Source: a virus
IMG/VR virus record: IMGVR_UViG_3300027782_004428
Span: 26,000 to 89,999 of that record
Reading direction: 5' to 3' (one strand)
Length of the DNA stretch: 64,000 bases
In this document: piece by piece, positions 1 to 64,000 of the stretch
Numbering within the stretch: position 1 is the stretch's first letter
Layout of the letters: each line of letters begins with the position of its first letter
Notes under the pieces: model-generated
Databases searched by the model: none
Told to the model about the DNA's origin: nothing
The model's input: the letters and a program-made list of their open reading frames with translations, nothing else
Program-made: the position numbers and the translations under genes

Positions 1-225
1 AACCAAACCACATATGAATTTGTAGTCGAAACCTTGATTGAATACTTTGATTACACCGCGGAAACCGCAGAACAAATCACAATAGACATTCACGATGCAG
101 GTTCGGCTGTGGTGGCAGTGTTGCCATACGAAATTGCCGAACAAAAAGGTGTAGAAGTAACCATGCTGGCACGAGCACAAAGTTATCCACTGCAAATCAA
201 ACTTGAACCAGAGATTGTGGGCTAA
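1..225 (+). CDS. clpS: ATP-dependent Clp protease adaptor ClpS (5' end truncated by window edge)
   Basis: Frame open from base 1: NQTTYEFVVETLIEYF...IHDAGSAVVAVLPYEIAEQK...YPLQIKLE, matching the ClpS pattern (TxxEFVV, HxxGxAV, EIAExK, YPL). Confidence 0.85.
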   Translation, partial: NQTTYEFVVETLIEYFDYTAETAEQITIDIHDAGSAVVAVLPYEIAEQKGVEVTMLARAQSYPLQIKLEPEIVG

Positions 226-1010
226 AAGTCAACCACAATACGTTGTGGGTGGTACACATGTTTTGAATACATGGTGCCACTTCTACCGCGACAGTTGTTG
301 ACAAACCGTATGCCTGACCGAGTTTGATCTATTGAGCCGTGATAGTGACCAAAACACCAGGTATGAATCTTGTTTTCAGTGTCAGCGGCCATGGCCTGCA
401 TCATGAGTCTGTTGCCCATGGTATTAAATTTCATGTGACCTTCTAGATCAATATCATGTGCAATCAAGGCAGGATCAGGCACAGTATGAGTAACCATCAC
501 AATCTTTTGCACATCTGTATGCAGTTGCAGTTTCTGTACACTAGCAATCATGTAGCTGGCATCCGTGTTGCTCATCCTTGCTATGCTTTTGGTAGCACCG
601 GCACTCATATGATATTTTTCCTGACACCATTGATCCACTTGTTCAGGATCAATGCCAAGGTCAAAATCAAAGCCAAACCAACCGTTGGTGCCTAAAATAG
701 CAACGCCGTCGACAATTACCACGTTATCTTGTAAATACACTACATTGGGTATGCGCCTAATGCGCCGCACAAGATCACTGTAGCTGGAACCAAGATCTTC
801 AAGGTAACTATAATGCTCATCATTTCCGTCAATATAAAACACAGCCTGATAACATCTACCAAGATGTCTAAGAGTACGTGTGACTGTGTCGCGGTCTCGG
901 GCAATATCTCCGGCCAAAACACACACAGGACTGGTAGCCCGATGATCCCAATCAAATTGGCCCCAGGTTTCTACGTGTAGGTCGGAAATTAAATCAAATG
1001 CAAAACTCAT
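222..1010 (-). CDS. Calcineurin-like metallophosphoesterase
   Basis: SDLH, AGD, GNDEHY, THTVP, FGHYH, NNCRG motifs. Confidence 0.85.
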   Translation of the reverse strand: MSFAFDLISDLHVETWGQFDWDHRATSPVCVLAGDIARDRDTVTRTLRHLGRCYQAVFYIDGNDEHYSYLEDLGSSYSDLVRRIRRIPNVVYLQDNVVIVDGVAILGTNGWFGFDFDLGIDPEQVDQWCQEKYHMSAGATKSIARMSNTDASYMIASVQKLQLHTDVQKIVMVTHTVPDPALIAHDIDLEGHMKFNTMGNRLMMQAMAADTENKIHTWCFGHYHGSIDQTRSGIRFVNNCRGRSGTMYSKHVYHPQRIVVDF

Positions 1011-1034
1011 GATACATATTTAAAAGGAAACAAC

Positions 1035-1385
1035 ATGAACATAATATTTGGCGATGCCATTAAAGAAATCCCGGACAGTTTTACAATATTAGAACTAGAC
1101 ACGTTTCGTACTCCCAATCAAGAGATTCGAACCGCGTACTGTGTGGTAGAAACCATACCACTGTCTGAATTTGCCACACTAGATGACTATAAAAAAATAC
1201 ATGCAGATCTTGTGAAATTCTATCGGGAACGGCAATGGAACTATTGTGAGAATGCAATAGAAGGACTCATGGGCCGTTGGAACGGTGAGATTGACACATT
1301 CTACACCAATCTATTGAGTCGTGTGATGCATTTCAAAGAAAACCCGCCATCTGATGACTGGGATGGATTTACTGGAGTCATGTGA
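1035..1385 (+). CDS. Hypothetical protein resembling the C-terminal helical extension of class III adenylate cyclases
   Basis: AAGGA RBS; ends PPSDDWDG; no cyclase catalytic domain visible. Confidence 0.45.
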   Translation: MNIIFGDAIKEIPDSFTILELDTFRTPNQEIRTAYCVVETIPLSEFATLDDYKKIHADLVKFYRERQWNYCENAIEGLMGRWNGEIDTFYTNLLSRVMHFKENPPSDDWDGFTGVM

Positions 1386-2613
1386 CAGAATTGGGCAAAG
1401 CAAGTAGACTTTGCATGCGTTGATTGTAGTCGGTTATAGCACTATCAAAATTCTGTTTGAATTCACCAATCAATTGGTCGTGCCATTCTGCTGAGAAAAA
1501 TCTTTGTTGATTATACTCAGCAATTGATCTTAGTGCAGCATAAACTTGTTGTTTAGCATCATGCGGCAATGTTGTAATGCGTTTCATCTCGATCAAAATG
1601 GCTTGCAGCCTTTGTGCAGGGTCGGCAATGGTGTCGTAGGTTTCATCGATTATGTTATGAAATGTTTTGAACCCGTAACCGCGAAGATATTCCAGACTGC
1701 CCTGTGTGGCTGCCAGCATAAACGGATGTCCACAAGCAATTGGTCTAAGTATTTTTTCTGTGAGCTGTAATCTATCATCATCGAACAAGGTTTCTAGCAC
1801 AACTTCTATATTGGTAGTTTGATAATCATGCGCACAGTAATCAGCACTTGAGTTACTATCACTTGTGTTGTGGAAAAAATACTGCTCAAGATCTTCTCGT
1901 TGGATTTGGAATTTTTTATTTTGAAATTGATGTTGACGATAATCAACGGAATCTTCACTGTTGAATCCCATGTTGCAATATGGATGCAGTTCATGCTGAA
2001 CCACTAGTTCAGCAAATTTTAATCTATATTCTCTAGTGCCTGACCAAGCACGGTTGTATATCAAAAAGTCTTTGTGTGGATTTCGTTTTGATAATAACAA
2101 ATCATGTTGTGCATATCTAAACCAATCTCTAGCAATCACGCCGTGACACCACCAGTATACTGACACAAAATCTATGTCTTGATACTTTTTCAAATTATTT
2201 GATCGTTGTTCAGAATGTATTAACAAAACTGGAACTTTATAAAGTGAAAAAGCGTGAATCATCTTGAGATTTAGGTATTGTGTAATTTTTCCTGATAAGT
2301 CTTTAACCATGTTTGTAACAAAATCATCTTGATCTGGCATGAGTTGGAAATCGGGATACAACGATTCAAATACGTCTTGCGACGAATAGAGATCGAAATT
2401 CAATGGCTCTTGATCATGAATGAATATGTTTTTTCTATTTGTTACATTTTGATGTTGTTCTAGGTATGTCTTACTAAGATCATTTGATTTTCCTAGCTTG
2501 GTGATATCGGTGATTTTTCTTGAGCCATGTGGAAAAAAGCCATAAATTACTAGATCGTGATGGTTGCAAACATCATGTAAAAAGTTGTATAATCTATGTA
2601 AAGGAACACTCAT
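1378..2613 (-). CDS. Putative glycosyltransferase-like protein
   Basis: 411 aa; FLIYNR, VVLETLF...LTEKILRPIACGHPF...LRGYGFKTF...DETYD pattern resembling GT10/exostosin-like C-termini. Confidence 0.5.
   Translation of the reverse strand: MSVPLHRLYNFLHDVCNHHDLVIYGFFPHGSRKITDITKLGKSNDLSKTYLEQHQNVTNRKNIFIHDQEPLNFDLYSSQDVFESLYPDFQLMPDQDDFVTNMVKDLSGKITQYLNLKMIHAFSLYKVPVLLIHSEQRSNNLKKYQDIDFVSVYWWCHGVIARDWFRYAQHDLLLSKRNPHKDFLIYNRAWSGTREYRLKFAELVVQHELHPYCNMGFNSEDSVDYRQHQFQNKKFQIQREDLEQYFFHNTSDSNSSADYCAHDYQTTNIEVVLETLFDDDRLQLTEKILRPIACGHPFMLAATQGSLEYLRGYGFKTFHNIIDETYDTIADPAQRLQAILIEMKRITTLPHDAKQQVYAALRSIAEYNQQRFFSAEWHDQLIGEFKQNFDSAITDYNQRMQSLLALPNSVT
2564..2593 (+). promoter_or_regulatory. sigma70-type promoter for ugd, inside the divergent upstream CDS
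   Basis: TTGCAA(2564)-N18-TATAAT(2588), AAGGAA RBS, ATG 2614. Confidence 0.55.
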
Positions 2614-3852
2614 ATGAAAAAAATTGGATTTATTGGTATCGGCAAACTAGGACTTGACTGCGCGGAAGTTATGGCAGAGAAGCACGAAGTCAGAGGCTAC
2701 GATATTTACCCGCGCACTAGCGACTCAGTAAAAGTTTGCGATATTGATGAATTGGTCAATGAAAGCGAATGGATTTTTATTGCTGTGCCTACCCCACATG
2801 CTGAAGGTTATGATGGGTCTGTGCCCAGCTCACATATGGAGCCCAGAGACTTTGGTCATGATGCTGTGATCAGTGCTATCAACAGTGTCAACAAGTACGC
2901 AAAATCACCAAAGAAGGTTGTGTTAATCTCTACAGTATTACCTGGCACAACACGTCGCAAGTTTTATCCACTGTTAGACAAACAACATCAGTTCTTGTAC
3001 AATCCTTATTTGATTGCCATGGGATCAGTCAAGTGGGACATGGTCAATCCTGAGATGGTCATGATTGGTACCGAAGATGGCAACCCCAATGCACTAGCCG
3101 GCGAGTTAATTGACCTGTACAAGACCATGATGGTAAATGATCCTCGCTATGAAATTGGCACCTGGGACGAATGCGAAGCTATCAAGATCTTCTACAACAC
3201 ATTCATTTCTGCCAAAGTTGGCCTGGTCAACATGATTCAAGACTTTGCACTACGTATTGGTCATATCAACGTTGACGTTGTGACAGATGCTTTGGCACGC
3301 TCAACCATGCGTATCATGGGACCTAAGTACATGACAGCAGGCATGGGCGATGCAGGCGCTTGCCACCCACGTGACAACATTGCACTGCGTTGGTTGGCCA
3401 AAGAATATGACATTGGTTATGACTTGTTTGACACAGTGATGCATGCTCGTGAAATCCAAGCCAAGAACCTTGCCATGTTCCTGGTTGAACAGGCCAAACA
3501 ACACAGCATGAGCATTGTGATTCACGGCAAGGCCTACAAACCTGATGTTGAATATTGTATTGGATCATACTCTACGCTGGTAGGACACTATGTTAAACAA
3601 GCAGGACATGATGTGAGATATCTTGACCCATTGGCAGATGATCCTGCTGACGTTATTTCAGAATTGGCTGGTCCTGTGGTCATCCTGTGGGCACACAATC
3701 GCAAGATCACTTATGAGTACACCGGTGATCAACTTGACACATTGCCGTATTGCCCAATTCCACATGGTAGTGTGGTGGTTGATCCATGGCGTAAACTGCC
3801 ACAGATTGAGAACTTGACCGTGGTACATTATGGTAACACACGCAATTCTTAA
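2614..3852 (+). CDS. ugd: UDP-glucose/GDP-mannose dehydrogenase family protein
   Basis: GIGKLG Rossmann motif, IAVPTP, STVLPGTT, YNP, EAIKIFYNTF, GACHPRD (catalytic Cys), GKAYKPD. Confidence 0.9.
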   Translation: MKKIGFIGIGKLGLDCAEVMAEKHEVRGYDIYPRTSDSVKVCDIDELVNESEWIFIAVPTPHAEGYDGSVPSSHMEPRDFGHDAVISAINSVNKYAKSPKKVVLISTVLPGTTRRKFYPLLDKQHQFLYNPYLIAMGSVKWDMVNPEMVMIGTEDGNPNALAGELIDLYKTMMVNDPRYEIGTWDECEAIKIFYNTFISAKVGLVNMIQDFALRIGHINVDVVTDALARSTMRIMGPKYMTAGMGDAGACHPRDNIALRWLAKEYDIGYDLFDTVMHAREIQAKNLAMFLVEQAKQHSMSIVIHGKAYKPDVEYCIGSYSTLVGHYVKQAGHDVRYLDPLADDPADVISELAGPVVILWAHNRKITYEYTGDQLDTLPYCPIPHGSVVVDPWRKLPQIENLTVVHYGNTRNS

Positions 3853-4348
3853 ATATCATATTCCCAAGTTTTGGGATGATGAGTTTAAAGAACTGCTCTA
3901 CATCAACGAACAATTCAATGATGCGGAAAGCCTCGAACGTTGGACCGCTCAGGGCTATGCCAACCGATTCACTGGAGACATGTGTGACATGCGCAGTACT
4001 CAACCTAGTTGGAATGATCGTTTTGTCAACATCTATCGTGAACTAGGTTGGAAAGATATTGGCACCAGTTACTATAGAATGGGCACAGGTACGATTCTTC
4101 CAACTCACGGTGACTTGTATTTGCGTTATGTTGACTTGTTTAATCTTCAGGGCAAAGAGCAACGCATACGCAGAGCCATTGTGTTCTTGGAAGACTGGAA
4201 ACCTGGGCATTATGCAGAATACAATAGCACGGCCAAGGTTGATTGGCGAGCAGGAGATGTAGTCGAGTGGTGTTACGATGCGCCACACATGGCTGCCAAC
4301 CTTGGGCTAGAACCGAGGTACACATTACAAATCACAGGATGGGTATGA
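3830..4348 (+). CDS. 2OG-Fe(II) dioxygenase-like protein
   Basis: HxD (PTHGD), distal His (PHMAAN), RYTLQITG. Confidence 0.7.
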   Translation: MVTHAILKYHIPKFWDDEFKELLYINEQFNDAESLERWTAQGYANRFTGDMCDMRSTQPSWNDRFVNIYRELGWKDIGTSYYRMGTGTILPTHGDLYLRYVDLFNLQGKEQRIRRAIVFLEDWKPGHYAEYNSTAKVDWRAGDVVEWCYDAPHMAANLGLEPRYTLQITGWV

Positions 4349-5262
4349 TTAACAGTCACGACGAGTGGAGTCCACTAAAACGCATAGTAGTAGGTTCGGC
4401 CACCGACGCTAACTGGCCTGTAAATGATCCTGTGTTTGCCAAAGAATCAGAAAAGACAACCTGGAAAGAAACACCTGTTCCGCGTGGACCTGTGCCCCAG
4501 TGGATAATTGACGAAGCCAACGAAGACCTGGATATTCTAGCAACGACCCTGATCGGTCTAGGCGTAGAAGTAGTGCGTCCGGATCCACTCAACTTTCAGA
4601 CCCACGATGGCATGTACAATTATTGCCCACGCGACAGGCTTCTTGTACACGGCTCAACTATTATTGATCCTGCCATGATGTATCCTTGCAGGGACATGGA
4701 ATTACAATGCTATCATGACATTGCGGATGAAGCAGAAAATTATTTGTTCATGCCTCGAAACGAAGGTATGGTGTTGGATGCTGCCAACATACTGCGTCTT
4801 GGTCCCGACAAACTGTTGTATCTAGAAAGTGCCAGCGGTAACAAAGCCGCTTATTATTGGTTGCTGGCCAATTTACCAACCAACACCAGCATTGAACTAT
4901 GTAATTTTTATGCCGGTGTGCATATTGATTCAACTATTGTGCCTTTGCGTGAAGGTTTGGTCATGCTCAATGCTAGTCGTGTAACATTTGATAATGTACC
5001 TAGAGTGTTTGATGGGTGGCACAAAATTTGGGTAAACGATGTGGTAGCACAAGGATTCCACGAATATCCTTATGCATCAAAATGGATTGCCATGAACATG
5101 TTGGTGGTAGATCCAAACACAGTCATATGCGACCGAAACCAAACCGAATTGATTAAAACGCTCAAAAGTTATCGATTCGAAGTGATACCTTTAGAACTAC
5201 GCCATAGTCGTACACTGGGTGGTGGCTTTCATTGTGTAACACTGGATTTAGAACGCGGTTGA
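4345..5262 (+). CDS. Amidinotransferase (glycine / inosamine-phosphate amidinotransferase family)
   Basis: NSHDEWSPL, YCPRD, HIDST, GGGFHCVTLD catalytic motifs; start taken at ATG 4345 overlapping upstream stop. Confidence 0.9.
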   Translation: MINSHDEWSPLKRIVVGSATDANWPVNDPVFAKESEKTTWKETPVPRGPVPQWIIDEANEDLDILATTLIGLGVEVVRPDPLNFQTHDGMYNYCPRDRLLVHGSTIIDPAMMYPCRDMELQCYHDIADEAENYLFMPRNEGMVLDAANILRLGPDKLLYLESASGNKAAYYWLLANLPTNTSIELCNFYAGVHIDSTIVPLREGLVMLNASRVTFDNVPRVFDGWHKIWVNDVVAQGFHEYPYASKWIAMNMLVVDPNTVICDRNQTELIKTLKSYRFEVIPLELRHSRTLGGGFHCVTLDLERG

Positions 5263-5287
5263 CCATTAATTTCAAATGCTGTATAAT
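5259..5287 (+). promoter_or_regulatory. Early sigma70 promoter (leaderless uvsE)
   Basis: TTGACC-N17-TATAAT; -35 overlaps the TGA of the upstream gene; ATG 6 nt downstream. Confidence 0.75.
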
Positions 5288-5293
5288 TATAGC

Positions 5294-6325
5294 ATGACTA
5301 CACCTAAAATTGGCTTTTGTTGCAAGTGGCTCAATGATCCCACAGAATGTGGGGGCATGAAAGTCAATGCAAAGGACCGTGACTTAAACGGCAGATCAAC
5401 TACCATGCGGTGGCTTCGCGAACACAAAGACGAAGCAGAACAACGCCAATGGGACATCATGAATCACAATGCATCGGCGGCTGTGAAGATGATTGAGCGT
5501 GTGGCCACATTGCCAGAAGGCAGACGCATGGTGCGACTGGGCAGTGAAATGCTACAAGGCTACACTGAACCATCGTGGATTGACTGGTGGCAACGTACTG
5601 AAATTCAAGATCACTGTACAAAGATATTTGCTCCTGTGGGCGAGACAGCAAAACGTCTTGGTGTTAGACTAAGTTTCCATCCTGGGCAGTTTTGTGTGCT
5701 GGCTAGTGAGAGTGATGAAATTGTAGAACGCAGTATCTTAGAGTTTGAGTATCATGCAGACATGGCTCGTTGGATGGGCTATGGTCGTGAATGGCATGAT
5801 CATGGATTTAAAATTAATGTGCATTTATCGGGTAAAGGTGGTCCCGCTAAATTCCTGAAGACCTTGGGTCGTCTCACTCCAGAGGCCAGGAACTTGATAA
5901 CCATCGAGAATGACGAGATGACAAATGGATTGGACACTACTTTGGCTGTGGCTCAGCATGTGGCTCTTGTGTTGGATGTACACCACCACTGGATCAACAG
6001 CGGCGAATACATCGAACCGCAGGACGTTCGTACAAGTAGGGTTATTGACAGCTGGCGCGGTGTTCGTCCTGCAATGCATTTTAGTACTAGTCGCGAGGAC
6101 GTTTTGGTCGACCATGATCGAAGCGTTCGACCAGACCTTGCTGAACTTCTTGCTAGAGGTCATAAGAAGCAGAAGCTCCGAGCACACAGTGACTTCTGTT
6201 GGAATTCAGCTGTGAACGACTGGGTCTTAGGCTTTCGTGATCAGTTTGATATACAAGTAGAAGCCAAGGGCAAAAACTTGGCAAGTGAACAACTGTATGA
6301 ACAATATATTTCTCAACATCTTTGA
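5294..6325 (+). CDS. uvsE: UV damage endonuclease
   Basis: IGFCCK, RLSFHPGQF, INVH, TIENDE, VLDVHHH, RAHSD, VEAKGKNLA. Confidence 0.92.
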   Translation: MTTPKIGFCCKWLNDPTECGGMKVNAKDRDLNGRSTTMRWLREHKDEAEQRQWDIMNHNASAAVKMIERVATLPEGRRMVRLGSEMLQGYTEPSWIDWWQRTEIQDHCTKIFAPVGETAKRLGVRLSFHPGQFCVLASESDEIVERSILEFEYHADMARWMGYGREWHDHGFKINVHLSGKGGPAKFLKTLGRLTPEARNLITIENDEMTNGLDTTLAVAQHVALVLDVHHHWINSGEYIEPQDVRTSRVIDSWRGVRPAMHFSTSREDVLVDHDRSVRPDLAELLARGHKKQKLRAHSDFCWNSAVNDWVLGFRDQFDIQVEAKGKNLASEQLYEQYISQHL

Positions 6326-6584
6326 TTGGATTCGAAGTGACTACAAAACTAACCCACTTAGGTTTTTCGTGGAAGTACTGGCTTGGGCTGTGTCTATTGG
6401 GTGCAGTATTACGATGGCTGCCACTGTACCTAATCCCCCTCTCGTGGTACTTTACCCTATATGGATTAGTGGTTGTGCTATGTATGCTTGGGCTAGTTGG
6501 ACTCGTCAATCGTTTGGTATGTTGGCCAACTACATCCTCTTAGTCAGTATTGACACAGTGGGCCTAATTAGAATGCTATCTTAG
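6285..6584 (+). CDS. Small membrane protein (about 3 TM segments)
   Basis: Hydrophobic segments; start may be ATG 6297. Confidence 0.65.
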   Translation: MNNCMNNIFLNIFDWIRSDYKTNPLRFFVEVLAWAVSIGCSITMAATVPNPPLVVLYPIWISGCAMYAWASWTRQSFGMLANYILLVSIDTVGLIRMLS

Positions 6585-6616
6585 TAATATCATTGTAATA
6601 TATACGCCTATAAATA
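6582..6616 (+). promoter_or_regulatory. Pho-box-like repeat + TATAAATA late-type promoter
   Basis: TAGTAAT-ATCA-TTGTAAT (11-nt period) at 6582-6599; TATAAATA at 6609-6616. Confidence 0.5.
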
Positions 6617-6620
6617 AATG

Positions 6621-6692
6621 CAACCGACCACAATGATAGAGTGGCACTGGAACTCGTAACCAGTAGATACCCCAAAATTTGGGGTATTTTTT
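6621..6692 (+). ncRNA. Candidate small two-hairpin RNA (alternatively micro-ORF MIEWHWNS)
   Basis: Lies between a promoter and a terminator; stems CCAC/GTGG (6628-6644) and ACTGG/CCAGT (6646-6664). Confidence 0.4.
6667..6692 (+). terminator. Rho-independent terminator
   Basis: ATACCCCAAA-A-TTTGGGGTAT followed by a T run. Confidence 0.8.
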
Positions 6693-6730
6693 GTGTCATA
6701 AAACTGTCAAAAAATCACGGTCACTAAATA
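6693..6730 (+). promoter_or_regulatory. Pho box + TAAATA promoter
   Basis: GTGTCAT-AAAA-CTGTCAA (16/18 match to the E. coli Pho box consensus); TAAATA 6725-6730; ATG 4 nt later. Confidence 0.7.
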
Positions 6731-6734
6731 CTGA

Positions 6735-7397
6735 ATGAAACCCACCATAGCCCTTTTCCTGCACGACCCTAAGTGCAGTGTACAAAGCGGCAATGGGCTC
6801 ATGCGAGCCCTAGGCGATCATTACAAGTTCAAAATATTTGGTAAAAACAAATTAGAAGACGTGTTCTTTGACGACGTAGACATGATTGCTGTGCCTGGCG
6901 GCTTTGGTGATGCTGATTCATTTGAATCACTTTTTAAACACAATGCCGACCGTGTGCGACAATTTCTTGCTCGTGGCGGCCGATATCTGGGCATCTGCAT
7001 GGGCGCATACTGGGCCGGCAGCGAGTATCTTGATATCTTAGATGGTGTGGATGCAGTACAGTATATCCGACGTCCCGGCACAGATACACATAGACCACAT
7101 GCCAAGAACTTGCCTGTACTGTGGCGAGATCGGTATGGAAACATTGAACCTTGGAGCATGTTTTTTTATGACGGCTGTGCCTTGGTGGGCGACAAAACCA
7201 AGTTTAAGACTATGGCCACATACATCAACGGTGATGCTATGGCCATTATACAAAACAACATTGGATTAATTGGTTGTCATCCTGAAAGTGAACAATTCTG
7301 GTACGACAGTTACTCCTGGATGCGTGGTCGATATCATAGGGGTCAACATCACACACTGTTGTTGGATTTTGTGGACCAAATGTTTGTAACAAAATAG
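6735..7397 (+). CDS. BPL-N / class I glutamine amidotransferase-like protein
   Basis: VPGGFGD, GGRYLGICMGAY (nucleophile Cys), GCHPE (His-Glu). Confidence 0.8.
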   Translation: MKPTIALFLHDPKCSVQSGNGLMRALGDHYKFKIFGKNKLEDVFFDDVDMIAVPGGFGDADSFESLFKHNADRVRQFLARGGRYLGICMGAYWAGSEYLDILDGVDAVQYIRRPGTDTHRPHAKNLPVLWRDRYGNIEPWSMFFYDGCALVGDKTKFKTMATYINGDAMAIIQNNIGLIGCHPESEQFWYDSYSWMRGRYHRGQHHTLLLDFVDQMFVTK

Positions 7398-7418
7398 TAA
7401 CACAAATATGCCTAAATA
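7384..7418 (+). promoter_or_regulatory. Pho-box-like repeat + TAAATA promoter of plcP-agt
   Basis: TTGTAAC-AAAA-TAGTAAC at 7384-7401; TAAATA 7413-7418; ATG 7423. Confidence 0.6.
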
Positions 7419-7422
7419 CTAG

Positions 7423-8217
7423 ATGCCAAAAATATACCGCAGTATTTTTATCAGTGATGTGCATCTTGGCACAAGAGACTGCAAGGCAGAAGAACTAAAC
7501 AATTTTTTAAAGCACAACTCGTGCGATACCCTGTACCTAGTGGGTGACATCATTGACGCCTGGAAGATACAACAAAACCGGTGGCGATGGAAACAAAGCC
7601 ACACCAATGTGGTACGTCGTATACTGGGTCATGCCAAACGCGGCACTCGCGTGGTATTCATAGCAGGCAATCATGATGAATTCCTGCGTCCCATGATACC
7701 ATATGGTTTTAGTTTTGGACTAATAGAGATTCAAAATCAAACTGAACACATTGGTGCAGACGGCCGACATTATCTTGTGGTGCATGGAGACCTGTTTGAT
7801 GGTATCACAAGACTGGCACCGTGGATAGCATTTTTAGGAGACCGAGCATATGACTTTATTCTTGCGCTTAATAGCCGATTTAATTGGCTACTGCATCGTT
7901 TTGGTATTGGGTACTTTAGTCTTAGCCAGTACCTTAAAAAGCGAGTAAAGAAGGCTGTAGACTTTATTTTTCACTTTGAAAAAAATCTAGCCAATTACTG
8001 TCGAAAGCGCGGCTACGACGGTGTCATATGCGGACACATACATCACGCAGAAATAAAAGAGATCAACGGCGTGATTTACATGAATGACGGCGATTGGGTT
8101 GAGTCATGCACAGCACTGGTAGAACATCATGACGGTGCTTGGGAGATTGTAACATGGACACGAAAAAATGACCAAGAAGATACTGATAATAACAGACAAC
8201 TTACCGGATCAGATTAA
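7423..8217 (+). CDS. plcP: PlcP-type phospholipase C (LpxH2 / UDP-2,3-diacylglucosamine hydrolase-like metallophosphoesterase)
   Basis: YRSIFISDVHLG, LYLVGDIIDAW, GNHDE (His, not the GNRD Arg of true LpxH), HGDLFD, CGHIH, NDGDWVESCTALVE; adjacent GT4 gene as in bacterial plcP-agt loci. Confidence 0.82.
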   Translation: MPKIYRSIFISDVHLGTRDCKAEELNNFLKHNSCDTLYLVGDIIDAWKIQQNRWRWKQSHTNVVRRILGHAKRGTRVVFIAGNHDEFLRPMIPYGFSFGLIEIQNQTEHIGADGRHYLVVHGDLFDGITRLAPWIAFLGDRAYDFILALNSRFNWLLHRFGIGYFSLSQYLKKRVKKAVDFIFHFEKNLANYCRKRGYDGVICGHIHHAEIKEINGVIYMNDGDWVESCTALVEHHDGAWEIVTWTRKNDQEDTDNNRQLTGSD

Positions 8218-9178
8218 TGGTGTGGTCACCACTTACAAGAACATTGAGGCTTGTGCGGTACTGGATGGTTATACTGTGGATTATATTGACCCCGGGCGGT
8301 TCCGCTATGTTGATTGTCCTGGCTACAACGAAGTCAAACTTGCCATTCCGCGGGCAATGGGCAAGAAGATCGAAGAGATTGATCCGGATCATATCCACAT
8401 CGCCACAGAAGGTCCTCTTGGTCTGTGGGCTAGAAAGTATCTTTCAATATGCGATTATAGGTATAACACCGCTTATCATACTAAGTTTCCTGAAGGTCTA
8501 AAAAAGTTATTTGGTATTCCCGAAGCAGTGACTTGGCCGCTGGTGCGTTGGTTCCACAAGCATTCGGGAAAAGTTCTAACCACAACCGAAACCATGGTAC
8601 GTGAATTACAATCACACGGGTTTCGGGGCGAAATTGTTCCGTGGACTCGTGGTGTAGACCGTACAATCTTTAATCCCACTCACAGACAAAAAACTATCAG
8701 TCGCTACATCTTGTGTGTTAGTCGTGTAAGTAAAGAAAAGAATCTTGAAAAGTTTCTTGAGATGGACTATCCAGGTTTCTTAAAAATCATGGTAGGTGAT
8801 GGACCCATGCTGGAAACCTATCGTCGGCAGTATCCTGCGGTTCACTTTACAGGATTCAAAACAGGAGTAGATCTAGCCAAATACTATGCCAATGCCGAAG
8901 TATTTGTGTTTCCTAGCCAGTGGGAAACATTTGGCATTGTAATGATCGAAGCCATGGCTTGCGGCACACCTGTCGCTGCATATCCATGTCAAGGCCCAGA
9001 AGATGTTATTGACGAAGGTGTCACTGGCTGTATGAATGCGGACTTAAAGCAGGCCGTCACTGATTGTTTGTTTTTGAATAGAAATCAAGTATGGTCGGGT
9101 AGTCAACGTTGGTCATGGGATCGTGCCTGGGCGATATTCAGAGACAATCTAATTCCGGCGAAGCCGAGCAAGTCCTAG
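8168..9178 (+). CDS. agt: GT4 glycosyltransferase, Agt-type glycosyl-diacylglycerol synthase
   Basis: ILIITD..PDQINGVV, CPGYNEVKL, PDHIHIATEGPLG, YHTKFPE, RGVD, VSRVSKEKNL, FPSQWETFGIVMIEAMACGTPV. Confidence 0.78.
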   Translation: MTKKILIITDNLPDQINGVVTTYKNIEACAVLDGYTVDYIDPGRFRYVDCPGYNEVKLAIPRAMGKKIEEIDPDHIHIATEGPLGLWARKYLSICDYRYNTAYHTKFPEGLKKLFGIPEAVTWPLVRWFHKHSGKVLTTTETMVRELQSHGFRGEIVPWTRGVDRTIFNPTHRQKTISRYILCVSRVSKEKNLEKFLEMDYPGFLKIMVGDGPMLETYRRQYPAVHFTGFKTGVDLAKYYANAEVFVFPSQWETFGIVMIEAMACGTPVAAYPCQGPEDVIDEGVTGCMNADLKQAVTDCLFLNRNQVWSGSQRWSWDRAWAIFRDNLIPAKPSKS

Positions 9179-9856
9179 TGTTCTGAACAGGCTGAGCCAC
9201 ATCCAGCCTATATCAAATTCATACCAGTTCTTAGAGAGGCGGGCACTCGCTGGGTCCAAGTGGTGGTTGTTGTGCAACTCTTCACCGCCAATAACAATAC
9301 CCCAAGGCACAATATTACGACTATGATCTTTAGTTTTGCCATTTCTATATCCAATCCAATGTCCAACGCCGTTTATGACTCCGGCTGCCCAGAAAGGTAT
9401 CCATATCATCTGGATGCCCCAGATTACCGGACCCCACCATCCAAACACCAAGACGTCTAGCACAAAGAGAATGCCAATGCCAAGTCTAGAGTAAGGCTGG
9501 TATACGTGAAGCTCCATCCAATCAGCAGGAGTACCACGACCGTATGTATCAACCATAGTTTTATCTTTTGATGCCGCATGATATAGTACTGCCCCTTTAA
9601 ATAATACCTGCCATATACCGTACACATGAGGGGTATGCGGATCACCTTCCACATCACTGTATCTGTGATGCTTGCGATGTATGGCCACCCATTGCTTGGT
9701 TACCATGCCTGTGGTCAGCCATAACCAAAATCTCATGAAATGTTCAAGTGCAGGATGAAACTCTATGCCCTTGTGGGCCTGGCCACGATGCAAATACAAA
9801 GTGACACAGACGATGGTAATGTGTGTCATTACCAATGTTGCTATTAATTCTATCAT
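9149..9856 (-). CDS. desA: Delta-9 acyl-CoA/lipid desaturase (DesA-like)
   Basis: His boxes HRGQAH, HRKHH, HNNHH; WAAGVINGVGH; WYEFDIGW; TAAATA-N4-ATG. Confidence 0.9.
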   Translation of the reverse strand: MIELIATLVMTHITIVCVTLYLHRGQAHKGIEFHPALEHFMRFWLWLTTGMVTKQWVAIHRKHHRYSDVEGDPHTPHVYGIWQVLFKGAVLYHAASKDKTMVDTYGRGTPADWMELHVYQPYSRLGIGILFVLDVLVFGWWGPVIWGIQMIWIPFWAAGVINGVGHWIGYRNGKTKDHSRNIVPWGIVIGGEELHNNHHLDPASARLSKNWYEFDIGWMWLSLFRTLGLARLRRN

Positions 9857-9869
9857 TGTGTATTTAACG

Positions 9870-9890
9870 AAAAAGCCCCTCTCGGGGCTG
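9870..9890 (-). terminator. Rho-independent terminator
   Basis: AGCCCC-GAGA-GGGGCT + T run on the minus strand. Confidence 0.7.
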
Positions 9891-9892
9891 AT

Positions 9893-10144
9893 TTATTTTG
9901 CAGGGGGTTTCCGTACTCGGGGCTTCTTGGCCGCCACTGCTGGTTTCGCAACAGGTGCTGCTTTGGGACGAGCCGGTGCTCTTGGCTTTTTGGCAGGAGC
10001 AGTTGTGGCCACTGGAACGGGTTCCGGAGCAATTTCACTTGCCTTGGGAAACGGCCAATCAGTGCTGGGTGCCTCAACTTTGTACGGTGCTGAAGTATCT
10101 GGGTGTTTTGGTTTGGCAAAAAAGCCTTTTAAAAATCGTAGCAT
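9893..10144 (-). CDS. Small Lys/Ala/Pro-rich basic protein (histone-like tail)
   Basis: AGGAG RBS; PAKKPRAPARPKAAPVAKP repeats; TAAATA upstream. Confidence 0.6.
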   Translation of the reverse strand: MLRFLKGFFAKPKHPDTSAPYKVEAPSTDWPFPKASEIAPEPVPVATTAPAKKPRAPARPKAAPVAKPAVAAKKPRVRKPPAK

Positions 10145-10193
10145 AATGTTCTCCTGTATAGTTATTTATTAGTGATAGCTCACTAGAGAAATG

Positions 10194-10225
10194 TGTTGCA
10201 TTGCAACATCATTGTCATATATAAT
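10194..10225 (+). promoter_or_regulatory. sigma70 promoter overlapped by a PhaR-type palindrome
   Basis: TGTTGCA-T-TGCAACA (10194-10208) over -35 TTGCAT; -10 TATAAT at 10220-10225. Confidence 0.6.
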
Positions 10226-10286
10226 AGTACATAGGACGCTGGATAGGCCGGGTCCTATGGCAACTTGCTTAATTAAGGAGAACATT

Positions 10287-10565
10287 ATGTTTACAGCAGA
10301 CGCATTCATCGACACCGTTCAAACCGGTAAAAAAACTTTCGTTAACACATTCGTCACAAACGAAACCGCCAAAGAAGCAATGATCAAGTTCATTGATTCA
10401 CAAGCAGAGTACACCAAAAAGGCCGCCAAGGTTGGCATGGATGCATTCACCACAGTCACAAGCGAAGCTGTTAAGGCCGCTCAAGAAGCTACCAAATTTG
10501 ACTATGTGAAATTTGGCGAAGGCATCATGAAGGCTTACACAGCCCAAACAGCCAAAGCAAAGTAA
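10287..10565 (+). CDS. Phasin-like amphipathic helical protein
   Basis: TAAGGAG RBS; 92 aa, Ala/Lys/Thr-rich and apparently all-helical; PhaR-type box upstream. Confidence 0.5.
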   Translation: MFTADAFIDTVQTGKKTFVNTFVTNETAKEAMIKFIDSQAEYTKKAAKVGMDAFTTVTSEAVKAAQEATKFDYVKFGEGIMKAYTAQTAKAK

Positions 10566-10580
10566 TACTCAAGTACTACC

Positions 10581-10609
10581 AAAAAAGCCCCAAAATCTGG
10601 GGTTTTTTT
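10581..10609 (+). terminator. Rho-independent terminator
   Basis: AAAAAAGCCCCA...TGGGGTTTTTTT. Confidence 0.75.
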
Positions 10610-10611
10610 AT

Positions 10612-10672
10612 GGTTGACCAATAAATGCCCAAATGCTATAATATACACATAAACAGCAAAAAGGAGCCAGAT
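10612..10672 (+). promoter_or_regulatory. Early promoter/RBS cassette
   Basis: GGTTGACC-N17-TATAAT-ATACACATA...AAGGAGCC. Confidence 0.85.
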
Positions 10673-10936
10673 ATGAAAGCACTACAAGCCTACATTGATC
10701 GTCAAAATAAGTGGAATGTAATTTTTAAAGGTCGTCAATATGAGATTGATACTTTTGAAGGTCGCAAGCAAGTGGCTCAAATGATTGATGCCGCACTGAG
10801 TCCTGAAAATTTGACCTGCGATGGTGAACTACCCCGTAGTCAGGTGCAAGCCCGTTATCGTGAATTGACTGCCGCGGCAAAGGATCTGATTAAGATGGAT
10901 CCAAGGGTTGCCCAGTATATGTACGAGTTTGGTTGA
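10673..10936 (+). CDS. Hypothetical phage early protein
   Basis: RBS AAGGAG; LSPENLTCDGE motif; TGA overlaps the next -35. Confidence 0.75.
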   Translation: MKALQAYIDRQNKWNVIFKGRQYEIDTFEGRKQVAQMIDAALSPENLTCDGELPRSQVQARYRELTAAAKDLIKMDPRVAQYMYEFG

Positions 10937-10970
10937 CCAATAAATCCCAATTTGCTATAATTACACTATT

Positions 10971-11120
10971 ATGAAGCCCATACATTTCACACTAGCACCC
11001 GTAAAGGAACGTCGTCATCGAGCTCTGTTCGATTCGGCTCTGCCGTTCCGCGGTCGTGTGGAACGTCCCAAGACTGAGTACCGGCGCAAGCCCAAGCACA
11101 AAAATCAAGGTGAAGAATGA
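10971..11120 (+). CDS. ArfA-like (alternative ribosome rescue factor A) peptide, 49 aa, missed by the ORF track
   Basis: MKPIHFTLAPVKERRHRALFDSALPFRGRVERPKTEYRRKPKHKNQGEE; own promoter 10933-10961; ATGA coupling to the next gene. Confidence 0.6.
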   Translation: MKPIHFTLAPVKERRHRALFDSALPFRGRVERPKTEYRRKPKHKNQGEE

Positions 11121-11362
11121 AACTGGTTATACCTCTGTTGCTGTCACTGTTGGTAGGCTGTGCTTCACAATCTAGTACACCACCAGCGTCAGTTGCGGCC
11201 ATGCCCAATGACTGTGCCAATCGACAAGCAATTATCAATTGGCTAGAAACTCAATCCGCAATTCCTCGACAGGCCTTTGAAAGTGAAAAACACTATGAAC
11301 AAACACGCTCGCAGATTCGTCACCGCTTGTGGCATGTGCGTTATAACTGTCAGCCTGTCTAG
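11117..11362 (+). CDS. Putative lipoprotein
   Basis: Lipobox LLVGC. Confidence 0.7.
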   Translation: MKLVIPLLLSLLVGCASQSSTPPASVAAMPNDCANRQAIINWLETQSAIPRQAFESEKHYEQTRSQIRHRLWHVRYNCQPV

Positions 11363-11618
11363 TGGTTGTGCCACTCACCCAGATGCCACCCGCATACCCA
11401 TGGCCACAATAGATCTTAACCACTTTCAAGTTGACTGTAGGGTCAAAGATCAGCAGGTGGCCATGTTGCAAGCCATGCGTCAAACACCCAACGAACAATT
11501 TGGCAGTCGCATGCGAGCCATGAATCCTTTTGTTTGGACCAGCGACCATGATGTGGCATTTAACAATCCCAACAAATACATCAACTATCATCTCAACAAT
11601 TTGAGGTATTGCCCATGA
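11295..11618 (+). CDS. Putative lipoprotein
   Basis: LSSGC lipobox-like motif; start uncertain. Confidence 0.55.
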   Translation: MNKHARRFVTACGMCVITVSLSSGCATHPDATRIPMATIDLNHFQVDCRVKDQQVAMLQAMRQTPNEQFGSRMRAMNPFVWTSDHDVAFNNPNKYINYHLNNLRYCP

Positions 11619-12175
11619 AACGACTTCTACTTGCCGCACTGATACCTGCCAGTGTCATGGCAACTGAGTGTGTGCTGAATGATCGAACTGTGACAGCCAG
11701 TGCCGCGCAAATTGAAGAACGATCTGGTCTACGTCAAGAGGTCGTAACAGCACCAGATGGTGCTCGTAGATGCATTGCAAGTTTCAAAGCCAGAATTGGC
11801 GCCTCGTGGTATTGGACACAAGGACAATATGACTGGACAGATGGTCGTCCCCGGGCAGAAGCCTGTGCAGTGGCAGTGGCCCGAGCAGAAGATGCAGTCA
11901 AAACACAAGTTGAACCCACTCATGTTCGCAGTGAAAAGGTTATGATTTGTACAGACCAAAAAGATTTAGAGTTGCTTCGCAGTACCAATCCAGGTAGTGT
12001 GGGACGACTACACCAATTCCGACCTCATCCAGATTTTCCAAAGAGATTCTGGCATAATGGTGCCCAGTGCAAATTCTTTTTGGATAGTGCATTTCGGAAT
12101 CAAGACGTTTATACCTATCAGGGTGTGATATGTCTGGTCCAAAAGGATCAATGGGTAGTGGTTGACAAGTTTTGA
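11615..12175 (+). CDS. Secreted Cys-containing hypothetical protein
   Basis: Signal peptide MKRLLLAALIPASVMA. Confidence 0.65.
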   Translation: MKRLLLAALIPASVMATECVLNDRTVTASAAQIEERSGLRQEVVTAPDGARRCIASFKARIGASWYWTQGQYDWTDGRPRAEACAVAVARAEDAVKTQVEPTHVRSEKVMICTDQKDLELLRSTNPGSVGRLHQFRPHPDFPKRFWHNGAQCKFFLDSAFRNQDVYTYQGVICLVQKDQWVVVDKF

Positions 12176-12224
12176 CCATTTGTGTATAATAGAAGTATCG
12201 TGTAACTAACCTGAAAGGTTTTGT

Positions 12225-13040
12225 ATGTTAATCAAACGTTTATCCGTGTTAGCAGTAGCCACAAGTCTTGTGGCATGTGCAAGCACCACGGCACCAAAAG
12301 CCGAAACTGCGACTCCCACTCCGGTGGCTCGTGTGGTTGAAATAGCGCCGCAAGTGGTCCCTGTGCATGCTTATGCAATGCCGGCTCGCCAGGCTCGTGT
12401 GGTGCCACAAGCACCTGAGTGGTATGTCCGCATGCCAGAAGACACCGCAGACATGACATTTGCTGTGGGTACTGCAACATCAACAGATGAGCAGATGGCG
12501 TACGACAAAGCACGTATGGCCGCAGAGCGCAAACTAGTTGAACAAATGTATGCTAGAATCACCACACAGACCAACAGCTTCAAGGCTGATCGTGGTAGTG
12601 CTACAATTGAAAACTACCAGCAAGTCACACGCAAAAATGCACGTGGCGAACTGAGTGGCGCCCAACGTGTGGATAGTCAAGTCACACATGATGGACAATC
12701 CTACAAGGTCTATGTACTATTGCGACTGCCAGTAGGTGCCAGCAACACAATGCAAACACGTCGTGATCAACAACGTATGCAACGTGAAGGGGAAACCCGT
12801 GGTCGTGCCGCAGAGCGTGACATGGACACAAACGAAGCACGTGACGCACGAATTGAACAAGAAAATACTCGTTCACTTGAACGCAGTCTTGAACCCCAGA
12901 GCCGAGTTACCCCTGTAACTGTACCTACCACTTCGGGAGAACTTAAACTACTGGATGTTGACAACGCTGAATATCGGCAAAAACGAGCAGAAGCACTACA
13001 AAAACCAGGTGCTGTAGTAGGACAGACAGTAGTTAGATAA
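12225..13040 (+). CDS. LPP20-like lipoprotein
   Basis: Lipobox LVAC; PEWY...FAVGTATS...AYDKARMAA; promoter TTGACA(12162)-N17-TATAAT. Confidence 0.7.
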   Translation: MLIKRLSVLAVATSLVACASTTAPKAETATPTPVARVVEIAPQVVPVHAYAMPARQARVVPQAPEWYVRMPEDTADMTFAVGTATSTDEQMAYDKARMAAERKLVEQMYARITTQTNSFKADRGSATIENYQQVTRKNARGELSGAQRVDSQVTHDGQSYKVYVLLRLPVGASNTMQTRRDQQRMQREGETRGRAAERDMDTNEARDARIEQENTRSLERSLEPQSRVTPVTVPTTSGELKLLDVDNAEYRQKRAEALQKPGAVVGQTVVR

Positions 13041-13098
13041 GTCCAAAAACGGCGTATAAATACAAGCGGTGTTACCACACCGCTTTCTTCACTTTAAA

Positions 13099-13674
13099 AT
13101 GACCACCGAAACCACACAAACAATTGAGCAGACCCACACCCAAGCCTTGGCCGATGCAGGAATGTATGTTTTTATGGGGGAAGTTGATCGCGACAACATC
13201 AAACCCATAATTGAATGGATCCTGCACGAGAACTTTGTGGCCAAGAGAAAACGCAAAGAACTCTTGTTGATGATTTGCTCCGAAGGCGGAGACATGAGTT
13301 CTGCATTTGCCTTGATTGATGTCATGCGCAGTTCTGTCATTCCTATCAAAGCTGTGGGACTGGGGCAAATTGCCAGTGCCGGATTGTTGATCTTTTTGGC
13401 AGGAACACCGGGTCGTAGAACGCTTACTCCAAACACAAGTATTATGAGTCACCAATATGCCTGGGGCAGTGATGGCAAGCATCACGAGCTGTTGGCCACA
13501 ATCAAAGAGTTTGAGCTAACACAAACCCGTATGGTACAGCACTACATAGATTGTACAGGTCTAAACGAAGAACAAATCAAACAACACCTGTTGCCACCGC
13601 ATGATGTTTATTTGGGTGCGGATGATGCCTTGCGGTTGGGCATCTGCGACCATATCAGCCAACTGTCTCGTTAG
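13099..13674 (+). CDS. ClpP-like serine protease (divergent paralog)
   Basis: ICSEGG, GQIASAG (Ser), IMSHQ (His), HDVYL (Asp); TATAAATA at 13055. Confidence 0.8.
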   Translation: MTTETTQTIEQTHTQALADAGMYVFMGEVDRDNIKPIIEWILHENFVAKRKRKELLLMICSEGGDMSSAFALIDVMRSSVIPIKAVGLGQIASAGLLIFLAGTPGRRTLTPNTSIMSHQYAWGSDGKHHELLATIKEFELTQTRMVQHYIDCTGLNEEQIKQHLLPPHDVYLGADDALRLGICDHISQLSR

Positions 13675-15239
13675 CCCTTTTTCTTACGTCCCAGCGTCTT
13701 TTCGTCAAAGTCGGGCTCTTGACTTTGTCTGGATGCTCGAGCACCCGGACCAGACAGTCTAGGTTCCTGACCTACCTGATCAAGTTTTGCATTTTCAGCA
13801 TCAGTATCGCCTACCGCAGTAACGTCCACATCAGTATCTTTGTCACCACCGCCATTGTAACTAAAACTCACACGACCAATAATACCTGTGGCTGAATAAC
13901 ACTTGGTAGCATCCAGTCCCACAGTGCCCTTAAAGTCTGGTGGGTATTTGCTGGTAAACCCAGTGACAGTATAATTGCCGGCTTTTTCTGACCCGTTTAG
14001 ATGTAACTGAATAATAGGACTAGAGTTCAAAAACTTCAAACATGCTTTGCCAAACTTTGGGTCCTGGTTGATGTTTTTAGATACTCGTCGAGCCAAAGCA
14101 GCCAATGCATGGTACCCTGTGTTGTAACGGGGATTATCTGTTTTGGCATTGATGTCGCCCATGAGATCTAGGATAGCCGGATTGGTAGGTGTGGCATTGG
14201 TTTTAACCAATTGCTTGATTTCTGCTCCGGTTTCCTGATCAATGATGCCTTGCTCTACGCCATACACAATGGGAAAATCTAGTGAGCTTAACTGACCAAC
14301 ACGTTCAATAACTTCTACCTGGTCTGCGTATTCTGTTAGCAATTCTGTCATGTCTTTTTGTCTTGCAGTTTTGACACCGTCTGAAATGTTCTTAACTGAG
14401 GCACTGGCACCTTTTTCGCCTTTGCTAGAGATACCAATCTCAACACCGCCTGGATGCAACAAGTAACTATCAACCAGGAGATTGTTTTTACCAGCTGGGA
14501 AATTAATTGCGCTTCCATCATAGGTACCGTCTTCGCCAAGTATATCTTTACGTGCGGCCTCGGCACCCACGCCCATGTTCATACCTTGTATCAAAGCAAT
14601 AGGCCCAATAGTTTCACCGAGATCATCACGCACAGCAGTGACCATGTCGCCCATGTTTTCAAACCTGGGCAATTGACCAGCCAGCAACTGATCCATACCT
14701 GGGCGTACTTTGTCAATGCTGGACATTTGATCGGGTGTTATTCCTGGTCGAGTGCCCATAGCGGCCACAGTATCTGCTGGTGTAGCAAAGATTGAATTTT
14801 CGGGAAATAAATCTGCTGGTTTGAGTTTGTAGTAGGAACCTTTTAAACTTACCGCTTTGTTTAACTGCCAGCCGCCAGGCAACTCAGAGTTTTTCCAGAA
14901 ACCTGCCATGTCAGGTTTGATCTCGCTGAAAAATCTACCAAAATATGTTTTTTGGCCTGCCGCAGGACCGTTAAATGTTAAAATAGCAAAGGCCTTGCTG
15001 GCTTGTGTAGGTTTGTTACTCCAGGTAATACTGGGATATTGGTTGAACAAATCTGCACCTGTTTGCGACATTTCATCATAGTTGGCATAGGCACCTGGCA
15101 TGCCAGGAAAGTAATCAACCTTGTCAAATACAATTTCGGCGGTGGGATTATCTTTGGATCCTTGAAAAAACGAGTCGCCCTGATCACGATACAACAATCC
15201 GCGACTTTTTTCCATGATAATATTGATAAGATCTCTCAT
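13671..15239 (-). CDS. Large hypothetical protein with PD-(D/E)xK-like motif; possible virion-internal protein
   Basis: LVDSY...EIGISSKG; N-terminus [10 protein letters not shown]. Confidence 0.45.
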
Positions 15240-15290
15240 TGCGTTTTCCAAATAATTATGTTATACTTATGCTTTCAACAAGGAGACCCT

Positions 15291-15884
15291 ATGCCAAATC
15301 TAGTACCAATCGTGCTTGAACAAACCTCAAAAGGTGAACGCAGTTATGACATCTACAGCCGATTGCTAAAGGATCGTGTGATCATGCTGGACACAGAAGT
15401 TTCAGAACACACTGCCAGTTTGCTGGTAGCACAAATGTTGTTTTTGGAAAGTGACAATCCAGACAAAGATATTTCCTTATACATCAACTCACCTGGAGGA
15501 TCAGTCACAGCAGGCATGGCCATCTATGATACCATGCAGTTTATTAAATGTGATGTACAGACCATTGTGATGGGACAGGCCTGCAGCATGGGAAGTCTGC
15601 TAAGTACAGCAGGAGCCGCAGGCAAACGTATGATCCTGCCCCATGCCCGACACATGATTCACCAACCATCAGGTGGTGCTCATGGACAAGCCACAGACAT
15701 CCAAATCCAAGCACGTGAAATTCAAAAGATGAAAGAATATCTGACCACGATCTATGTCAAGCACAACTCAGCGGGTAAAACCTTTGAGCAGTTGAGTGCA
15801 GACATGGAACGTGATTTCTTTATGAGTGCTCAAGAAGCCCTGGACTACGGACTAGTGGACAAGATACTTGACCGCCGTGCCTAA
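15291..15884 (+). CDS. clpP: ATP-dependent Clp protease proteolytic subunit
   Basis: [51 protein letters not shown]; AAGGAG RBS. Confidence 0.95.
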
Positions 15885-17166
15885 CTCAAACATATTCTGC
15901 AATACTCCGTGGTATGAGCTACACATCTATTGGGATGGTAGTTTAGGTATCTGTTGTCAAGAGTCTCACAAACTCTATGACGACAACAGTTACAACATTG
16001 CCACGACTAGTATTGCAGAATGGTTTAACTCTGACCCTGTACGACATTTTAGGCAAGGTGTCTTGGGCGATCGCCCGGTGAGTGCGTGTTCTAGATGTTA
16101 TCAAGAAGAGATCGTGGGCGGCAATAGTCGTCGCATCAAAAGCAATCAAAAAAGTGTTATCTTCCAGCAGGCGTTTGAGGACAGTTTTGAACAAAGTCCT
16201 GGCCGTAGACATTTTGATGAGTCTGGAACCACTGGTACCCATCCCATTGACATACATGTGGATCTTGGAAACTATTGCAACCTGGCCTGCAAGATGTGCG
16301 ATGCTCAGGCGTCCAGTATCATTGCTTCACAACAGGTCAAGTGGGGGATTGAGTCTAGTAGACAATACCTTGGCACAGATTGGACACAAGATCAACAGGT
16401 GTGGAACAGTTTCCTAACGCAACTGATACACATACCTAAATTAAACAACATTCACTTCATGGGCGGTGAAACACTGTTGACTCGCCGCTTTGAGGATCTT
16501 GTGGATCACTTGATTGCACATGATCGCCTGGATGTGTGTTTCTCTTTTGTGACCAACGGTACTACATTCAAGCCTGAGTTGATGACCAAACTAAAAAAAT
16601 TTCGCAGAGTGGGCATAGAAGTCAGCATAGAAACTGTGGATGCACACAATGTTTACCAACGTCAGGGCACAGACAATCAGTTGGTCATGGCCAATCTTGA
16701 TCGATATCAAGATTTGTGCAACGGATCAAACATAACACTCACAGCAAGACCTGCGGTCAGTGCCCTAACCATTGGATACTTTCCGGGACTGCTGGAATAC
16801 TGCTTGGATAAAAACTTAATAGTCAAGAGTTTGTTGGTTACCAATCCACAATTCTTAAACGCAGTGATCTTGCCCGACACAGTGAAACAACAATATCTCA
16901 AGCATTATCAAGTTCTACTAGACAGATTAAATAGTGTACAAGTTCCCAAGGACTACAATGCCAGTGATCCAAACAATCATGACATGATTGTGAAAGAACA
17001 GGTGCAAATGTGCATGAATATTTTGCGTCAACCGGCGCCCCCAGACGTAGAACAACAGCGCAAACTCATGGTAGAGCATTGTCGCAAATGGGATCAGGTA
17101 TATGGGTATGATGCTAGAACATTGTATCCGGAACTGGCAGAGGTATGGACACAGTATGACTACTAA
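15868..17166 (+). CDS. Radical SAM protein with N-terminal twitch/SPASM-like domain
   Basis: [18 protein letters not shown]; N-terminal C..PW...CC...CSRC. Confidence 0.85.
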
Positions 17167-17569
17167 AGTAAAAATGTGTGTGACGTTGGACCCAGTGGGC
17201 AAGCCCTGGATAATTGCAGAAGCCAATGGCCGAGGGCAACTTCAACAACTGTTGACCACAACTGATTTCAGTTTTGACTTTAGAGCAGATGATAGTGGGT
17301 ATTTAAAAATCACACACTTTGCCAAAGCAGATCACGATCACGATACCGCGGTGATTGTGAAAGAAATCAAATTTTTTGATATCTCGGATCCCAGATTTGT
17401 CTGGGCTGGGATATACTATCCTGAATATCCTGAACACTATCCCGATAAGACATCTCCGTTGCCAGGGCATGGATACCTTGGATGGAACGGCGTTTATAAA
17501 CTAGAGTTCTCAGTACCAGTGTTTACCTGGATGCACAAAATTAAAAATTTTGGATGGATTTACGGATGA
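17156..17569 (+). CDS. Hypothetical protein
   Basis: Coupled to the radical SAM gene; YLGWNG...FSVPVFTW. Confidence 0.6.
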   Translation: MTTKVKMCVTLDPVGKPWIIAEANGRGQLQQLLTTTDFSFDFRADDSGYLKITHFAKADHDHDTAVIVKEIKFFDISDPRFVWAGIYYPEYPEHYPDKTSPLPGHGYLGWNGVYKLEFSVPVFTWMHKIKNFGWIYG

Positions 17570-17618
17570 ACTTCCCAGCCTTCACGTGCCCAGCGACACA
17601 GCATCAATAGATCTGCAA

Positions 17619-17738
17619 TCATTTTGCGTAGATTGCTTTGGCTTCGGTTATTTTACCAGCTCTGGCCAATACTGAGGCTGCACGAGCTTCGCCCATGGCT
17701 TCAAGAAAATTCCAAATTGAGTCTAAAAATTGTTTCAT
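17619..17738 (-). CDS. 39-aa amphipathic protein (not in ORF track)
   Basis: MKQFLDSIWNFLEAMGEARAASVLARAGKITEAKAIYAK; ATGA overlap with the upstream ORF. Confidence 0.6.
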   Translation of the reverse strand: MKQFLDSIWNFLEAMGEARAASVLARAGKITEAKAIYAK

Positions 17739-17905
17739 AAGAAATTCCTATCTGATTGTTTGTGGTACTGGCGTGACCAGTACTCTACGTCTGATGCGCT
17801 GGCGATGCATTTGGTACTCAAATACTGTTCCAAGCGAGATTGGTAATTTTGCTTGGGGAACATCTCAGCAAGACGTTCTACTAATTGAATAAACATTTGT
17901 GACAT
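17735..17905 (-). CDS. DUF3563-like 56-aa protein (not in ORF track)
   Basis: MSQMFIQLVERLAEMFPKQNYQSRLEQYLSTKCIASASDVEYWSRQY...; AAGGAG RBS; TAAATA upstream. Confidence 0.6.
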   Translation of the reverse strand: MSQMFIQLVERLAEMFPKQNYQSRLEQYLSTKCIASASDVEYWSRQYHKQSDRNFL

Positions 17906-17940
17906 TTATTTTCTCCTTCTCAGTATTTACCATGAGACAA

Positions 17941-17955
17941 TGTTGCACCGCACAA
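17941..17955. promoter_or_regulatory. PhaR-type operator
   Basis: TGTTGCACCGCACAA, same TGC-N3-GCA core as 10194-10208. Confidence 0.5.
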
Positions 17956-18034
17956 AAACTCGTGGTTTCTACTGAGTTTAGTAACTGCTCACTAAACGGT
18001 TGACCAATAATTCACCTTTTGCTATAATACTTGT

Positions 18035-18451
18035 ATGCTTTACTTCGCTTATGGAATGAACACAAACCGGTCAGAAATGACCCATCGTTGCCCTGGGGCT
18101 CTGAGCCTGGGCCATGCCCGGCTGGTTGACCGTATATTTAGATTTGCAACCCACGCTGATGTGGTCAAGTGCAAAGGCTCCTATGTGGACGGAGTACTGT
18201 GGACCATTGATGATTTTCATCTAAACGCCCTGGATCGACTGGAAGGTTATCCCTACTACTACAACCGCAGAAGTCTCAGAGTGGCTCATGACAATCGTAT
18301 TGTCATGGCAGAAACCTACTTCATGCAACCGGGGAATCTGGATAGCCTGCCCAGTCAGGGCTATTTTGACATGGTGGTTGAGGGCTATAATCAGCACAAT
18401 ATACCCCTAGATCAGGTGTATAATAGTGTGTACGAAAGTACTACTTTTTAA
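18035..18451 (+). CDS. Gamma-glutamylcyclotransferase family protein
   Basis: YFAYGMN, GVLW, LDRLEGYP; leaderless after promoter 18000-18028. Confidence 0.88.
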   Translation: MLYFAYGMNTNRSEMTHRCPGALSLGHARLVDRIFRFATHADVVKCKGSYVDGVLWTIDDFHLNALDRLEGYPYYYNRRSLRVAHDNRIVMAETYFMQPGNLDSLPSQGYFDMVVEGYNQHNIPLDQVYNSVYESTTF

Positions 18452-18527
18452 CTAGTGCTATTTTGGTTGACCAATAATGGCTCTTTTGCTATAATATAGA
18501 CATAGAGTAACAAAACAGGAGTCCCAA

Positions 18528-18779
18528 ATGCGCCACGTAGCAGGTTTTAGTAACAGCACCAAAATTCGTTTTATCGTCAACGGTTTTGGCATGTACGGTA
18601 CTATCAACGATATCTACACAAAAACAGCCACAGTCACGCATGGTGCCGCTCTGCGACTGGCCATCCAAAAATTGGCTTACGATCGCCGTCGCAGTCCCTT
18701 TACAGGCGAAGGTCGTCCAGTGGGTGTGAACATCACCCACGAAGGACATGACGTGCAAATCACCTTGATGGCCAATTGA
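18528..18779 (+). CDS. Hypothetical early protein
   Basis: Promoter 18467-18495 and AGGAG RBS. Confidence 0.7.
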   Translation: MRHVAGFSNSTKIRFIVNGFGMYGTINDIYTKTATVTHGAALRLAIQKLAYDRRRSPFTGEGRPVGVNITHEGHDVQITLMAN

Positions 18780-18844
18780 TTTTGGTTGACCAGAATTCCC
18801 CGATTTGCTATAATATACACATAGACACACAAAAGGAGCCCCAA

Positions 18845-19123
18845 ATGTCATACGTAATTGTTGCAAAAGGTACTGGTTTAATCGTTACAGACGGTCCCAA
18901 CAAAACCCGTGCATACAAAACTTTTGGTGCCGCCAAGGCAACTCGTACCCGTCTCTGCCACAAAGCAGGTTGGAACGAAAGCCAACTGAACATTATTGCT
19001 CGCGACACTTACAAGTCTCCTAAAATAATTGTCAAGAATTTGATGAGTGGCAAGCCTGTAGAAATCGACGCAGACACCCCTTGGTGTTGCAACCCAGCCT
19101 CCGAAACTTACTGGAGCATGTGA
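18845..19123 (+). CDS. Hypothetical early protein
   Basis: Promoter 18786-18814, AAGGAG RBS; VKNLMSG...TPWCCNPASETYWSM. Confidence 0.75.
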   Translation: MSYVIVAKGTGLIVTDGPNKTRAYKTFGAAKATRTRLCHKAGWNESQLNIIARDTYKSPKIIVKNLMSGKPVEIDADTPWCCNPASETYWSM

Positions 19124-19275
19124 TGAACAAAGAAAATCAAGTTTGGACTATGAGTTGGACTCAGCCGTATTCAACTTGGCCCAAGTCAAAACCAGTAGAA
19201 CTCAAAGAATCTGAGATCACAGACTTTACTGAGGCTCGTGAAGTGCTGGCTCGTATCATGCAAAAGAGGACTTGA
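19123..19275 (+). CDS. Hypothetical protein
   Basis: TGATG overlap with the upstream stop. Confidence 0.5.
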   Translation: MNKENQVWTMSWTQPYSTWPKSKPVELKESEITDFTEAREVLARIMQKRT

Positions 19276-19478
19276 TCATGTGGACTGTGATTTTGATCTT
19301 GGCCACTGGCACACAAAATGTAGGACAATATTCCACTGCCCAGGCCTGTGAGGCCGCGGCCCTAAAGTTCCAGCAACAAAAGGTTGTGGCCGCATGTGTG
19401 CCACAAGAAACACCCGAACAAGGTCTGGTTCGCATGCAAGCCATTATGAAAACTTTGGTAGAAAGCATGCCCAAATGA
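19272..19478 (+). CDS. Small secreted Cys-pair protein
   Basis: Hydrophobic N-terminus; AQACEAA...AACV. Confidence 0.55.
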   Translation: MIMWTVILILATGTQNVGQYSTAQACEAAALKFQQQKVVAACVPQETPEQGLVRMQAIMKTLVESMPK

Positions 19479-19822
19479 AATGGTTTGCTGAAACAACTAA
19501 TTGGGAAGACTCCACCCCCAACGGCATCTACTTGCTGGATGATGGCAAGACCAAGATGTATGCGTTCCGGCCCTTTGGCACAGGTGAGATCAAAGTATTT
19601 AAAAACCCAATCCGCATTGATCTGCGTGGTCGTAAGTTTGTGATTAACTCTGTGCAATTCAAGACTGAGTTAAAAGAACCCAAACCCGAAGGTCGTGTGA
19701 TCGAAGTGCGTGGTAGCAAAGGTGACATTTATAAGGTAACTGATGTCAACGGCAATCTCTCTTGCACTTGTTCAGGTTTTCGATTCCGTGGAGACTGTAA
19801 ACACATCAAGGAGCTGGCATGA
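19475..19822 (+). CDS. SWIM zinc finger protein
   Basis: GSKGDIYKV...CTCSGFRFRGDCKHI. Confidence 0.8.
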   Translation: MKWFAETTNWEDSTPNGIYLLDDGKTKMYAFRPFGTGEIKVFKNPIRIDLRGRKFVINSVQFKTELKEPKPEGRVIEVRGSKGDIYKVTDVNGNLSCTCSGFRFRGDCKHIKELA

Positions 19823-20127
19823 AATATCTTGTGATTTTATTTTTAGCAGTGACCAATGTCTGGGCACAACCACAACCACAGGTGGGCAAGCATGACATGG
19901 TCTTCACAGCACAGCCCGCATATCCAGTCAAACGGGTAGAGTGGATTGTGACTGATCAGGTGGACGAAATGTGTCAAGGCTTTGCATCGCTTAGCCAGGG
20001 CCGCCGGTATGTTGCCTGCACCAAATTCAATGATGCTGTGTGTATAGTGTACACCAGACCCAATTTGACCTTGGCTGAGTTGGGACACGAAATGCGTCAT
20101 TGCTTTGAAGGCCATTGGCACCGATGA
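19819..20127 (+). CDS. Secreted zincin-like small protein
   Basis: Signal peptide; LGHEMRHC HExxH motif. Confidence 0.65.
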   Translation: MKYLVILFLAVTNVWAQPQPQVGKHDMVFTAQPAYPVKRVEWIVTDQVDEMCQGFASLSQGRRYVACTKFNDAVCIVYTRPNLTLAELGHEMRHCFEGHWHR

Positions 20128-20306
20128 AATACCTTGTGATTTTATTTTTGTTTGGTACGGCTGTGGCACAGACTGTAACCACTACTACCCAGACCATTCG
20201 TGAAGAAACAACCATCGTCACAGTGACTCAAAACGGAAGCACAACCACACAATCCAGTGTTCCAATTGTGTACCGGTGCAACGGGCGAACGTGCGTCAAG
20301 CCCTAG
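20124..20306 (+). CDS. Small secreted protein
   Basis: Signal peptide whose first 9 aa (MKYLVILFL) are identical to the upstream gene's. Confidence 0.55.
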   Translation: MKYLVILFLFGTAVAQTVTTTTQTIREETTIVTVTQNGSTTTQSSVPIVYRCNGRTCVKP

Positions 20307-20312
20307 CCACAA

Positions 20313-20341
20313 GAAAGCCCCTTTCGGGGCTTTCATCTTTT
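20313..20341. terminator. Bidirectional terminator between convergent genes
   Basis: GAAAGCCCC-TTTC-GGGGCTTTC. Confidence 0.8.
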
Positions 20342-20567
20342 ACGCAGCGTCTACAAACTTTTTAAGTTCTTCGGCCTTGACCACAATGTCCGTACTGGAC
20401 GGGAAATCGGGCATGGTTGGATAAGGAAGAGTTCCGCGATTGGCATCATTCAGTTTGGAATGATATTCGTCGCTTAGACTACTGCGTTTTTCGTAGACTG
20501 GCGCTTGAAGAATTTCCTTGGCCAAGGTCAAGAGTTCGAGACGGATCTCGTAAGGTGTTTTGCTCAT
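20340..20567 (-). CDS. Conserved phage protein (YEIRLELL family)
   Basis: AGGAG RBS; MSKTPYEIRLELL...FPSSTDIVVKAEELKKFV. Confidence 0.7.
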   Translation of the reverse strand: MSKTPYEIRLELLTLAKEILQAPVYEKRSSLSDEYHSKLNDANRGTLPYPTMPDFPSSTDIVVKAEELKKFVDAA

Positions 20568-20639
20568 GTTTTTCTCCTGTGTATGTGTGTGTCGTTCAAG
20601 TCCCGCCCTATGCAGGACAAGATTGCTACACGAGCACAA

Positions 20640-21071
20640 TTACTTATAGATGTAATTAACAGTGTCAGAATTTTCGCGGTAGATGCCTGCACCATTCTTC
20701 AAATGAAAACGTTTGGCCATCTCGGTCTTGGGACTGAGTGTAACGTAGGTATCAATGTCCGGAAATTCCGCTTTGATTGATTCTTGAGCTCGAACAATCA
20801 GTTCACGCCCTGCTCCAGACGCATACGACCAAATTGTGTAAAATACCGCAGTTTTGGCACTCCCGACCAACTCCACCAAGTCATCCACTGCTGCAGGAAT
20901 AGCATCCAAAAACTTTACACAGGTCACTGCACGAGTTTGGTCTCCATCTTTCAGCATGTATATTCGACTGTTCGAGTTCACACGGTCAGTCACAGGTATC
21001 TCAGGGCGCACTGGGTCGTCCTTTAGGAGATTGACAATTTCGTCGGTAATACTTGTGATGGTGTGTAACAT
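20640..21071 (-). CDS. GNAT-fold protein resembling the malonyl-CoA decarboxylase catalytic domain
   Basis: TAVFYTIWS..SGAGRELI...EFPDIDTYVTLSP, compared with MCD TAxFYSIS...LI...EFP...TLSP. Confidence 0.5.
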   Translation of the reverse strand: MLHTITSITDEIVNLLKDDPVRPEIPVTDRVNSNSRIYMLKDGDQTRAVTCVKFLDAIPAAVDDLVELVGSAKTAVFYTIWSYASGAGRELIVRAQESIKAEFPDIDTYVTLSPKTEMAKRFHLKNGAGIYRENSDTVNYIYK

Positions 21072-21138
21072 AATACGCTCTTTATATGCTTGTAAACCTA
21101 TTTATCAAACACACGTAGAAAAAGAAAAACAGGGCCTT

Positions 21139-21405
21139 TCAGCCCTGCACTTCTTGATACTTTTGTAAAGCCCGTACCCTGGCCACGAGTAATCTAATCT
21201 TCACATAGTCACTGAGTTCGTCGTCATCCAGTTCTGGTTGAAATGGTTGAACCCTGGGCTTACGTGCCAGACTAGAACACAGGAATTCATCATCCGGTGC
21301 ATCGTATGGGTTGGTACCCTGCAACCGGATTGATGTAAACCGGTTGGGATTACTTCTTAGTAGTTTCGGCTTTGGCGGCAGGCGTACCCGTTGTGCTTTT
21401 GGCAT
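21139..21405 (-). CDS. Hypothetical protein, start unclear
   Basis: Plausible C-terminus DDDELSDYVKIRLLVARVRALQKY; frame overlaps the upstream gene. Confidence 0.35.
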   Translation of the reverse strand: MPKAQRVRLPPKPKLLRSNPNRFTSIRLQGTNPYDAPDDEFLCSSLARKPRVQPFQPELDDDELSDYVKIRLLVARVRALQKYQEVQG

Positions 21406-21550
21406 CAGCCTTGGCAGGAGTACTGGCTGCTGTAGCAGGCGCAGTAACAGCAGGCTTGGCTTCTACTTTCTTTTCTTCTTTCTTGGGTGCATCTGCGGCA
21501 AACACAGAAACGGCAAACACGGTAGCGATGAGAGCGATAAATTGTTTCAT
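21350..21550 (-). CDS. Secreted Ala/Lys/Pro-rich small protein
   Basis: AAGGAG RBS; signal peptide ending VFA; low-complexity mature part. Confidence 0.7.
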   Translation of the reverse strand: MKQFIALIATVFAVSVFAADAPKKEEKKVEAKPAVTAPATAASTPAKADAKSTTGTPAAKAETTKK

Positions 21551-21733
21551 AGTAATCTCCTTTGATTTGAAACTATAGCAAGAACCTTCCTGCTATACAT
21601 ATACAACGCCATAGCCCTGCAAAAGGTTGACACAGTCTGGCAATGTTGCCAAAACATATTGCGATTGTGTGACAACTGTCTTATAATACTTAAATGCTGT
21701 ACGCAACGGCTACTACTATGAAAGGTAAAAAAT

Positions 21734-22000
21734 ATGCGTTTTAATCCAGAAACTAAGACTTACAAAGTGTTCAATGCACTTTACAACGGCGAGACTTTGA
21801 CTCCATCAGAAGCAAAGAAGCGTTTTGGCGTGGGTAACTTGAGTGCTGAAGCCAGCCGCATCCGTGCTGCCGGTTTTGCTGTTTACTCAAACAGCCGCAC
21901 CGCCGGTAACGGTGTCAAGGTTACAGAATATGTAATTGGCAAGCCAAGCCGCAAAATTGTAGCCGCTGGTTACAAAGCAATGGCCATGGGCCTGGTCTAA
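21734..22000 (+). CDS. Winged-HTH DNA-binding phage protein
   Basis: GETLTPSEAKKRFGVGNLSAEASRIRAAGFAVYSN. Confidence 0.7.
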   Translation: MRFNPETKTYKVFNALYNGETLTPSEAKKRFGVGNLSAEASRIRAAGFAVYSNSRTAGNGVKVTEYVIGKPSRKIVAAGYKAMAMGLV

Positions 22001-22038
22001 AATTTAGACACGCTGTCCAATTCAGACTGGACACATTG

Positions 22039-22070
22039 AAAAACCCTGCCCACGGTAGGGTTTTTTCTTT
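22039..22070 (+). terminator. Rho-independent terminator
   Basis: AAAAACCCTGCC-CAC-GGTAGGGTTTTTT. Confidence 0.75.
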
Positions 22071-22079
22071 AAATATCCC

Positions 22080-22970
22080 ATGCACATAGAACCCACCAGC
22101 AGATGCACTTTATCTTGTCCAGCCTGTCCTAGAACATGGTTTTCTGACAGATTAAATCGCGCATTTCCCAAACAAGATTTAGACTTAGATCATCTTGAAC
22201 ATTTTTTGGATTGCAAAAGCGGTCATCAAATCAAATCATTCATGCTCAATGGCAATCATGGTGATCCGATTTATTATCCTGATCTTTTGCCCCTGATAGC
22301 TCGATTTAGAAATACCAAATCATTTAAAATCAGCACCAATGGCAGTTACCAAACACCAAAATTCTGGCAAGAGTTATCAAACCAGTTAACAGACAAAGAC
22401 ACTGTGTTTTTTAGCATCGATGGACTTGAGCACAACAATCATTTGTATCGAAAAAACAGTGACTGGAAATCAATCATGCAAGGACTGGAAATCATGTCTC
22501 AGGGTCCGGCTCGCGTGGTTTGGAAAACTCTGATATTTTCTTATAACGCAAATGAACTAGATCAAATTCAAGATGTTGCACACAGTCGCGGGGTAGAATT
22601 CATTGCCGAATCAACCAGCAGATTTGGCGATGATGCCTTGGTCCCGGATACCCACCTGATTGATACCAGTCGTTTGTACAAAAATATTCAAGAACAAGTA
22701 ACCATCCAACCACAGTGTAGCACACAAGAATATATTTCAGCAGATGGATACTATTGGCCGTGTTGTCTAATCACTTCAATGTTTACTTTACATAAAACAG
22801 AATTATGGAAACAAAGGAAAAATTGGGCTATTCAAAATCAGACGTTAGATCAAACTAGGTTACATTTGAACCACTGGAAACAATCTATTTTGGACAGCCC
22901 AGAGACTGCGCATGATGTGTGTAAAATGAGTTGTAAACCAGGTCAGGAATTTGGTTGGTCCAAAATGTGA
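22080..22970 (+). CDS. Radical SAM protein with C-terminal SPASM/twitch-like Cys motifs
   Basis: CTLSCPAC, GNHGDP, STNGS, FSIDG, YWPCC; TAAATA-N4-ATG. Confidence 0.85.
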   Translation: MHIEPTSRCTLSCPACPRTWFSDRLNRAFPKQDLDLDHLEHFLDCKSGHQIKSFMLNGNHGDPIYYPDLLPLIARFRNTKSFKISTNGSYQTPKFWQELSNQLTDKDTVFFSIDGLEHNNHLYRKNSDWKSIMQGLEIMSQGPARVVWKTLIFSYNANELDQIQDVAHSRGVEFIAESTSRFGDDALVPDTHLIDTSRLYKNIQEQVTIQPQCSTQEYISADGYYWPCCLITSMFTLHKTELWKQRKNWAIQNQTLDQTRLHLNHWKQSILDSPETAHDVCKMSCKPGQEFGWSKM

Positions 22971-23005
22971 TTGACCAATTATTCTAGATCCTGTATAATA
23001 ACTAT

Positions 23006-23458
23006 ATGCTTAAAAAACTCTTTCAACGCTGGGGACGGTACCGTGTGATCATGGACCGTGTGGAAAACGAACCCTATCTGGAACGCTACTACGTGTTCCT
23101 CAAGGATAGAAATAGATTTCCATTCAATGTTTTTGTACACAAGTTTCTCAAGAGTGACCCCGATGACGTGCATGACCATCCTTGGCCGTTCCTGACCGTA
23201 ATCCTTCGGGGCGGCTACTGGGAATGGAGACCGCAATTCAACTCAAAAGGCGCCAAGGTTAGCGAAATTGCCAAATGGTGTGGTCCTGGTAGCGTCCGTT
23301 GGGCCAGTGCCAGTCAGTATCACAGAGTAGAACTAGACCCAGATGTCACATGTTGGACCTTGTTCTGCCCTGGCATCAAACAACGTGATTGGGGATTCCT
23401 GGTCCAGAACCAGTGGGTGCAGTGGGAACAATATTTAAAGCAAAGGAAAACAGTATGA
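23006..23458 (+). CDS. Cupin-like phage protein
   Basis: HKFLKSD...HDHPW...GGYWE...HRVEL...WTLF...WGF; leaderless after promoter 22971-22999. Confidence 0.7.
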   Translation: MLKKLFQRWGRYRVIMDRVENEPYLERYYVFLKDRNRFPFNVFVHKFLKSDPDDVHDHPWPFLTVILRGGYWEWRPQFNSKGAKVSEIAKWCGPGSVRWASASQYHRVELDPDVTCWTLFCPGIKQRDWGFLVQNQWVQWEQYLKQRKTV

Positions 23459-23760
23459 ATTGGTTAAAACGTTGGTTGGCCCGAGCAGTGGTTGAAGGCC
23501 ATGAAGACTCTTCTGATCGGTCAGATCGTATATACGGAACTTTGGCCAGCACCAAAAAACGTGCCGTTGGGCAAGATGTTGAAAGCGATGAAGGACTCAA
23601 CATCACAGTACGCAAGGCCATTGGTGGCAGGATTGTGACGTTTAGGCACTATGATGCCAAAACTGACCGCCACAATCACCGGCTGTATGTAATCCCCGAA
23701 GAGCTTGACTTTGAGCGAGAATTGGGCAAGATGATCACCCTAGAATCCATGAGAGGCTGA
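23455..23760 (+). CDS. Hypothetical protein
   Basis: ATGA-type overlap; AIGGRIV motif. Confidence 0.6.
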   Translation: MNWLKRWLARAVVEGHEDSSDRSDRIYGTLASTKKRAVGQDVESDEGLNITVRKAIGGRIVTFRHYDAKTDRHNHRLYVIPEELDFERELGKMITLESMRG

Positions 23761-23773
23761 AAGTAAATACACT

Positions 23774-24130
23774 ATGGAACTAATAAATTTTATACTTGAT
23801 CTTGTGTTTTGGGGCATGGTGTCCTGGTTCGTGTTTACCTGGTTGGTGAGTCGTTATTTGGAGTCACGCCAGGTTGATTCGGTGGTACATGATCTTGATC
23901 AGGAACGGCTGATCCCACTCACAGTAGAGGTTGACCAAAATCAATATTTCTGCTACAATAGTATTACTAAGGCATTTGTGTGCCAAGGTTACAGTTTGAA
24001 GGAAATTGTAGAACGTTTTAAACAACTGTATCCAGAAAAGGCAGCCGCCATTTATGACGGCGACGAAACAGCAGTACGTATACTTAAATCACAATTGAAA
24101 GAACTAGATGAAAATCGCAATAGCATCTGA
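23774..24130 (+). CDS. Membrane-anchored hypothetical protein
   Basis: N-terminal TM; TAAATA-N4-ATG; internal promoter TTGACC(23931)-N17-TACAAT. Confidence 0.65.
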   Translation: MELINFILDLVFWGMVSWFVFTWLVSRYLESRQVDSVVHDLDQERLIPLTVEVDQNQYFCYNSITKAFVCQGYSLKEIVERFKQLYPEKAAAIYDGDETAVRILKSQLKELDENRNSI

Positions 24131-25031
24131 CCTCCATCTTGAATTTGGTGACCTTGAAATCACCAATGACAATCAGGCTGATGTGTTGATCTTGAGCGGC
24201 GACATCCTTGTTGCCAAAGACATCACACAACGTGATCCTCATGGCGTGATGGGCCCAGAATATCGTAGCAATCGTTTTCATGATTTCATGCAACGATGCT
24301 CGGCACAATTCCCACACGTTATCTACATATTGGGTAACCATGAGCACTACCATGGTGACTTTGCCAATACAGAAAAACACCTGAAGGAAGTGCTGGGCTA
24401 CTTGTCCAACGTGTACATTCTAGAACGTGAGATCAAGGCAATCGATGATGTTACTTTTATTGGTGGCACATTGTGGACCGACATGAACAACGGTGATGAA
24501 CTTACTTTGTATCACATGAAGACCATGATGAACGACTTTGTTTGTGTGCAAAACTCTAACCGGGTTGTGAACTACCGAGCAGATGTTCTTAAAGACAAGC
24601 CAGTGGGCATGACTGACGACGAATTTTTGATGTTGCCCACTTGTGATCGATTCAAAACAGTGTTCAAGACTCGTACTGCAAAATTTCAGCCCGAAGATGC
24701 GGCGGCGGAGCATGCTCAGACCAAAGGCTACATTCAGCAAATTATTGAAGGCAAACCAGATCAAAAGTTTGTGGTAGTGGGACACCATGCTCCAAGCCGC
24801 AAAAGCACACATGAAATGTATGTTAAAGATACTGTCATGAACGGTGGTTACAGTAGCAACATGGACGAGTTTATCATGGATCATCCACAGATTCGACTGT
24901 GGACACATGGACACACGCATCATGTGTTTGACTATGTGATTGGTGAAACCCGTGTGGTTTGCAATCCACGCGGTTATATTAACTATGAAGCGAGGGCAAG
25001 TGAATGGAAACTCCTGACCGTGGATATCTAG
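24108..25031 (+). CDS. Calcineurin-like metallophosphoesterase
   Basis: SDLHLE, SGDI, GNHEHY, GGTLWTD, GHHAPS, HGHTH, CNPRGY. Confidence 0.9.
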   Translation: MKIAIASDLHLEFGDLEITNDNQADVLILSGDILVAKDITQRDPHGVMGPEYRSNRFHDFMQRCSAQFPHVIYILGNHEHYHGDFANTEKHLKEVLGYLSNVYILEREIKAIDDVTFIGGTLWTDMNNGDELTLYHMKTMMNDFVCVQNSNRVVNYRADVLKDKPVGMTDDEFLMLPTCDRFKTVFKTRTAKFQPEDAAAEHAQTKGYIQQIIEGKPDQKFVVVGHHAPSRKSTHEMYVKDTVMNGGYSSNMDEFIMDHPQIRLWTHGHTHHVFDYVIGETRVVCNPRGYINYEARASEWKLLTVDI

Positions 25032-25210
25032 ACTGGTTTCGATACAGTGGGATCAGTGTTATCGTTACACTGAACCCACTGCATTGGCGTTTGATTCCTG
25101 GTGCCAGACGTGAATATAACGATGGTTGGCCCAGCCCCAATGAACGCACCTGGAGCGTGAGTTGGTTGTTCTTGACCATACGTGGTTGGGTAGACAATGG
25201 TGATTGGTAA
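25004..25210 (+). CDS. Hypothetical protein
   Basis: Fits the operon; Trp-rich. Confidence 0.5.
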   Translation: METPDRGYLDWFRYSGISVIVTLNPLHWRLIPGARREYNDGWPSPNERTWSVSWLFLTIRGWVDNGDW

Positions 25211-25362
25211 TGCGAGAGCATGCGGAGTGGATCATACTCTCGGTGCTGATCCTGTTGTCTTATCTCAACAACTCTGAAATGGGTCTAGATCGTGAACGTG
25301 CAGAATTGGCTAGACTACGAGACTCAAGTGGATACTTAATACGATATGAACCAACAGACTAA
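25210..25362 (+). CDS. 50-aa single-TM protein (not in ORF track)
   Basis: TAATG overlap; MREHAEWIILSVLILLSYLNN... Confidence 0.45.
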   Translation: MREHAEWIILSVLILLSYLNNSEMGLDRERAELARLRDSSGYLIRYEPTD

Positions 25363-25618
25363 ACAACTAGCAGAACAGGCAGGCTTTGTTCTAGATGACT
25401 TACCGGACACGGTACTACAGCCATTGGAAACATTTGCTGATCTATTGCGAGCCTCCAACACTCGTGAAGTGGTTGCATTGTGCGCCAACACAATCAACCG
25501 CAACCTCAATGAGCAAAAGCAAAAAACAAAACATCGTTGGGAAATCGTAGAAGCTGTGGTGATCGTAACAGCAATGATAGCCTGGGCCACCTGGTGGTAC
25601 ACTCAGTCACACACTTAA
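25346..25618 (+). CDS. Hypothetical protein with C-terminal TM
   Basis: KQLAEQAGF...LETFADLL pattern. Confidence 0.6.
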   Translation: MNQQTKQLAEQAGFVLDDLPDTVLQPLETFADLLRASNTREVVALCANTINRNLNEQKQKTKHRWEIVEAVVIVTAMIAWATWWYTQSHT

Positions 25619-25628
25619 AGGATAAAAC

Positions 25629-26342
25629 ATGAAAGTATACATTAGCAAATATCGAGATCACTGGATCTCACCTTACACCATGTTGGACTATGCATTCTTT
25701 TGGACCGACTGGAGCAAGTGCAGTCGTGACCGGCGTATTCGCAGTCTTGAAGAAGAAAGCAAATATATAGAACATCCAGAGTGGGTAGAACGCTGGAGCG
25801 ATCGCCTGACTCCGGTTAGCCAAGTGATCCAGTGGGTATGGGACCGTGTGCATCCTCCCATCAACTATATAAAAATTGATCACTACGATACCTGGAGCAT
25901 GGATTATACTTTGAGTCCCATTATACTGCCCATGCTGAAACAGCTCAAAGAAGCCAAGCACGGTGCTCCGTTTGTGGATGATGAAGATGTGCCTGATCAT
26001 TTGAAATCCACAGCCGCACCTGCCAAAGAAAACGAGTGGGACACTGATGCCAATCACTTTGCTCGTTGGGATTGGGCCATGGACGAAATGATCTTTGCGT
26101 TTGAATGCAAAACAGATGACCTCTGGGAAGAGGCTTTCCGTGAAGGAGAGATTGACATGCTGTGGGTGCCTGTGGACAAGGACGGCAATGAAGTACCCAA
26201 AGGTGAGCACCGGTACTATCAAATGAAAGACGGTCCTAAAAATACCTACAAGTGCGATTACGAAGGAATGAAAGTGGTTGAAGCACGTATCCAAAACGGC
26301 TTCCGTTTGTTCGGCAAGTATTATCAAGCACTGTGGGATTGA
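25629..26342 (+). CDS. Conserved hypothetical phage protein
   Basis: AAGGA RBS; YDTWSMD, GFRLFGKYYQALWD. Confidence 0.75.
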   Translation: MKVYISKYRDHWISPYTMLDYAFFWTDWSKCSRDRRIRSLEEESKYIEHPEWVERWSDRLTPVSQVIQWVWDRVHPPINYIKIDHYDTWSMDYTLSPIILPMLKQLKEAKHGAPFVDDEDVPDHLKSTAAPAKENEWDTDANHFARWDWAMDEMIFAFECKTDDLWEEAFREGEIDMLWVPVDKDGNEVPKGEHRYYQMKDGPKNTYKCDYEGMKVVEARIQNGFRLFGKYYQALWD

Positions 26343-26902
26343 TGAAAATCGTTCGTGTAGAACCTGTTGTGCCCATGGTGAGCATGACCTGGATGATAGG
26401 TTCACGCTGTAACTATGCGTGTTCTTATTGTCCTCCAGAATTACACGACGATACAAGTCCGCATCCTGATCTAGATCGACTAAAATTGGTATGGCAAAAC
26501 TTTTATTCAAAGACCCAACAAACCGGACTGCCTTACAAAATATCATTTACCGGCGGTGAAGTCACTGCCAACAAAAGTTTTTTGCCCTTGATAGAATATC
26601 TACGTAGCAACTACGTCATTGGACAAATGCTTGTGACCACAAATGGTAGTGCCAGCACAGCCTACTATCTGCAACTGTCCGAACTAGTAGATGCAATTAG
26701 TTTTAGTACACATTCAGAATACTGGGATGAACACAAGTTTTTTGAAACAGTGACAGCAGTAAATAAAGTCATGATCCGTCCTGAAAAAAGTTGTCATGTG
26801 AACATCATGGACGAATCTTGGAATAGAGAAAACTTCCCACACTATCAAGAATTGTTAACTCAACACGGTGTGAGTCACAGTATCAATCTTATCCATGATT
26901 AA
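26342..26902 (+). CDS. Radical SAM core domain (split gene, part 1)
   Basis: CNYACSYC, FTGGE, TTNGS, FSTHSE. Confidence 0.85.
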   Translation: MKIVRVEPVVPMVSMTWMIGSRCNYACSYCPPELHDDTSPHPDLDRLKLVWQNFYSKTQQTGLPYKISFTGGEVTANKSFLPLIEYLRSNYVIGQMLVTTNGSASTAYYLQLSELVDAISFSTHSEYWDEHKFFETVTAVNKVMIRPEKSCHVNIMDESWNRENFPHYQELLTQHGVSHSINLIHD

Positions 26903-27197
26903 ACACAAAAATTACAACTGTCGAGCAACAGACGAACAAGGGCGCGAACACCTAGTGTATGCCAATTGGTTGCACAATGAAGGATTAGATACTTGGCACG
27001 GATATCATTGCGATGCTGGCCATACTAGATTTTATATTGACAAAAATTTTGATGTCTGGAGTGGCGAATGTAAAAACAACCATCTTGGTAGTGCATTAAC
27101 TGATTGGTCTCCCAAGACTGACACAGTATGCAAACGCACAACCTGTACAGGTTGCACAGATGATTTAATCACAAGAAAGTATCAAAATGACATTTAA
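26895..27197 (+). CDS. Stand-alone SPASM/twitch-like Fe-S domain (split gene, part 2)
   Basis: GYHCDAG...GEC...LG...CKRTTCTGCTD. Confidence 0.6.
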   Translation: MIKHKNYNCRATDEQGREHLVYANWLHNEGLDTWHGYHCDAGHTRFYIDKNFDVWSGECKNNHLGSALTDWSPKTDTVCKRTTCTGCTDDLITRKYQNDI

Positions 27198-27441
27198 ACA
27201 CATGATCAGAGACATGATGACCTACCACGCCGACTTGGGAGTAGAATTCACTCCCAACTCAATCCCCCGAAGCGATTACGAGCAGTGGCGGAAACAGTAC
27301 ACCTGGGACGCTCTGCATGATCTACGCTATGGCCAAAGTTTCTGCAACTACTTTGGCGTCACAGATCAACGAATCTTCTATGAGCGAAACTGGCAAACTT
27401 GTGACACAGTGATTCAGCGAGAGTGGCTTGCAAGATCCTAA
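27187..27441 (+). CDS. Hypothetical protein
   Basis: RYGQSFCNYF motif. Confidence 0.6.
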   Translation: MTFKHMIRDMMTYHADLGVEFTPNSIPRSDYEQWRKQYTWDALHDLRYGQSFCNYFGVTDQRIFYERNWQTCDTVIQREWLARS

Positions 27442-27670
27442 CTTTCCACACGGTGCTCAAATATCATGGGGCAGAGAGTATGACACAATCACAGCCTGGG
27501 ACACAATTGCCACCTGGGGTGTAGAGTTTTTTGGCCTGCCCGGCGATCGTTATGTCACCGACATTCACATCAACGATATGACCTGGTGGTTTCGATCCGA
27601 ACATGATCGGTTGCTGTTTGTTTTACGCAACGGCCTGGCTCGATGCATACAGTTAGAGTCCACAACATAG
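27428..27670 (+). CDS. Small alpha/beta paralog family member
   Basis: FGLPGDRY...WFRSEHDRLLFVLR. Confidence 0.6.
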   Translation: MQDPNFPHGAQISWGREYDTITAWDTIATWGVEFFGLPGDRYVTDIHINDMTWWFRSEHDRLLFVLRNGLARCIQLESTT

Positions 27671-27861
27671 AAGTTTTTGATGCAATTGACCTAAAGAATC
27701 AATTGCTCCAGGCGGGCCTGGCAATAGAGCAAGACTTTGAATGGGCCTGGATCACTGCTGAATACAACAACGTAGAAGGATGGACACGGCAGAAACATGC
27801 AGAATTTCGATTCCATGATCCAGCCTTGGCCACGTTTTATCAGTTGAAATGGGCACGATAA
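27643..27861 (+). CDS. Small alpha/beta paralog family member
   Basis: FRFHDPALATFYQLKW. Confidence 0.6.
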   Translation: MHTVRVHNIEVFDAIDLKNQLLQAGLAIEQDFEWAWITAEYNNVEGWTRQKHAEFRFHDPALATFYQLKWAR

Positions 27862-27873
27862 TAAGTATTGTTG

Positions 27874-28113
27874 ATGAAGCGCACTCATGCACCCCTGTTT
27901 GAAATTCGTCCAGGCGATAGTTTTAACTATGCCCGGGAAATCAACAAACCGTTTGGTGAACTGGATCGGGTGCTGGCCTGGTGCAAAACTGAACTAACCG
28001 GCGAATGGCGTTGGCAACTGGTAGATGTCAGCACAGATCAACGTCCTGGTCGCTACATTTTCTACTTTGATTCTGAACGTGACTACTTTGCATTCACGCT
28101 GTACTGGCAGTAA
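27874..28113 (+). CDS. Small alpha/beta paralog family member
   Basis: WC...W...FYFDSERDYFAFTLYW. Confidence 0.6.
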   Translation: MKRTHAPLFEIRPGDSFNYAREINKPFGELDRVLAWCKTELTGEWRWQLVDVSTDQRPGRYIFYFDSERDYFAFTLYWQ

Positions 28114-28194
28114 AAACTAGTACTTTTGCTGTACTTGACAACAAACCCCAAATCCTGTATAATTTAGACATAGAAACTTTTAATAGGTGTCACT

Positions 28195-28431
28195 TTGTCT
28201 ATCCAAATCGAAAACTTAACTCCCGAGCAGGTTGAAATGTGCGACATCATGTGGAGTTTTGAATCTGCTGAAGAATACGTTGAATGGTATGAACTGCTGG
28301 ACGACGAAGACAAACGTCAGGCGGATGTACTGCAACGCATGATCATTCTTGAAAGCATGGAAGAAATGTTGGCCGAGGTCAACGACAACTATCGACAAGC
28401 CCGCAACTATTTGAAAAAGTTTCGTCTATGA
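28195..28431 (+). CDS. Acidic hypothetical protein
   Basis: Promoter TTGACA(28135)-N17-TATAAT; TTG start with AGGTG RBS. Confidence 0.65.
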   Translation: MSIQIENLTPEQVEMCDIMWSFESAEEYVEWYELLDDEDKRQADVLQRMIILESMEEMLAEVNDNYRQARNYLKKFRL

Positions 28432-28760
28432 ACCACCACTTTGTTGTTATGTGGGATAATACCGGCCTGGAGTACATAGGCGATATCACTGCGGACGAAA
28501 CCAATCGTAGTTGGTCGGCGCTGAAAGGCAAACCCGTTGGTAGTGCCTTGCCCAATCTCAACCATATGATGCTCCGTGCTAGATACAACCCACAGCGTCA
28601 CTATGAGATCTATCAGGTAGAAGCCACAGATGGTATCACGGCTGATGACATACGAAACATGTTTGCGGCCAGTCCCCAAACAGCCGCGGACACAATCCGC
28701 AGACTTGGTCACTGCTACTTTAGTGATCGAGTGCAAGAAGATCAAGTGGTAATTCGGTAA
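28428..28760 (+). CDS. Conserved hypothetical phage protein
   Basis: MWDNTGLE, LRARYNPQRHYEIY. Confidence 0.7.
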   Translation: MNHHFVVMWDNTGLEYIGDITADETNRSWSALKGKPVGSALPNLNHMMLRARYNPQRHYEIYQVEATDGITADDIRNMFAASPQTAADTIRRLGHCYFSDRVQEDQVVIR

Positions 28761-28867
28761 CAGTTGACAGCATGGTGTATTTGCTATATAATACACACAA
28801 GTTAGCCAGGTATGGTACCAGGCGGCTTATTAATCTGACGTATTGCACGTCACTGAAAGGAAACTAA

Positions 28868-29920
28868 ATGGCACAAAAACGTCTCACACGCAAACTCACT
28901 GATGTGATTGCTGAAGTTGAAAAACAACTCCGAGCACACTACAACGTGACTCAAAAAGACCTTGATGCATGGCGAGCCCGTGCAAAGGCTTTATCACACA
29001 AATTCCCCAACAGTTCAATGATTGCCATTGAAGATCTTTGGATTGATTATGAAGTCCAGCGTGATGTGTTACACAAGCATATTATCAACATCATGCGAAA
29101 ATGGGATCCACGTATCTGTTCACCTGGGTCTGCTTGTCGGTTTGGAGGAAAACCTCCAATCTATTTGTATGATGCACAACACCGTACCATTGCGGCTGGC
29201 CTACTAGGTTATACAGAAATTCCTTGTGCTGTAGTAGAAACAAACGAACTTAATTTTGCAAGTTATGCATTTGAAATGCTCAACGACACTGGAGTCAAAC
29301 GCCTCACTCCGGGGGACCTGCACCGTAATGCCTTGGTGCGTTACAAGAACGGTAGTCGAGACAAGAAGGTTGTGGATGCTCGGACGATGCAGGACCAGTT
29401 TGATACCGCAGGCATTGACTTACAGGACAAAGGTTCACGTGCCTCAGATAACTTGCGTGGCGACAACGATTACTTTATGAGTCACTTTAAATATGCACAA
29501 AAAGGCATTGAGATTGACGACAGTGGCAAAGTATTGCTGGACATATTGACAGCCGTCAAAGACACATTCCCCTTGCAGCAAGAAATTGATCAAGGTTGCT
29601 ATATTGGATTGTACGAGCTCCATCGGATCTCAAGCAACAGTGCTAATAGTAAATTACCTGCTGGATGGATGAAGGCGGTGTTAGAAGCAATTAAACCCAC
29701 ATTCAAGAGTTCAGCATTGATACACGCCAAGGCCAAAGTTCAATGGGAACATGTGAATCCAGGTGCAACCTGGTCAGCCCCCAGTGCTATGGCTAACTTT
29801 TTACGTGAATTATACATCCGTGGCGGTGGCATGCTTAACTTGCCGTACCACGGTGAAGGTGCCAAGATGGGTGTGGAAGAAGGCAATGTTGCCCCGGGCT
29901 TGTTTCCTGAAGGAGCATAA
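28868..29920 (+). CDS. ParB/Srx-fold DGQHR-like (DUF6551/DUF262-related) protein
   Basis: IDYEVQR, YDAQHR, FEMLN motifs; promoter TTGACA(28764)-N17-TATAAT. Confidence 0.7.
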   Translation: MAQKRLTRKLTDVIAEVEKQLRAHYNVTQKDLDAWRARAKALSHKFPNSSMIAIEDLWIDYEVQRDVLHKHIINIMRKWDPRICSPGSACRFGGKPPIYLYDAQHRTIAAGLLGYTEIPCAVVETNELNFASYAFEMLNDTGVKRLTPGDLHRNALVRYKNGSRDKKVVDARTMQDQFDTAGIDLQDKGSRASDNLRGDNDYFMSHFKYAQKGIEIDDSGKVLLDILTAVKDTFPLQQEIDQGCYIGLYELHRISSNSANSKLPAGWMKAVLEAIKPTFKSSALIHAKAKVQWEHVNPGATWSAPSAMANFLRELYIRGGGMLNLPYHGEGAKMGVEEGNVAPGLFPEGA

Positions 29921-29921
29921 C

Positions 29922-30374
29922 ATGAGACCTGTGTGTATTAACTATGGATGTGACAGCGGTGTTTCTGTAATGACAGGAAGTATACATGATGACAACCCAC
30001 GATGGCGTGTACACTGCGGTCATTGCCAGGCCGCAAGTTATGGCAAATGGCCTCATCGCGCTGGAGTAACTCCGTACAAAACTGGTCGATGTAGTAACAC
30101 TGATGGGCACCTTGGATTCGATTGTTCGATCAACTGGAAAAAAATTCCGCCCTGGGCCACTGGTATGACCGAAGTTGATCATATTGATGGAGATTTTTCA
30201 AACAATGGTCTAAGCAACTTAGATGAATTGTGCCCAATTTGTCACAAAATTAAGGGACAACAATCAGGTGATTTTGATAACACAAGACGCCACTCACTCA
30301 AACTACCAGTTGGATACAAAGGCAAGACCAGTGCCCGCAGCCAATTTAATACATTATTTGAGTTACAAGAATGA
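29922..30374 (+). CDS. HNH endonuclease with Zn-binding cysteines
   Basis: EVDHIDGDFSNNGLSNLDELCPICH. Confidence 0.85.
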   Translation: MRPVCINYGCDSGVSVMTGSIHDDNPRWRVHCGHCQAASYGKWPHRAGVTPYKTGRCSNTDGHLGFDCSINWKKIPPWATGMTEVDHIDGDFSNNGLSNLDELCPICHKIKGQQSGDFDNTRRHSLKLPVGYKGKTSARSQFNTLFELQE

Positions 30375-30934
30375 ACTTAAAAGAATCTTTAGACCAATTC
30401 ACAGCGCCAGTGTATGGCAAGACACGGCGTACCACCGACACTTACAAAACTGTAGCTGACTACTGCCGACGCAACTTGGTTCGCTTGGTTGCAGAGTATC
30501 ATGCTGTTGAAAACGATCAACAACTCTTGAGAGAAATCCGCAATGATATTGACACATATCTGCGTAGATATCACGAGTACTGTATCCAACAACGTGACGG
30601 TATGAAAGCACACTATCACGAAGTTGGCGCAGATGAAGATTGTGACTTTGAACACTTGATCCCGGCCGCACGAATTCGTAACTTACTTTTAGTCAGTGCC
30701 ATTTCTGTGGAGCAGGCTCTTAATGCACCAACTGTAAGATTAAGTCGGTCTAAACATGCCGCTCTCAAAGACGCAGGTTGGGCCAGTAACACTCCGGACA
30801 TGTGGCTTCCTTTCCGGCGTTATACTCAAGTGTTTGACTCCACGTACGAAACACATGATGGAACAGCTATTGATCCTAACACCTGGACTTTACAACAGCA
30901 TTTTGACTATTTCAAGCATCTTGTGATCAACTAA
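30371..30934 (+). CDS. HNH-like (EHxxP) protein
   Basis: DFEHLIP...H...PFRRY. Confidence 0.5.
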   Translation: MNLKESLDQFTAPVYGKTRRTTDTYKTVADYCRRNLVRLVAEYHAVENDQQLLREIRNDIDTYLRRYHEYCIQQRDGMKAHYHEVGADEDCDFEHLIPAARIRNLLLVSAISVEQALNAPTVRLSRSKHAALKDAGWASNTPDMWLPFRRYTQVFDSTYETHDGTAIDPNTWTLQQHFDYFKHLVIN

Positions 30935-30943
30935 GGAGATTCA

Positions 30944-31189
30944 ATGAGTGTATTGCATTTTAAATCTAGACCGTGGACGGTGTTTGATGCCGCCAACAAA
31001 GAACACAGACTTTGGTACAATCAGTTCGTCACACACGGTGGTTGGGGATCGTGTCCTTACCGATTCATTGTGCCCGAAGATCACGGAGACTTGATAACTA
31101 TGTGCCAACGTAGTCTTGTGCGTTACTATGTGGCACATGAGTTTAACAAAAAGCCGCGCCAGACTGTGCTTTTCCAAAAACGCCGATGA
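30944..31189 (+). CDS. Conserved hypothetical phage protein
   Basis: AAGGAG RBS; FDAANKEHR...WGSCPYRF. Confidence 0.7.
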   Translation: MSVLHFKSRPWTVFDAANKEHRLWYNQFVTHGGWGSCPYRFIVPEDHGDLITMCQRSLVRYYVAHEFNKKPRQTVLFQKRR

Positions 31190-32310
31190 TTCAAAATCTT
31201 TATAGTCAGTGGACAATCCAATCACATCATGTGCATGGTGATTGTTTCACTGGCTATGAACCCATATATGATCAACTGGAAAAATTTACCAACGGCACCT
31301 ATGCAAAAGACCCCGAGGGTACCATTGCCCAGGTCAAGGCCTTGTACCGAAGTATCAACTTGGTGCCCATTGATTACTACACTGAAACAGGCTTGATTGA
31401 TCACTTGCGACAGTTTAGAGATCAAGCAATAAATCCAGTGACCGACAATGTGCTGGGCCTGGGCAACAATCAAGGGCAGAAATTAAATCGTTTCTTGTTT
31501 CCCAACATGATGACTGCGGAGCCCAAGGGCCGTGGATCAAACAGCCTACGAGATAGATTCTATGACGATGCCAAACTGGAACGTGCCATCAGAATCTGCT
31601 TTGAATTTAGAACCGGCAATAGACTGGTTCATCCCACCGCTCTACGCCGAAGCCTGGAATTGGTCACAGGTGAAAACATACAAAACTTCAAGCCTCAAAA
31701 TGCTCGAGCCTTGGTAGAACACTTGTGCCCTGTGATGTGGGGCAGGGTGTATGATTACTCAGCTGGGTATGGTGGACGATTGCTGGGCATTACCAGCAGT
31801 CGCCGGGGGTATGATTATACTGGTGTAGATCCCAACACAGAAACATTTCAAAATTTGCAATACCTGGCTCAGTTGATTGACACCGCATTTGGCCGCGGGG
31901 CCACATTGAACTGTGATGTGAGTGAAAACTTCCAACCCTCAGACATTGATCTTGCATTTTCAAGTCCGCCGTATTTCAATTTGGAAAAATACTCAGACGA
32001 GCCCACACAATGCATGGTCCGATGTGCCACACTGGATGACTGGTTTGAACTGTATGTCGCACCTACCATGCAACGCATACATCAAGGTCTCAACGCAGAT
32101 GGAGTGTTTGCTACCAACATTGCCGACTACAAAACTGGTGCCAAGCAAGAATACCAAGTGGTTGACAGATGGATCTCCTTGGCTGAGAAACTGGGATTTC
32201 GATATCAAAAGGTCATACGCATGATGCTGAACACAAGACCCGGTGTGGGCAATCACAAAACAGCCGGCCGACAAAAGTGGGAAGGCGTGTATGTGTTTAC
32301 CAAGAACTAG
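31186..32310 (+). CDS. Amino (N4-C/N6-A) DNA methyltransferase
   Basis: YDYSAGYGGRLLG SAM motif, GVDPN, FSSPPYFNLEKY catalytic motif. Confidence 0.85.
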   Translation: MIQNLYSQWTIQSHHVHGDCFTGYEPIYDQLEKFTNGTYAKDPEGTIAQVKALYRSINLVPIDYYTETGLIDHLRQFRDQAINPVTDNVLGLGNNQGQKLNRFLFPNMMTAEPKGRGSNSLRDRFYDDAKLERAIRICFEFRTGNRLVHPTALRRSLELVTGENIQNFKPQNARALVEHLCPVMWGRVYDYSAGYGGRLLGITSSRRGYDYTGVDPNTETFQNLQYLAQLIDTAFGRGATLNCDVSENFQPSDIDLAFSSPPYFNLEKYSDEPTQCMVRCATLDDWFELYVAPTMQRIHQGLNADGVFATNIADYKTGAKQEYQVVDRWISLAEKLGFRYQKVIRMMLNTRPGVGNHKTAGRQKWEGVYVFTKN

Positions 32311-32311
32311 A

Positions 32312-33265
32312 TCATGCTGTTTTGATTTTGTTGATGAATGTTTGACCAAACATAGGAGTGTATTTGTCATAGATCATAGTGGCACGATCACGAAATTGCT
32401 TTTGAATTTCTGCATCTGGGTCATTCACTGTGATTCCGTCATCAAGGCATAACTGTCTATGCACGTGGTCATCTTCGATAGCGTCCACACGTTCGTCTTG
32501 CGCGGCCAGCAAGGCTGCCTGCTCGATCACTTGTTGCAGATCTGCGTCAAGACCGGACCAGAAATCTTGATTCACAAGTATACTGGTCAAGAATATATTG
32601 TGATTGGAATGTAGAATACTGTCAGTGTGTTCTTGAGCGTTGGCATCATACAGACGTCTGTATGTTATCTCAGCCGCATCAATTTTGTTTGAGGTCAGTG
32701 CAGCAGGGATCTCACTCAGTTCCATCATGACTGGTTCCATTCCCAGCGTCTTGAAGTAGTCTTGAATTACTGGGCTATGCGGTACGCGAACTTTCAACCC
32801 TTGCAAATCTTCAACACTGCGAATAGCACGATTGGTACTGATCACAGTGAATCCACCCGAGTAGGTAAATGACAACCCTTTGATGTTTTTGGTGCCTGGC
32901 TGGTTCTGCAATGTGCTCAGTATTTTTTGTCCGATTGGACCATCAAGCACTCGGCTGGCATGATCATCGTCGGTAAACAAAAACGGCAAATCTAATGCAC
33001 GAAACCATGATGAATGACGGCCTAGCGAGTGTGTGTACATCTGTGTCATTTCTATCTTGCCTTCGTTCATGTACCGGATAAGGTCTGAGTAGGACACAGT
33101 CACGCCATTGTTGTACTTTTCAGAGTATTCACCGAGTGATAAAATTTCCACTGCAAGTTCGCTGTTGGACATCTGATACACTTGATCAGCAAATTTTTCA
33201 GCGGCTCTTAAGAAAATGTCTAGTGGTTCGTGGGCCAATACCCAGCGAATGGTTTTTGTTGGCAT
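32312..33265 (-). CDS. TRAP-type substrate-binding protein (DctP family) lacking a signal peptide
   Basis: LDLPFLF, DGPIG, SVEDLQGLKVR, DAAE, HNIFLTSILVNQDFW. Confidence 0.85.
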   Translation of the reverse strand: MPTKTIRWVLAHEPLDIFLRAAEKFADQVYQMSNSELAVEILSLGEYSEKYNNGVTVSYSDLIRYMNEGKIEMTQMYTHSLGRHSSWFRALDLPFLFTDDDHASRVLDGPIGQKILSTLQNQPGTKNIKGLSFTYSGGFTVISTNRAIRSVEDLQGLKVRVPHSPVIQDYFKTLGMEPVMMELSEIPAALTSNKIDAAEITYRRLYDANAQEHTDSILHSNHNIFLTSILVNQDFWSGLDADLQQVIEQAALLAAQDERVDAIEDDHVHRQLCLDDGITVNDPDAEIQKQFRDRATMIYDKYTPMFGQTFINKIKTA

Positions 33266-33377
33266 AAGGGATTCTCCAATTATTTTGAGTATTTATGTAA
33301 AAAATTAATACTTTTGTACTAACTCAAAAAGTAACACTCAAGTACTACTTTTGTTGCGTTTATTTATGCCAAATTCT

Positions 33378-33438
33378 GGTTGACCGAATATTCCCTTTTT
33401 GCTATAATACTTGTATAGAAACTAAAAAGGAGTCAGAG
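33378..33438 (+). repeat. Promoter/RBS direct repeat, copy 1
   Basis: About 55 bp nearly identical to 33711-33771 (TTTTGCTATAATACTTGTATAGAAACTAAAAAGG exact). Confidence 0.9.
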
Positions 33439-33723
33439 ATGACAAATTACGCAAACGAAGTTCTTTTTGTACTTGACCCAAACAACATTGAAGTGGTGTA
33501 TATTACTGCTCGCGATGACTATCGAACAGAAAAAGCACTTGCTACCGAAGTTCCACGATATTTTGGGTCTGATTTTGTATTTGTGCGTAAACTAGTAGTC
33601 GAATCTGGACTGACAAAAGATCAAGCAGAATCAGGACGCCGGGCGTTGTTGGCTTACTATGAAGCAATGGGCAGAACAATCCTTAATGTCAAGGATGCTC
33701 CGATGCTTTTGGTTGACCAATAA
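33439..33723 (+). CDS. Hypothetical protein, possibly a degenerate GIY-YIG fold
   Basis: ESGLTKDQAE..RALLAYY...G..ILN; ends LVDQ* within the next promoter. Confidence 0.55.
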   Translation: MTNYANEVLFVLDPNNIEVVYITARDDYRTEKALATEVPRYFGSDFVFVRKLVVESGLTKDQAESGRRALLAYYEAMGRTILNVKDAPMLLVDQ

Positions 33724-33771
33724 TTCCCATTTTGCTATAATACTTGTATAGAAACTAAAAAGGGGTTCAAA
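33711..33771 (+). repeat. Promoter/RBS direct repeat, copy 2
   Basis: See 33378-33438. Confidence 0.9.
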
Positions 33772-34242
33772 ATGGGTACACGCAGTCGCATTGCAGTCAT
33801 GCACGGTTCAATCGCCAAGTCAATCTATTGTCATTGGGACGGCTATCTAGAGCACAACGGTGCCATCCTGCAAGAACACTATAACTCGGCCAAAGCCAAC
33901 CAACTGGTTGCCATGGGTGATATGAGTAGCCTACGTCCTGAGATTGGCGTCAAACATCCTTTTAGTTGTCTGGATCCTGAGGCTGGTAGCGACTATGAAG
34001 AACGTTATGGCAACATGTGTACCTTTTACGATCGCGACCGCGGTGAAACAGAATGCACCTGGTCAGTAGATCACACGTTTGAAGACTTCTTGGACCGTGC
34101 TAAAGGTTGTGCCGCTGAGTTTTACTATGTGATGAAAGATGGCACATGGTATGTGGGCGACACTTATGGCTCTACTGAATTAAGTAATAAGTTAACACCA
34201 CTTGCAGAAGCCATGCAAGCCGTGGAAACGGTTGACCAATAA
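33772..34242 (+). CDS. Conserved phage early protein (YCHWDGY family)
   Basis: MGTRSRI...SIYCHWDGY; ends VDQ* within the next promoter. Confidence 0.8.
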   Translation: MGTRSRIAVMHGSIAKSIYCHWDGYLEHNGAILQEHYNSAKANQLVAMGDMSSLRPEIGVKHPFSCLDPEAGSDYEERYGNMCTFYDRDRGETECTWSVDHTFEDFLDRAKGCAAEFYYVMKDGTWYVGDTYGSTELSNKLTPLAEAMQAVETVDQ

Positions 34243-34289
34243 TCGCAGAACTGCTATAATATACACATATTAAGACACAAGGAGCCCAT

Positions 34290-35066
34290 ATGCCAGGATT
34301 TGTAGACGTATCAAACATGACAGCCCGTGAAGTTCGCATGATGGATCATGCGGCTGACGCTGATGAAACTTATCAGCCCCGTCGAACTTGGAAACCCCAA
34401 GCCAAGCTCGCAGGTGTTACTTACTCTGTGGACAATGTGTGGGGTGCGGCAGTGGCGGCACAACGCATCAACGGTTCTTATGTGAAAGAAACTCAGCACC
34501 GGTTAGATGATACCATTGGTACCATTATTGTAGACAAACGTCGCAACCGCGACATCATGCTTGACATCTTGGCCAACCCTGCTCAACTCACTGTGGAAGA
34601 TATTGCACAGGGCCAGGAGTGCCGCAAGTTCCTGCAACAAGACATTACCTTCCGTGCCCTCAAAGGCCGGCTGACAGAGTTTGACTCTTCAACCAGCAAG
34701 GTCATTGCTGTGGAAGATGAATTTGATACGGCTAAGCACCGGTTGGAACTGGCTGTGGTAGCATGTCTGCCTGCAAGTTATGTTCGCAGTCTAGAACGTC
34801 AAGCAGTTCAAGAACGTGTACGCCAAACATCAGGAGCCTTGATTGGCACACCCGGCGACAAAGTCACTTTGGCAGTTGAGATTGTGAAATCCAACTACAG
34901 TCAGCAATGGAACACCTGGTATGCCACTGGCGTTACCCAAGACAACTCTGCTGTGTTTTTTGCATACCGCCAAGAACTGGCCAAGGGTGCCAAACACACC
35001 ATCGTGGGAACCGTTAAAGCTCACAGAGACGGCTCCACTCAACTCAACCGTGTGAGCATTACCTAA
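34290..35066 (+). CDS. Hypothetical protein with C-terminal OB-fold
   Basis: Promoter 34232-34260; G..GDKV...GTVKAH...TQLNRV. Confidence 0.7.
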   Translation: MPGFVDVSNMTAREVRMMDHAADADETYQPRRTWKPQAKLAGVTYSVDNVWGAAVAAQRINGSYVKETQHRLDDTIGTIIVDKRRNRDIMLDILANPAQLTVEDIAQGQECRKFLQQDITFRALKGRLTEFDSSTSKVIAVEDEFDTAKHRLELAVVACLPASYVRSLERQAVQERVRQTSGALIGTPGDKVTLAVEIVKSNYSQQWNTWYATGVTQDNSAVFFAYRQELAKGAKHTIVGTVKAHRDGSTQLNRVSIT

Positions 35067-35075
35067 GGAAATTGT

Positions 35076-35204
35076 ATGCGTAACTTTGTACTTGGTATCA
35101 TTTTTGGACTGGTAATAGCCACGGTAGGCTTCTCCGGATTGGCACGTATGTTTGACAAAGGTGTCCATACCATCCAACAAACCAGCAAGGAACTGGCTCA
35201 GTAA
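35076..35204 (+). CDS. 42-aa single-TM protein (not in ORF track)
   Basis: TAAGGA RBS; MRNFVLGIIFGLVIATVGFSGLAR... Confidence 0.65.
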   Translation: MRNFVLGIIFGLVIATVGFSGLARMFDKGVHTIQQTSKELAQ

Positions 35205-35337
35205 TTTGGGCAAATTGAACCAAAAATTATTGCAAAAATGGTTGACCAATATCACATCTTTTGTTATAATTTAGGTATGTTGTGCAGAGATGCAAAACAT
35301 TTTTTAAACTTTAGGCAACTTTGAAAGGCAACCTATT

Positions 35338-35673
35338 ATGTCAGCAGACAAACTCTTTACAGTGGCGGGCACTGCAACAAACCCAGATGGTACTACTAAG
35401 GCTCGCTTTGCGAACGACTTGGTAGCCCGCATTAAGATCCTTAACAAGGCTAAATGCACCAACATCAACTTGGTAGAATTGCCCCGTGCAATGACCAAGT
35501 TAGAGGCTCTTCAGTTCTTGACTGAGCAGGGCATTACAGACGGCGACGCCGGCTATGCTGTGGCCAACAAATTGGCTGAGAAGTCAAAGGTTGCCAAGAA
35601 AGGCGAAGTCATGGTCAAGGCTGTGAAAGCTTCTGCACCCAAGACCACTGCCAAGACTGCTGTGACAGCGTAA
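35338..35673 (+). CDS. Conserved phage protein with basic tail
   Basis: FTVAG...KARFAND...IKIL.K; promoter 35242-35270. Confidence 0.7.
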   Translation: MSADKLFTVAGTATNPDGTTKARFANDLVARIKILNKAKCTNINLVELPRAMTKLEALQFLTEQGITDGDAGYAVANKLAEKSKVAKKGEVMVKAVKASAPKTTAKTAVTA

Positions 35674-35688
35674 GCACACTGGAGTGCC

Positions 35689-35715
35689 AAAAAGGCGGCT
35701 TTCGGGCCGCTTTTC
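35689..35715 (+). terminator. Rho-independent terminator
   Basis: GCGGCT-TTCG-GGCCGC-TTTT. Confidence 0.8.
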
Positions 35716-35748
35716 TATGGCTTTTTGCTCAAGACAATAATTAATACT

Positions 35749-36003
35749 ATGTTAGAACAAGACGAATTCTTACACGAGCGTATCAAAACGGTTATGCTGG
35801 ATGTTATGGCTGTGCTTTATGACAATGGTATCAAACATGTACACATGGGTGCCATGATGAGATTGTTGGGAGTTGACGATGTCAAGGCTTCTGAGCATGA
35901 CAACGAACTGATAGAACTGGACGAAAAGTTTGGCGCCATGTTATCTCAGTTAAATAAAAATGTAGCACCTGTAGAAGTTCCCAAAGACGCTACCTTCCAT
36001 TAA
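35749..36003 (+). CDS. Hypothetical protein
   Basis: ORF ending PKDATFH. Confidence 0.6.
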   Translation: MLEQDEFLHERIKTVMLDVMAVLYDNGIKHVHMGAMMRLLGVDDVKASEHDNELIELDEKFGAMLSQLNKNVAPVEVPKDATFH

Positions 36004-36251
36004 TGACCATATCTAATTATCGCGCAGTGGAGCCACTGTTTATTGTGTTCCTGCGCAACAGCAATCAGGCCGAACAACTGTTCCGAGCCTGGATCAAACA
36101 AAATCGAATTGAACACGCCAACGTCTCCAGCAACAGAATGATGTTGCATGACCAACGTGCGTTTGAACAATTTCGTGTGACTTGGACTCATGGCCTTGAA
36201 TCAGTCACAGTCTGGGACACCTGGTTAAAAAGACACATTTACTTTGACTAA
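36003..36251 (+). CDS. Hypothetical protein
   Basis: TAATG overlap. Confidence 0.6.
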   Translation: MTISNYRAVEPLFIVFLRNSNQAEQLFRAWIKQNRIEHANVSSNRMMLHDQRAFEQFRVTWTHGLESVTVWDTWLKRHIYFD

Positions 36252-36334
36252 CAAGAGTGCCAAAAACCTGGCATTTTATTGACAACCGCCTTGTATGACT
36301 GTATAATTACTATTGTCAACACAAGGAGAAACAA

Positions 36335-36520
36335 ATGACACAACACGAACAGATCGTAGCCGCTTATGAAAACTACTTGGCGGAGAATGCCAAGTTCACT
36401 GAAAAAGGTGTCAAAGCCGCTGCCGCCCGTGCTCGAAAAGCACTGCAAGAAATGAGCAAGGGCATCAAAGAGCGCCGCAAAGAAATCACTACAGAAAAAG
36501 AAGCATTGACTGTCAAGTAA
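36335..36520 (+). CDS. Histone H1-like (Hc1-type) protein
   Basis: KFTEKGVKAAAARARKALQE...RKE; promoter 36279-36307 and AAGGAG RBS. Confidence 0.8.
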   Translation: MTQHEQIVAAYENYLAENAKFTEKGVKAAAARARKALQEMSKGIKERRKEITTEKEALTVK

Positions 36521-36717
36521 TGCCAACAGTTACAGTCCAAGTAGTTGAAGACCCAGATAATCCAGGAGAGCTACTCTTGGATTTGGGTAACGAATTGTGT
36601 GCTGAAATTGGATGGAAAGTAGGCGACACAATAGAATGGATAGACCGAAAGGATGGCTCATGGCTATTACAATCAACCTCGCAGAAGAGCAAGAAAACAA
36701 CACAACAGACACAATAA
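36520..36717 (+). CDS. AbrB/MazE-like DNA-binding protein
   Basis: GELLLDL...IGWKVGDTIEW...DGSWLL. Confidence 0.7.
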   Translation: MPTVTVQVVEDPDNPGELLLDLGNELCAEIGWKVGDTIEWIDRKDGSWLLQSTSQKSKKTTQQTQ

Positions 36718-37238
36718 ATTTTTCCAGTGGATTGACAGTGGGCGGATTTTCAGATTACAACTATGGTGCAATTCCATCGTTGGCCACTGTTGATCTTTCC
36801 AAACTGACAACATCAAGTATCACAATATCAAATACTGCACCATCATACAGTATCAGCAACAGCGGCATCAGCAACCATCGTGCTAGTTTAGGACAGTCAA
36901 ATACAGTTTGGACCACATCGGGCACAGGCAGTATAAATTGGAACCAAAGCGCCGTGGGCGGAGTTTATCATAACCCAGCCATGGAAGTTAACCAAGGTGG
37001 ACAAGTCTCTCTTAAAGGCGACAACGCTGACATTGATATCAATGGCAAGAGCCTGGTCAAATGGATGCAGGTCATGGAGGAACGCATGAACTGGATGCAA
37101 CCCAACGTGGAACTGGAAAAAGAATGGGACGATTTGAAGAAGCTGGGAGACCGCTATCGCAAGTTGGAACAGAAGTGCCGAGAAAAAGCAGACATGTGGA
37201 AGAAACTTAAATCAATGCCCAAACCGGAGATCAGATGA
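36660..37238 (+). CDS. Hypothetical protein, Ser/Thr-rich N-terminus and coiled-coil C-terminus
   Basis: ADIDINGKSL...EKEWDDLKKLGDRY. Confidence 0.65.
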   Translation: MAITINLAEEQENNTTDTINFSSGLTVGGFSDYNYGAIPSLATVDLSKLTTSSITISNTAPSYSISNSGISNHRASLGQSNTVWTTSGTGSINWNQSAVGGVYHNPAMEVNQGGQVSLKGDNADIDINGKSLVKWMQVMEERMNWMQPNVELEKEWDDLKKLGDRYRKLEQKCREKADMWKKLKSMPKPEIR

Positions 37239-38017
37239 CCCCTAAGCAACGCATCCGACACATCACAAAGTGGATTCGACAATACGCAACAAAAAACAAG
37301 ATCTCTACGCTAGTTGTAGGTATCTCGGGCGGTATTGACAGCTCTGTGGTCAGCACACTTTGCGCAGAAACCGGACTCAAGACCATTGTGGTCCAGATGC
37401 CTATTCGTCAGAATCGCAAGCTGGACAACCGCAGTTCAATGCAGGCCGACTGGTTACTGGAACGCTACAAAAACGTCACTTATGTAAGCATGGATCTAAC
37501 CCCGGTGTTCACAGCATTTGAAAAGAAACTTGAGCCCATTTGTCGGGACAGCACGGATATAACTTTGGCATTTGCCAACTCACGTGCTAGACTACGCATG
37601 ATGACCCTGTATCAAATTGCTCAAAGTTACGGCGGCATTGTTGTGGGCACAGGCAACCGCGTGGAGGACTTTGGGGTGGGGTTTTTTACCAAATACGGTG
37701 ACGGTGGCGTGGATATTTCACCCATTGGCGACTGTATGAAAACTGCTGTTTGGGCCATGGGCCGCGAGTTTGGCTTGCCACAAGAGATCATTGATGCCGC
37801 ACCCACAGACGGACTCTGGGATGATGACCGCACTGACGAAGGACAACTGGGCATGACCTATCCTGAACTGGAGAAAGCCATGGACCAAGACACATACTCA
37901 GAACTTGAGCTGTATGCCACCGGTCCTGAAAAGAAAAATCTCAAGAAATATCGAGCAATTCGAGCTAGAAACCTGCACAAAATGGAACCAATTCCTGTGT
38001 GCCAAATCCCTGAGTAA
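37235..38017 (+). CDS. nadE: NH3-dependent NAD+ synthetase
   Basis: GISGGIDS, NSRARLRM, GTGNRVE, FFTKYGDGGVD, PTDGLW, TDEGQLG. Confidence 0.95.
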   Translation: MTPKQRIRHITKWIRQYATKNKISTLVVGISGGIDSSVVSTLCAETGLKTIVVQMPIRQNRKLDNRSSMQADWLLERYKNVTYVSMDLTPVFTAFEKKLEPICRDSTDITLAFANSRARLRMMTLYQIAQSYGGIVVGTGNRVEDFGVGFFTKYGDGGVDISPIGDCMKTAVWAMGREFGLPQEIIDAAPTDGLWDDDRTDEGQLGMTYPELEKAMDQDTYSELELYATGPEKKNLKKYRAIRARNLHKMEPIPVCQIPE

Positions 38018-38099
38018 ACTGCGCCGTTTACCTCAAAACGGCACCATTTCGTCCCGGTCTTTGCCCGGTTCTGCAACCAAGTGAGTAAGTAAAACTACC

Positions 38100-38687
38100 A
38101 TGAAAGCACAAGTAAACCACATCAGCGATCAAATCGCAATTTGGAGTTTGAGAGCGTTCCGAGTCGCAGGACTTTGGATCATTGCCCTTGCTGTGATCGC
38201 TGTATGCAATCACAAGTTAAACAATCTCCGCGCAGGTGTTGAATCAATGCCCGCCGGTTATGTGTCAGCCACAGAAAAAATTCGATCCTTGGATTGCTTG
38301 ACACGCAACATCTACTGGGAAGCCGCTTCAGAGCCTTTTGAAGGCAAAGTTGCAGTGGCCCAAGTCACAATGAACAGACTGGCATCGGGACGCTTTGGCG
38401 ACTCAGTTTGCGGTGTGATCTATCAGAAAAACGTATTCTACGAGCGAGTAATCTGTCAGTTTAGTTGGGTGTGCGAAAGCACACATAAAACTCGTCCGGT
38501 GCATCCGCCCTTGTGGGCAGAATCGGAATTGGTGGCTAAAAAGGTATTGTTAGAAAACTTTAGACTGCCCAGTTTAAAAGGCGCACTTTATTATCACGCC
38601 GACTACGTTAGCCCGGGTTGGCAAAAACCCAAAATTGACAAAATTGGTCGTCACATCTTTTACGGAGAGCGTAATAATGCCCTTTAA
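38100..38687 (+). CDS. Cell wall hydrolase (SleB/Hydrolase_2) with N-terminal TM
   Basis: CLTRNIYWEA..E...GKVAVAQVTMNR, CQFSW, YYHADYV.P.W, IGRHIFY. Confidence 0.9.
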   Translation: MKAQVNHISDQIAIWSLRAFRVAGLWIIALAVIAVCNHKLNNLRAGVESMPAGYVSATEKIRSLDCLTRNIYWEAASEPFEGKVAVAQVTMNRLASGRFGDSVCGVIYQKNVFYERVICQFSWVCESTHKTRPVHPPLWAESELVAKKVLLENFRLPSLKGALYYHADYVSPGWQKPKIDKIGRHIFYGERNNAL

Positions 38688-38991
38688 TTTTCCTGTTGCA
38701 ATTGTTGCTGTTCGTGATTATATTACCAACAGTCTGGCTCGACTTTCAGCAGATACACTGGGTTGGTTGGCTGCCATTGTGTTGCATTGTGCAACCTTGC
38801 CCAGTTTCCTGGCACTCATGACCGGGCTGAGTGACCGGACTCCGGGACTGGACATTATCCTGTTTCTCTGGAGTGGTTTGGTTCTGCTGTTTCTTCGTGC
38901 AGTGGTGCTTAGAGACATGCTGAATATTATCACCATTGGATTTGGGTTTATACTACAAGCCGGATTCATGGCCCTGATATTGTTTAAGTAA
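38677..38991 (+). CDS. 3-TM membrane protein (holin candidate)
   Basis: Three hydrophobic segments, directly after the hydrolase. Confidence 0.5.
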   Translation: MPFNFPVAIVAVRDYITNSLARLSADTLGWLAAIVLHCATLPSFLALMTGLSDRTPGLDIILFLWSGLVLLFLRAVVLRDMLNIITIGFGFILQAGFMALILFK

Positions 38992-39036
38992 AAAGTACTA
39001 CTTGACTACAAATCTTGAATATGCTATAATATAGAC

Positions 39037-39273
39037 ATGTTTAAGACTTCCACACACACTTACCGAACGCTCAAGCGAAACGATCCTAATTTCAGTTTCA
39101 GTCCCGATGGCATTACTCTAGTGCCACGTGCTTCAATTGCTGTAAGCAATCGATGTCCAGAAAACTATCGGAATCTTATTCAGGAGTGTATCAATCATGG
39201 TTGGCTCCTGCCTGTGGCTCACATGCGTGATGAAGAACTAACTTGGGAACTATTGAAATATGAAACTCTGTGA
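39037..39273 (+). CDS. Hypothetical protein
   Basis: Leaderless after promoter TTGACT(39002)-N17-TATAAT. Confidence 0.65.
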   Translation: MFKTSTHTYRTLKRNDPNFSFSPDGITLVPRASIAVSNRCPENYRNLIQECINHGWLLPVAHMRDEELTWELLKYETL

Positions 39274-39481
39274 TAATTGCGACGAGCGAGCCCTGTGCTG
39301 TGACCACTGTGCCTACTTCAACTTCAATGGAGATGCGAGCGGCGCTTACACCGGCAATGGGTTCTGCCGCTTGCACAAGCGAGCAGAAGATCCTGGCAGT
39401 CTCTGTGACGAGTATTTTTGTTTTGAACTTCTAGCAAAGGACGCACCTAATGAGCATGCATCTCGCACACCCAAGTCTTAG
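39260..39481 (+). CDS. Small Cys-rich metal-binding protein
   Basis: CDNC, CCDHC, FCRLH, LCDEY. Confidence 0.55.
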   Translation: MKLCDNCDERALCCDHCAYFNFNGDASGAYTGNGFCRLHKRAEDPGSLCDEYFCFELLAKDAPNEHASRTPKS

Positions 39482-39839
39482 TCTCAACGGTCGTAAAAAA
39501 GGCAAGGTCAAGTTCCGCAACGCAGACGAAGCCCGCAAGGCACGTGAGCTAGATGCTAGTTGGAAAGAACTGCTGAAAAATCAAGGAATCGAGCTAGAAG
39601 AAAAGCGCCGTAAACGTGCCCTGGCTGCTGAGCCCTTGGTATACAAACTAAGTATACCACCTGGCCGAAGTACTGCTCACTTGCCCAGCCGCAACACAGG
39701 CGGCAACGCCACCCTGGCCGCACCCAAGGTGTACACTGGTACCAAGGTCAAAGGTATTGCTACCATGCACAAGTCAAATGCTGTGCCTGTGTTTTCAGAT
39801 GAAGAAGCAATTGAAATTTCCCGGATGCGCCGTGGTTAA
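39450..39839 (+). CDS. Conserved T4-like phage protein
   Basis: YTGTKVKGIATMHKSNAVPV. Confidence 0.75.
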   Translation: MSMHLAHPSLSLNGRKKGKVKFRNADEARKARELDASWKELLKNQGIELEEKRRKRALAAEPLVYKLSIPPGRSTAHLPSRNTGGNATLAAPKVYTGTKVKGIATMHKSNAVPVFSDEEAIEISRMRRG

Positions 39840-39854
39840 TCTAAAAGGTAAATT

Positions 39855-40118
39855 ATGACAAGAGATGAAGTTAAATCAGTTATTTTAAAAATTGCCAAAG
39901 AAAAATATAATCTAGATATTGATAATTTTGCAGAAGATGCGCCTCTGGCAGAGTTGAAAGATATCAATCCCAAAGTAGACTCCATGGCAGTGATTGAATT
40001 GATTTTTGACGTTGAGGACGAGCTGGGCATCAAGGTAAACAACAATGACATGAGTCAACCTGCAAACCTGGCAGAAGTCATTGACAGTTTGACACAAGCA
40101 GTGAATACTAAAAAATGA
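39855..40118 (+). CDS. Acyl carrier protein
   Basis: Acidic, 87 aa; DSMAVIELIFDVEDELGI (phosphopantetheine Ser). Confidence 0.85.
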   Translation: MTRDEVKSVILKIAKEKYNLDIDNFAEDAPLAELKDINPKVDSMAVIELIFDVEDELGIKVNNNDMSQPANLAEVIDSLTQAVNTKK

Positions 40119-40870
40119 TGCTGTTCCAAGCAGACCCAGAACGGGTCAAGCAGGTAATGGTAACGCAGTTGATTGTGGCTGCCATGAGTGTGCCAGTACT
40201 TGTGCATTTTTGGCATTGGTGGTATGCTGTATACCTAATGGGATTTTATAGTTTCTTGTTGTTTGTCAGTCACCATGCAGGCTTGCACAGATACTTTTCG
40301 CATCGCAGTTACGCAGTAAATGAGTTTTGGCATGCGTTCCTTTGCTTGACCAGTTGTTTGGTCTGCTTTGGCTCGCCAGTGGGCTATGCAGTAATACACA
40401 GAGCACATCATGTACACACCGATACAGAACAGGATCCACACGCACCAAATCATATAGGTTTTTTCAATGTCATATTCTTTAATTGGAGTCTTCGGGATCT
40501 CACAATGTGGAGTGTGTTCAGAGAACTACGTGACCCTTGGTTAAAGTTCACACATGATTATTACACACTGATTATTATTATTTTTGCACTAGTTTTGTTT
40601 GCCATTGATCCTGTACTGCCCTTGTGTTACAGTGTAGGCGCTGTGGGTGCATTGTTTGCCATGGGCTTTGTTAATACTGTGGGCCATACTCAAGGGGCAA
40701 CTACCTATTGTAATCACCATGACGGTGGCAATAGTAGTAACAGTTATCTAGCAGTAGCAATTGGCGAATGGCACAACAACCATCATGCCCGTCCACAGCA
40801 ATGGAACCAACGTGAGCGATGGTGGGAAGTGGACTATGCGGCACAGTTTATTCGATTAATTAAAAAATGA
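40115..40870 (+). CDS. Membrane fatty acid desaturase
   Basis: HRYFSH, HRAHH, HNNHH boxes; DPHAP; WWEVD. Confidence 0.88.
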   Translation: MMLFQADPERVKQVMVTQLIVAAMSVPVLVHFWHWWYAVYLMGFYSFLLFVSHHAGLHRYFSHRSYAVNEFWHAFLCLTSCLVCFGSPVGYAVIHRAHHVHTDTEQDPHAPNHIGFFNVIFFNWSLRDLTMWSVFRELRDPWLKFTHDYYTLIIIIFALVLFAIDPVLPLCYSVGAVGALFAMGFVNTVGHTQGATTYCNHHDGGNSSNSYLAVAIGEWHNNHHARPQQWNQRERWWEVDYAAQFIRLIKK

Positions 40871-42009
40871 ACAGAGTTGTCATTACAGGCGTAGGTGCAA
40901 TTACTCCACTAGGCAATTCTTATACAGAAATTGTTGCGGCCATGTTTGCTGGCACAAGCGGCATTAAGTTTGGAGAGGTAGTTCAGGCCAATGTTGCCAA
41001 AGTAAAAATGGATATAGACAGTCAATTTGACCACTATGATCTAGCGGCAACTGATTTGTTTGGACGTGCGGCCTGGCTGGCATATCAACAGGCACGAACC
41101 GATGCTGATACTTCAGTAGACGGAATTTACATTGGAACAGGTGCAGGTGCTGCACACGAAGTCAGTCGAGCCATATTGGAATATAACGAACGAGGTCGTG
41201 CAAGACCCAACAGTCTTGTGGCATCAATGAGTAGTGGAGCGGCCAGTTTCATTGCCGCAAGGGATAATATTGCTGGTCCAGTGTTTACACATAGTGCGGC
41301 CTGCTCGTCAAGTAGCGTAAGTATTGGAGAAGCATACCGAGCCATCAAGTACGGCGAAGTGAATGTGATGGCCGCAGGTGGTAGCGAGTTTTGTATTAGC
41401 CCTGTGCTGGTTGCACAATGGCGTGCCATGCGAGCCATGGGCACACGGTGTAGTCCTTTTGGTGCAGACCGTGATGGTATCATACTAGGCGAAGGTAGCG
41501 TGGTTTATATCTTGGAACAACGTGAACGTGCAGTAGCTCGTGGTGCTCGAATATACGCAGAGATTGTGGGCTATGGAATCAGTTGTGGCAGTGAGACTGT
41601 TACCAAACCCAGTGAAGATTCTCAAGTGGCCGCAATGAAATCTGCAATTAAAGATATTGATCCGGAGCAAGTGACTTATATCAATGCACACGGAACAGGT
41701 ACTCCAGTTGGCGATCTAGTAGAATTAGGTAGCATACAACGAGTGTTTGGATCGGGTGTGCCCATCAGTTCAACAAAAGCCATACACGGGCATCTGTTGG
41801 GCAATTCGGGCGCCATGGAACTGATTGCATGTTTGGGAGTGCTTGCAAGTGATCAAGTTATTCCCAATTGGAATCTAACTGACCCAGATCCTGCAATACC
41901 CAACGGCACGTACTTGCCAATCAAAACAGTCGGCTATCCACAAGATGTGTGTTTGAATAATAGTTTTGCGTTTGGTGGCACCAATGTTGTGTTGGCTCTG
42001 GCAAAATGA
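40867..42009 (+). CDS. fabF: Beta-ketoacyl-ACP synthase (FabF/FabB type)
   Basis: RVVITGVG, AACSSS, NAHGTGT, KAIHGHLLG, NSFAFGGTN (Cys-His-His triad). Confidence 0.88.
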   Translation: MNRVVITGVGAITPLGNSYTEIVAAMFAGTSGIKFGEVVQANVAKVKMDIDSQFDHYDLAATDLFGRAAWLAYQQARTDADTSVDGIYIGTGAGAAHEVSRAILEYNERGRARPNSLVASMSSGAASFIAARDNIAGPVFTHSAACSSSSVSIGEAYRAIKYGEVNVMAAGGSEFCISPVLVAQWRAMRAMGTRCSPFGADRDGIILGEGSVVYILEQRERAVARGARIYAEIVGYGISCGSETVTKPSEDSQVAAMKSAIKDIDPEQVTYINAHGTGTPVGDLVELGSIQRVFGSGVPISSTKAIHGHLLGNSGAMELIACLGVLASDQVIPNWNLTDPDPAIPNGTYLPIKTVGYPQDVCLNNSFAFGGTNVVLALAK

Positions 42010-42266
42010 AAGACTTGTACTCCACTCCCGAAGCCAGACTGGACACCATACTGGGCGAGGTCTCTTTTTGGGCCAGGATGCAACGGTGCAGAACATCAGA
42101 GGAAGGCAAGAAGCATTGTCGCACAGGCGCAGACACAATCACATGGTTTAGAGACACTTGGGGTATACAACTGCTACCCTCGGATGATACCATATTTGGA
42201 TTCCTGCGTGAAGTCCGCATTGCGGATGAACAGAAGTATATGATATTTTTATTAAAGTGGGCATGA
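42006..42266 (+). CDS. Small alpha/beta paralog family member
   Basis: IADEQKYMIFLLKW. Confidence 0.55.
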   Translation: MKDLYSTPEARLDTILGEVSFWARMQRCRTSEEGKKHCRTGADTITWFRDTWGIQLLPSDDTIFGFLREVRIADEQKYMIFLLKWA

Positions 42267-42301
42267 TTAAAAAACGTTTATTAACTGATAGAGGAGCAGG
42301 T

Positions 42302-42718
42302 ATGCAATTGTCAAATGTGTTTGATCCCTTGACATGGGAAAAAGGAGAAATCGTTCGTTTACTTCGAGGTGTGCCAGGAACACAATATCAAGAAGCCGAC
42401 GATGCGGGCAAAGAACTGATGCGCGAGTGGATCCGAGGATTGTTACACACCAATGAGATCACTGTGACATTTACCAAGGCCGACGGCACTGATCGAGAAA
42501 TGCTTTGCACACTAAATGGTACCAAAATCCCTGCTCGACCTGTGGCACCAACCACAAGTACCGCTCCAGTGGATGGCATTGTGCGTGAGAGTAAGAAGCC
42601 CAAGAAAGCGCCAGACCCGCACAGTATCCGAGTCTACGATTTAGAAAAGCAAGAGTGGCGTAGTTTCCGTTTTGATAGGCTCAAAAAGGTCACAGCCACT
42701 TTGGATTTCAATAAGTAA
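42302..42718 (+). CDS. WYL_2 / SH3-like domain protein
   Basis: VTFTKADGTDREMLCTL...VYDLEKQEWRSFR. Confidence 0.8.
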   Translation: MQLSNVFDPLTWEKGEIVRLLRGVPGTQYQEADDAGKELMREWIRGLLHTNEITVTFTKADGTDREMLCTLNGTKIPARPVAPTTSTAPVDGIVRESKKPKKAPDPHSIRVYDLEKQEWRSFRFDRLKKVTATLDFNK

Positions 42719-42724
42719 TAGTCA

Positions 42725-42943
42725 ATGGCAAAAGAAGATATCATAAGCATGGAGGGCAAGGTCGAAGAAGTGCTACCAGGCGCTATGTTCCGAGTAAAAC
42801 TAGAAACTATCAACAACTTGGTACTAGCACACTTATCTGGGCGTATGCGCAAGAACAACATCAAAGTTCTATTGGGAGATCGGGTTGAAATGGAATTTTC
42901 ACCCTACGATCTCACCAAGGCACGTATTACTCGTCGCAAATAA
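42725..42943 (+). CDS. infA: Translation initiation factor IF-1
   Basis: [22 protein letters not shown]...[28 protein letters not shown]. Confidence 0.95.
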
Positions 42944-42950
42944 ATACATT

Positions 42951-43505
42951 ATGCATGTTAGTATAAGACAAGATATCAAATTATTAGAAGCTTCAACCCG
43001 ACCGGCCAAGCTGGAAACTACGCCTTTGCCTTACGGTGAAAAAGACCTTGAGCCAGTGCTGAGTAAAGAAAGTTTGGAATATCATTACGGACATTTGGCC
43101 AAAGGCTATGCCAAACGCTACAATGCAGGAGAAGGCAATGCGGATTTTAATCGTGCTGGCAGTTTCCTACACAATAAGTTTTTCCCTCAGCTTCGGGCTC
43201 CCAAGGGTGCAAATCGGCCACGTGGTGCTGTACTTGCACTCATAGAAGAAAAGTTTGGTACATATGAAGATTTTCGAGAAGCCTTTAAAGAAACTGCAAT
43301 GAAGATTCAAGGATCTGGTTGGGTTTACTTGAGTACTGGGGGAGATATCAAGACCATTGCCAATCATGCTGTTCGTACAGATATATGCGTACTAGTAGAT
43401 TGGTGGGAGCATGTTTGGGCCACTGATTATCAGTGGGACAAAGAACGTTACTTAGACAATATCTGGAAGATCATTGACTGGGACGTTTGCAACGAAAGAC
43501 TATAA
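42951..43505 (+). CDS. Fe/Mn superoxide dismutase with short N-terminal extension
   Basis: LPY...LEP, YHYG, LHNKFF, QGSGW, DWWEH; TAAATA-N4-ATG. Confidence 0.88.
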
Positions 43506-43825
43506 TGAAATTACAAACCGGTGCTGTGGAAAAATTGCGTGAGTTAGTTGCCGAAGAAGGCAACCCCAATCTCATGCTACGAGTATTTGTACAAGGCGGA
43601 GGCTGTTCAGGCATGAGTTATGGCTTCACGTTTGATGAAGTGCAAAACGAAGATGACTTTGACTTTGCCTACGAAGATGTCCGGGTGGTGATTGATTCAA
43701 TGAGCATGCAATATCTTCAAGATTCTTCCATTGACTACAAAGAAGATTCAATGGGCGCAAGTTTTGTAATCGACAACCCACAAGCACAAACCACATGCGG
43801 GTGTGGATCTAGTTTCTCAATTTAG
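43505..43825 (+). CDS. erpA: A-type Fe-S cluster carrier
   Basis: [29 protein letters not shown]. Confidence 0.92.
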
Positions 43826-44054
43826 CACGATTTTTAGGATTCAGATACCACGCCTTGTATTGGCGTACTACTTCGCTGTTTTTAGCACGTTCAGGTACGG
43901 CACTATCTCCTCCTAGGATATAAAGGAAAAGTGGAACGTTGGGTATCATTTTATTATAATATTCCGCATTTTTACTGACCTGCACAAACAACATATCTTT
44001 TTGTGACTCATCGAGTGCGTGAAATTTTTGTGTTAGCTCTTCTATAGTAAACAT
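43809..44054 (-). CDS. Hypothetical protein
   Basis: AAGGAG RBS; follows the adhesin gene. Confidence 0.55.
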
Positions 44055-44055
44055 A

Positions 44056-45888
44056 TTACTCCTTGTAATCAATAGTAGTGGTCTTTTTCATTTTCTTTAC
44101 AATGTAACCAATGGCTTTGTTAATTCGTAGACCCACAGTTACAACCAACCATCCTCCAATGCCAAATGGAACATCATGCCCAGCACGTCGAGCAATTTCT
44201 TTAGAGAATGCGCCACCAATTATTCTGGCCAATAGTATCCATGCCTGTTGACTAATTTTTTGTTGTTCACTGTATGTTTTCCAGAACAACAATCTAGACA
44301 ACACAGGACGTCCTTGTCCCTTGACCAGTTTTACTAGTACATCAGCCCAGGCTCTGTATCCACGATAAGACACAAAGTCATTTTGATACAGCCATAAGCC
44401 AAAGGCTTGATCGTATTCAAATATTTCTTTTTCCATGTAACCAAGTTCGTACAGTGCTGTGCAGATCACTTTGCCTCCGCCGCCTCCACCGCCGCCGCCG
44501 TCGTATCCACCTCCATCGCCACCGGGATTGGTTACTTCGCCTGCTTGTGTTTCCTCTACACCGCTACGAGGGTTGACACCAAATCTGTCAACAACATTTT
44601 CAAACTGCGGAGTAATAGACCCGTTGACTGGTAACCAGGCACCCCCTTGTTTGATATAGGCGGACCTGACTTGATTCCAAACGCCATTGGCCTTGACATA
44701 GGTTTCGTTGACAGGATTGAATACACCATTTACATGTACAAAGAGACCAGACACGTCAAACTCAAACACAGCATACCCAGTAGTGCCATTGCCGCCATTG
44801 GCGGTTCCGCCTTGTCCTGCATTACGCCAGTACTGGTTAGAGGTCCCACCAGCAGTACGTCCACTGGGGTTGGCCACAACAGTGCCCGAACCTAGACCAT
44901 ATGATCCAGCCAGTCCGCCTTGATCACCCCCGGGGCAGGTTCCGCCTTGTCCGCCTCCCCAGCCACCACCACCACCTCCGCCGCCACCGCCATCGCCGGC
45001 TTTGTTGGTACCGTTTTGTCCAGCATTGTCCCCGGGTGCAGCCTGGCCATTAGGTCCCGGGGCACTTCCGCCAGTGGCAGCACCTGAATTGCCACCTCCT
45101 CCGCCGCCACCACCGCCAGCGGCAGCTGCAATAGCTGTACCATTTAAAATAATTACAGTGGCGCCACCTCCACCACCACCGGCACCGGATGATCCCGAAG
45201 GTCCTGAGTTACCACCACGTCCACCTGAAAAACTCTCACCATTGATACTGTTGGCAATAGTCAATGCCACAGCACCAGGTCCGCCTGTGTTGTCGCCCAC
45301 TATTCTTATGGTACGAGTACCGGCTGTGACTGGATATCCAACAGTCCAGGGATTTGTAAAGTTATCTGAATAAAAAACTTCCACGCCGTCCACATAACAT
45401 CTGGCAAAATTATCAGCGGCCATGGTAAACTGATAGTTTCCAGTTGTTGGAAAATTCACAGTCCAAGATCTATCAAACACAGCCGCACTGGTTGGGTTGA
45501 CCCAAATTCCATTGTTGTTTAAGAATGTGCAATAGGCTGAATTGAACTGGGCAAACACCGGGGGAGAAGTAGCCGCAGTTCTTGCGTTAAAATCAAAATC
45601 TGAAATAAAGCTAGCGCCAGCTTCTCCGCCTGCAGCATTGCCTGCACCGCTCTGTCCGCCTGTGCCCTTTCCTCCCACAGCAACTTCTATGATGTCGCCT
45701 TCGTTGACTACAAAATTTACCTGTGTGTATCCGGCCCCGCTGCCACTACCGCCAGAATTGCTGTCAGCACCACCACCGCCTCCACCGCCACCCCATAGAT
45801 AAGCAGTAACTGGCACATTATCGCCCTGTGCCCAAACAAGGCGTTGAAGGTACCCGGTATAGCCGGCTGGTCTAACTACTAGTGCCAT
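44056..45888 (-). CDS. Glycine-rich tail adhesin-like protein with inserted beta-sandwich and C-terminal VICTAL domain
   Basis: Many polyglycine runs; AADNFA..YVDG; YVKANGVW repeats; GGKVICTALYELG. Confidence 0.65.
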   Translation of the reverse strand: MALVVRPAGYTGYLQRLVWAQGDNVPVTAYLWGGGGGGGGADSNSGGSGSGAGYTQVNFVVNEGDIIEVAVGGKGTGGQSGAGNAAGGEAGASFISDFDFNARTAATSPPVFAQFNSAYCTFLNNNGIWVNPTSAAVFDRSWTVNFPTTGNYQFTMAADNFARCYVDGVEVFYSDNFTNPWTVGYPVTAGTRTIRIVGDNTGGPGAVALTIANSINGESFSGGRGGNSGPSGSSGAGGGGGGATVIILNGTAIAAAAGGGGGGGGGNSGAATGGSAPGPNGQAAPGDNAGQNGTNKAGDGGGGGGGGGGWGGGQGGTCPGGDQGGLAGSYGLGSGTVVANPSGRTAGGTSNQYWRNAGQGGTANGGNGTTGYAVFEFDVSGLFVHVNGVFNPVNETYVKANGVWNQVRSAYIKQGGAWLPVNGSITPQFENVVDRFGVNPRSGVEETQAGEVTNPGGDGGGYDGGGGGGGGGKVICTALYELGYMEKEIFEYDQAFGLWLYQNDFVSYRGYRAWADVLVKLVKGQGRPVLSRLLFWKTYSEQQKISQQAWILLARIIGGAFSKEIARRAGHDVPFGIGGWLVVTVGLRINKAIGYIVKKMKKTTTIDYKE

Positions 45889-45894
45889 ATTGAA

Positions 45895-47562
45895 TTATAT
45901 TTGATACCAAAGATCACCTTCACTGCCCCCGGTTGGTGCCGCAGTACTCACATATCTTGTGCCATACCCATTGGAGTTGGCAGCAAATGCAACAGTCATG
46001 TTGGAAGCCAGGCTACCACCGCCTGTCAATCCACTGCCCACAGTGATAGTGATTGCTGATGCAGCTGCACCTAGATTGGCTCTGGCCGCAGTGGGATTGC
46101 TGGCACCAGTACCACCGTCAGCCACTGCAAGGTCTGTTATGCCAGAGATTGTGCCGCTGGTGATGTTGACCCCCGAAGCATTGAGCAAAGTGATGTTGTC
46201 CAAGGTACCACCAGTGATACCCACCGCTGATGCATTTTGTGTGGCCATGGTACCCAGGCCAAGATTGTTTCTAGCGGTGATAGCATCACCTGCTCCTGTT
46301 CCGCCAGATACCACTGCAATGGGTGAAACTCCTGCGATTGTGCCGCCAGTAATGGTCACGGCATTGGCATTTTGTGTGGCAATTGATCCCAGACCAATAT
46401 TAGTTCTTGCCAATGTAGCAGTAGTGGCTCCTGTGCCGCCATCAGCTACGGCTAGTGCAGTGGCCAGGCCTGAAACAACACCACCAGTGATTATAATGTC
46501 ACTAGCAGTGCCACCTGTAAATGCCACATTGCTGGTATTCATTATGGCAATGTTGCCCAGTTGTAGGCCTGCTCTGGCACCTGCGGCAGTTGATGCACCT
46601 GTGCCGCCGCTGATTATGGCTATTGGGCTGATGCCAGTAATGGTGCCACCAGTAATGTTCACAGCATTGGCATTCTGCTGACTCATTGTGGGCAGAGCAT
46701 TGGTCCAGTTAGTTACAAATCGTGTGGTAGCAATCTGCGTGTTGCTCACAGCAATTGTTGCAGTGGGCGCTGTAGGCACACCTGAGAATGCAGGACTGGT
46801 TTTTTCACCTTGCACAAATGCAGTAGTAGCCAGTGTTGAACTGTTGTCAGCGTATGTGGGGGTGGGTGCAGTGGGTGTTCCAGTAAGAGCAATATTGGCT
46901 CGTAAATTTTGCACAAATTCAGTGGTGGCCAACTGAGTTGTTGTTGTTCCATTGGCTGCTGTGGGCGCAACAGGCACACCTGCAAATTGTGGACTGTTGG
47001 TCACAAACGCAGTGCTGGCAATCTGTGTGGTTGCTGTGCCCGGAGCTGCTGTGGGAGTTAACGGTATTCCTGAAAATTGTGGACTCTGACTCACAAAAGC
47101 AGTGGTAGCCAGTTGTGTAGTAGATGTGCCGGCAGTGGCAGTGGGTGCCACAGGTGCACCGTAAAATATTGGACTGTTAGACACAAAAGCAGTTGTGGCA
47201 ATTTGTGTGGTTGCTGTGCCAGACCCAGCGGTGGGTGCAGTGGGCACACCTGTAAATGTAGGACTGATTTTTTGTAATTGTACATAGTCTTGTGTGGCCA
47301 ACGGCAACCATGTATCGGTGCTGCTGTAGGTAGAAATCTCATCTGTGTCGCTGTTGTACCAAAGTTGCCCCAACACCGGCTGAGTTGGTGCTGTGGAATT
47401 AGCAAAGTTTTCCAGCAAAAACACATAGTTTTCGTTTTCATAGGTACCGTAATCCGTAAGGGCTCGACCTACTAAGAAAAGATCTGTGGCTGTGGTATTA
47501 ACTGTGCCGTCTGCAACTACAGCTACAATATCCCCACGAGTGTTATTGATAATATATGACAT
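45895..47562 (-). CDS. Tail fibre protein with tandem repeats
   Basis: N-terminal LVGR..YG...NENYVFLLENFAN..P..P..GQLWY; PTAPTA..TQIATTAFV repeats; GGTGA..ARxNLGLG repeats; C-terminal GDLWYQI. Confidence 0.8.
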   Translation of the reverse strand: MSYIINNTRGDIVAVVADGTVNTTATDLFLVGRALTDYGTYENENYVFLLENFANSTAPTQPVLGQLWYNSDTDEISTYSSTDTWLPLATQDYVQLQKISPTFTGVPTAPTAGSGTATTQIATTAFVSNSPIFYGAPVAPTATAGTSTTQLATTAFVSQSPQFSGIPLTPTAAPGTATTQIASTAFVTNSPQFAGVPVAPTAANGTTTTQLATTEFVQNLRANIALTGTPTAPTPTYADNSSTLATTAFVQGEKTSPAFSGVPTAPTATIAVSNTQIATTRFVTNWTNALPTMSQQNANAVNITGGTITGISPIAIISGGTGASTAAGARAGLQLGNIAIMNTSNVAFTGGTASDIIITGGVVSGLATALAVADGGTGATTATLARTNIGLGSIATQNANAVTITGGTIAGVSPIAVVSGGTGAGDAITARNNLGLGTMATQNASAVGITGGTLDNITLLNASGVNITSGTISGITDLAVADGGTGASNPTAARANLGAAASAITITVGSGLTGGGSLASNMTVAFAANSNGYGTRYVSTAAPTGGSEGDLWYQI

Positions 47563-47658
47563 TAATTGCTCCGAATCCATCTATTTAGCACAGGATCAAC
47601 TGAGTGACTGTGAGCACCATCTGTGTGGATTGGTAAATACAGCACTAGGACTCCAAAC

Positions 47659-49968
47659 ATGACACAGCAAGTAATTGACGTAGGCAATGTTGCCAATGAC
47701 GGGCAAGGCGATCCGTTGCGCACAGCGTTTACCAAAACCAACGACAACTTCACAGAACTCTACAACATTGGTGGTATTTCAGGTATTGCCAATGGTACAT
47801 CTAACATTAGTATTGCAGAAAACAGCACAGTTAGCATCAGTTCTGCGAACGTGGCCAACGTATTTGTGGTATATAGCACAGGTGTTACCAATCTGGGACT
47901 GATTAGCAGTAACAATATTTCTGCCACAGGCAACATCACTGCGGGCGGTTTGATTTTTGGCAACGGAAGTCAACTTACAGGTGTAATATCCAGTGCTCCT
48001 GCGGCATTGATTACAGGCGCCACGCTCAGTTCCAACGTGATAAATTCCAGCTTGACTTCAGTTGGTATATTGACCAGTGTCAGCGTCACAGGAAACGTAC
48101 AAGGCGGCAATTTGAGAACAGCCGGCACAATCAGTTCAGCCGGTAATATTCTGGGACAAAATATCAATACAGTGGGCGATTTAGCAGCCACAGGCAACAT
48201 CACTGGGGGCAACGTTACTACCTCTGGACAACTGAGTGTGACTGGTGCTATCACCAGTGGTGGCACAGTCACAGCCAATGCTTTTGTGGGCAACGGTGCC
48301 GGACTTACTGGATTTGTGGTCAGTGCTAACGCAGCGTTGTTGACCGGCAGCTTGTTGGCGGCCAACGTGGTCAACAGCTCATTGCAAACTGTGGGCAACC
48401 TCAGCAGTCTTGTGATCAGTAATGCTCTGGGCGGCACAGGTAGTATCACTGCCAATGCTCTGACACTTGGCACAATTCTTAATGCCACAGGCAACATTAC
48501 CGGGGGTAATTTAAACACAGGCGGCAAGGTAGTGGCCACCAGCGATGGATCATTTGGTGGCGATGTGATTGCAGTGAATTTTACCGGTAATGCTGTAACT
48601 GGCAATCTTAACATCAACCAAATAAATGCCAACACTTTGATCACAACCAACCTGTTGAGTGCGGCAGGCAACATCACAGGAGCCAATGTCAATACTGGCA
48701 ATGTGAGTGCAACTGGCACTGTCACAGCCAATGCTTTTGTGGGCAGTATATCCACAGCATCTCAACCGGGCATTACTACTGTTGGTACGCTGGGCTCGCT
48801 CACAGTCACAGCCAACATCACTGGGGGCAACATCAACACCGGCGGCATAGTCAGCGCCGCGGGCAATATCTCAGGATTGAACCTGGTAACCACAGGAGCT
48901 GTTAACGGTGCTTCTTTGAGTGTGAGTGGCAACATCACTGGTGGCAATGTGCTGGGCGGTGCCAATGTCAATGCCACAACACACACAGGTACCACTGCAA
49001 GTCTAAGCGGCAACATCACAGGCGGTAACTTGCTCACAGGCGGATTGATATCTGCCACAGGAACAATAAACGCCGGTGCAGCAACATTTGCTGGTAGTTT
49101 GATCGCCACAGGCACAGTTGGTTATATCAATGCAAGTACCGTGGCAATCACAGATCCTATTTTGAGTTTGGGTCGTGGTGCAAACAATGGGTCATTGGGT
49201 AGTGCCACAACCACAGACCTTGGCAGCCAGCTGTACTACTACGACACATCAGAAAAATCTGCATTTATTGGTTATCAGTTGTCGACTGGTAACATAGTGG
49301 TGGCCAAACAGGTTTCAATCTCCGGCGAACTTGTGACTGTGAACACTTACGGCAATTTGGTAATGGGAACATTACTGGCTCAGGGCATTGTGAGTGCAGT
49401 GGGCAACATTGTTACCACAGCAAATGTCAGTGGCGGTAACGTTATTGCCACAACACACCTGGGCACAACATTCAGCGCCAGTGGCAACATCACGGGCGGC
49501 AATGTACTGGGTGGCGCCAATGTCAATGCCACAACACACACCGGTACCACAGTATCAGTCTCGGGCAACGTGAATGGCGGCAATATCATCAGTGCCGCAG
49601 CCCTGTCAGCTGCGTCCTTGGTCATCTCTGGCAACACAGCCACAGTTACCTCAGCAGGTTACACAATTGGCTACAGAGATTTACCGCAGTTGACATCATT
49701 TGGCACCCTGGCCACAACAGACGGCGGCAAACACTACTACGGATCAGGTACGTTGACTATTCCAACCAATGCCAGCGCGGCATTGCCAGTGGGCACTGCA
49801 ATTTTGGTCATTGCCAGTGCATCCACAACAATCAGTGCAGCCAGTGTTACGTTGATCTGGGCTGGAGTAGGCACCACTGGTTCTAGAACTCTGGCACAGT
49901 ACGGTCAAGCCAGTTTGATCAAGGTGGGAACAGACACCTGGTATATTTCCGGCACAGGAATCACATAA
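47659..49968 (+). CDS. Tail fibre / baseplate-attached protein with GNITGGN repeats
   Basis: gp9/gp10-like start IDVGNVANDGQGDPLRTAFTKTNDNFTELY; C-terminal LIKVGTDTWYISG. Confidence 0.8.
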   Translation: MTQQVIDVGNVANDGQGDPLRTAFTKTNDNFTELYNIGGISGIANGTSNISIAENSTVSISSANVANVFVVYSTGVTNLGLISSNNISATGNITAGGLIFGNGSQLTGVISSAPAALITGATLSSNVINSSLTSVGILTSVSVTGNVQGGNLRTAGTISSAGNILGQNINTVGDLAATGNITGGNVTTSGQLSVTGAITSGGTVTANAFVGNGAGLTGFVVSANAALLTGSLLAANVVNSSLQTVGNLSSLVISNALGGTGSITANALTLGTILNATGNITGGNLNTGGKVVATSDGSFGGDVIAVNFTGNAVTGNLNINQINANTLITTNLLSAAGNITGANVNTGNVSATGTVTANAFVGSISTASQPGITTVGTLGSLTVTANITGGNINTGGIVSAAGNISGLNLVTTGAVNGASLSVSGNITGGNVLGGANVNATTHTGTTASLSGNITGGNLLTGGLISATGTINAGAATFAGSLIATGTVGYINASTVAITDPILSLGRGANNGSLGSATTTDLGSQLYYYDTSEKSAFIGYQLSTGNIVVAKQVSISGELVTVNTYGNLVMGTLLAQGIVSAVGNIVTTANVSGGNVIATTHLGTTFSASGNITGGNVLGGANVNATTHTGTTVSVSGNVNGGNIISAAALSAASLVISGNTATVTSAGYTIGYRDLPQLTSFGTLATTDGGKHYYGSGTLTIPTNASAALPVGTAILVIASASTTISAASVTLIWAGVGTTGSRTLAQYGQASLIKVGTDTWYISGTGIT

Positions 49969-50519
49969 TGAGTGGTATCATGGTGGCCATGGGCGCACTG
50001 TTGCCCACAGTGAGCTATGCAAATGGTTTGTATAATACCTCATATGGCGTTGAACTGTCGCCTATTGACATTGGTACGCAGTCATCCCTTGGCGGGGCAT
50101 ATTCAGTGACCTATCAATGGATCGGCTACTACAGGCCAGCATCGTCTAGTGCCATTCAGCTGGGTGCTGTGTGCAACTATCAGGAGTACTACAATTATTT
50201 TGGCAGTAACTATGCCTACAACTGGGGTGGCGGTGGCAACAGCACCTGTTATATCTGGACCGGCAACACTGCCAAGTCCGGCTACAATGCCGGCAACTAC
50301 ACAGCACTAATTCAAAATGGCACCAGCGGCAGCAATTTTACTGCCACAGCCAATTCATACGTGCCCATGAGAATTCAGTGGTCCACATATTTGCCGTATA
50401 GTTACGATGGCGTTTATAGCGTCACCTATTTTGCTCAAAGCAATTTTGCTTTTACCATTGCCAGCACCAGTTCAATATCTGGTCGTATATTCTACAACAG
50501 CTTGACCAATGGTTTCTAA
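49968..50519 (+). CDS. PA14-like putative receptor-binding protein
   Basis: QWIGYYRP, YIWTGNTA.SGY, YVPMRIQW. Confidence 0.55.
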   Translation: MSGIMVAMGALLPTVSYANGLYNTSYGVELSPIDIGTQSSLGGAYSVTYQWIGYYRPASSSAIQLGAVCNYQEYYNYFGSNYAYNWGGGGNSTCYIWTGNTAKSGYNAGNYTALIQNGTSGSNFTATANSYVPMRIQWSTYLPYSYDGVYSVTYFAQSNFAFTIASTSSISGRIFYNSLTNGF

Positions 50520-50551
50520 CCGCAAATAAATATCACAGAGGCACAACAACA

Positions 50552-53500
50552 ATGGCACAACCAGTTTGGGAAACACCGGCAGGCAGTTTAGGGGTAGTAC
50601 CTGAAAGTATATTCTACCAACAGACTCTGCTGGCCTATGATCCCGACGGCGGTGACGTATACTATGCAGTGATTGCCGGCAGCTTGCCCGAAGGTATTCA
50701 GTGTACCGCCAACGGTCTCATAGTGGGCACTCCTCTAGCAGTGGCCAGTCTACAAGGTGTACCCACAGCAGTAAATCAAGACGTCACTAGCAAATTTACA
50801 GTTCGTGCCTATACTGAAACAGTGGATGAACAAGTTGACCGCATACGTGATCGAACTTTCACGCTCACAGTCACTGGCAATGACATACCTGAATTTACCA
50901 CACCTGCTGGCAGCATTGGCACATTCTATGATGGTGATCGATTGGATATTCAAATTGGGTATACCAACACAGATCCTAATGAAACAGTCACCGTGGCCCT
51001 GGTGGGTGGTGAGTTGCCTGGCGGTATCACGGTGAGTTCTACCGGACTAATTTCAGGTTACATACAACCTGCTGTGAATGTGGATGAAACGCCGGGTTAC
51101 GACCAGACTCCAATCTATACATTGCCTTATGACTTTGTGGTGTCAGCCATTAGCAAAAACTATCAGTTTACTCTGCAAGTCACAGATGGCAAAACCAGTA
51201 ATCTACGTACATTTTATTTCTTTGTGTATGATCGCGGTACACTCACAGCTGACACCACAGAAATCACAGCTGATTCAACCACAGTTACCGCCGATGAAAC
51301 AACCGAACGCAGACCTTTTATTGTCAACGCTGATCCTAGTGATCTGGGCACAGTTCGAGGCGACAATTATTTTGCCTATCAGTTCATTGGCAATGACTAT
51401 GATACGCCGGCCTTGAAGTATGCTATCAATGTCAATGAAGGATCAGGCCTTCCACCTGGCCTGGAGCTCGACCCCAACTCAGGTTGGTACTATGGCTATG
51501 TGCCTGACCAAGGTGTTACAGAAGTTGAGTACAGTTTCAATGTGGTGACCTATCAAGCAGACTTTGTGGGCACACCTATAGCCTGTACTGCCACTGCATT
51601 TGGCACCAATCGTATCACATGCGACAGCACTGCACAGATTGAAACTGGTCAGCCCATTGTGTTTACCGGCACAGGATTTGGCGGCATCACTGCCAGTTCC
51701 ACACAGGTTTATTATGTGTTGAGCGTGAATAATAGCACACAATTCACTGTCACAGATAACCTCAGCACCAACGTTGCAGTCACACTGACCACATCAGCTG
51801 GCACAATGCAGGCCAACTTGATTGTGGCATCTGACTCTTACCCATTTACCATCACACTTTCAGGTGCAGTAGACGCCGAAGTAGTATGGATCACCCCCGA
51901 AGATCTGGGTTCTATTGAAAATGGAGACACCAGCCTCTTGGTAATTCAGGCAGAAAACACAGGCGGCCGAACTCTCTTTTACAGACTGGAATCAGGAGCA
52001 TTCAACGAATTGCCACAGGGCCTGGAACTGTTGCCCACTGGTGAAATTTCAGGACGTGTGAGTTTTAATACTTTTGCAGTTGACTTGGGCAGCACCACTT
52101 TTGATCAGAATCAAACCACCTGGGATAGTTCATTCGTGTTCACAGTGAATGCCTATGCCGAAGATACAGAACAAATTGTTTATGACGTGACTTCAGTCAC
52201 TATCAACAACAGCGGGTCAGGCTACAGCAGCGTCACTACACCGGTGCTGACATTCAGCACACCAGTGGGTGCAACAGCAGTACAGGCACAGGTGGGCAAT
52301 GTGATTGTGACTGGTGGTGCTATTACTTCAGTAGAAGTAGCAGATGCTGGTGCCGGGTATACTGGCCAAGCCACACTGGTTGTGACTGAAGGGTTTGGCG
52401 GAACTGGGGCGGTGTTTACTCCGGTCATGCGAGCCACTGGAGTACGAGATGTGGTATCAGTGTACAAAACTTTCAGCCTCAGATTGATTCGTACCTACAA
52501 CAAACCCTATCAAAATCTCAGCATCATGGCCATGCCGCCTGCCAATGATCGTGTGCTGATTGCCAGTTTGCTGGACAACCAAGATATATTTGTGCCTGAC
52601 TATATCTACAGACCTGATGATCCTTATTTTGGTAAATCTCGACGGGTAGTGTACCAACATGCTTTTGGTCTTGCACCTGAGACTTTAGACACCTATGTCA
52701 GTGCGTTGTATGAAAATCACTACTGGAAAAATCTTGTGCTAGGAGAAATTGAAACAGCACAGGCTGTGGACCCGGTCACAGGTGAAGTGATCTATGAAGT
52801 GGTGTACAGTAAAATTATTGATGACTTGGTCAATGCCAATGGAGACAGTGTGGCCAAGATTGTGAATTTGCCCTATCCCATTGTTGATCCCGGTGATGGC
52901 AGCACAGTGTTAACACAGGTATATCCCAACAGTTTGATAGACATGCGCAATCAAATGATTGATCAAGTGGGTCAAATATCCACCAAGTTGCCACTGTGGA
53001 TGATCAGCAAACAAAGCAACGGGCGAGTGTTGGGATTTACTCCGGCCTGGGTCATGTGTTATACCAAACCCAATCGATCAAAACAAGTTGCCTATTACAT
53101 TCAAACTGAATTTGGTGAACAGCTGAATCGCGTGGATTTCAAGGTTGATCGATATGTGCTGGATCGTACACTCAGCCGTAACTGGGATGCCGAGACTCAA
53201 GATTGGACTCCAGAAGCCAGTCTTACTACATTTGACCGATTTGGTTCGGGACAGTTTCCGTTCTTGGGTTACGTGGACATTGCCACTGAATTGGCCTATA
53301 ATGATGTCAACCAAAAAACTCTGGCAAGTATTGCTCTCTTGGGTGGCTTGGACGGCCAAATCAGTCAAATTGATGGAGATACCTTGATTTTTGTCAAACA
53401 AGAATATTACCAAGATTATCCTGTGATTGATGATGCTTGGCAAGACTACAGTATCTTGTATGACGAAGGTGGTTTCTCATCAGAGTTACCAGGCGCCTCA

Positions 53501-54358
53501 TTTGATGAAAGTGCCATGATCCCCGGCGGCACACAAGTATCATGCACCAATACCTTTTCGGGCACCAATCGTATTCAGGCTGCCAGCACAGTGGGTCTTG
53601 TGGTCGACGATCCTGTGTGGTTTTCGGGTACCACATTTGGCGGAATACAAGATGTCAAACCTAGTGGTCTTACACAAATTTACTATGTGACATCTGTGGT
53701 GGGTATTACTTGCACTGCCACCGCCACAGGTTCTGATGTCATAACCTGTGCTAGCACCACTAATTTGTCCGACAATGACATTGTATGGTTTTCAGGCACC
53801 ACATTTGGTGGTATAAACAAACTGAATGCCAGTAATGCCATACAGCCTTACTATGTGACCAAGGTCAGTGGTACACAATTCAAGGTCAGTCTCACCCTGG
53901 GCGGTGGTTTTGTGGGGTTGACCTCGGCCTCTGGCACAATGACTGTGAACACAAGATTCTTCACAGTGAGCACTATTGCCAACAACACCAACACAACTCT
54001 AACCACAGCATCTGGCAACATGCTGATGAATTTTGGCAATCAACGCATGGCAATCTTTACTATCTCTGTGGACCCGATGACCACTTTGGTTACCTTGACT
54101 CCTACTACGCAAACAGCAGAAACCCAGTATATACAGGTAGTGCGTGGCAACAATTTCCTGGGACAGCAGTTGTACTACCCAACCAGCCCTGCACAAGGAT
54201 ATACTGTGGTAAACTGGATTCAAGTGCCTGAATCTAACCTGGGAGAAACCACGTTTGACCAAGGATCCATGGCATTTGAAGTGCCTTTGGATATGTACGA
54301 TCCTACCGATCGCTATGATAAATATCTCGTATTCCCCAAAGCCAATGTATTGGTATAA
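50552..54358 (+). CDS. Baseplate wedge-like protein with Ig-like (He_PIG) domains
   Basis: PVWETPAGSLG, GSLPEGI/LPPGL repeats, EVIYEVVY, LPLWM.S.Q, LGFTPAWVMCY, DKYLVFPK. Confidence 0.75.
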   Translation: MAQPVWETPAGSLGVVPESIFYQQTLLAYDPDGGDVYYAVIAGSLPEGIQCTANGLIVGTPLAVASLQGVPTAVNQDVTSKFTVRAYTETVDEQVDRIRDRTFTLTVTGNDIPEFTTPAGSIGTFYDGDRLDIQIGYTNTDPNETVTVALVGGELPGGITVSSTGLISGYIQPAVNVDETPGYDQTPIYTLPYDFVVSAISKNYQFTLQVTDGKTSNLRTFYFFVYDRGTLTADTTEITADSTTVTADETTERRPFIVNADPSDLGTVRGDNYFAYQFIGNDYDTPALKYAINVNEGSGLPPGLELDPNSGWYYGYVPDQGVTEVEYSFNVVTYQADFVGTPIACTATAFGTNRITCDSTAQIETGQPIVFTGTGFGGITASSTQVYYVLSVNNSTQFTVTDNLSTNVAVTLTTSAGTMQANLIVASDSYPFTITLSGAVDAEVVWITPEDLGSIENGDTSLLVIQAENTGGRTLFYRLESGAFNELPQGLELLPTGEISGRVSFNTFAVDLGSTTFDQNQTTWDSSFVFTVNAYAEDTEQIVYDVTSVTINNSGSGYSSVTTPVLTFSTPVGATAVQAQVGNVIVTGGAITSVEVADAGAGYTGQATLVVTEGFGGTGAVFTPVMRATGVRDVVSVYKTFSLRLIRTYNKPYQNLSIMAMPPANDRVLIASLLDNQDIFVPDYIYRPDDPYFGKSRRVVYQHAFGLAPETLDTYVSALYENHYWKNLVLGEIETAQAVDPVTGEVIYEVVYSKIIDDLVNANGDSVAKIVNLPYPIVDPGDGSTVLTQVYPNSLIDMRNQMIDQVGQISTKLPLWMISKQSNGRVLGFTPAWVMCYTKPNRSKQVAYYIQTEFGEQLNRVDFKVDRYVLDRTLSRNWDAETQDWTPEASLTTFDRFGSGQFPFLGYVDIATELAYNDVNQKTLASIALLGGLDGQISQIDGDTLIFVKQEYYQDYPVIDDAWQDYSILYDEGGFSSELPGASFDESAMIPGGTQVSCTNTFSGTNRIQAASTVGLVVDDPVWFSGTTFGGIQDVKPSGLTQIYYVTSVVGITCTATATGSDVITCASTTNLSDNDIVWFSGTTFGGINKLNASNAIQPYYVTKVSGTQFKVSLTLGGGFVGLTSASGTMTVNTRFFTVSTIANNTNTTLTTASGNMLMNFGNQRMAIFTISVDPMTTLVTLTPTTQTAETQYIQVVRGNNFLGQQLYYPTSPAQGYTVVNWIQVPESNLGETTFDQGSMAFEVPLDMYDPTDRYDKYLVFPKANVLV

Positions 54359-54371
54359 CTAGGACACTTTA

Positions 54372-55883
54372 ATGGCAAGTAACATCAACCCAAATGACAT
54401 CGACGGCTCGTATCCCGTTGCTGGTCAAGACAATAATTCGCAAGGCTTTCGCGATAATTTTACCAACATCAAAACAAATTTCACATCAGCAGCCAATGAA
54501 ATAACTGATTTGCAAAACAAAGTTATCTTGAAATCCGCGCTTACAGGCACAACCCTGGACAACAACATGGGCGGCGCTTTATTATATGATGCACTGATTC
54601 AAGATTTTGCAGCTCAAAAGGTGTCGCTGGGTTCTGTAACAGGTGCAGTTTCTGTTAACTATGCCTCAGGGCACTATCAAGCACTCACAACATCAGGCGC
54701 TATCACCCTGAGTTTTATCAACTTTCCTGGTAGTGGAACCTATGGATACATCAAACTACAACTGGTCATATCCAACGCAGCACACACAGTTACCTTGCCA
54801 GCCGCAGTAACGCTGGGAGTGAGTGGTATTCAAGGCATCAGTCCAACTCCGCCGGCAGCAGGTCCTTACACAATTACATTTACAGCTGGCACATATGAAT
54901 TGGCATTTGGAACCTACAACAACGGGTCAACCATTACTATATTTGACTTGAATCGCGGCTTGACCAACTTTGCCGGCGCTGACATCACCCTGGACGACAT
55001 TACTGCTACAGGTAACATCATTGCTGGTTCGGGCGGTACCAAGTTCATGAGTGCCACAGGCAACGTGCTTGCAGGTGGCAATGTAGTAGCAGGCGGCAAC
55101 GTGATTGGTGCCAATATGACCACAGTTGGCCTACTCAGTGCCACAGGCAACGTAACCGGTGGCAATCTGGTAAGCTCAGCAGGACAAATCAGCACAGGTG
55201 GCAATGTCACAGGTGGCAACGTAGCAGGCTTTGTTCGCCCAACAGCAGGTTCAGCAAGTCAAGCACCTGTTAGATTCACATCGGGCACAAGTACATCTAC
55301 CGCAGCCGCTGGTGCCATGGAATATGATGGCGTGGTGTTTTACGGCACAGCCACAGCAAGCAATCGTGGCGTGTTACCAGCAGAACAATTCATTGCCTTG
55401 GCCAACGACTATGTGGCCAATGACTCGGCTGCGGCACAAAAAGTATTCAACTCTCCTACCAATGGCGCTATCACCCTGGATGCCACCACTACCTATCGAT
55501 TTGAAGGTGTGTATTACATCAGTCGTGCGCTGGGATCAAACAGTCACACACTCAGCACTGTGTTTGCAATAGGTGGTACGCTGACCAGTATTACCTACGT
55601 CGCCGACACAACTTCTACCGCTTCTAACATCCTGGGCACAGTCAGTAGGATCTATGGCACAGGCGCCACAGCCGTAGTAGTCACAGCGGCCAGCAGTGCA
55701 ACCAATGAACAAATCACTGTGGTAATCAAGGGCATGGTACGTACCAATGCTGCAGGAACATTTACTCCTCAAATTCAATATAGTTCAGCACCAGGCGGCG
55801 CCCCGACTATTTTGAAGAACAGCTATTTTAGAATGATCCCTGTGGGCACAAGTTCCGTGGCCAGTGTGGGTAATTGGAGTTAA
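54372..55883 (+). CDS. Virion structural protein (baseplate/fibre)
   Basis: MASNINPNDIDGSYPVAGQDNNSQGFRDNF; GNVTGGN repeats; TAAATA upstream. Confidence 0.75.
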   Translation: MASNINPNDIDGSYPVAGQDNNSQGFRDNFTNIKTNFTSAANEITDLQNKVILKSALTGTTLDNNMGGALLYDALIQDFAAQKVSLGSVTGAVSVNYASGHYQALTTSGAITLSFINFPGSGTYGYIKLQLVISNAAHTVTLPAAVTLGVSGIQGISPTPPAAGPYTITFTAGTYELAFGTYNNGSTITIFDLNRGLTNFAGADITLDDITATGNIIAGSGGTKFMSATGNVLAGGNVVAGGNVIGANMTTVGLLSATGNVTGGNLVSSAGQISTGGNVTGGNVAGFVRPTAGSASQAPVRFTSGTSTSTAAAGAMEYDGVVFYGTATASNRGVLPAEQFIALANDYVANDSAAAQKVFNSPTNGAITLDATTTYRFEGVYYISRALGSNSHTLSTVFAIGGTLTSITYVADTTSTASNILGTVSRIYGTGATAVVVTAASSATNEQITVVIKGMVRTNAAGTFTPQIQYSSAPGGAPTILKNSYFRMIPVGTSSVASVGNWS

Positions 55884-55927
55884 CCAGACTGCTTGACTCA
55901 GCTGGTTGGTTCCATGTATAATACAGT

Positions 55928-56170
55928 ATGGAACATCCTTTAATTGGTAATCTAGATGAACTCACTGTTGATGAACTCAGCACTCGAGTAAACGAACTCT
56001 CAAACAAACTTTCAATGGCCACTCGATCGGGTAATGGCCATCTTTGTAATCAAATTCGCATGGCTCTGGAAAGTTATCAAACCAAGTATCAAGAAAAACT
56101 TCAAGAAACATATCGTCGCCAGGACGAAATGTCACCCATCAACTTTGACAACAAAATCAATATCAAATGA
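55928..56170 (+). CDS. Hypothetical coiled-coil protein
   Basis: Leaderless after TTGACT(55893)-N18-TATAAT. Confidence 0.65.
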   Translation: MEHPLIGNLDELTVDELSTRVNELSNKLSMATRSGNGHLCNQIRMALESYQTKYQEKLQETYRRQDEMSPINFDNKINIK

Positions 56171-56760
56171 ATGTACGACTACAATATGATCTAGAATTTC
56201 TTGCAGGAATCTACTATGATGACTGTCTGCAATTAAACAGCTATGATGTAAGTATGAGCTTACTGACCAAAACCAAAGACTCTGCTAGTACAAATATTGC
56301 CATGGAACGGCTCAAAGCATTTGTGCATGGCGTATTAGAAAGCACAGTTTTTATAAATCAGGCCAATATGGAACGTGCAGAGTTCCTGCAACTGGCCGGT
56401 TGCAATGTTACCACTTTGCCTGAAGAACCAGTTGACCAGATCATTGGAATGATGTTATACTACAAACTCAATGCTATCATGGAAGATCGAATGGTCATAA
56501 CCAGTTTGGATCTAGCCAGCAGACTGGGTGATGGTGTTTGGTACCAACATGATGCGGAAGAAGCAGCTGGACCTTTTGTTTCCGATGGCTGGTGGCATCG
56601 AGCAAGTGTACAACATGACACTATTGAGCAAGAAGAAGTTCCGGCAAATGTTCTTAAAGTAATCTCAAATGGTTGGTACGAAATGGACCTAGAGTGGCCA
56701 GAAAACTCTGTATCATCCAGCGACAACACAGTGGTATACGCAAACTTTCCTAAAAAATGA
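56167..56760 (+). CDS. Conserved hypothetical phage protein
   Basis: LPEEPVDQ...YYKLNAI. Confidence 0.65.
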   Translation: MNVRLQYDLEFLAGIYYDDCLQLNSYDVSMSLLTKTKDSASTNIAMERLKAFVHGVLESTVFINQANMERAEFLQLAGCNVTTLPEEPVDQIIGMMLYYKLNAIMEDRMVITSLDLASRLGDGVWYQHDAEEAAGPFVSDGWWHRASVQHDTIEQEEVPANVLKVISNGWYEMDLEWPENSVSSSDNTVVYANFPKK

Positions 56761-57272
56761 AAACAGATCACTGCGGTAGAATTATATTTGATGAAATAGA
56801 TTTGATAGACATGGTCATGCGTGGCCAGCCCTTGGCAGATCTCAACGGATTGATTGTACAGCCCTGGATAGATTTAGAATCAGCGGCCGTCATACTAGAT
56901 GACATTCCCAAGTTCATTGAATACGATAAACTAGCGCAAGAAACTCAAGAACAATTTGATCATCGTTGTAGGAACACTTGGTTCATGCCGGACAAGTATA
57001 AAGAGTTAGATATTGCAGAACTAGTGATATCTCGATGTACCACACCTGAACAACTGCAACGCTGTGGAGAAGAGTTGCTGTTGTATCAAGAACGTGGGTT
57101 ATTCAATTTATTACGTTATCTGGTTTATGTTGTAGATATCATGCGAGATAATCATGTGATTTGGGGTGTAGGACGTGGATCCAGTGTGTCCAGTTATGTG
57201 CTGTACCTACTGGGAGTGCATCGGATTGATAGTATGCATTATGATTTAGACGTGAGTGAGTTCTTGCGTTAA
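56757..57272 (+). CDS. DNA polymerase III alpha (DnaE) palm-fragment-like protein
   Basis: EELLLY...YLVYVVD..R...VIWGVGRGSSVSSYVLYLLGVHRID...YDL...EFLR. Confidence 0.8.
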   Translation: MKTDHCGRIIFDEIDLIDMVMRGQPLADLNGLIVQPWIDLESAAVILDDIPKFIEYDKLAQETQEQFDHRCRNTWFMPDKYKELDIAELVISRCTTPEQLQRCGEELLLYQERGLFNLLRYLVYVVDIMRDNHVIWGVGRGSSVSSYVLYLLGVHRIDSMHYDLDVSEFLR

Positions 57273-57293
57273 ATATGTTTTTAGGAGACAATT

Positions 57294-57527
57294 ATGAGCA
57301 AAGAAGTATATAGATCAGCCAATGGCAAGCCTGTAGACATGGGCGCCTTGCGTTTAAAAAACGAAAAGACTCGTGCAGTAGGCAACATGAAGGTCAACGC
57401 CCGCGGCGATGAAATCAACGAGCTGGGACAAGTGATTAGAAAAAAAACTGAACAGGTGAGCAATCAATATCAACGACAAATCAAGACCACTCTTCCCAGT
57501 TCACGACGCAAGGACAATGAGATATGA
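57294..57527 (+). CDS. Conserved phage protein
   Basis: YRSANGK.VDM...AVGNMKVNARGD; TAAATA and AGGAG upstream. Confidence 0.7.
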   Translation: MSKEVYRSANGKPVDMGALRLKNEKTRAVGNMKVNARGDEINELGQVIRKKTEQVSNQYQRQIKTTLPSSRRKDNEI

Positions 57528-57925
57528 CCCGAGCAGCTTTTTCAGCACACAGAATTGATCGTCATCAGCTCCGGCCCTTGCGTGATGCTGTGATTGTTGG
57601 GGACATGAACTTTGAAGAACGCCTGTCAAATGGTGGTATTGTACTGGTCAAAGACAATGGCAAAAGCTCAGGCATTCGCCCACGTTGGGGCCGAGTGTAT
57701 GCTGTGGGTCCAGATCAAACAGATATCAAGGTAGGCACATGGATCTGTGTAGAGCATGGACGCTGGACACGTGGTATTGAGATTGAAGATGAAACGGGCC
57801 GGCAAACCTTGCGCAGAGTAGATCCCAAAGATATCATGATGGAGTCAGATGAGGAGCCAGCAGACGTTACCTTCTCCGAAGCCATTCATGTAGAAGCCAA
57901 ACCCACACACATGCAACACAATTGA
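57524..57925 (+). CDS. groES: Co-chaperonin GroES-like protein
   Basis: LRPLRDAVIV, GGIVL, GRVYAVGP, IKVG. Confidence 0.8.
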   Translation: MTRAAFSAHRIDRHQLRPLRDAVIVGDMNFEERLSNGGIVLVKDNGKSSGIRPRWGRVYAVGPDQTDIKVGTWICVEHGRWTRGIEIEDETGRQTLRRVDPKDIMMESDEEPADVTFSEAIHVEAKPTHMQHN

Positions 57926-57926
57926 T

Positions 57927-58169
57927 ATGATAATAAACTGGAACGTAGATCAGGTTATTGCTGATTGCCAGAAAATGTATTTTGCTGCAAACGACAATTA
58001 TGAAACTGGCTGGAACCAATGGCCTTGCAAACAAGACTTGTATCGTGTAAAATTTGCTGTAGACGAGATGTTAAAAAACACATCGGGTTTTGCAGGTGAA
58101 GAAGAATGGTTAGAACAATTGGAAAAACAAAAAGTATGGAAGGCGCTGAATGAAAGAACTATGGGTTGA
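57927..58169 (+). CDS. Hypothetical protein
   Basis: CKQDLY...FAGEEEW. Confidence 0.6.
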   Translation: MIINWNVDQVIADCQKMYFAANDNYETGWNQWPCKQDLYRVKFAVDEMLKNTSGFAGEEEWLEQLEKQKVWKALNERTMG

Positions 58170-59073
58170 AAAATACCGTCCCAGTACCGTGGATGGTTAT
58201 GTGTTTGTGGACGATGCACAACGTGAGCAGGTGACACAATGGATCCGGGACGGAAGTATACCGCATCTGATGTTGAGTGGTTCAGCAGGCACAGGAAAAA
58301 CAACCTTGGCCAAACTGTTGATCAATGAATTAGGTGTGGACGAATATGATGTGATGTATGCCAACGGATCCAAGGAAGCTCGCAAAGTTGAATGGGTAGA
58401 CAAGTTAATCTCATTCTGTCAGACCATGCCGTTTGGCAAATTCAAGGTGGTGCTGATCGACGAAGCAGACTACATGAATCCAAACTCGGTACAACCTGCA
58501 CTACGTAACCTAATGGAAGATTACAGTCAGACCGTGAGATTTATTCTCACTTGTAATTATCCATCAAAGATTATTCCACCCTTGCACTCACGTTGTCAAG
58601 GGTTTCACATTACCAAAACAGATCACACAGAGTTCACTGCTAGAGCAGCCACTGTGCTGGTTACAGAAGGCGTGGAGTTTGATCTGGATGTGTTGGACAC
58701 TTATGTCAAAGCCACATACCCAGACCTGCGCAAGTGTTTGAACTTGTTACAGCCTAACTCAGTATCGGGCACACTGGCTCCGCCCGCGGCCAGTGACAAG
58801 AGCGTACGAGATTGGAAACTGGAATGTGTGGACTTGTTCAAACACGGACAGATCAAACAAGCACGAACCCTGCTGTGTCAAAGTTCTGATCCGGAAGAGT
58901 CCAGTGAGATATTCACCTGGATGTACAACAACTTGGATCTATGGGGCCGGACTCCTGAGCAACAGGATCAAGCTGTTGTGATCATTCGTGATGGTATGGC
59001 CAAGATTCCCTTGGTTGCAGATCAAGAAATCAACCTGAGTGCCACCTTAATTGAACTTGGCCAAATCACTTGA
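58150..59073 (+). CDS. Sliding clamp loader AAA+ subunit (RFC / T4 gp44-like)
   Basis: LWVEKYRP, GSAGTGKTT, IDEAD, FILTCNY, SRC, PDLRK. Confidence 0.93.
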   Translation: MKELWVEKYRPSTVDGYVFVDDAQREQVTQWIRDGSIPHLMLSGSAGTGKTTLAKLLINELGVDEYDVMYANGSKEARKVEWVDKLISFCQTMPFGKFKVVLIDEADYMNPNSVQPALRNLMEDYSQTVRFILTCNYPSKIIPPLHSRCQGFHITKTDHTEFTARAATVLVTEGVEFDLDVLDTYVKATYPDLRKCLNLLQPNSVSGTLAPPAASDKSVRDWKLECVDLFKHGQIKQARTLLCQSSDPEESSEIFTWMYNNLDLWGRTPEQQDQAVVIIRDGMAKIPLVADQEINLSATLIELGQIT

Positions 59074-60169
59074 ACCTGTAATTGATCCCAACCATAGAAT
59101 AACATTCTTATTGGATTGGGAACTCACAATGAAGTGCAATTTAGATTGCACTTATTGTCCAACAGGTATCTACGGTGGTCATGATAATTCACAACGTCAT
59201 CCCCCTTTAGAAGATTGTTTGCGTACCATTGACTTTATGTTTGAGTACGCAGACATCTACATGTCCAGCAAACCCAAAAGTATCAAGTATGTGATACTGA
59301 ATGTGTATGGTGGCGAAGCATTGCATCATCCCGACATTGTGAAAATATTAAGTGTGTTACGCAAGCGGTATGAATCTTATCAAGATTGTTGGCATCTCAC
59401 TGTTACCACTACTACTAACGCCATTATTGCCCCTGCCCGACTAGATCAAATCATCCCACTGATTGATGAGTTTACAGTGAGTTATCATACTGAAAACACC
59501 CCAAAACAAAAACAGCAGTTTCGAGATAATTTGTTAAAAATCAAATCTGCAGGTGTTAGACAAAAATGCATAGTACTCATGCATGCAGAACCAGATCGAT
59601 TTGCGGACGCACAAGAAATGATTGCATGGTTAACACTCAATGACATCAAATACCTGCCACGTCAACTGGACCATCATCTCGACTGGGAGGAGTTTAACTA
59701 CAATCAGCAGCAAGTGGTTTGGTTTGAAGGCTTGTACAAAAAATCTCTCAATCACGCTGTGATGCGCAATGACAAAGCAGATCTGGCAGACACTGGCAGA
59801 GCCTGTTGCGGTGGTCGTAGTTTGTGCGCTGACCAAAATCGTAGAGATCCTCAAAAGTTTGTTTCAAATAAATTTCCCGGATGGTACTGCTCCGTAAATC
59901 ATTTCTTTTTGTATGTGAAACAAGTGAATGGCGAAGTTTATGTCAATAAAGATTGCAAAATGAATTATGATGGCACAGTGGGACCAATTGGTAATTTAAA
60001 TGATATTGAGCCAATTCTAGTGCAGGCACGTGACACGGACAAGCCCGTTATACGCTGTGCCAACGAACAATGTCGTTGCGGACTTTGTGCGCCCAAGGCC
60101 GAGAACCTGGATACATATAAAACCATAATGAGGAAATATGAGATACCTAATCCTGACGTACTACACTAA
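59051..60169 (+). CDS. Radical SAM protein with C-terminal Cys-rich domain
   Basis: CNLDCTYC, YGGE, TTN, SYHTE; WYC...C...C..EQCRCGLC. Confidence 0.85.
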   Translation: MNLAKSLEPVIDPNHRITFLLDWELTMKCNLDCTYCPTGIYGGHDNSQRHPPLEDCLRTIDFMFEYADIYMSSKPKSIKYVILNVYGGEALHHPDIVKILSVLRKRYESYQDCWHLTVTTTTNAIIAPARLDQIIPLIDEFTVSYHTENTPKQKQQFRDNLLKIKSAGVRQKCIVLMHAEPDRFADAQEMIAWLTLNDIKYLPRQLDHHLDWEEFNYNQQQVVWFEGLYKKSLNHAVMRNDKADLADTGRACCGGRSLCADQNRRDPQKFVSNKFPGWYCSVNHFFLYVKQVNGEVYVNKDCKMNYDGTVGPIGNLNDIEPILVQARDTDKPVIRCANEQCRCGLCAPKAENLDTYKTIMRKYEIPNPDVLH

Positions 60170-60449
60170 ACCTAGTGGGCAAATTGATGAAGTGATGGCA
60201 GTGGCCAAAAACTTAAAAACCCGTGACCACCAGACGGCAAATGTGATACTTGACTTTCGAACCCTCTCTGTGTTAAAATGTAGCATGGGCGGTGTACAAG
60301 TCCCCAGGGACTTCAACCGCATTGTGGAATACTACATGAAACACTATGAGGCAACCATAACACGGTTGTTTACAGAAAATGGATATGAAATTGTCAAACC
60401 AGAAGAACCCGGCCCAGAAGTACAATCCCCGGAAATTAATCCTAGTTGA
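60138..60449 (+). CDS. Conserved hypothetical phage protein
   Basis: YYTKPSGQIDE...ANVILDF. Confidence 0.65.
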   Translation: MRYLILTYYTKPSGQIDEVMAVAKNLKTRDHQTANVILDFRTLSVLKCSMGGVQVPRDFNRIVEYYMKHYEATITRLFTENGYEIVKPEEPGPEVQSPEINPS

Positions 60450-61008
60450 TGCAGATGGTGTACTCTTAGACTGGGAATATGCATTCTCAGTTTGGATGGA
60501 GGAACACGGTCATGAAAAACAACCTGGATTCGAATTCATATACGATATTGGCGATCGTTATGGTATTAGTAAAGACCAAGGTCGTAAATTAATTAAAATT
60601 TTTAACGAGTCAGCGGCAATTGGTTTCTTACCACCGCTACGTGATGCCATGTTCTATGTGAAACGACTGCATGAAGAACACGGCTATGTGTTTCATTGTA
60701 TTACCAGCCTGAGTCTAGACGTCAACGCCGGCCGATTGCGCGAAATGAACCTGCGCAAGTTATTTGGCAAGACAGCATTTGAACGAATTGTGTGCTTGGC
60801 AACCGGAGCAGACAAACATGCGGCCCTGGATGAGTACAAAGACTCAGGTTGTTATTGGGTGGAAGACAAGCCCGAAAACGCTGACGTAGGGCATGACCTA
60901 GGACTAAAAAGTATTTTGGTCGAACACGGACACAACATGACACATGAGTGTACGTACCCAGTTGTGAAAAACTGGAAAGAAATTTATGGAATTATTGTAA
61001 ATGATTAA
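60379..61008 (+). CDS. HAD-family 5'(3')-deoxyribonucleotidase
   Basis: LVDADGVLLDW, ITS, WVEDKPEN. Confidence 0.85.
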   Translation: MDMKLSNQKNPAQKYNPRKLILVDADGVLLDWEYAFSVWMEEHGHEKQPGFEFIYDIGDRYGISKDQGRKLIKIFNESAAIGFLPPLRDAMFYVKRLHEEHGYVFHCITSLSLDVNAGRLREMNLRKLFGKTAFERIVCLATGADKHAALDEYKDSGCYWVEDKPENADVGHDLGLKSILVEHGHNMTHECTYPVVKNWKEIYGIIVND

Positions 61009-61915
61009 AAAGTTATTGATTATTGCCGCACTTGCAGCGGCATCTCTTGCACAGGCACGAGAAACTATCAATATTGTGTGGGGATTTGCCATTGGCTCCA
61101 ATCAAGCCAACACAGTCAGAATCATGTGTGAAGAACTCAATGCCGCACAAGACAAGTATACATTTGTACTGGTACACAGGCCCGGCGCAGGTGGCACCAT
61201 TGCAGCCACAGCAGTGGCCAGTGATCCTGCCAACACACTGGTCAGCATGAGTTCCAGTTTTATTATTCGCCCGCTGTTTGAAAAGACCGAGCCCACACAC
61301 AACTTGGACCACTATATCCCCATCCTGGTACAAGGCACAGGATCTCCGCTGTACGTGGTGAGTGGCAAATACACCAGCATAAACCAAGTGTTGACCATGC
61401 CCAATGTCAGCATTGGCATCAGTGGCAGTGGTGGCATTGCTCACATGGTGGCATCCGAGATTGCCAGCATCAACAAAACAGCCAACATTATCTTTTTCAA
61501 GAGCATGGTCGAAGCTGGCACAGCCGCAGCCGGCGGTCACGTTGATGTGGCCATTGGTTTGTATACAGATGTCAAACCCATTGTGGGCAGCAACAAGGTT
61601 GAAGTACTAGCCTATACCGGACGAGTTGACATGCTAAACAACAAAAATATGTTGTTGACCAGATTCAAAATGCCCGACGCCCGTGACCTCACAGCAAACT
61701 ATGCTATTTTTGCCAGCCGGGACATGCCTCGTGAACGCTTCGCAGAGTTGCACCGACTGCTCGGTTGGGCACAACTACGTGCTCCTGTTGTGGACAGCCT
61801 GCTGAGAGATCAGTTGAATATCTCTACCATGAGCCTGGATCAATCTGTAACATGGTACAGCAACGAACGTGCATACTGGCAAAAACAAGTTGAAAAAATC
61901 AACCGAGTAAAATAA
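61001..61915 (+). CDS. Bug/TctC tripartite tricarboxylate transporter substrate-binding protein
   Basis: Signal peptide; WGFAIGS, HRPGAGGTIAA, GISGSGG..H, GGHVD. Confidence 0.82.
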   Translation: MIKKLLIIAALAAASLAQARETINIVWGFAIGSNQANTVRIMCEELNAAQDKYTFVLVHRPGAGGTIAATAVASDPANTLVSMSSSFIIRPLFEKTEPTHNLDHYIPILVQGTGSPLYVVSGKYTSINQVLTMPNVSIGISGSGGIAHMVASEIASINKTANIIFFKSMVEAGTAAAGGHVDVAIGLYTDVKPIVGSNKVEVLAYTGRVDMLNNKNMLLTRFKMPDARDLTANYAIFASRDMPRERFAELHRLLGWAQLRAPVVDSLLRDQLNISTMSLDQSVTWYSNERAYWQKQVEKINRVK

Positions 61916-61918
61916 TCC

Positions 61919-63091
61919 ATGGACAAAACTCTAGGCTATTACACCTGTGATGGCATGGAATTTGAAAGCAAGATCCATGCTCTACAACATTCTACCACGA
62001 CACACAAACCTGTAGAGTGGCATTTTAATTGTTGGGAGTTTGGTCAACACAACTGGGCAATCGAACCGCCAGAGACTCTAGATCAACTGTATCAACGCAG
62101 AGCACAACAAATACGTGAGCAGTATGATTATGTGATTGTGAGTTTCAGTGGCGGCAGTGACAGCTGGAACATCATGCGGGCATTCATGGACCAGGGACTG
62201 CTGGTGGATGAGATTGTGTCTAACTGGGCACTTGACGCCAGCAGCAAGTATATTGTATTGGATTCAACGCAACACAGCAGTTGGAACAATGTGGCTGAAT
62301 ATCATTTGAACTGTGTGGAACGCATCAAAGAAATACAAGCACGTAGTCCTGCTACAAAGATCACAGTAAACGACACAAGCCAGGCCCTGATTGACACATT
62401 CCTTACTGCTGATGATGCCAGCTGGACTGCTGGCAAGCGCGAAGTACTCAATCCCACAGGTGCAACCAACTACAACTACAGGTATTTCAGTGACGTTCGC
62501 AAACAGTTTGATCGAGACAAAAAGATTGCCATTGTACTGGGACAAGACAAACCCAAACTGATTATCAAAGACCATCAGCTGTACACATATTTTATAGACA
62601 AGACCATAAATCTAACCAATGTACAAGAACACCTGGGCGAATACCCCAACTGTCATACCATGTTTTTTTATTGGAGCCCTGACTCTTGCGATATGTTGGC
62701 CAAACAGGCACATGTAATTTTACGTGCGATCAATCAAAATCCACGCCTGGCCGCAGTATTTTCTACCACTGATGCTAAGACACAACGGGTTCTTCAAGAG
62801 CCCATGCTAAAGCGTTGGTTGTATTCTACCTGGGACACCAACTGGTTTCAAGTGCATAAAGCCATGGGTGACTGGAACAGCACACTGGATCACTGGTTCA
62901 CTCGCGGCTGGGCAGGCACACGAGAGCATGCCATATGGCAAGCAGGAATACAACATGTTACCTCAAGTCTCGATGCCAAATACCTTGCCAAAGACAAAAA
63001 CGGCACAGTTAATGGTACTGTGCCGTTCACAAGTCCTTGTTATTATATAGGGACTGTGGTACAATTACCCCCTGTCACTGTAGAGTTTTAG
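61919..63091 (+). CDS. PP-loop (HUP-fold) ATP pyrophosphatase-like protein
   Basis: YQRRAQQIREQYDYVIVSFSGGSDS; GQDKP; FYWSPD...KQAH. Confidence 0.7.
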   Translation: MDKTLGYYTCDGMEFESKIHALQHSTTTHKPVEWHFNCWEFGQHNWAIEPPETLDQLYQRRAQQIREQYDYVIVSFSGGSDSWNIMRAFMDQGLLVDEIVSNWALDASSKYIVLDSTQHSSWNNVAEYHLNCVERIKEIQARSPATKITVNDTSQALIDTFLTADDASWTAGKREVLNPTGATNYNYRYFSDVRKQFDRDKKIAIVLGQDKPKLIIKDHQLYTYFIDKTINLTNVQEHLGEYPNCHTMFFYWSPDSCDMLAKQAHVILRAINQNPRLAAVFSTTDAKTQRVLQEPMLKRWLYSTWDTNWFQVHKAMGDWNSTLDHWFTRGWAGTREHAIWQAGIQHVTSSLDAKYLAKDKNGTVNGTVPFTSPCYYIGTVVQLPPVTVEF

Positions 63092-63805
63092 CACTGACCC
63101 GATGATCCGGTGACGTTGAACGTCACGAGCCTCGAGTGCGCAAACAGCAATGCCTGTTGTGGGCGTTGACTGCAAACGTTCACAAAGATCCAGCAGGCCG
63201 TTGTCTCCGCTATGTCGGTCGGCCTGCTCCACATCTCCTGTGATCACTATCTTTGAATTCGTCCCTATTCGAGTCATCAACATCTTGACCTGTGCTGGTG
63301 TAGCATTTTGCATTTCGTCAGCAATAATCCATGAGTTTTTAAAAGTTCGGCCGCGCATGAATGCCAGAGGCGCAATCTCCACAACTTGATCTTCTATAAG
63401 GGCTACAATGTCCTGGGCACGATAATATTCGCGCATGACATCCAATAGCGGACGAGTCCACGGTTCCATTTTGGCAACCAAATTGCCCGGGAGGAAACCA
63501 TGACTTTCTCCCTCCACACCCACTGCTGGGCGTGTCATTACGATCCTATCACATGCACCTTCCTTTAATGCCTTAACGGCCGCCTGCATGGCTAGATAAG
63601 TTTTGCCCGTACCTGCGGGACCTACTGTAACTACTATGTGGGCGTCAGGGTCTTGTAGAGCCATGACCAAGCGTTCTTGATTTCGTGTGCGAGGGATCAA
63701 GTCTATGCGGCGCTGTGCCGTTCTAGGTGCTGGACTAAAGCTGATGGTGTTTTCTACTGCCTGATTCATTCTTTTTTGTGCTTTCGCTGATCGCTGTCTA
63801 CTCAA
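63065..63805 (-). CDS. phoH: PhoH-like ATPase
   Basis: GPAGTGKT, TRPAV, GFLPG, LAFMRGRTF, DEMQN, GDVEQAD. Confidence 0.95.
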   Translation of the reverse strand: MSRQRSAKAQKRMNQAVENTISFSPAPRTAQRRIDLIPRTRNQERLVMALQDPDAHIVVTVGPAGTGKTYLAMQAAVKALKEGACDRIVMTRPAVGVEGESHGFLPGNLVAKMEPWTRPLLDVMREYYRAQDIVALIEDQVVEIAPLAFMRGRTFKNSWIIADEMQNATPAQVKMLMTRIGTNSKIVITGDVEQADRHSGDNGLLDLCERLQSTPTTGIAVCALEARDVQRHRIIGSVLKLYSDRG

Positions 63806-63964
63806 GTGCTATTCTCCTGGTAAAAGTCCTTTCGGACATGCCTATTTACGGTCAGGATCTGGAGTCAAGAGTGGGCACAGATTTCCAAGATTTGCCGCAT
63901 AAGTATTAGACTTTGCGGTAAAAAACAAACAAACCCTTGCCCAGGGTTTTCAATAAATAACTCT

Positions 63965-64000
63965 ATGCGGGCAAAAGAATTCATCAACGAAAACACACAA
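63965..64000 (+). CDS. Start of a late gene (truncated), MRAKEFINE...
   Basis: TAAATA 63954-63959; head-targeting-like N-terminus. Confidence 0.5.
   Translation, partial: MRAKEFINENTQ

What the first reader, a model, noticed from the sequence alone, without database searches (positions are those of the whole stretch)
6582..9856. Phage-encoded phosphate-starvation lipid-remodelling module (PlcP + Agt + desaturase) under Pho boxes
Seen: 7423-8217 has the full PlcP/LpxH2 motif set, with GNHD rather than the GNRD of LpxH. It overlaps a GT4 gene (8168-9178) with the Agt-type HIATEGPLG and YHTKFPE motifs. A Pho-box-like repeat lies directly upstream (7384-7401) and a DesA converges on the pair. 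Known: in Sinorhizobium, Agrobacterium, SAR11 and Pseudomonas, PhoB-induced PlcP cleaves phospholipid head groups to give DAG, and Agt converts DAG to glucosyl- or glucuronosyl-DAG. Inference: the phage could strip phosphate from host membranes for DNA synthesis while keeping the envelope intact with P-free glycolipid. The Ugd at 2614 could supply UDP-glucuronate, and PhoH and two other phosphoesterases are in the window. I am not aware of this module being described in a phage.
Basis: partly seen in the sequence, partly recalled or inferred. Interest (0 to 1): 0.9.

Follow-up and report, generated by a model that had tools for sequence, protein, structure and literature searches.

The report
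Phage-encoded PlcP-Agt membrane lipid-swap operon
A large uncultured lake phage carries its own copies of the two bacterial enzymes that cut the phosphate head off membrane lipids and put a sugar in its place, behind phosphate-starvation-type control sites, so it probably draws phosphorus from its host's membrane.

Summary
Window 7423-8217 encodes a metallophosphoesterase that separates from true LpxH (100/100) and sits in one clade with the P. aeruginosa and S. meliloti PlcP orthologues. The overlapping GT4 (8168-9178) is the orthologue of the glycosyltransferase downstream of plcP in Burkholderiaceae and P. aeruginosa.

The record is a phage fragment, not a chimera. 224 IMG/VR stretches encode close PlcP relatives. 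In the 80 fetched, plcP is followed by this GT4 (37) or by a GT2 (40), never both.

A canonical Pho box lies at 6693-6710 (expected 0.01 per window). Related phages carry the same box in front of their pstS, with TAAATA mostly 11 or 21-22 nt downstream.

The desaturase is intact but has no such box and is only loosely linked. The Ugd link is unproven.

No enzyme activity, PhoB binding or lipid change has been shown. My literature searches found no description of a phage-encoded PlcP; virus surveys list the gene as "lpxH". This scan has reported the same module before on other DNA.

The parts
6665..6689 (+). Terminator-like hairpin (11 pairs) with a T run; it closes the upstream unit just before the Pho box
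6693..6710 (+). Canonical Pho box GTGTCATAAAACTGTCAA: two TGTCA half-sites 11 bp apart, 2 mismatches to the 18-nt consensus, both at its ends
   Evidence: It is the only match in 64 kb at up to 2 or 3 mismatches; 0.01 expected at up to 2. Near-identical boxes sit at the same place in L006, L011, L004 and L014. It shares GTCATAAAACTGTC with the promoter of a cellular plcP, L102.
6725..6730 (+). TAAATA, a -10-like (T4-late-like) element 14 nt after the box and 4 nt before the ATG
6735..7397 (+). First gene of the unit: a 220-aa class-I glutamine-amidotransferase-like / BPL_N protein with a GICMG cysteine and an HPE motif. Function unknown.
   Evidence: Pfam BPL_N 37.3 bits, GATase 24.4 bits. Sequence. 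Its family is mostly viral. It lies near plcP in 15 of 37 fully flanked loci.
7385..7401 (+). TGTAAC-N5-AGTAAC direct repeat, a Pho-box variant, overlapping the stop codon of the upstream gene
7413..7418 (+). TAAATA, a -10-like element 11 nt after the repeat and 4 nt before the plcP ATG
7423..8217 (+). plcP: PlcP-type metallophospholipase C (264 aa)
8168..9178 (+). agt: GT4 diacylglycerol glycosyltransferase orthologue (336 aa)
9149..9856 (-). Short DesA-type membrane fatty-acid desaturase (235 aa) with three His boxes, convergent on agt. It is a neighbour, not a fixed member of the module.
   Evidence: NF049918 389.4 bits against a cut-off of 400, covering positions 11-241 of 385. HX4H at 23-28, HX2HH at 60-64, HX2HH at 195-199. 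Linkage.
9861..9866 (-). TAAATA 4 nt before the desaturase ATG; no Pho-type box upstream
9874..9889 (.). Terminator-like hairpin found on both strands, bounding the desaturase gene
2614..3852 (+). Nucleotide-sugar dehydrogenase (Ugd-like), a possible but unproven supplier of UDP-glucuronate
   Evidence: It is syntenic with the module in 8 of 37 fully flanked loci.
63080..63697 (-). PhoH homologue (context only)
   Evidence: PF02562 231.5 bits

Best explanation
The stretch is a three-gene operon of an uncultured freshwater phage (probably a jumbo phage): GATase1-like gene, plcP, agt.

Inferred enzymology, from orthology:
- PlcP is a Mn-dependent phospholipase C of the LpxH-like metallophosphoesterase fold. 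It cleaves the phospho-head group from host glycerophospholipids and leaves diacylglycerol.
- Agt, a GT4 enzyme, transfers glucose and/or glucuronate from a UDP-sugar onto that diacylglycerol. This gives phosphorus-free glycolipids that keep the membrane intact.

Inferred regulation, from sequence and comparison:
- Two promoters, each a PhoB-type direct repeat placed 14 or 11 nt upstream of a TAAATA -10-like element, lack a -35 box.
- Transcription should therefore depend on the host's activated PhoB, that is, on infection of a phosphate-starved cell.
- The TAAATA lies only 4 nt before each ATG, so the mRNAs would be nearly leaderless.

Inferred purpose: freeing lipid phosphorus for phage nucleotide synthesis when phosphate limits the burst.

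Shown here: gene identity, orthology, phage context, conservation of the plcP-glycosyltransferase pairing, and conservation of the promoter architecture, including its use at phage pstS.

Not shown: enzyme activities, sugar specificity, PhoB binding, and any effect on host lipids or phage yield.
For: PlcP, not LpxH
- The protein scores 47.8 and 36 bits on the two NCBIfam LpxH models, against cut-offs of 134 and 190.
- In 5 of 5 genomes of the family of the Polynucleobacter MAG, a true LpxH (265-295 bits) lies at a separate locus. The paralogue that matches the phage protein scores only 35-43 bits on the LpxH model in the 4 of those genomes where it reached the listing.
- 34 of 61 genomes of that family hold a relative. 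Each has one full-length copy at 46-54% identity, apart from one copy broken by stop codons and a second weak hit at 31%.
- In an IQ-TREE analysis of 49 rows, the 5 LpxH rows separate at 100/100. The other 44 rows hold the window, the viral clade (89/99), the Burkholderiaceae proteins, and the P. aeruginosa and S. meliloti proteins.
- The P. aeruginosa protein is 57% identical to the window protein. A GT family 1 gene and an adenylate cyclase gene follow it, which is the PA3219-PA3218 layout. PMC8528852 (passages read) reports PA3219 and PA3218 as PlcP and Agt1, with a Pho box.
- The S. meliloti protein is 49% identical.
- The AlphaFold2 model has mean pLDDT 76.9. Its top 24 listed Foldseek matches in the PDB are all LpxH, at TM about 0.53, and it carries a helical insert at residues 122-195.

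Agt
- In 11 of 12 cellular loci, a GT4 that is 41-44% identical lies directly downstream of plcP.
- In 5 of 5 genomes, the best match (261-284 bits) is that plcP-adjacent gene, and the next GT4 scores 107 bits or less.
- It is 37.6% identical to the P. aeruginosa gene downstream of plcP.
- The motif positions are conserved.
- B. cenocepacia plcP-agt-dagK is induced by Pi depletion, and its agt makes MGDG and GADG in E. coli (PMC13691135, passages read).

Coupling of plcP to a glycosyltransferase
- Of the 80 related viral loci, 37 have this GT4 and 40 have instead a roughly 237-aa GT2 directly after plcP. None has both. The other 3 have under 1.2 kb of downstream flank.

Phage context
- The window belongs to an IMG/VR virus record.
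- Tail fibre, baseplate and clamp-loader genes lie to the right; RNR and DNA ligase genes lie to the left.
- The same neighbours (Ugd, UvdE, GAT) recur in independent assemblies.

Regulation
- The Pho box at 6693-6710 is the only match in the window, with 0.01 expected.
- TGTAAC-N5-TGTAAC occurs within 120 nt upstream of plcP in 16 of 63 loci with distinct upstream sequence. That is 2.44 per kb, against 0.006 per kb elsewhere.
- Three of the hits elsewhere lie upstream of phage pstS genes. Two of these (L038, L070) were scored on NCBIfam and reach 413-434 bits against a cut-off of 339; the third (L077) has Pfam PBP_like_2 only.
- Of 25 distinct boxes, 20 are followed by TAAATA at +11 (14 boxes), +21 (3) or +22 (3). 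TAAATA occurs in 81 of 5000 random windows.
- TGTCAY and TGTAAC half-sites interchange at the same position.
- Cellular plcP and pstS promoters of the same family carry TGTCAT-type repeats with an 11-bp period, one of them TGTCAC-N5-TGTAAC.
- No sigma-70 -35/-10 pair precedes either gene.

Occurrence
- 13 DNA runs other than the best holder, from 12 studies, hold at least 59% of the sampled words. They are labelled freshwater metagenome or metagenome.
- Short contigs identical to the window lie on GAT, plcP, agt and the desaturase in four lake RNA libraries. DNA carry-over is not excluded.
Against: - No activity, lipid product or regulator binding has been measured for any phage copy.
- The phage clade is only 46-57% identical to characterised or syntenic cellular PlcPs. 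The nearest representative outside its own cluster is at 54%, so a shifted substrate range is possible.
- The sugar specificity of the GT4 cannot be read from sequence. P. aeruginosa Agt1 makes only MGDG, whereas the B. cenocepacia enzyme makes MGDG and GADG.
- The 7385-7401 repeat is not above chance within the window.
- Its TGTAAC half-sites differ from the TGTCAT consensus at two positions. They are the minority form in the cellular pstS promoters I read: 1 of 5.
- The gap from box to TAAATA is 14 nt at the first promoter but 11 nt at the second.
- The related loci share ancestry, so the conservation counts are not independent events. The GT4/GT2 partner state needs 10 changes on the best PlcP tree, but well-supported branches force only 1.
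- The host is unknown.
- PlcP releases phospho-alcohols, not phosphate. A further phosphatase is needed, and I did not identify one.
- Contigs from RNA libraries do not prove transcription.
Confidence: 0.66

Rival explanations
1. The enzymes are what they seem, but the purpose is not phosphorus supply. The phage re-tailors the envelope (charge, fluidity, receptor display) to block superinfection, to stabilise a starved host until lysis, or to resist membrane-active stress. The phosphate-starvation switch merely times this.
For: Lipid renovation alters membrane proteins and possible phage receptors in P. aeruginosa (PMC9804370, passages read). A desaturase and an ACP-region/desaturase/ketosynthase set in the same window point to broader lipid tailoring. 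The pelagimyophage paper reads phage glycosyltransferases as surface modification against co-infection (PMC7029224, passages read).
Against: The same promoter box precedes phage pstS, directly next to plcP, in relatives. In Pelagibacter phage Mosig, plcP is head-to-head with the annotated phosphate-transporter gene. This ties the gene to phosphorus acquisition rather than to surface change alone. The two purposes do not exclude each other.
Confidence: 0.2
2. The direct repeats are not PhoB sites. They bind another OmpR/PhoB-family regulator or a phage-encoded factor, and the operon with the neighbouring pstS is a phage-timed (late-type, TAAATA) unit that does not respond to phosphate.
For: TGTAAC differs from TGTCAT at two positions. 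TAAATA resembles the T4-type late promoter core (recalled) and also precedes genes without any box, such as the desaturase, 22080, 23774 and 42951. The host and its PhoB are unknown.
Against: A near-consensus Pho box heads the operon in this window and in L006, L011, L004 and L014. TGTCAY and TGTAAC half-sites replace each other at the same position, and one cellular pstS promoter has TGTCAC-N5-TGTAAC. The box is almost confined to plcP and pstS upstream regions: 2.44 per kb against 0.006 per kb elsewhere. pstS is the classic Pho-regulon gene.
Confidence: 0.15
3. The pair is an LPS module: LpxH (lipid A synthesis) plus an LPS or O-antigen glycosyltransferase, as automatic annotation and virus gene surveys list it.
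For: JGI names the close relatives LpxH. GenBank phage records call the homologue UDP-2,3-diacylglucosamine hydrolase or diphosphatase. The only solved relatives are LpxH. Two virus surveys list lpxH under LPS synthesis.
Against: The scores are far below both LpxH cut-offs. The protein has GNHD where LpxH has GNRD. LpxH splits off at 100/100 in the tree, and genomes carry a separate true LpxH. The GT4's orthologue is the plcP-linked Agt, not any other GT4 of the same genomes.
Confidence: 0.04
4. The module is host DNA joined to phage DNA by mis-assembly or mis-binning.
For: Two short MAG contigs, binned as Haliscomenobacter and Polynucleobacter, carry the same genes.
Against: Those contigs carry the phage neighbours UvdE and GAT. 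Many IMG/VR contigs from different samples show the same order. GC is even across the window. Cellular homologues are at most 57% identical.
Confidence: 0.02

Closest known systems
P. aeruginosa PA3219 (PlcP) - PA3218 (Agt1) lipid-renovation operon (PMC8528852, passages read)
   Same: The gene order is the same: plcP, then a glycosyltransferase directly downstream, with overlapping ends. Identity is 57% for PlcP and 37.6% for the transferase. A Pho box sits upstream, and the predicted chemistry is the same: phospholipid to DAG to glycosyl-DAG.
   Different: The module is encoded by a virus and headed by an extra GATase1-like gene. It has two promoters with TAAATA close to the ATG. The Pho-box half-sites at the second promoter are TGTAAC. 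There is no second Agt.
B. cenocepacia BCAL2364-BCAL2365-BCAL2366 (plcP-agt-dagK) (PMC13691135, passages read)
   Same: Genomes of the same bacterial family hold the nearest syntenic cellular operons I sampled: PlcP 46-54% and Agt 41-45% identical. The B. cenocepacia operon is Pi-regulated, and its Agt gives MGDG and GADG in E. coli.
   Different: I saw no dagK in the window region. The phage clade forms its own branch, separate from the 11-row Burkholderiaceae clade in the tree.
S. meliloti SMc00171, Phaeobacter MED193 and SAR11 HTCC7211 PlcP/Agt (PMC4796936, passages read)
   Same: The plcP-agt arrangement is the paper's 'type 2' neighbourhood. The phage loci with a GT2 in place of the GT4 recall its types 3 and 5, where another glycosyltransferase follows plcP. 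The S. meliloti orthologue is 49% identical.
   Different: Those are cellular starvation responses. Here a virus brings the genes. The GT2 of the sister phages matched no cellular locus among those I fetched.
Phage phosphate-stress genes (pstS, phoA, phoH) with Pho boxes in cyanophages (recalled; no paper read here)
   Same: They are host-derived genes in T4-like phages, placed behind host Pho-type sites. Relatives of this phage carry pstS behind the same box, and the window has phoH.
   Different: Those genes import or scavenge external phosphorus. This module would mobilise the host's own membrane phosphorus and replace the lipid.
LpxH (UDP-2,3-diacylglucosamine diphosphatase)
   Same: Same fold, with a helical insert, and the same metal-binding motifs.
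   Different: See the membership test: model cut-offs are not met, it has GNHD rather than GNRD, and it forms a separate clade.

Membership tests
PlcP (PhoB-regulated metallophospholipase C) | Calcineurin-like metallophosphoesterase with the full set of metal ligands and GNHD | tested here: met
   D12, H14, D42, N83, H84, H121, H205 and H207 are invariant across 18 phage and cellular sequences
PlcP (PhoB-regulated metallophospholipase C) | Groups with experimentally characterised PlcP and apart from LpxH | tested here: met
   the split is supported at 100/100. The P. aeruginosa and S. meliloti orthologues lie inside the 44-row clade with the window. They were identified by synteny; the link of the S. 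meliloti locus to SMc00171 rests on recalled gene numbers.
PlcP (PhoB-regulated metallophospholipase C) | A gene for a non-phosphorus-lipid enzyme directly downstream | tested here: met
   GT4 in the window. GT4 or GT2 in 77 of 80 viral loci; the other 3 have too little downstream flank. GT4 in 11 of 12 cellular loci.
PlcP (PhoB-regulated metallophospholipase C) | Phospholipase C activity on PE, PG or PC that yields diacylglycerol | not testable with these tools
   needs an enzyme assay or lipidomics
Agt (diacylglycerol glucosyl/glucuronosyl transferase, GT4) | Two-domain GT4 (GT-B) enzyme | tested here: met
   Glyco_transf_4 46 bits and Glycos_transf_1 85.4 bits
Agt (diacylglycerol glucosyl/glucuronosyl transferase, GT4) | Orthologous to the plcP-linked transferase rather than to other GT4s | tested here: met
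   261-284 bits for the plcP-adjacent gene in 5 of 5 genomes, next best 107 or less. Also.
Agt (diacylglycerol glucosyl/glucuronosyl transferase, GT4) | Makes MGDG and/or GADG from DAG and a UDP-sugar | not testable with these tools
   needs heterologous expression and LC-MS
LpxH | Reaches the curated score of the LpxH equivalog models | tested here: not met
   47.8 against 134 and 36 against 190.35. True LpxH scores 265-295.
LpxH | GNRD motif | tested here: not met
   the query has gnhd where the solved LpxH chains have gnrd
Pho-regulon promoter | Two or more TGTCA-type half-sites with an 11-bp period in place of a -35 box | tested here: met
   6693-6710. No sigma-70 -35/-10 pair precedes either gene.
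Pho-regulon promoter | The same element in front of a canonical Pho gene of the same genome lineage | tested here: met
   The TGTAAC-type box precedes pstS in L038, L070 and L077. This record itself holds no pstS.
Pho-regulon promoter | Binding by PhoB and induction by phosphate starvation | not testable with these tools
   needs a gel shift or footprint and reporter assays; the host is unknown
DesA-family membrane fatty-acid desaturase | Three His boxes and the curated model score | tested here: inconclusive
   The His boxes are present. NF049918 scores 389.4 against a cut-off of 400 and covers only positions 11-241 of 385. The short form is conserved in relatives at 65-93% identity.
Phage auxiliary metabolic gene | Lies inside a viral genome, between viral genes, in independent assemblies | tested here: met

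The most novel reading that the evidence does not exclude
A widespread group of large freshwater phages, and at least one cultured marine pelagiphage that carries plcP beside pstS, senses host phosphate starvation through the host's own PhoB. In response it converts the host's membrane phospholipids into glycolipids, turning the envelope into a phosphorus store for phage DNA synthesis. plcP is paired with one of two alternative glycosyltransferases (GT4 or GT2). A conserved, mostly viral GATase1-like enzyme of unknown role heads the operon in this phage. If so, viral 'lpxH' counts in gene surveys are really a measure of virus-driven lipid phosphorus recycling in P-limited waters.
Probability: 0.4. 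Interest if true: 0.8.

Novelty: new member of a known kind. Interest (0 to 1): 0.68.

Why it matters
Phosphorus often limits lake and ocean microbes, and a large phage genome is rich in phosphorus. Phage genes that import phosphate are well known. A phage-borne route that mobilises the host's own membrane phosphorus while replacing the lipid would be a new class of viral metabolic takeover.

The genes are common: 224 viral stretches were found in one scan, and the stretch occurs in freshwater runs of 12 further studies.

The idea is directly testable. Both enzyme families have working assays and null mutants in non-pathogenic bacteria. One cultured pelagiphage, Mosig, already carries the plcP half.

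Tried and rejected
Searches and steps that gave nothing or could not be used:
- blastn of the 3.4-kb stretch against 50,697 GenBank phage records found no match.
- The pattern TGTMAY-N5-TGTMAY found no match in the window.
- The genome-contig scan with the single protein found only two mis-binned MAG contigs, so it gave no cellular donor.
- The representative search gave 957 relatives at E up to 1e-30 but no names or context. The donor lineage and the host therefore stay open.
- The atlas look-up of the GATase1-like protein gave only 'BPL_N domain, mostly viral'. I have no function for it.
- NCBIfam gave the sister phages' GT2 no specific name; the best match was an arsenosugar-type GT at 61-68 bits against a cut-off of 182. 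Its acceptor is inferred only from position.
- The fold search cannot separate PlcP from LpxH, because only LpxH structures turned up among the solved structures searched.
- I tested whether the GT4/GT2 alternation reflects many independent swaps. The best tree needs 10 changes, but supported branches force only 1. I therefore do not claim repeated replacement. Nine of the 80 viral rows had been dropped before that tree, for short or interrupted matches.
- The first Pho-box count did not remove identical upstream regions. One search did.
- RNA-library contigs show presence in RNA libraries, not transcription, starts or levels.
- Supplementary tables of the papers were closed. Table S2 of PMC4796936 (plcP neighbourhood types) and the AMG tables of the virus surveys might bear on what is already listed.
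The ORF I tested, 39450-39839, had no Pfam match.

Considered and rejected: LpxH plus an LPS transferase, and a host-phage chimera. Both are covered under rival explanations.

Full report
What is there.

The window is bases 26000-89999 of a linear IMG/VR virus record of 89,999 bases, which CheckV rates 26% complete. That would imply a genome of about 350 kb, which is my inference. GC is even, 0.42-0.51 in 2-kb steps.

The finding's stretch holds four ORFs:
- 6735-7397 +, 220 aa;
- 7423-8217 +, 264 aa;
- 8168-9178 +, 336 aa, overlapping the previous gene by 50 nt;
- 9149-9856 -, 235 aa, converging on and overlapping the GT4 end by 30 nt.

Pfam assigns them as follows:
- BPL_N and GATase to the first gene;
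- Metallophos (43.3 bits) to the second;
- Glyco_transf_4 plus Glycos_transf_1 (46 and 85.4 bits) to the third;
- FA_desaturase (49.4 bits) to the fourth.

A terminator-like hairpin at 6665-6689 precedes the unit. A hairpin found on both strands at 9874-9889 follows the desaturase gene.

Is it a phage?

To the right lie a tail-fibre protein (phrog_2631, 84 bits), weak baseplate and head matches, and a clamp loader (265 bits). To the left, in the first 26 kb of the record, lie both ribonucleotide reductase subunits, a DNA ligase and a weak virion-protein match.

A scan of IMG/VR matched 232 stretches, of which 224 encode a relative of the 264-aa protein. The best 80 were kept, at 81-97% identity, on contigs of up to 524 kb. 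Several independent contigs repeat the order Ugd, an unknown ORF, UvdE, GAT, plcP, GT4.

The scan of 185,579 species genomes found only two short MAG contigs, labelled Haliscomenobacter and Polynucleobacter. Both carry the phage neighbours UvdE and GAT, so I read them as mis-binned phage DNA. A host-phage chimera is therefore very unlikely.

PlcP or LpxH?

The protein scores 47.8 and 36 bits on the two LpxH equivalog models, whose cut-offs are 134 and 190. Solved LpxH chains match only its first 125 residues, at 27 bits, and show GNRD where it has GNHD.

I used the Polynucleobacter MAG as a centre and sampled its family. Of 61 genomes, 34 hold a relative. Each has one full-length copy at 46-54% identity, apart from one copy broken by stop codons and a second weak hit at 31%.

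In 5 of 5 of those genomes a true LpxH (265-295 bits) lies at a different locus. The paralogue that matches the phage protein scores only 35-43 bits on the LpxH model in the 4 of those genomes where it reached the listing.

The plasmid collection happens to hold chromosome pieces of named bacteria.
- In P. aeruginosa, a protein 57% identical is followed directly by a GT family 1 gene and then an adenylate cyclase gene.
- This is the PA3219-PA3218 layout. The passages I read of PMC8528852 describe these genes as PlcP and Agt1, with a Pho box, Pi induction and MGDG synthesis. That the cyclase is cyaB (PA3217) is recalled.
- In a 3.72-Mb S. meliloti record, a protein 49% identical lies next to an acyl-homoserine-lactone synthase gene and a LuxR gene. 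I take it as the SMc00171 orthologue, but the gene numbers are recalled.

An IQ-TREE analysis used 49 rows: 24 of the 71 usable viral rows picked at random, plus all the others. It separates the 5 LpxH rows at 100/100. The other 44 rows hold the P. aeruginosa and S. meliloti proteins, the Burkholderiaceae proteins, the phage Mosig and S-SRM01 proteins, and the viral clade with the window (89/99) (a quick tree agrees).

The AlphaFold2 model has mean pLDDT 76.9, with lower confidence in the helical insert at residues 122-195. Its top 24 listed Foldseek matches in the PDB are all LpxH, at TM about 0.53. This shows the shared fold with a lipid-binding-type insert but cannot tell the two enzymes apart.

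The glycosyltransferase.

In 11 of 12 fetched cellular loci, a GT4 41-44% identical over its full length lies directly downstream of plcP on the same strand. In 5 of 5 genomes the best match to the window's GT4 (261-284 bits) is exactly that gene, and the next GT4 reaches at most 107 bits.

The passages I read of PMC13691135 show that B. cenocepacia plcP-agt-dagK is induced by Pi depletion. They also show that its agt alone makes MGDG and GADG in E. coli. PMC4796936 calls plcP followed by agt the commonest neighbourhood, and shows the SAR11 Agt making both lipids.

No GenBank phage record holds a close relative of this GT4; the best full-length matches are 29-31% identical.

A comparative result that strengthens the coupling.

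- Among the 80 related viral loci, 37 carry this GT4: 28 directly after plcP, 5 within 2.5 kb, and 4 cut by the locus end.
- In 40 others the gene directly after plcP (-50 to +200 nt) is a roughly 237-aa GT2 (PF00535 71-77 bits, GT21 32-35 bits).
- No locus has both. The last 3 loci have under 1.2 kb of downstream flank.

So every informative locus pairs plcP with a glycosyltransferase from one of two unrelated families. This recalls the cellular 'type 2' and 'types 3 and 5' neighbourhoods of PMC4796936.

The loci are related to each other. On the PlcP tree the partner state needs 10 changes, but well-supported branches force only 1. I therefore do not claim repeated independent swaps.

Regulation.

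The 18-nt Pho-box consensus (recalled; PMC8528852 prints a like one) matches once in the 64-kb window, at 6693-6710 on the coding strand. It has 2 mismatches, both at its ends, and 0.01 matches are expected. The box lies 4 nt after the terminator hairpin and 14 nt before a TAAATA, which ends 4 nt before the ATG at 6735.

Near-identical boxes stand at the same place in L006, L011, L004 and L014. A low-GC cellular plcP promoter (L102) shares 14 of its letters.

It overlaps the stop codon of the first gene and is followed after 11 nt by TAAATA and after 4 more by the plcP ATG. Alone in the window it is not above chance.

Across relatives the picture is different.
- With up to 1 mismatch it occurs within 120 nt upstream of plcP in 16 of 63 loci with distinct upstream sequence. 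That is 2.44 per kb, against 0.006 per kb elsewhere.
- Three of the hits elsewhere lie upstream of a gene that is itself just upstream of plcP. Two of these (L038, L070) are PstS by NCBIfam, at 413-434 bits on NF008171 against a cut-off of 339. The third (L077) has only the Pfam PBP_like_2 match.
- Of 25 distinct boxes, 20 are followed by TAAATA at exactly +11 (14 boxes), +21 (3) or +22 (3). TAAATA occurs in 81 of 5000 random windows.
- TGTCAY and TGTAAC half-sites replace each other at the same position: TGTCAC plus AGTAAC in L014, TGTAAC plus AGTCAT in L015.
- pstS promoters in five low-GC genomes of the sampled family carry TGTCAT-type repeats with an 11-bp period, one of them TGTCAC-N5-TGTAAC.
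- No sigma-70 -35/-10 pair precedes either gene.

I read this as activator-dependent promoters of the Pho type. PhoB binding itself is not shown, and the host is unknown.

TAAATA followed by 4 nt and then ATG also precedes the desaturase and three other genes of the record that have no box. TAAATA is therefore the core promoter-like element, and the box is the specific part. With pstS, the same TAAATA is followed by an ordinary leader with a Shine-Dalgarno sequence. That supports reading it as a -10 element, and reading the plcP and GAT mRNAs as nearly leaderless (inference).

- The desaturase has all three His boxes. It scores 389 bits on the DesA-family model, just under the cut-off of 400, because it lacks the model's last 140 or so positions. 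The short form is conserved in relatives. It has no Pho-type box, and it lies near plcP in only 4 of 37 loci with at least 5 kb on both sides.
- The dehydrogenase at 2614-3852 belongs to the nucleotide-sugar dehydrogenase family but falls below the subfamily cut-off. It is syntenic in 8 of 37 loci. Its product is not known.
- PhoH is present. This record has no pstS. It holds one further Metallophos protein, at 24108-25031.

Occurrence and expression.

Thirteen DNA runs other than the best holder, from 12 studies, hold at least 59% of the stretch's sampled words. They are labelled freshwater metagenome or metagenome.

I laid four lake metatranscriptome runs on the stretch. Short contigs without any difference lie on plcP (7521-7671, 7685-7835), on agt (8778-8945, 9007-9157) and on the end of GAT (7176-7423). 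One contig with a single difference spans the GAT-plcP junction (7309-7548). These are RNA libraries, but DNA carry-over cannot be excluded and contigs show no transcript starts. This is a weak hint only.

Is it known?

- No paper in the library holds both 'auxiliary metabolic' and 'plcP'.
- 'plcP' with 'phage' or 'viral' returns papers on host lipid renovation and phage adsorption, or on unrelated PLCP proteases.
- 'phage-encoded' with 'lipid remodeling' and 'phosphate' returns one unrelated paper.
- Of the eight papers holding both 'auxiliary metabolic' and 'lpxH', I read passages of two. Both list viral lpxH under LPS synthesis.
- The pelagimyophage paper reads phage glycosyltransferases and Ugd as LPS genes. 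In the passages I read it does not mention phospholipase or LpxH.
- The Mosig genome announcement does not mention lipid or phosph- terms. Yet its record has the plcP homologue (48% identical) head-to-head with the gene annotated 'putative phosphate ABC transporter'. Their shared intergenic region holds TTAACA-N5-TTAACA.
- One lake study reports a different viral DAG glucosyltransferase, ugtP.

Subscription journals and supplementary tables were not searchable.

This scan has already reported the same module on other DNA: 90 notes in at least 74 genomes. Those follow-up reports agree with this one. None of them holds the words for the GT4/GT2 alternation.

Verdict.

It is not supported for the desaturase and Ugd as module members, and it is untested for activity and purpose.

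This is a new, viral member of a known pathway and of a known class of phage phosphate-stress genes. It is widespread and currently mis-annotated.

Noticed in passing
window 6735-7397: The first gene of the operon encodes a 220-aa class-I glutamine-amidotransferase-like (BPL_N) protein with a GICMG cysteine and an HPE motif. Its family is mostly viral. It lies near plcP in 15 of 37 fully flanked related loci. I did not see it next to the cellular plcP loci I fetched. Its role is unknown.
   Followed up: partly
G000: window 6735, 7423, 9856(-), 22080, 23774, 42951: Six genes have TAAATA exactly 4 nt before the ATG and no Shine-Dalgarno sequence. This suggests a class of nearly leaderless transcripts from a T4-late-like -10 element.
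   Followed up: partly
L030-L083 (40 viral loci), e.g. L033:6752-7465: Sister phages have a roughly 237-aa GT2 directly after plcP in place of the GT4, never both. The GT2 matches no curated family above cut-off and no cellular locus that I fetched.
   Followed up: partly
L002:4842-4991 (Pelagibacter phage Mosig): The plcP homologue is head-to-head with the gene annotated as a phosphate ABC transporter. The shared intergenic region has TTAACA-N5-TTAACA, and AATAAATA ends 5 nt before the plcP ATG. A cultured phage is therefore available for testing the plcP half.
   Followed up: partly
window 40115-42009: A second fatty-acid desaturase (40115-40870) and a beta-ketoacyl synthase (40867-42009) overlap by 4 nt.
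   Followed up: no
window 13069-17166, 22080-22970, 32312-33265, 37235-38017: Other host-like genes: two ClpP homologues, two radical-SAM proteins (one with a SPASM domain), a TRAP-type DctP solute-binding protein and an NAD synthase.
   Followed up: no
L084/L091, L090 (Haliscomenobacter MAG); L085/L089/L092 (Polynucleobacter MAG): Public MAGs hold short contigs that carry this phage group's genes. This is likely mis-binning. It could also be a weak host hint, which I did not resolve.
   Followed up: partly
L120 (CP090106.1), L121 (NZ_CP137508.1): A 3.72-Mb S. meliloti record is labelled as plasmid pSymB. A 96-kb P. aeruginosa 'plasmid' carries the chromosomal-type plcP-agt locus. PGAP names both PlcP proteins UDP-2,3-diacylglucosamine diphosphatase.
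   Followed up: no
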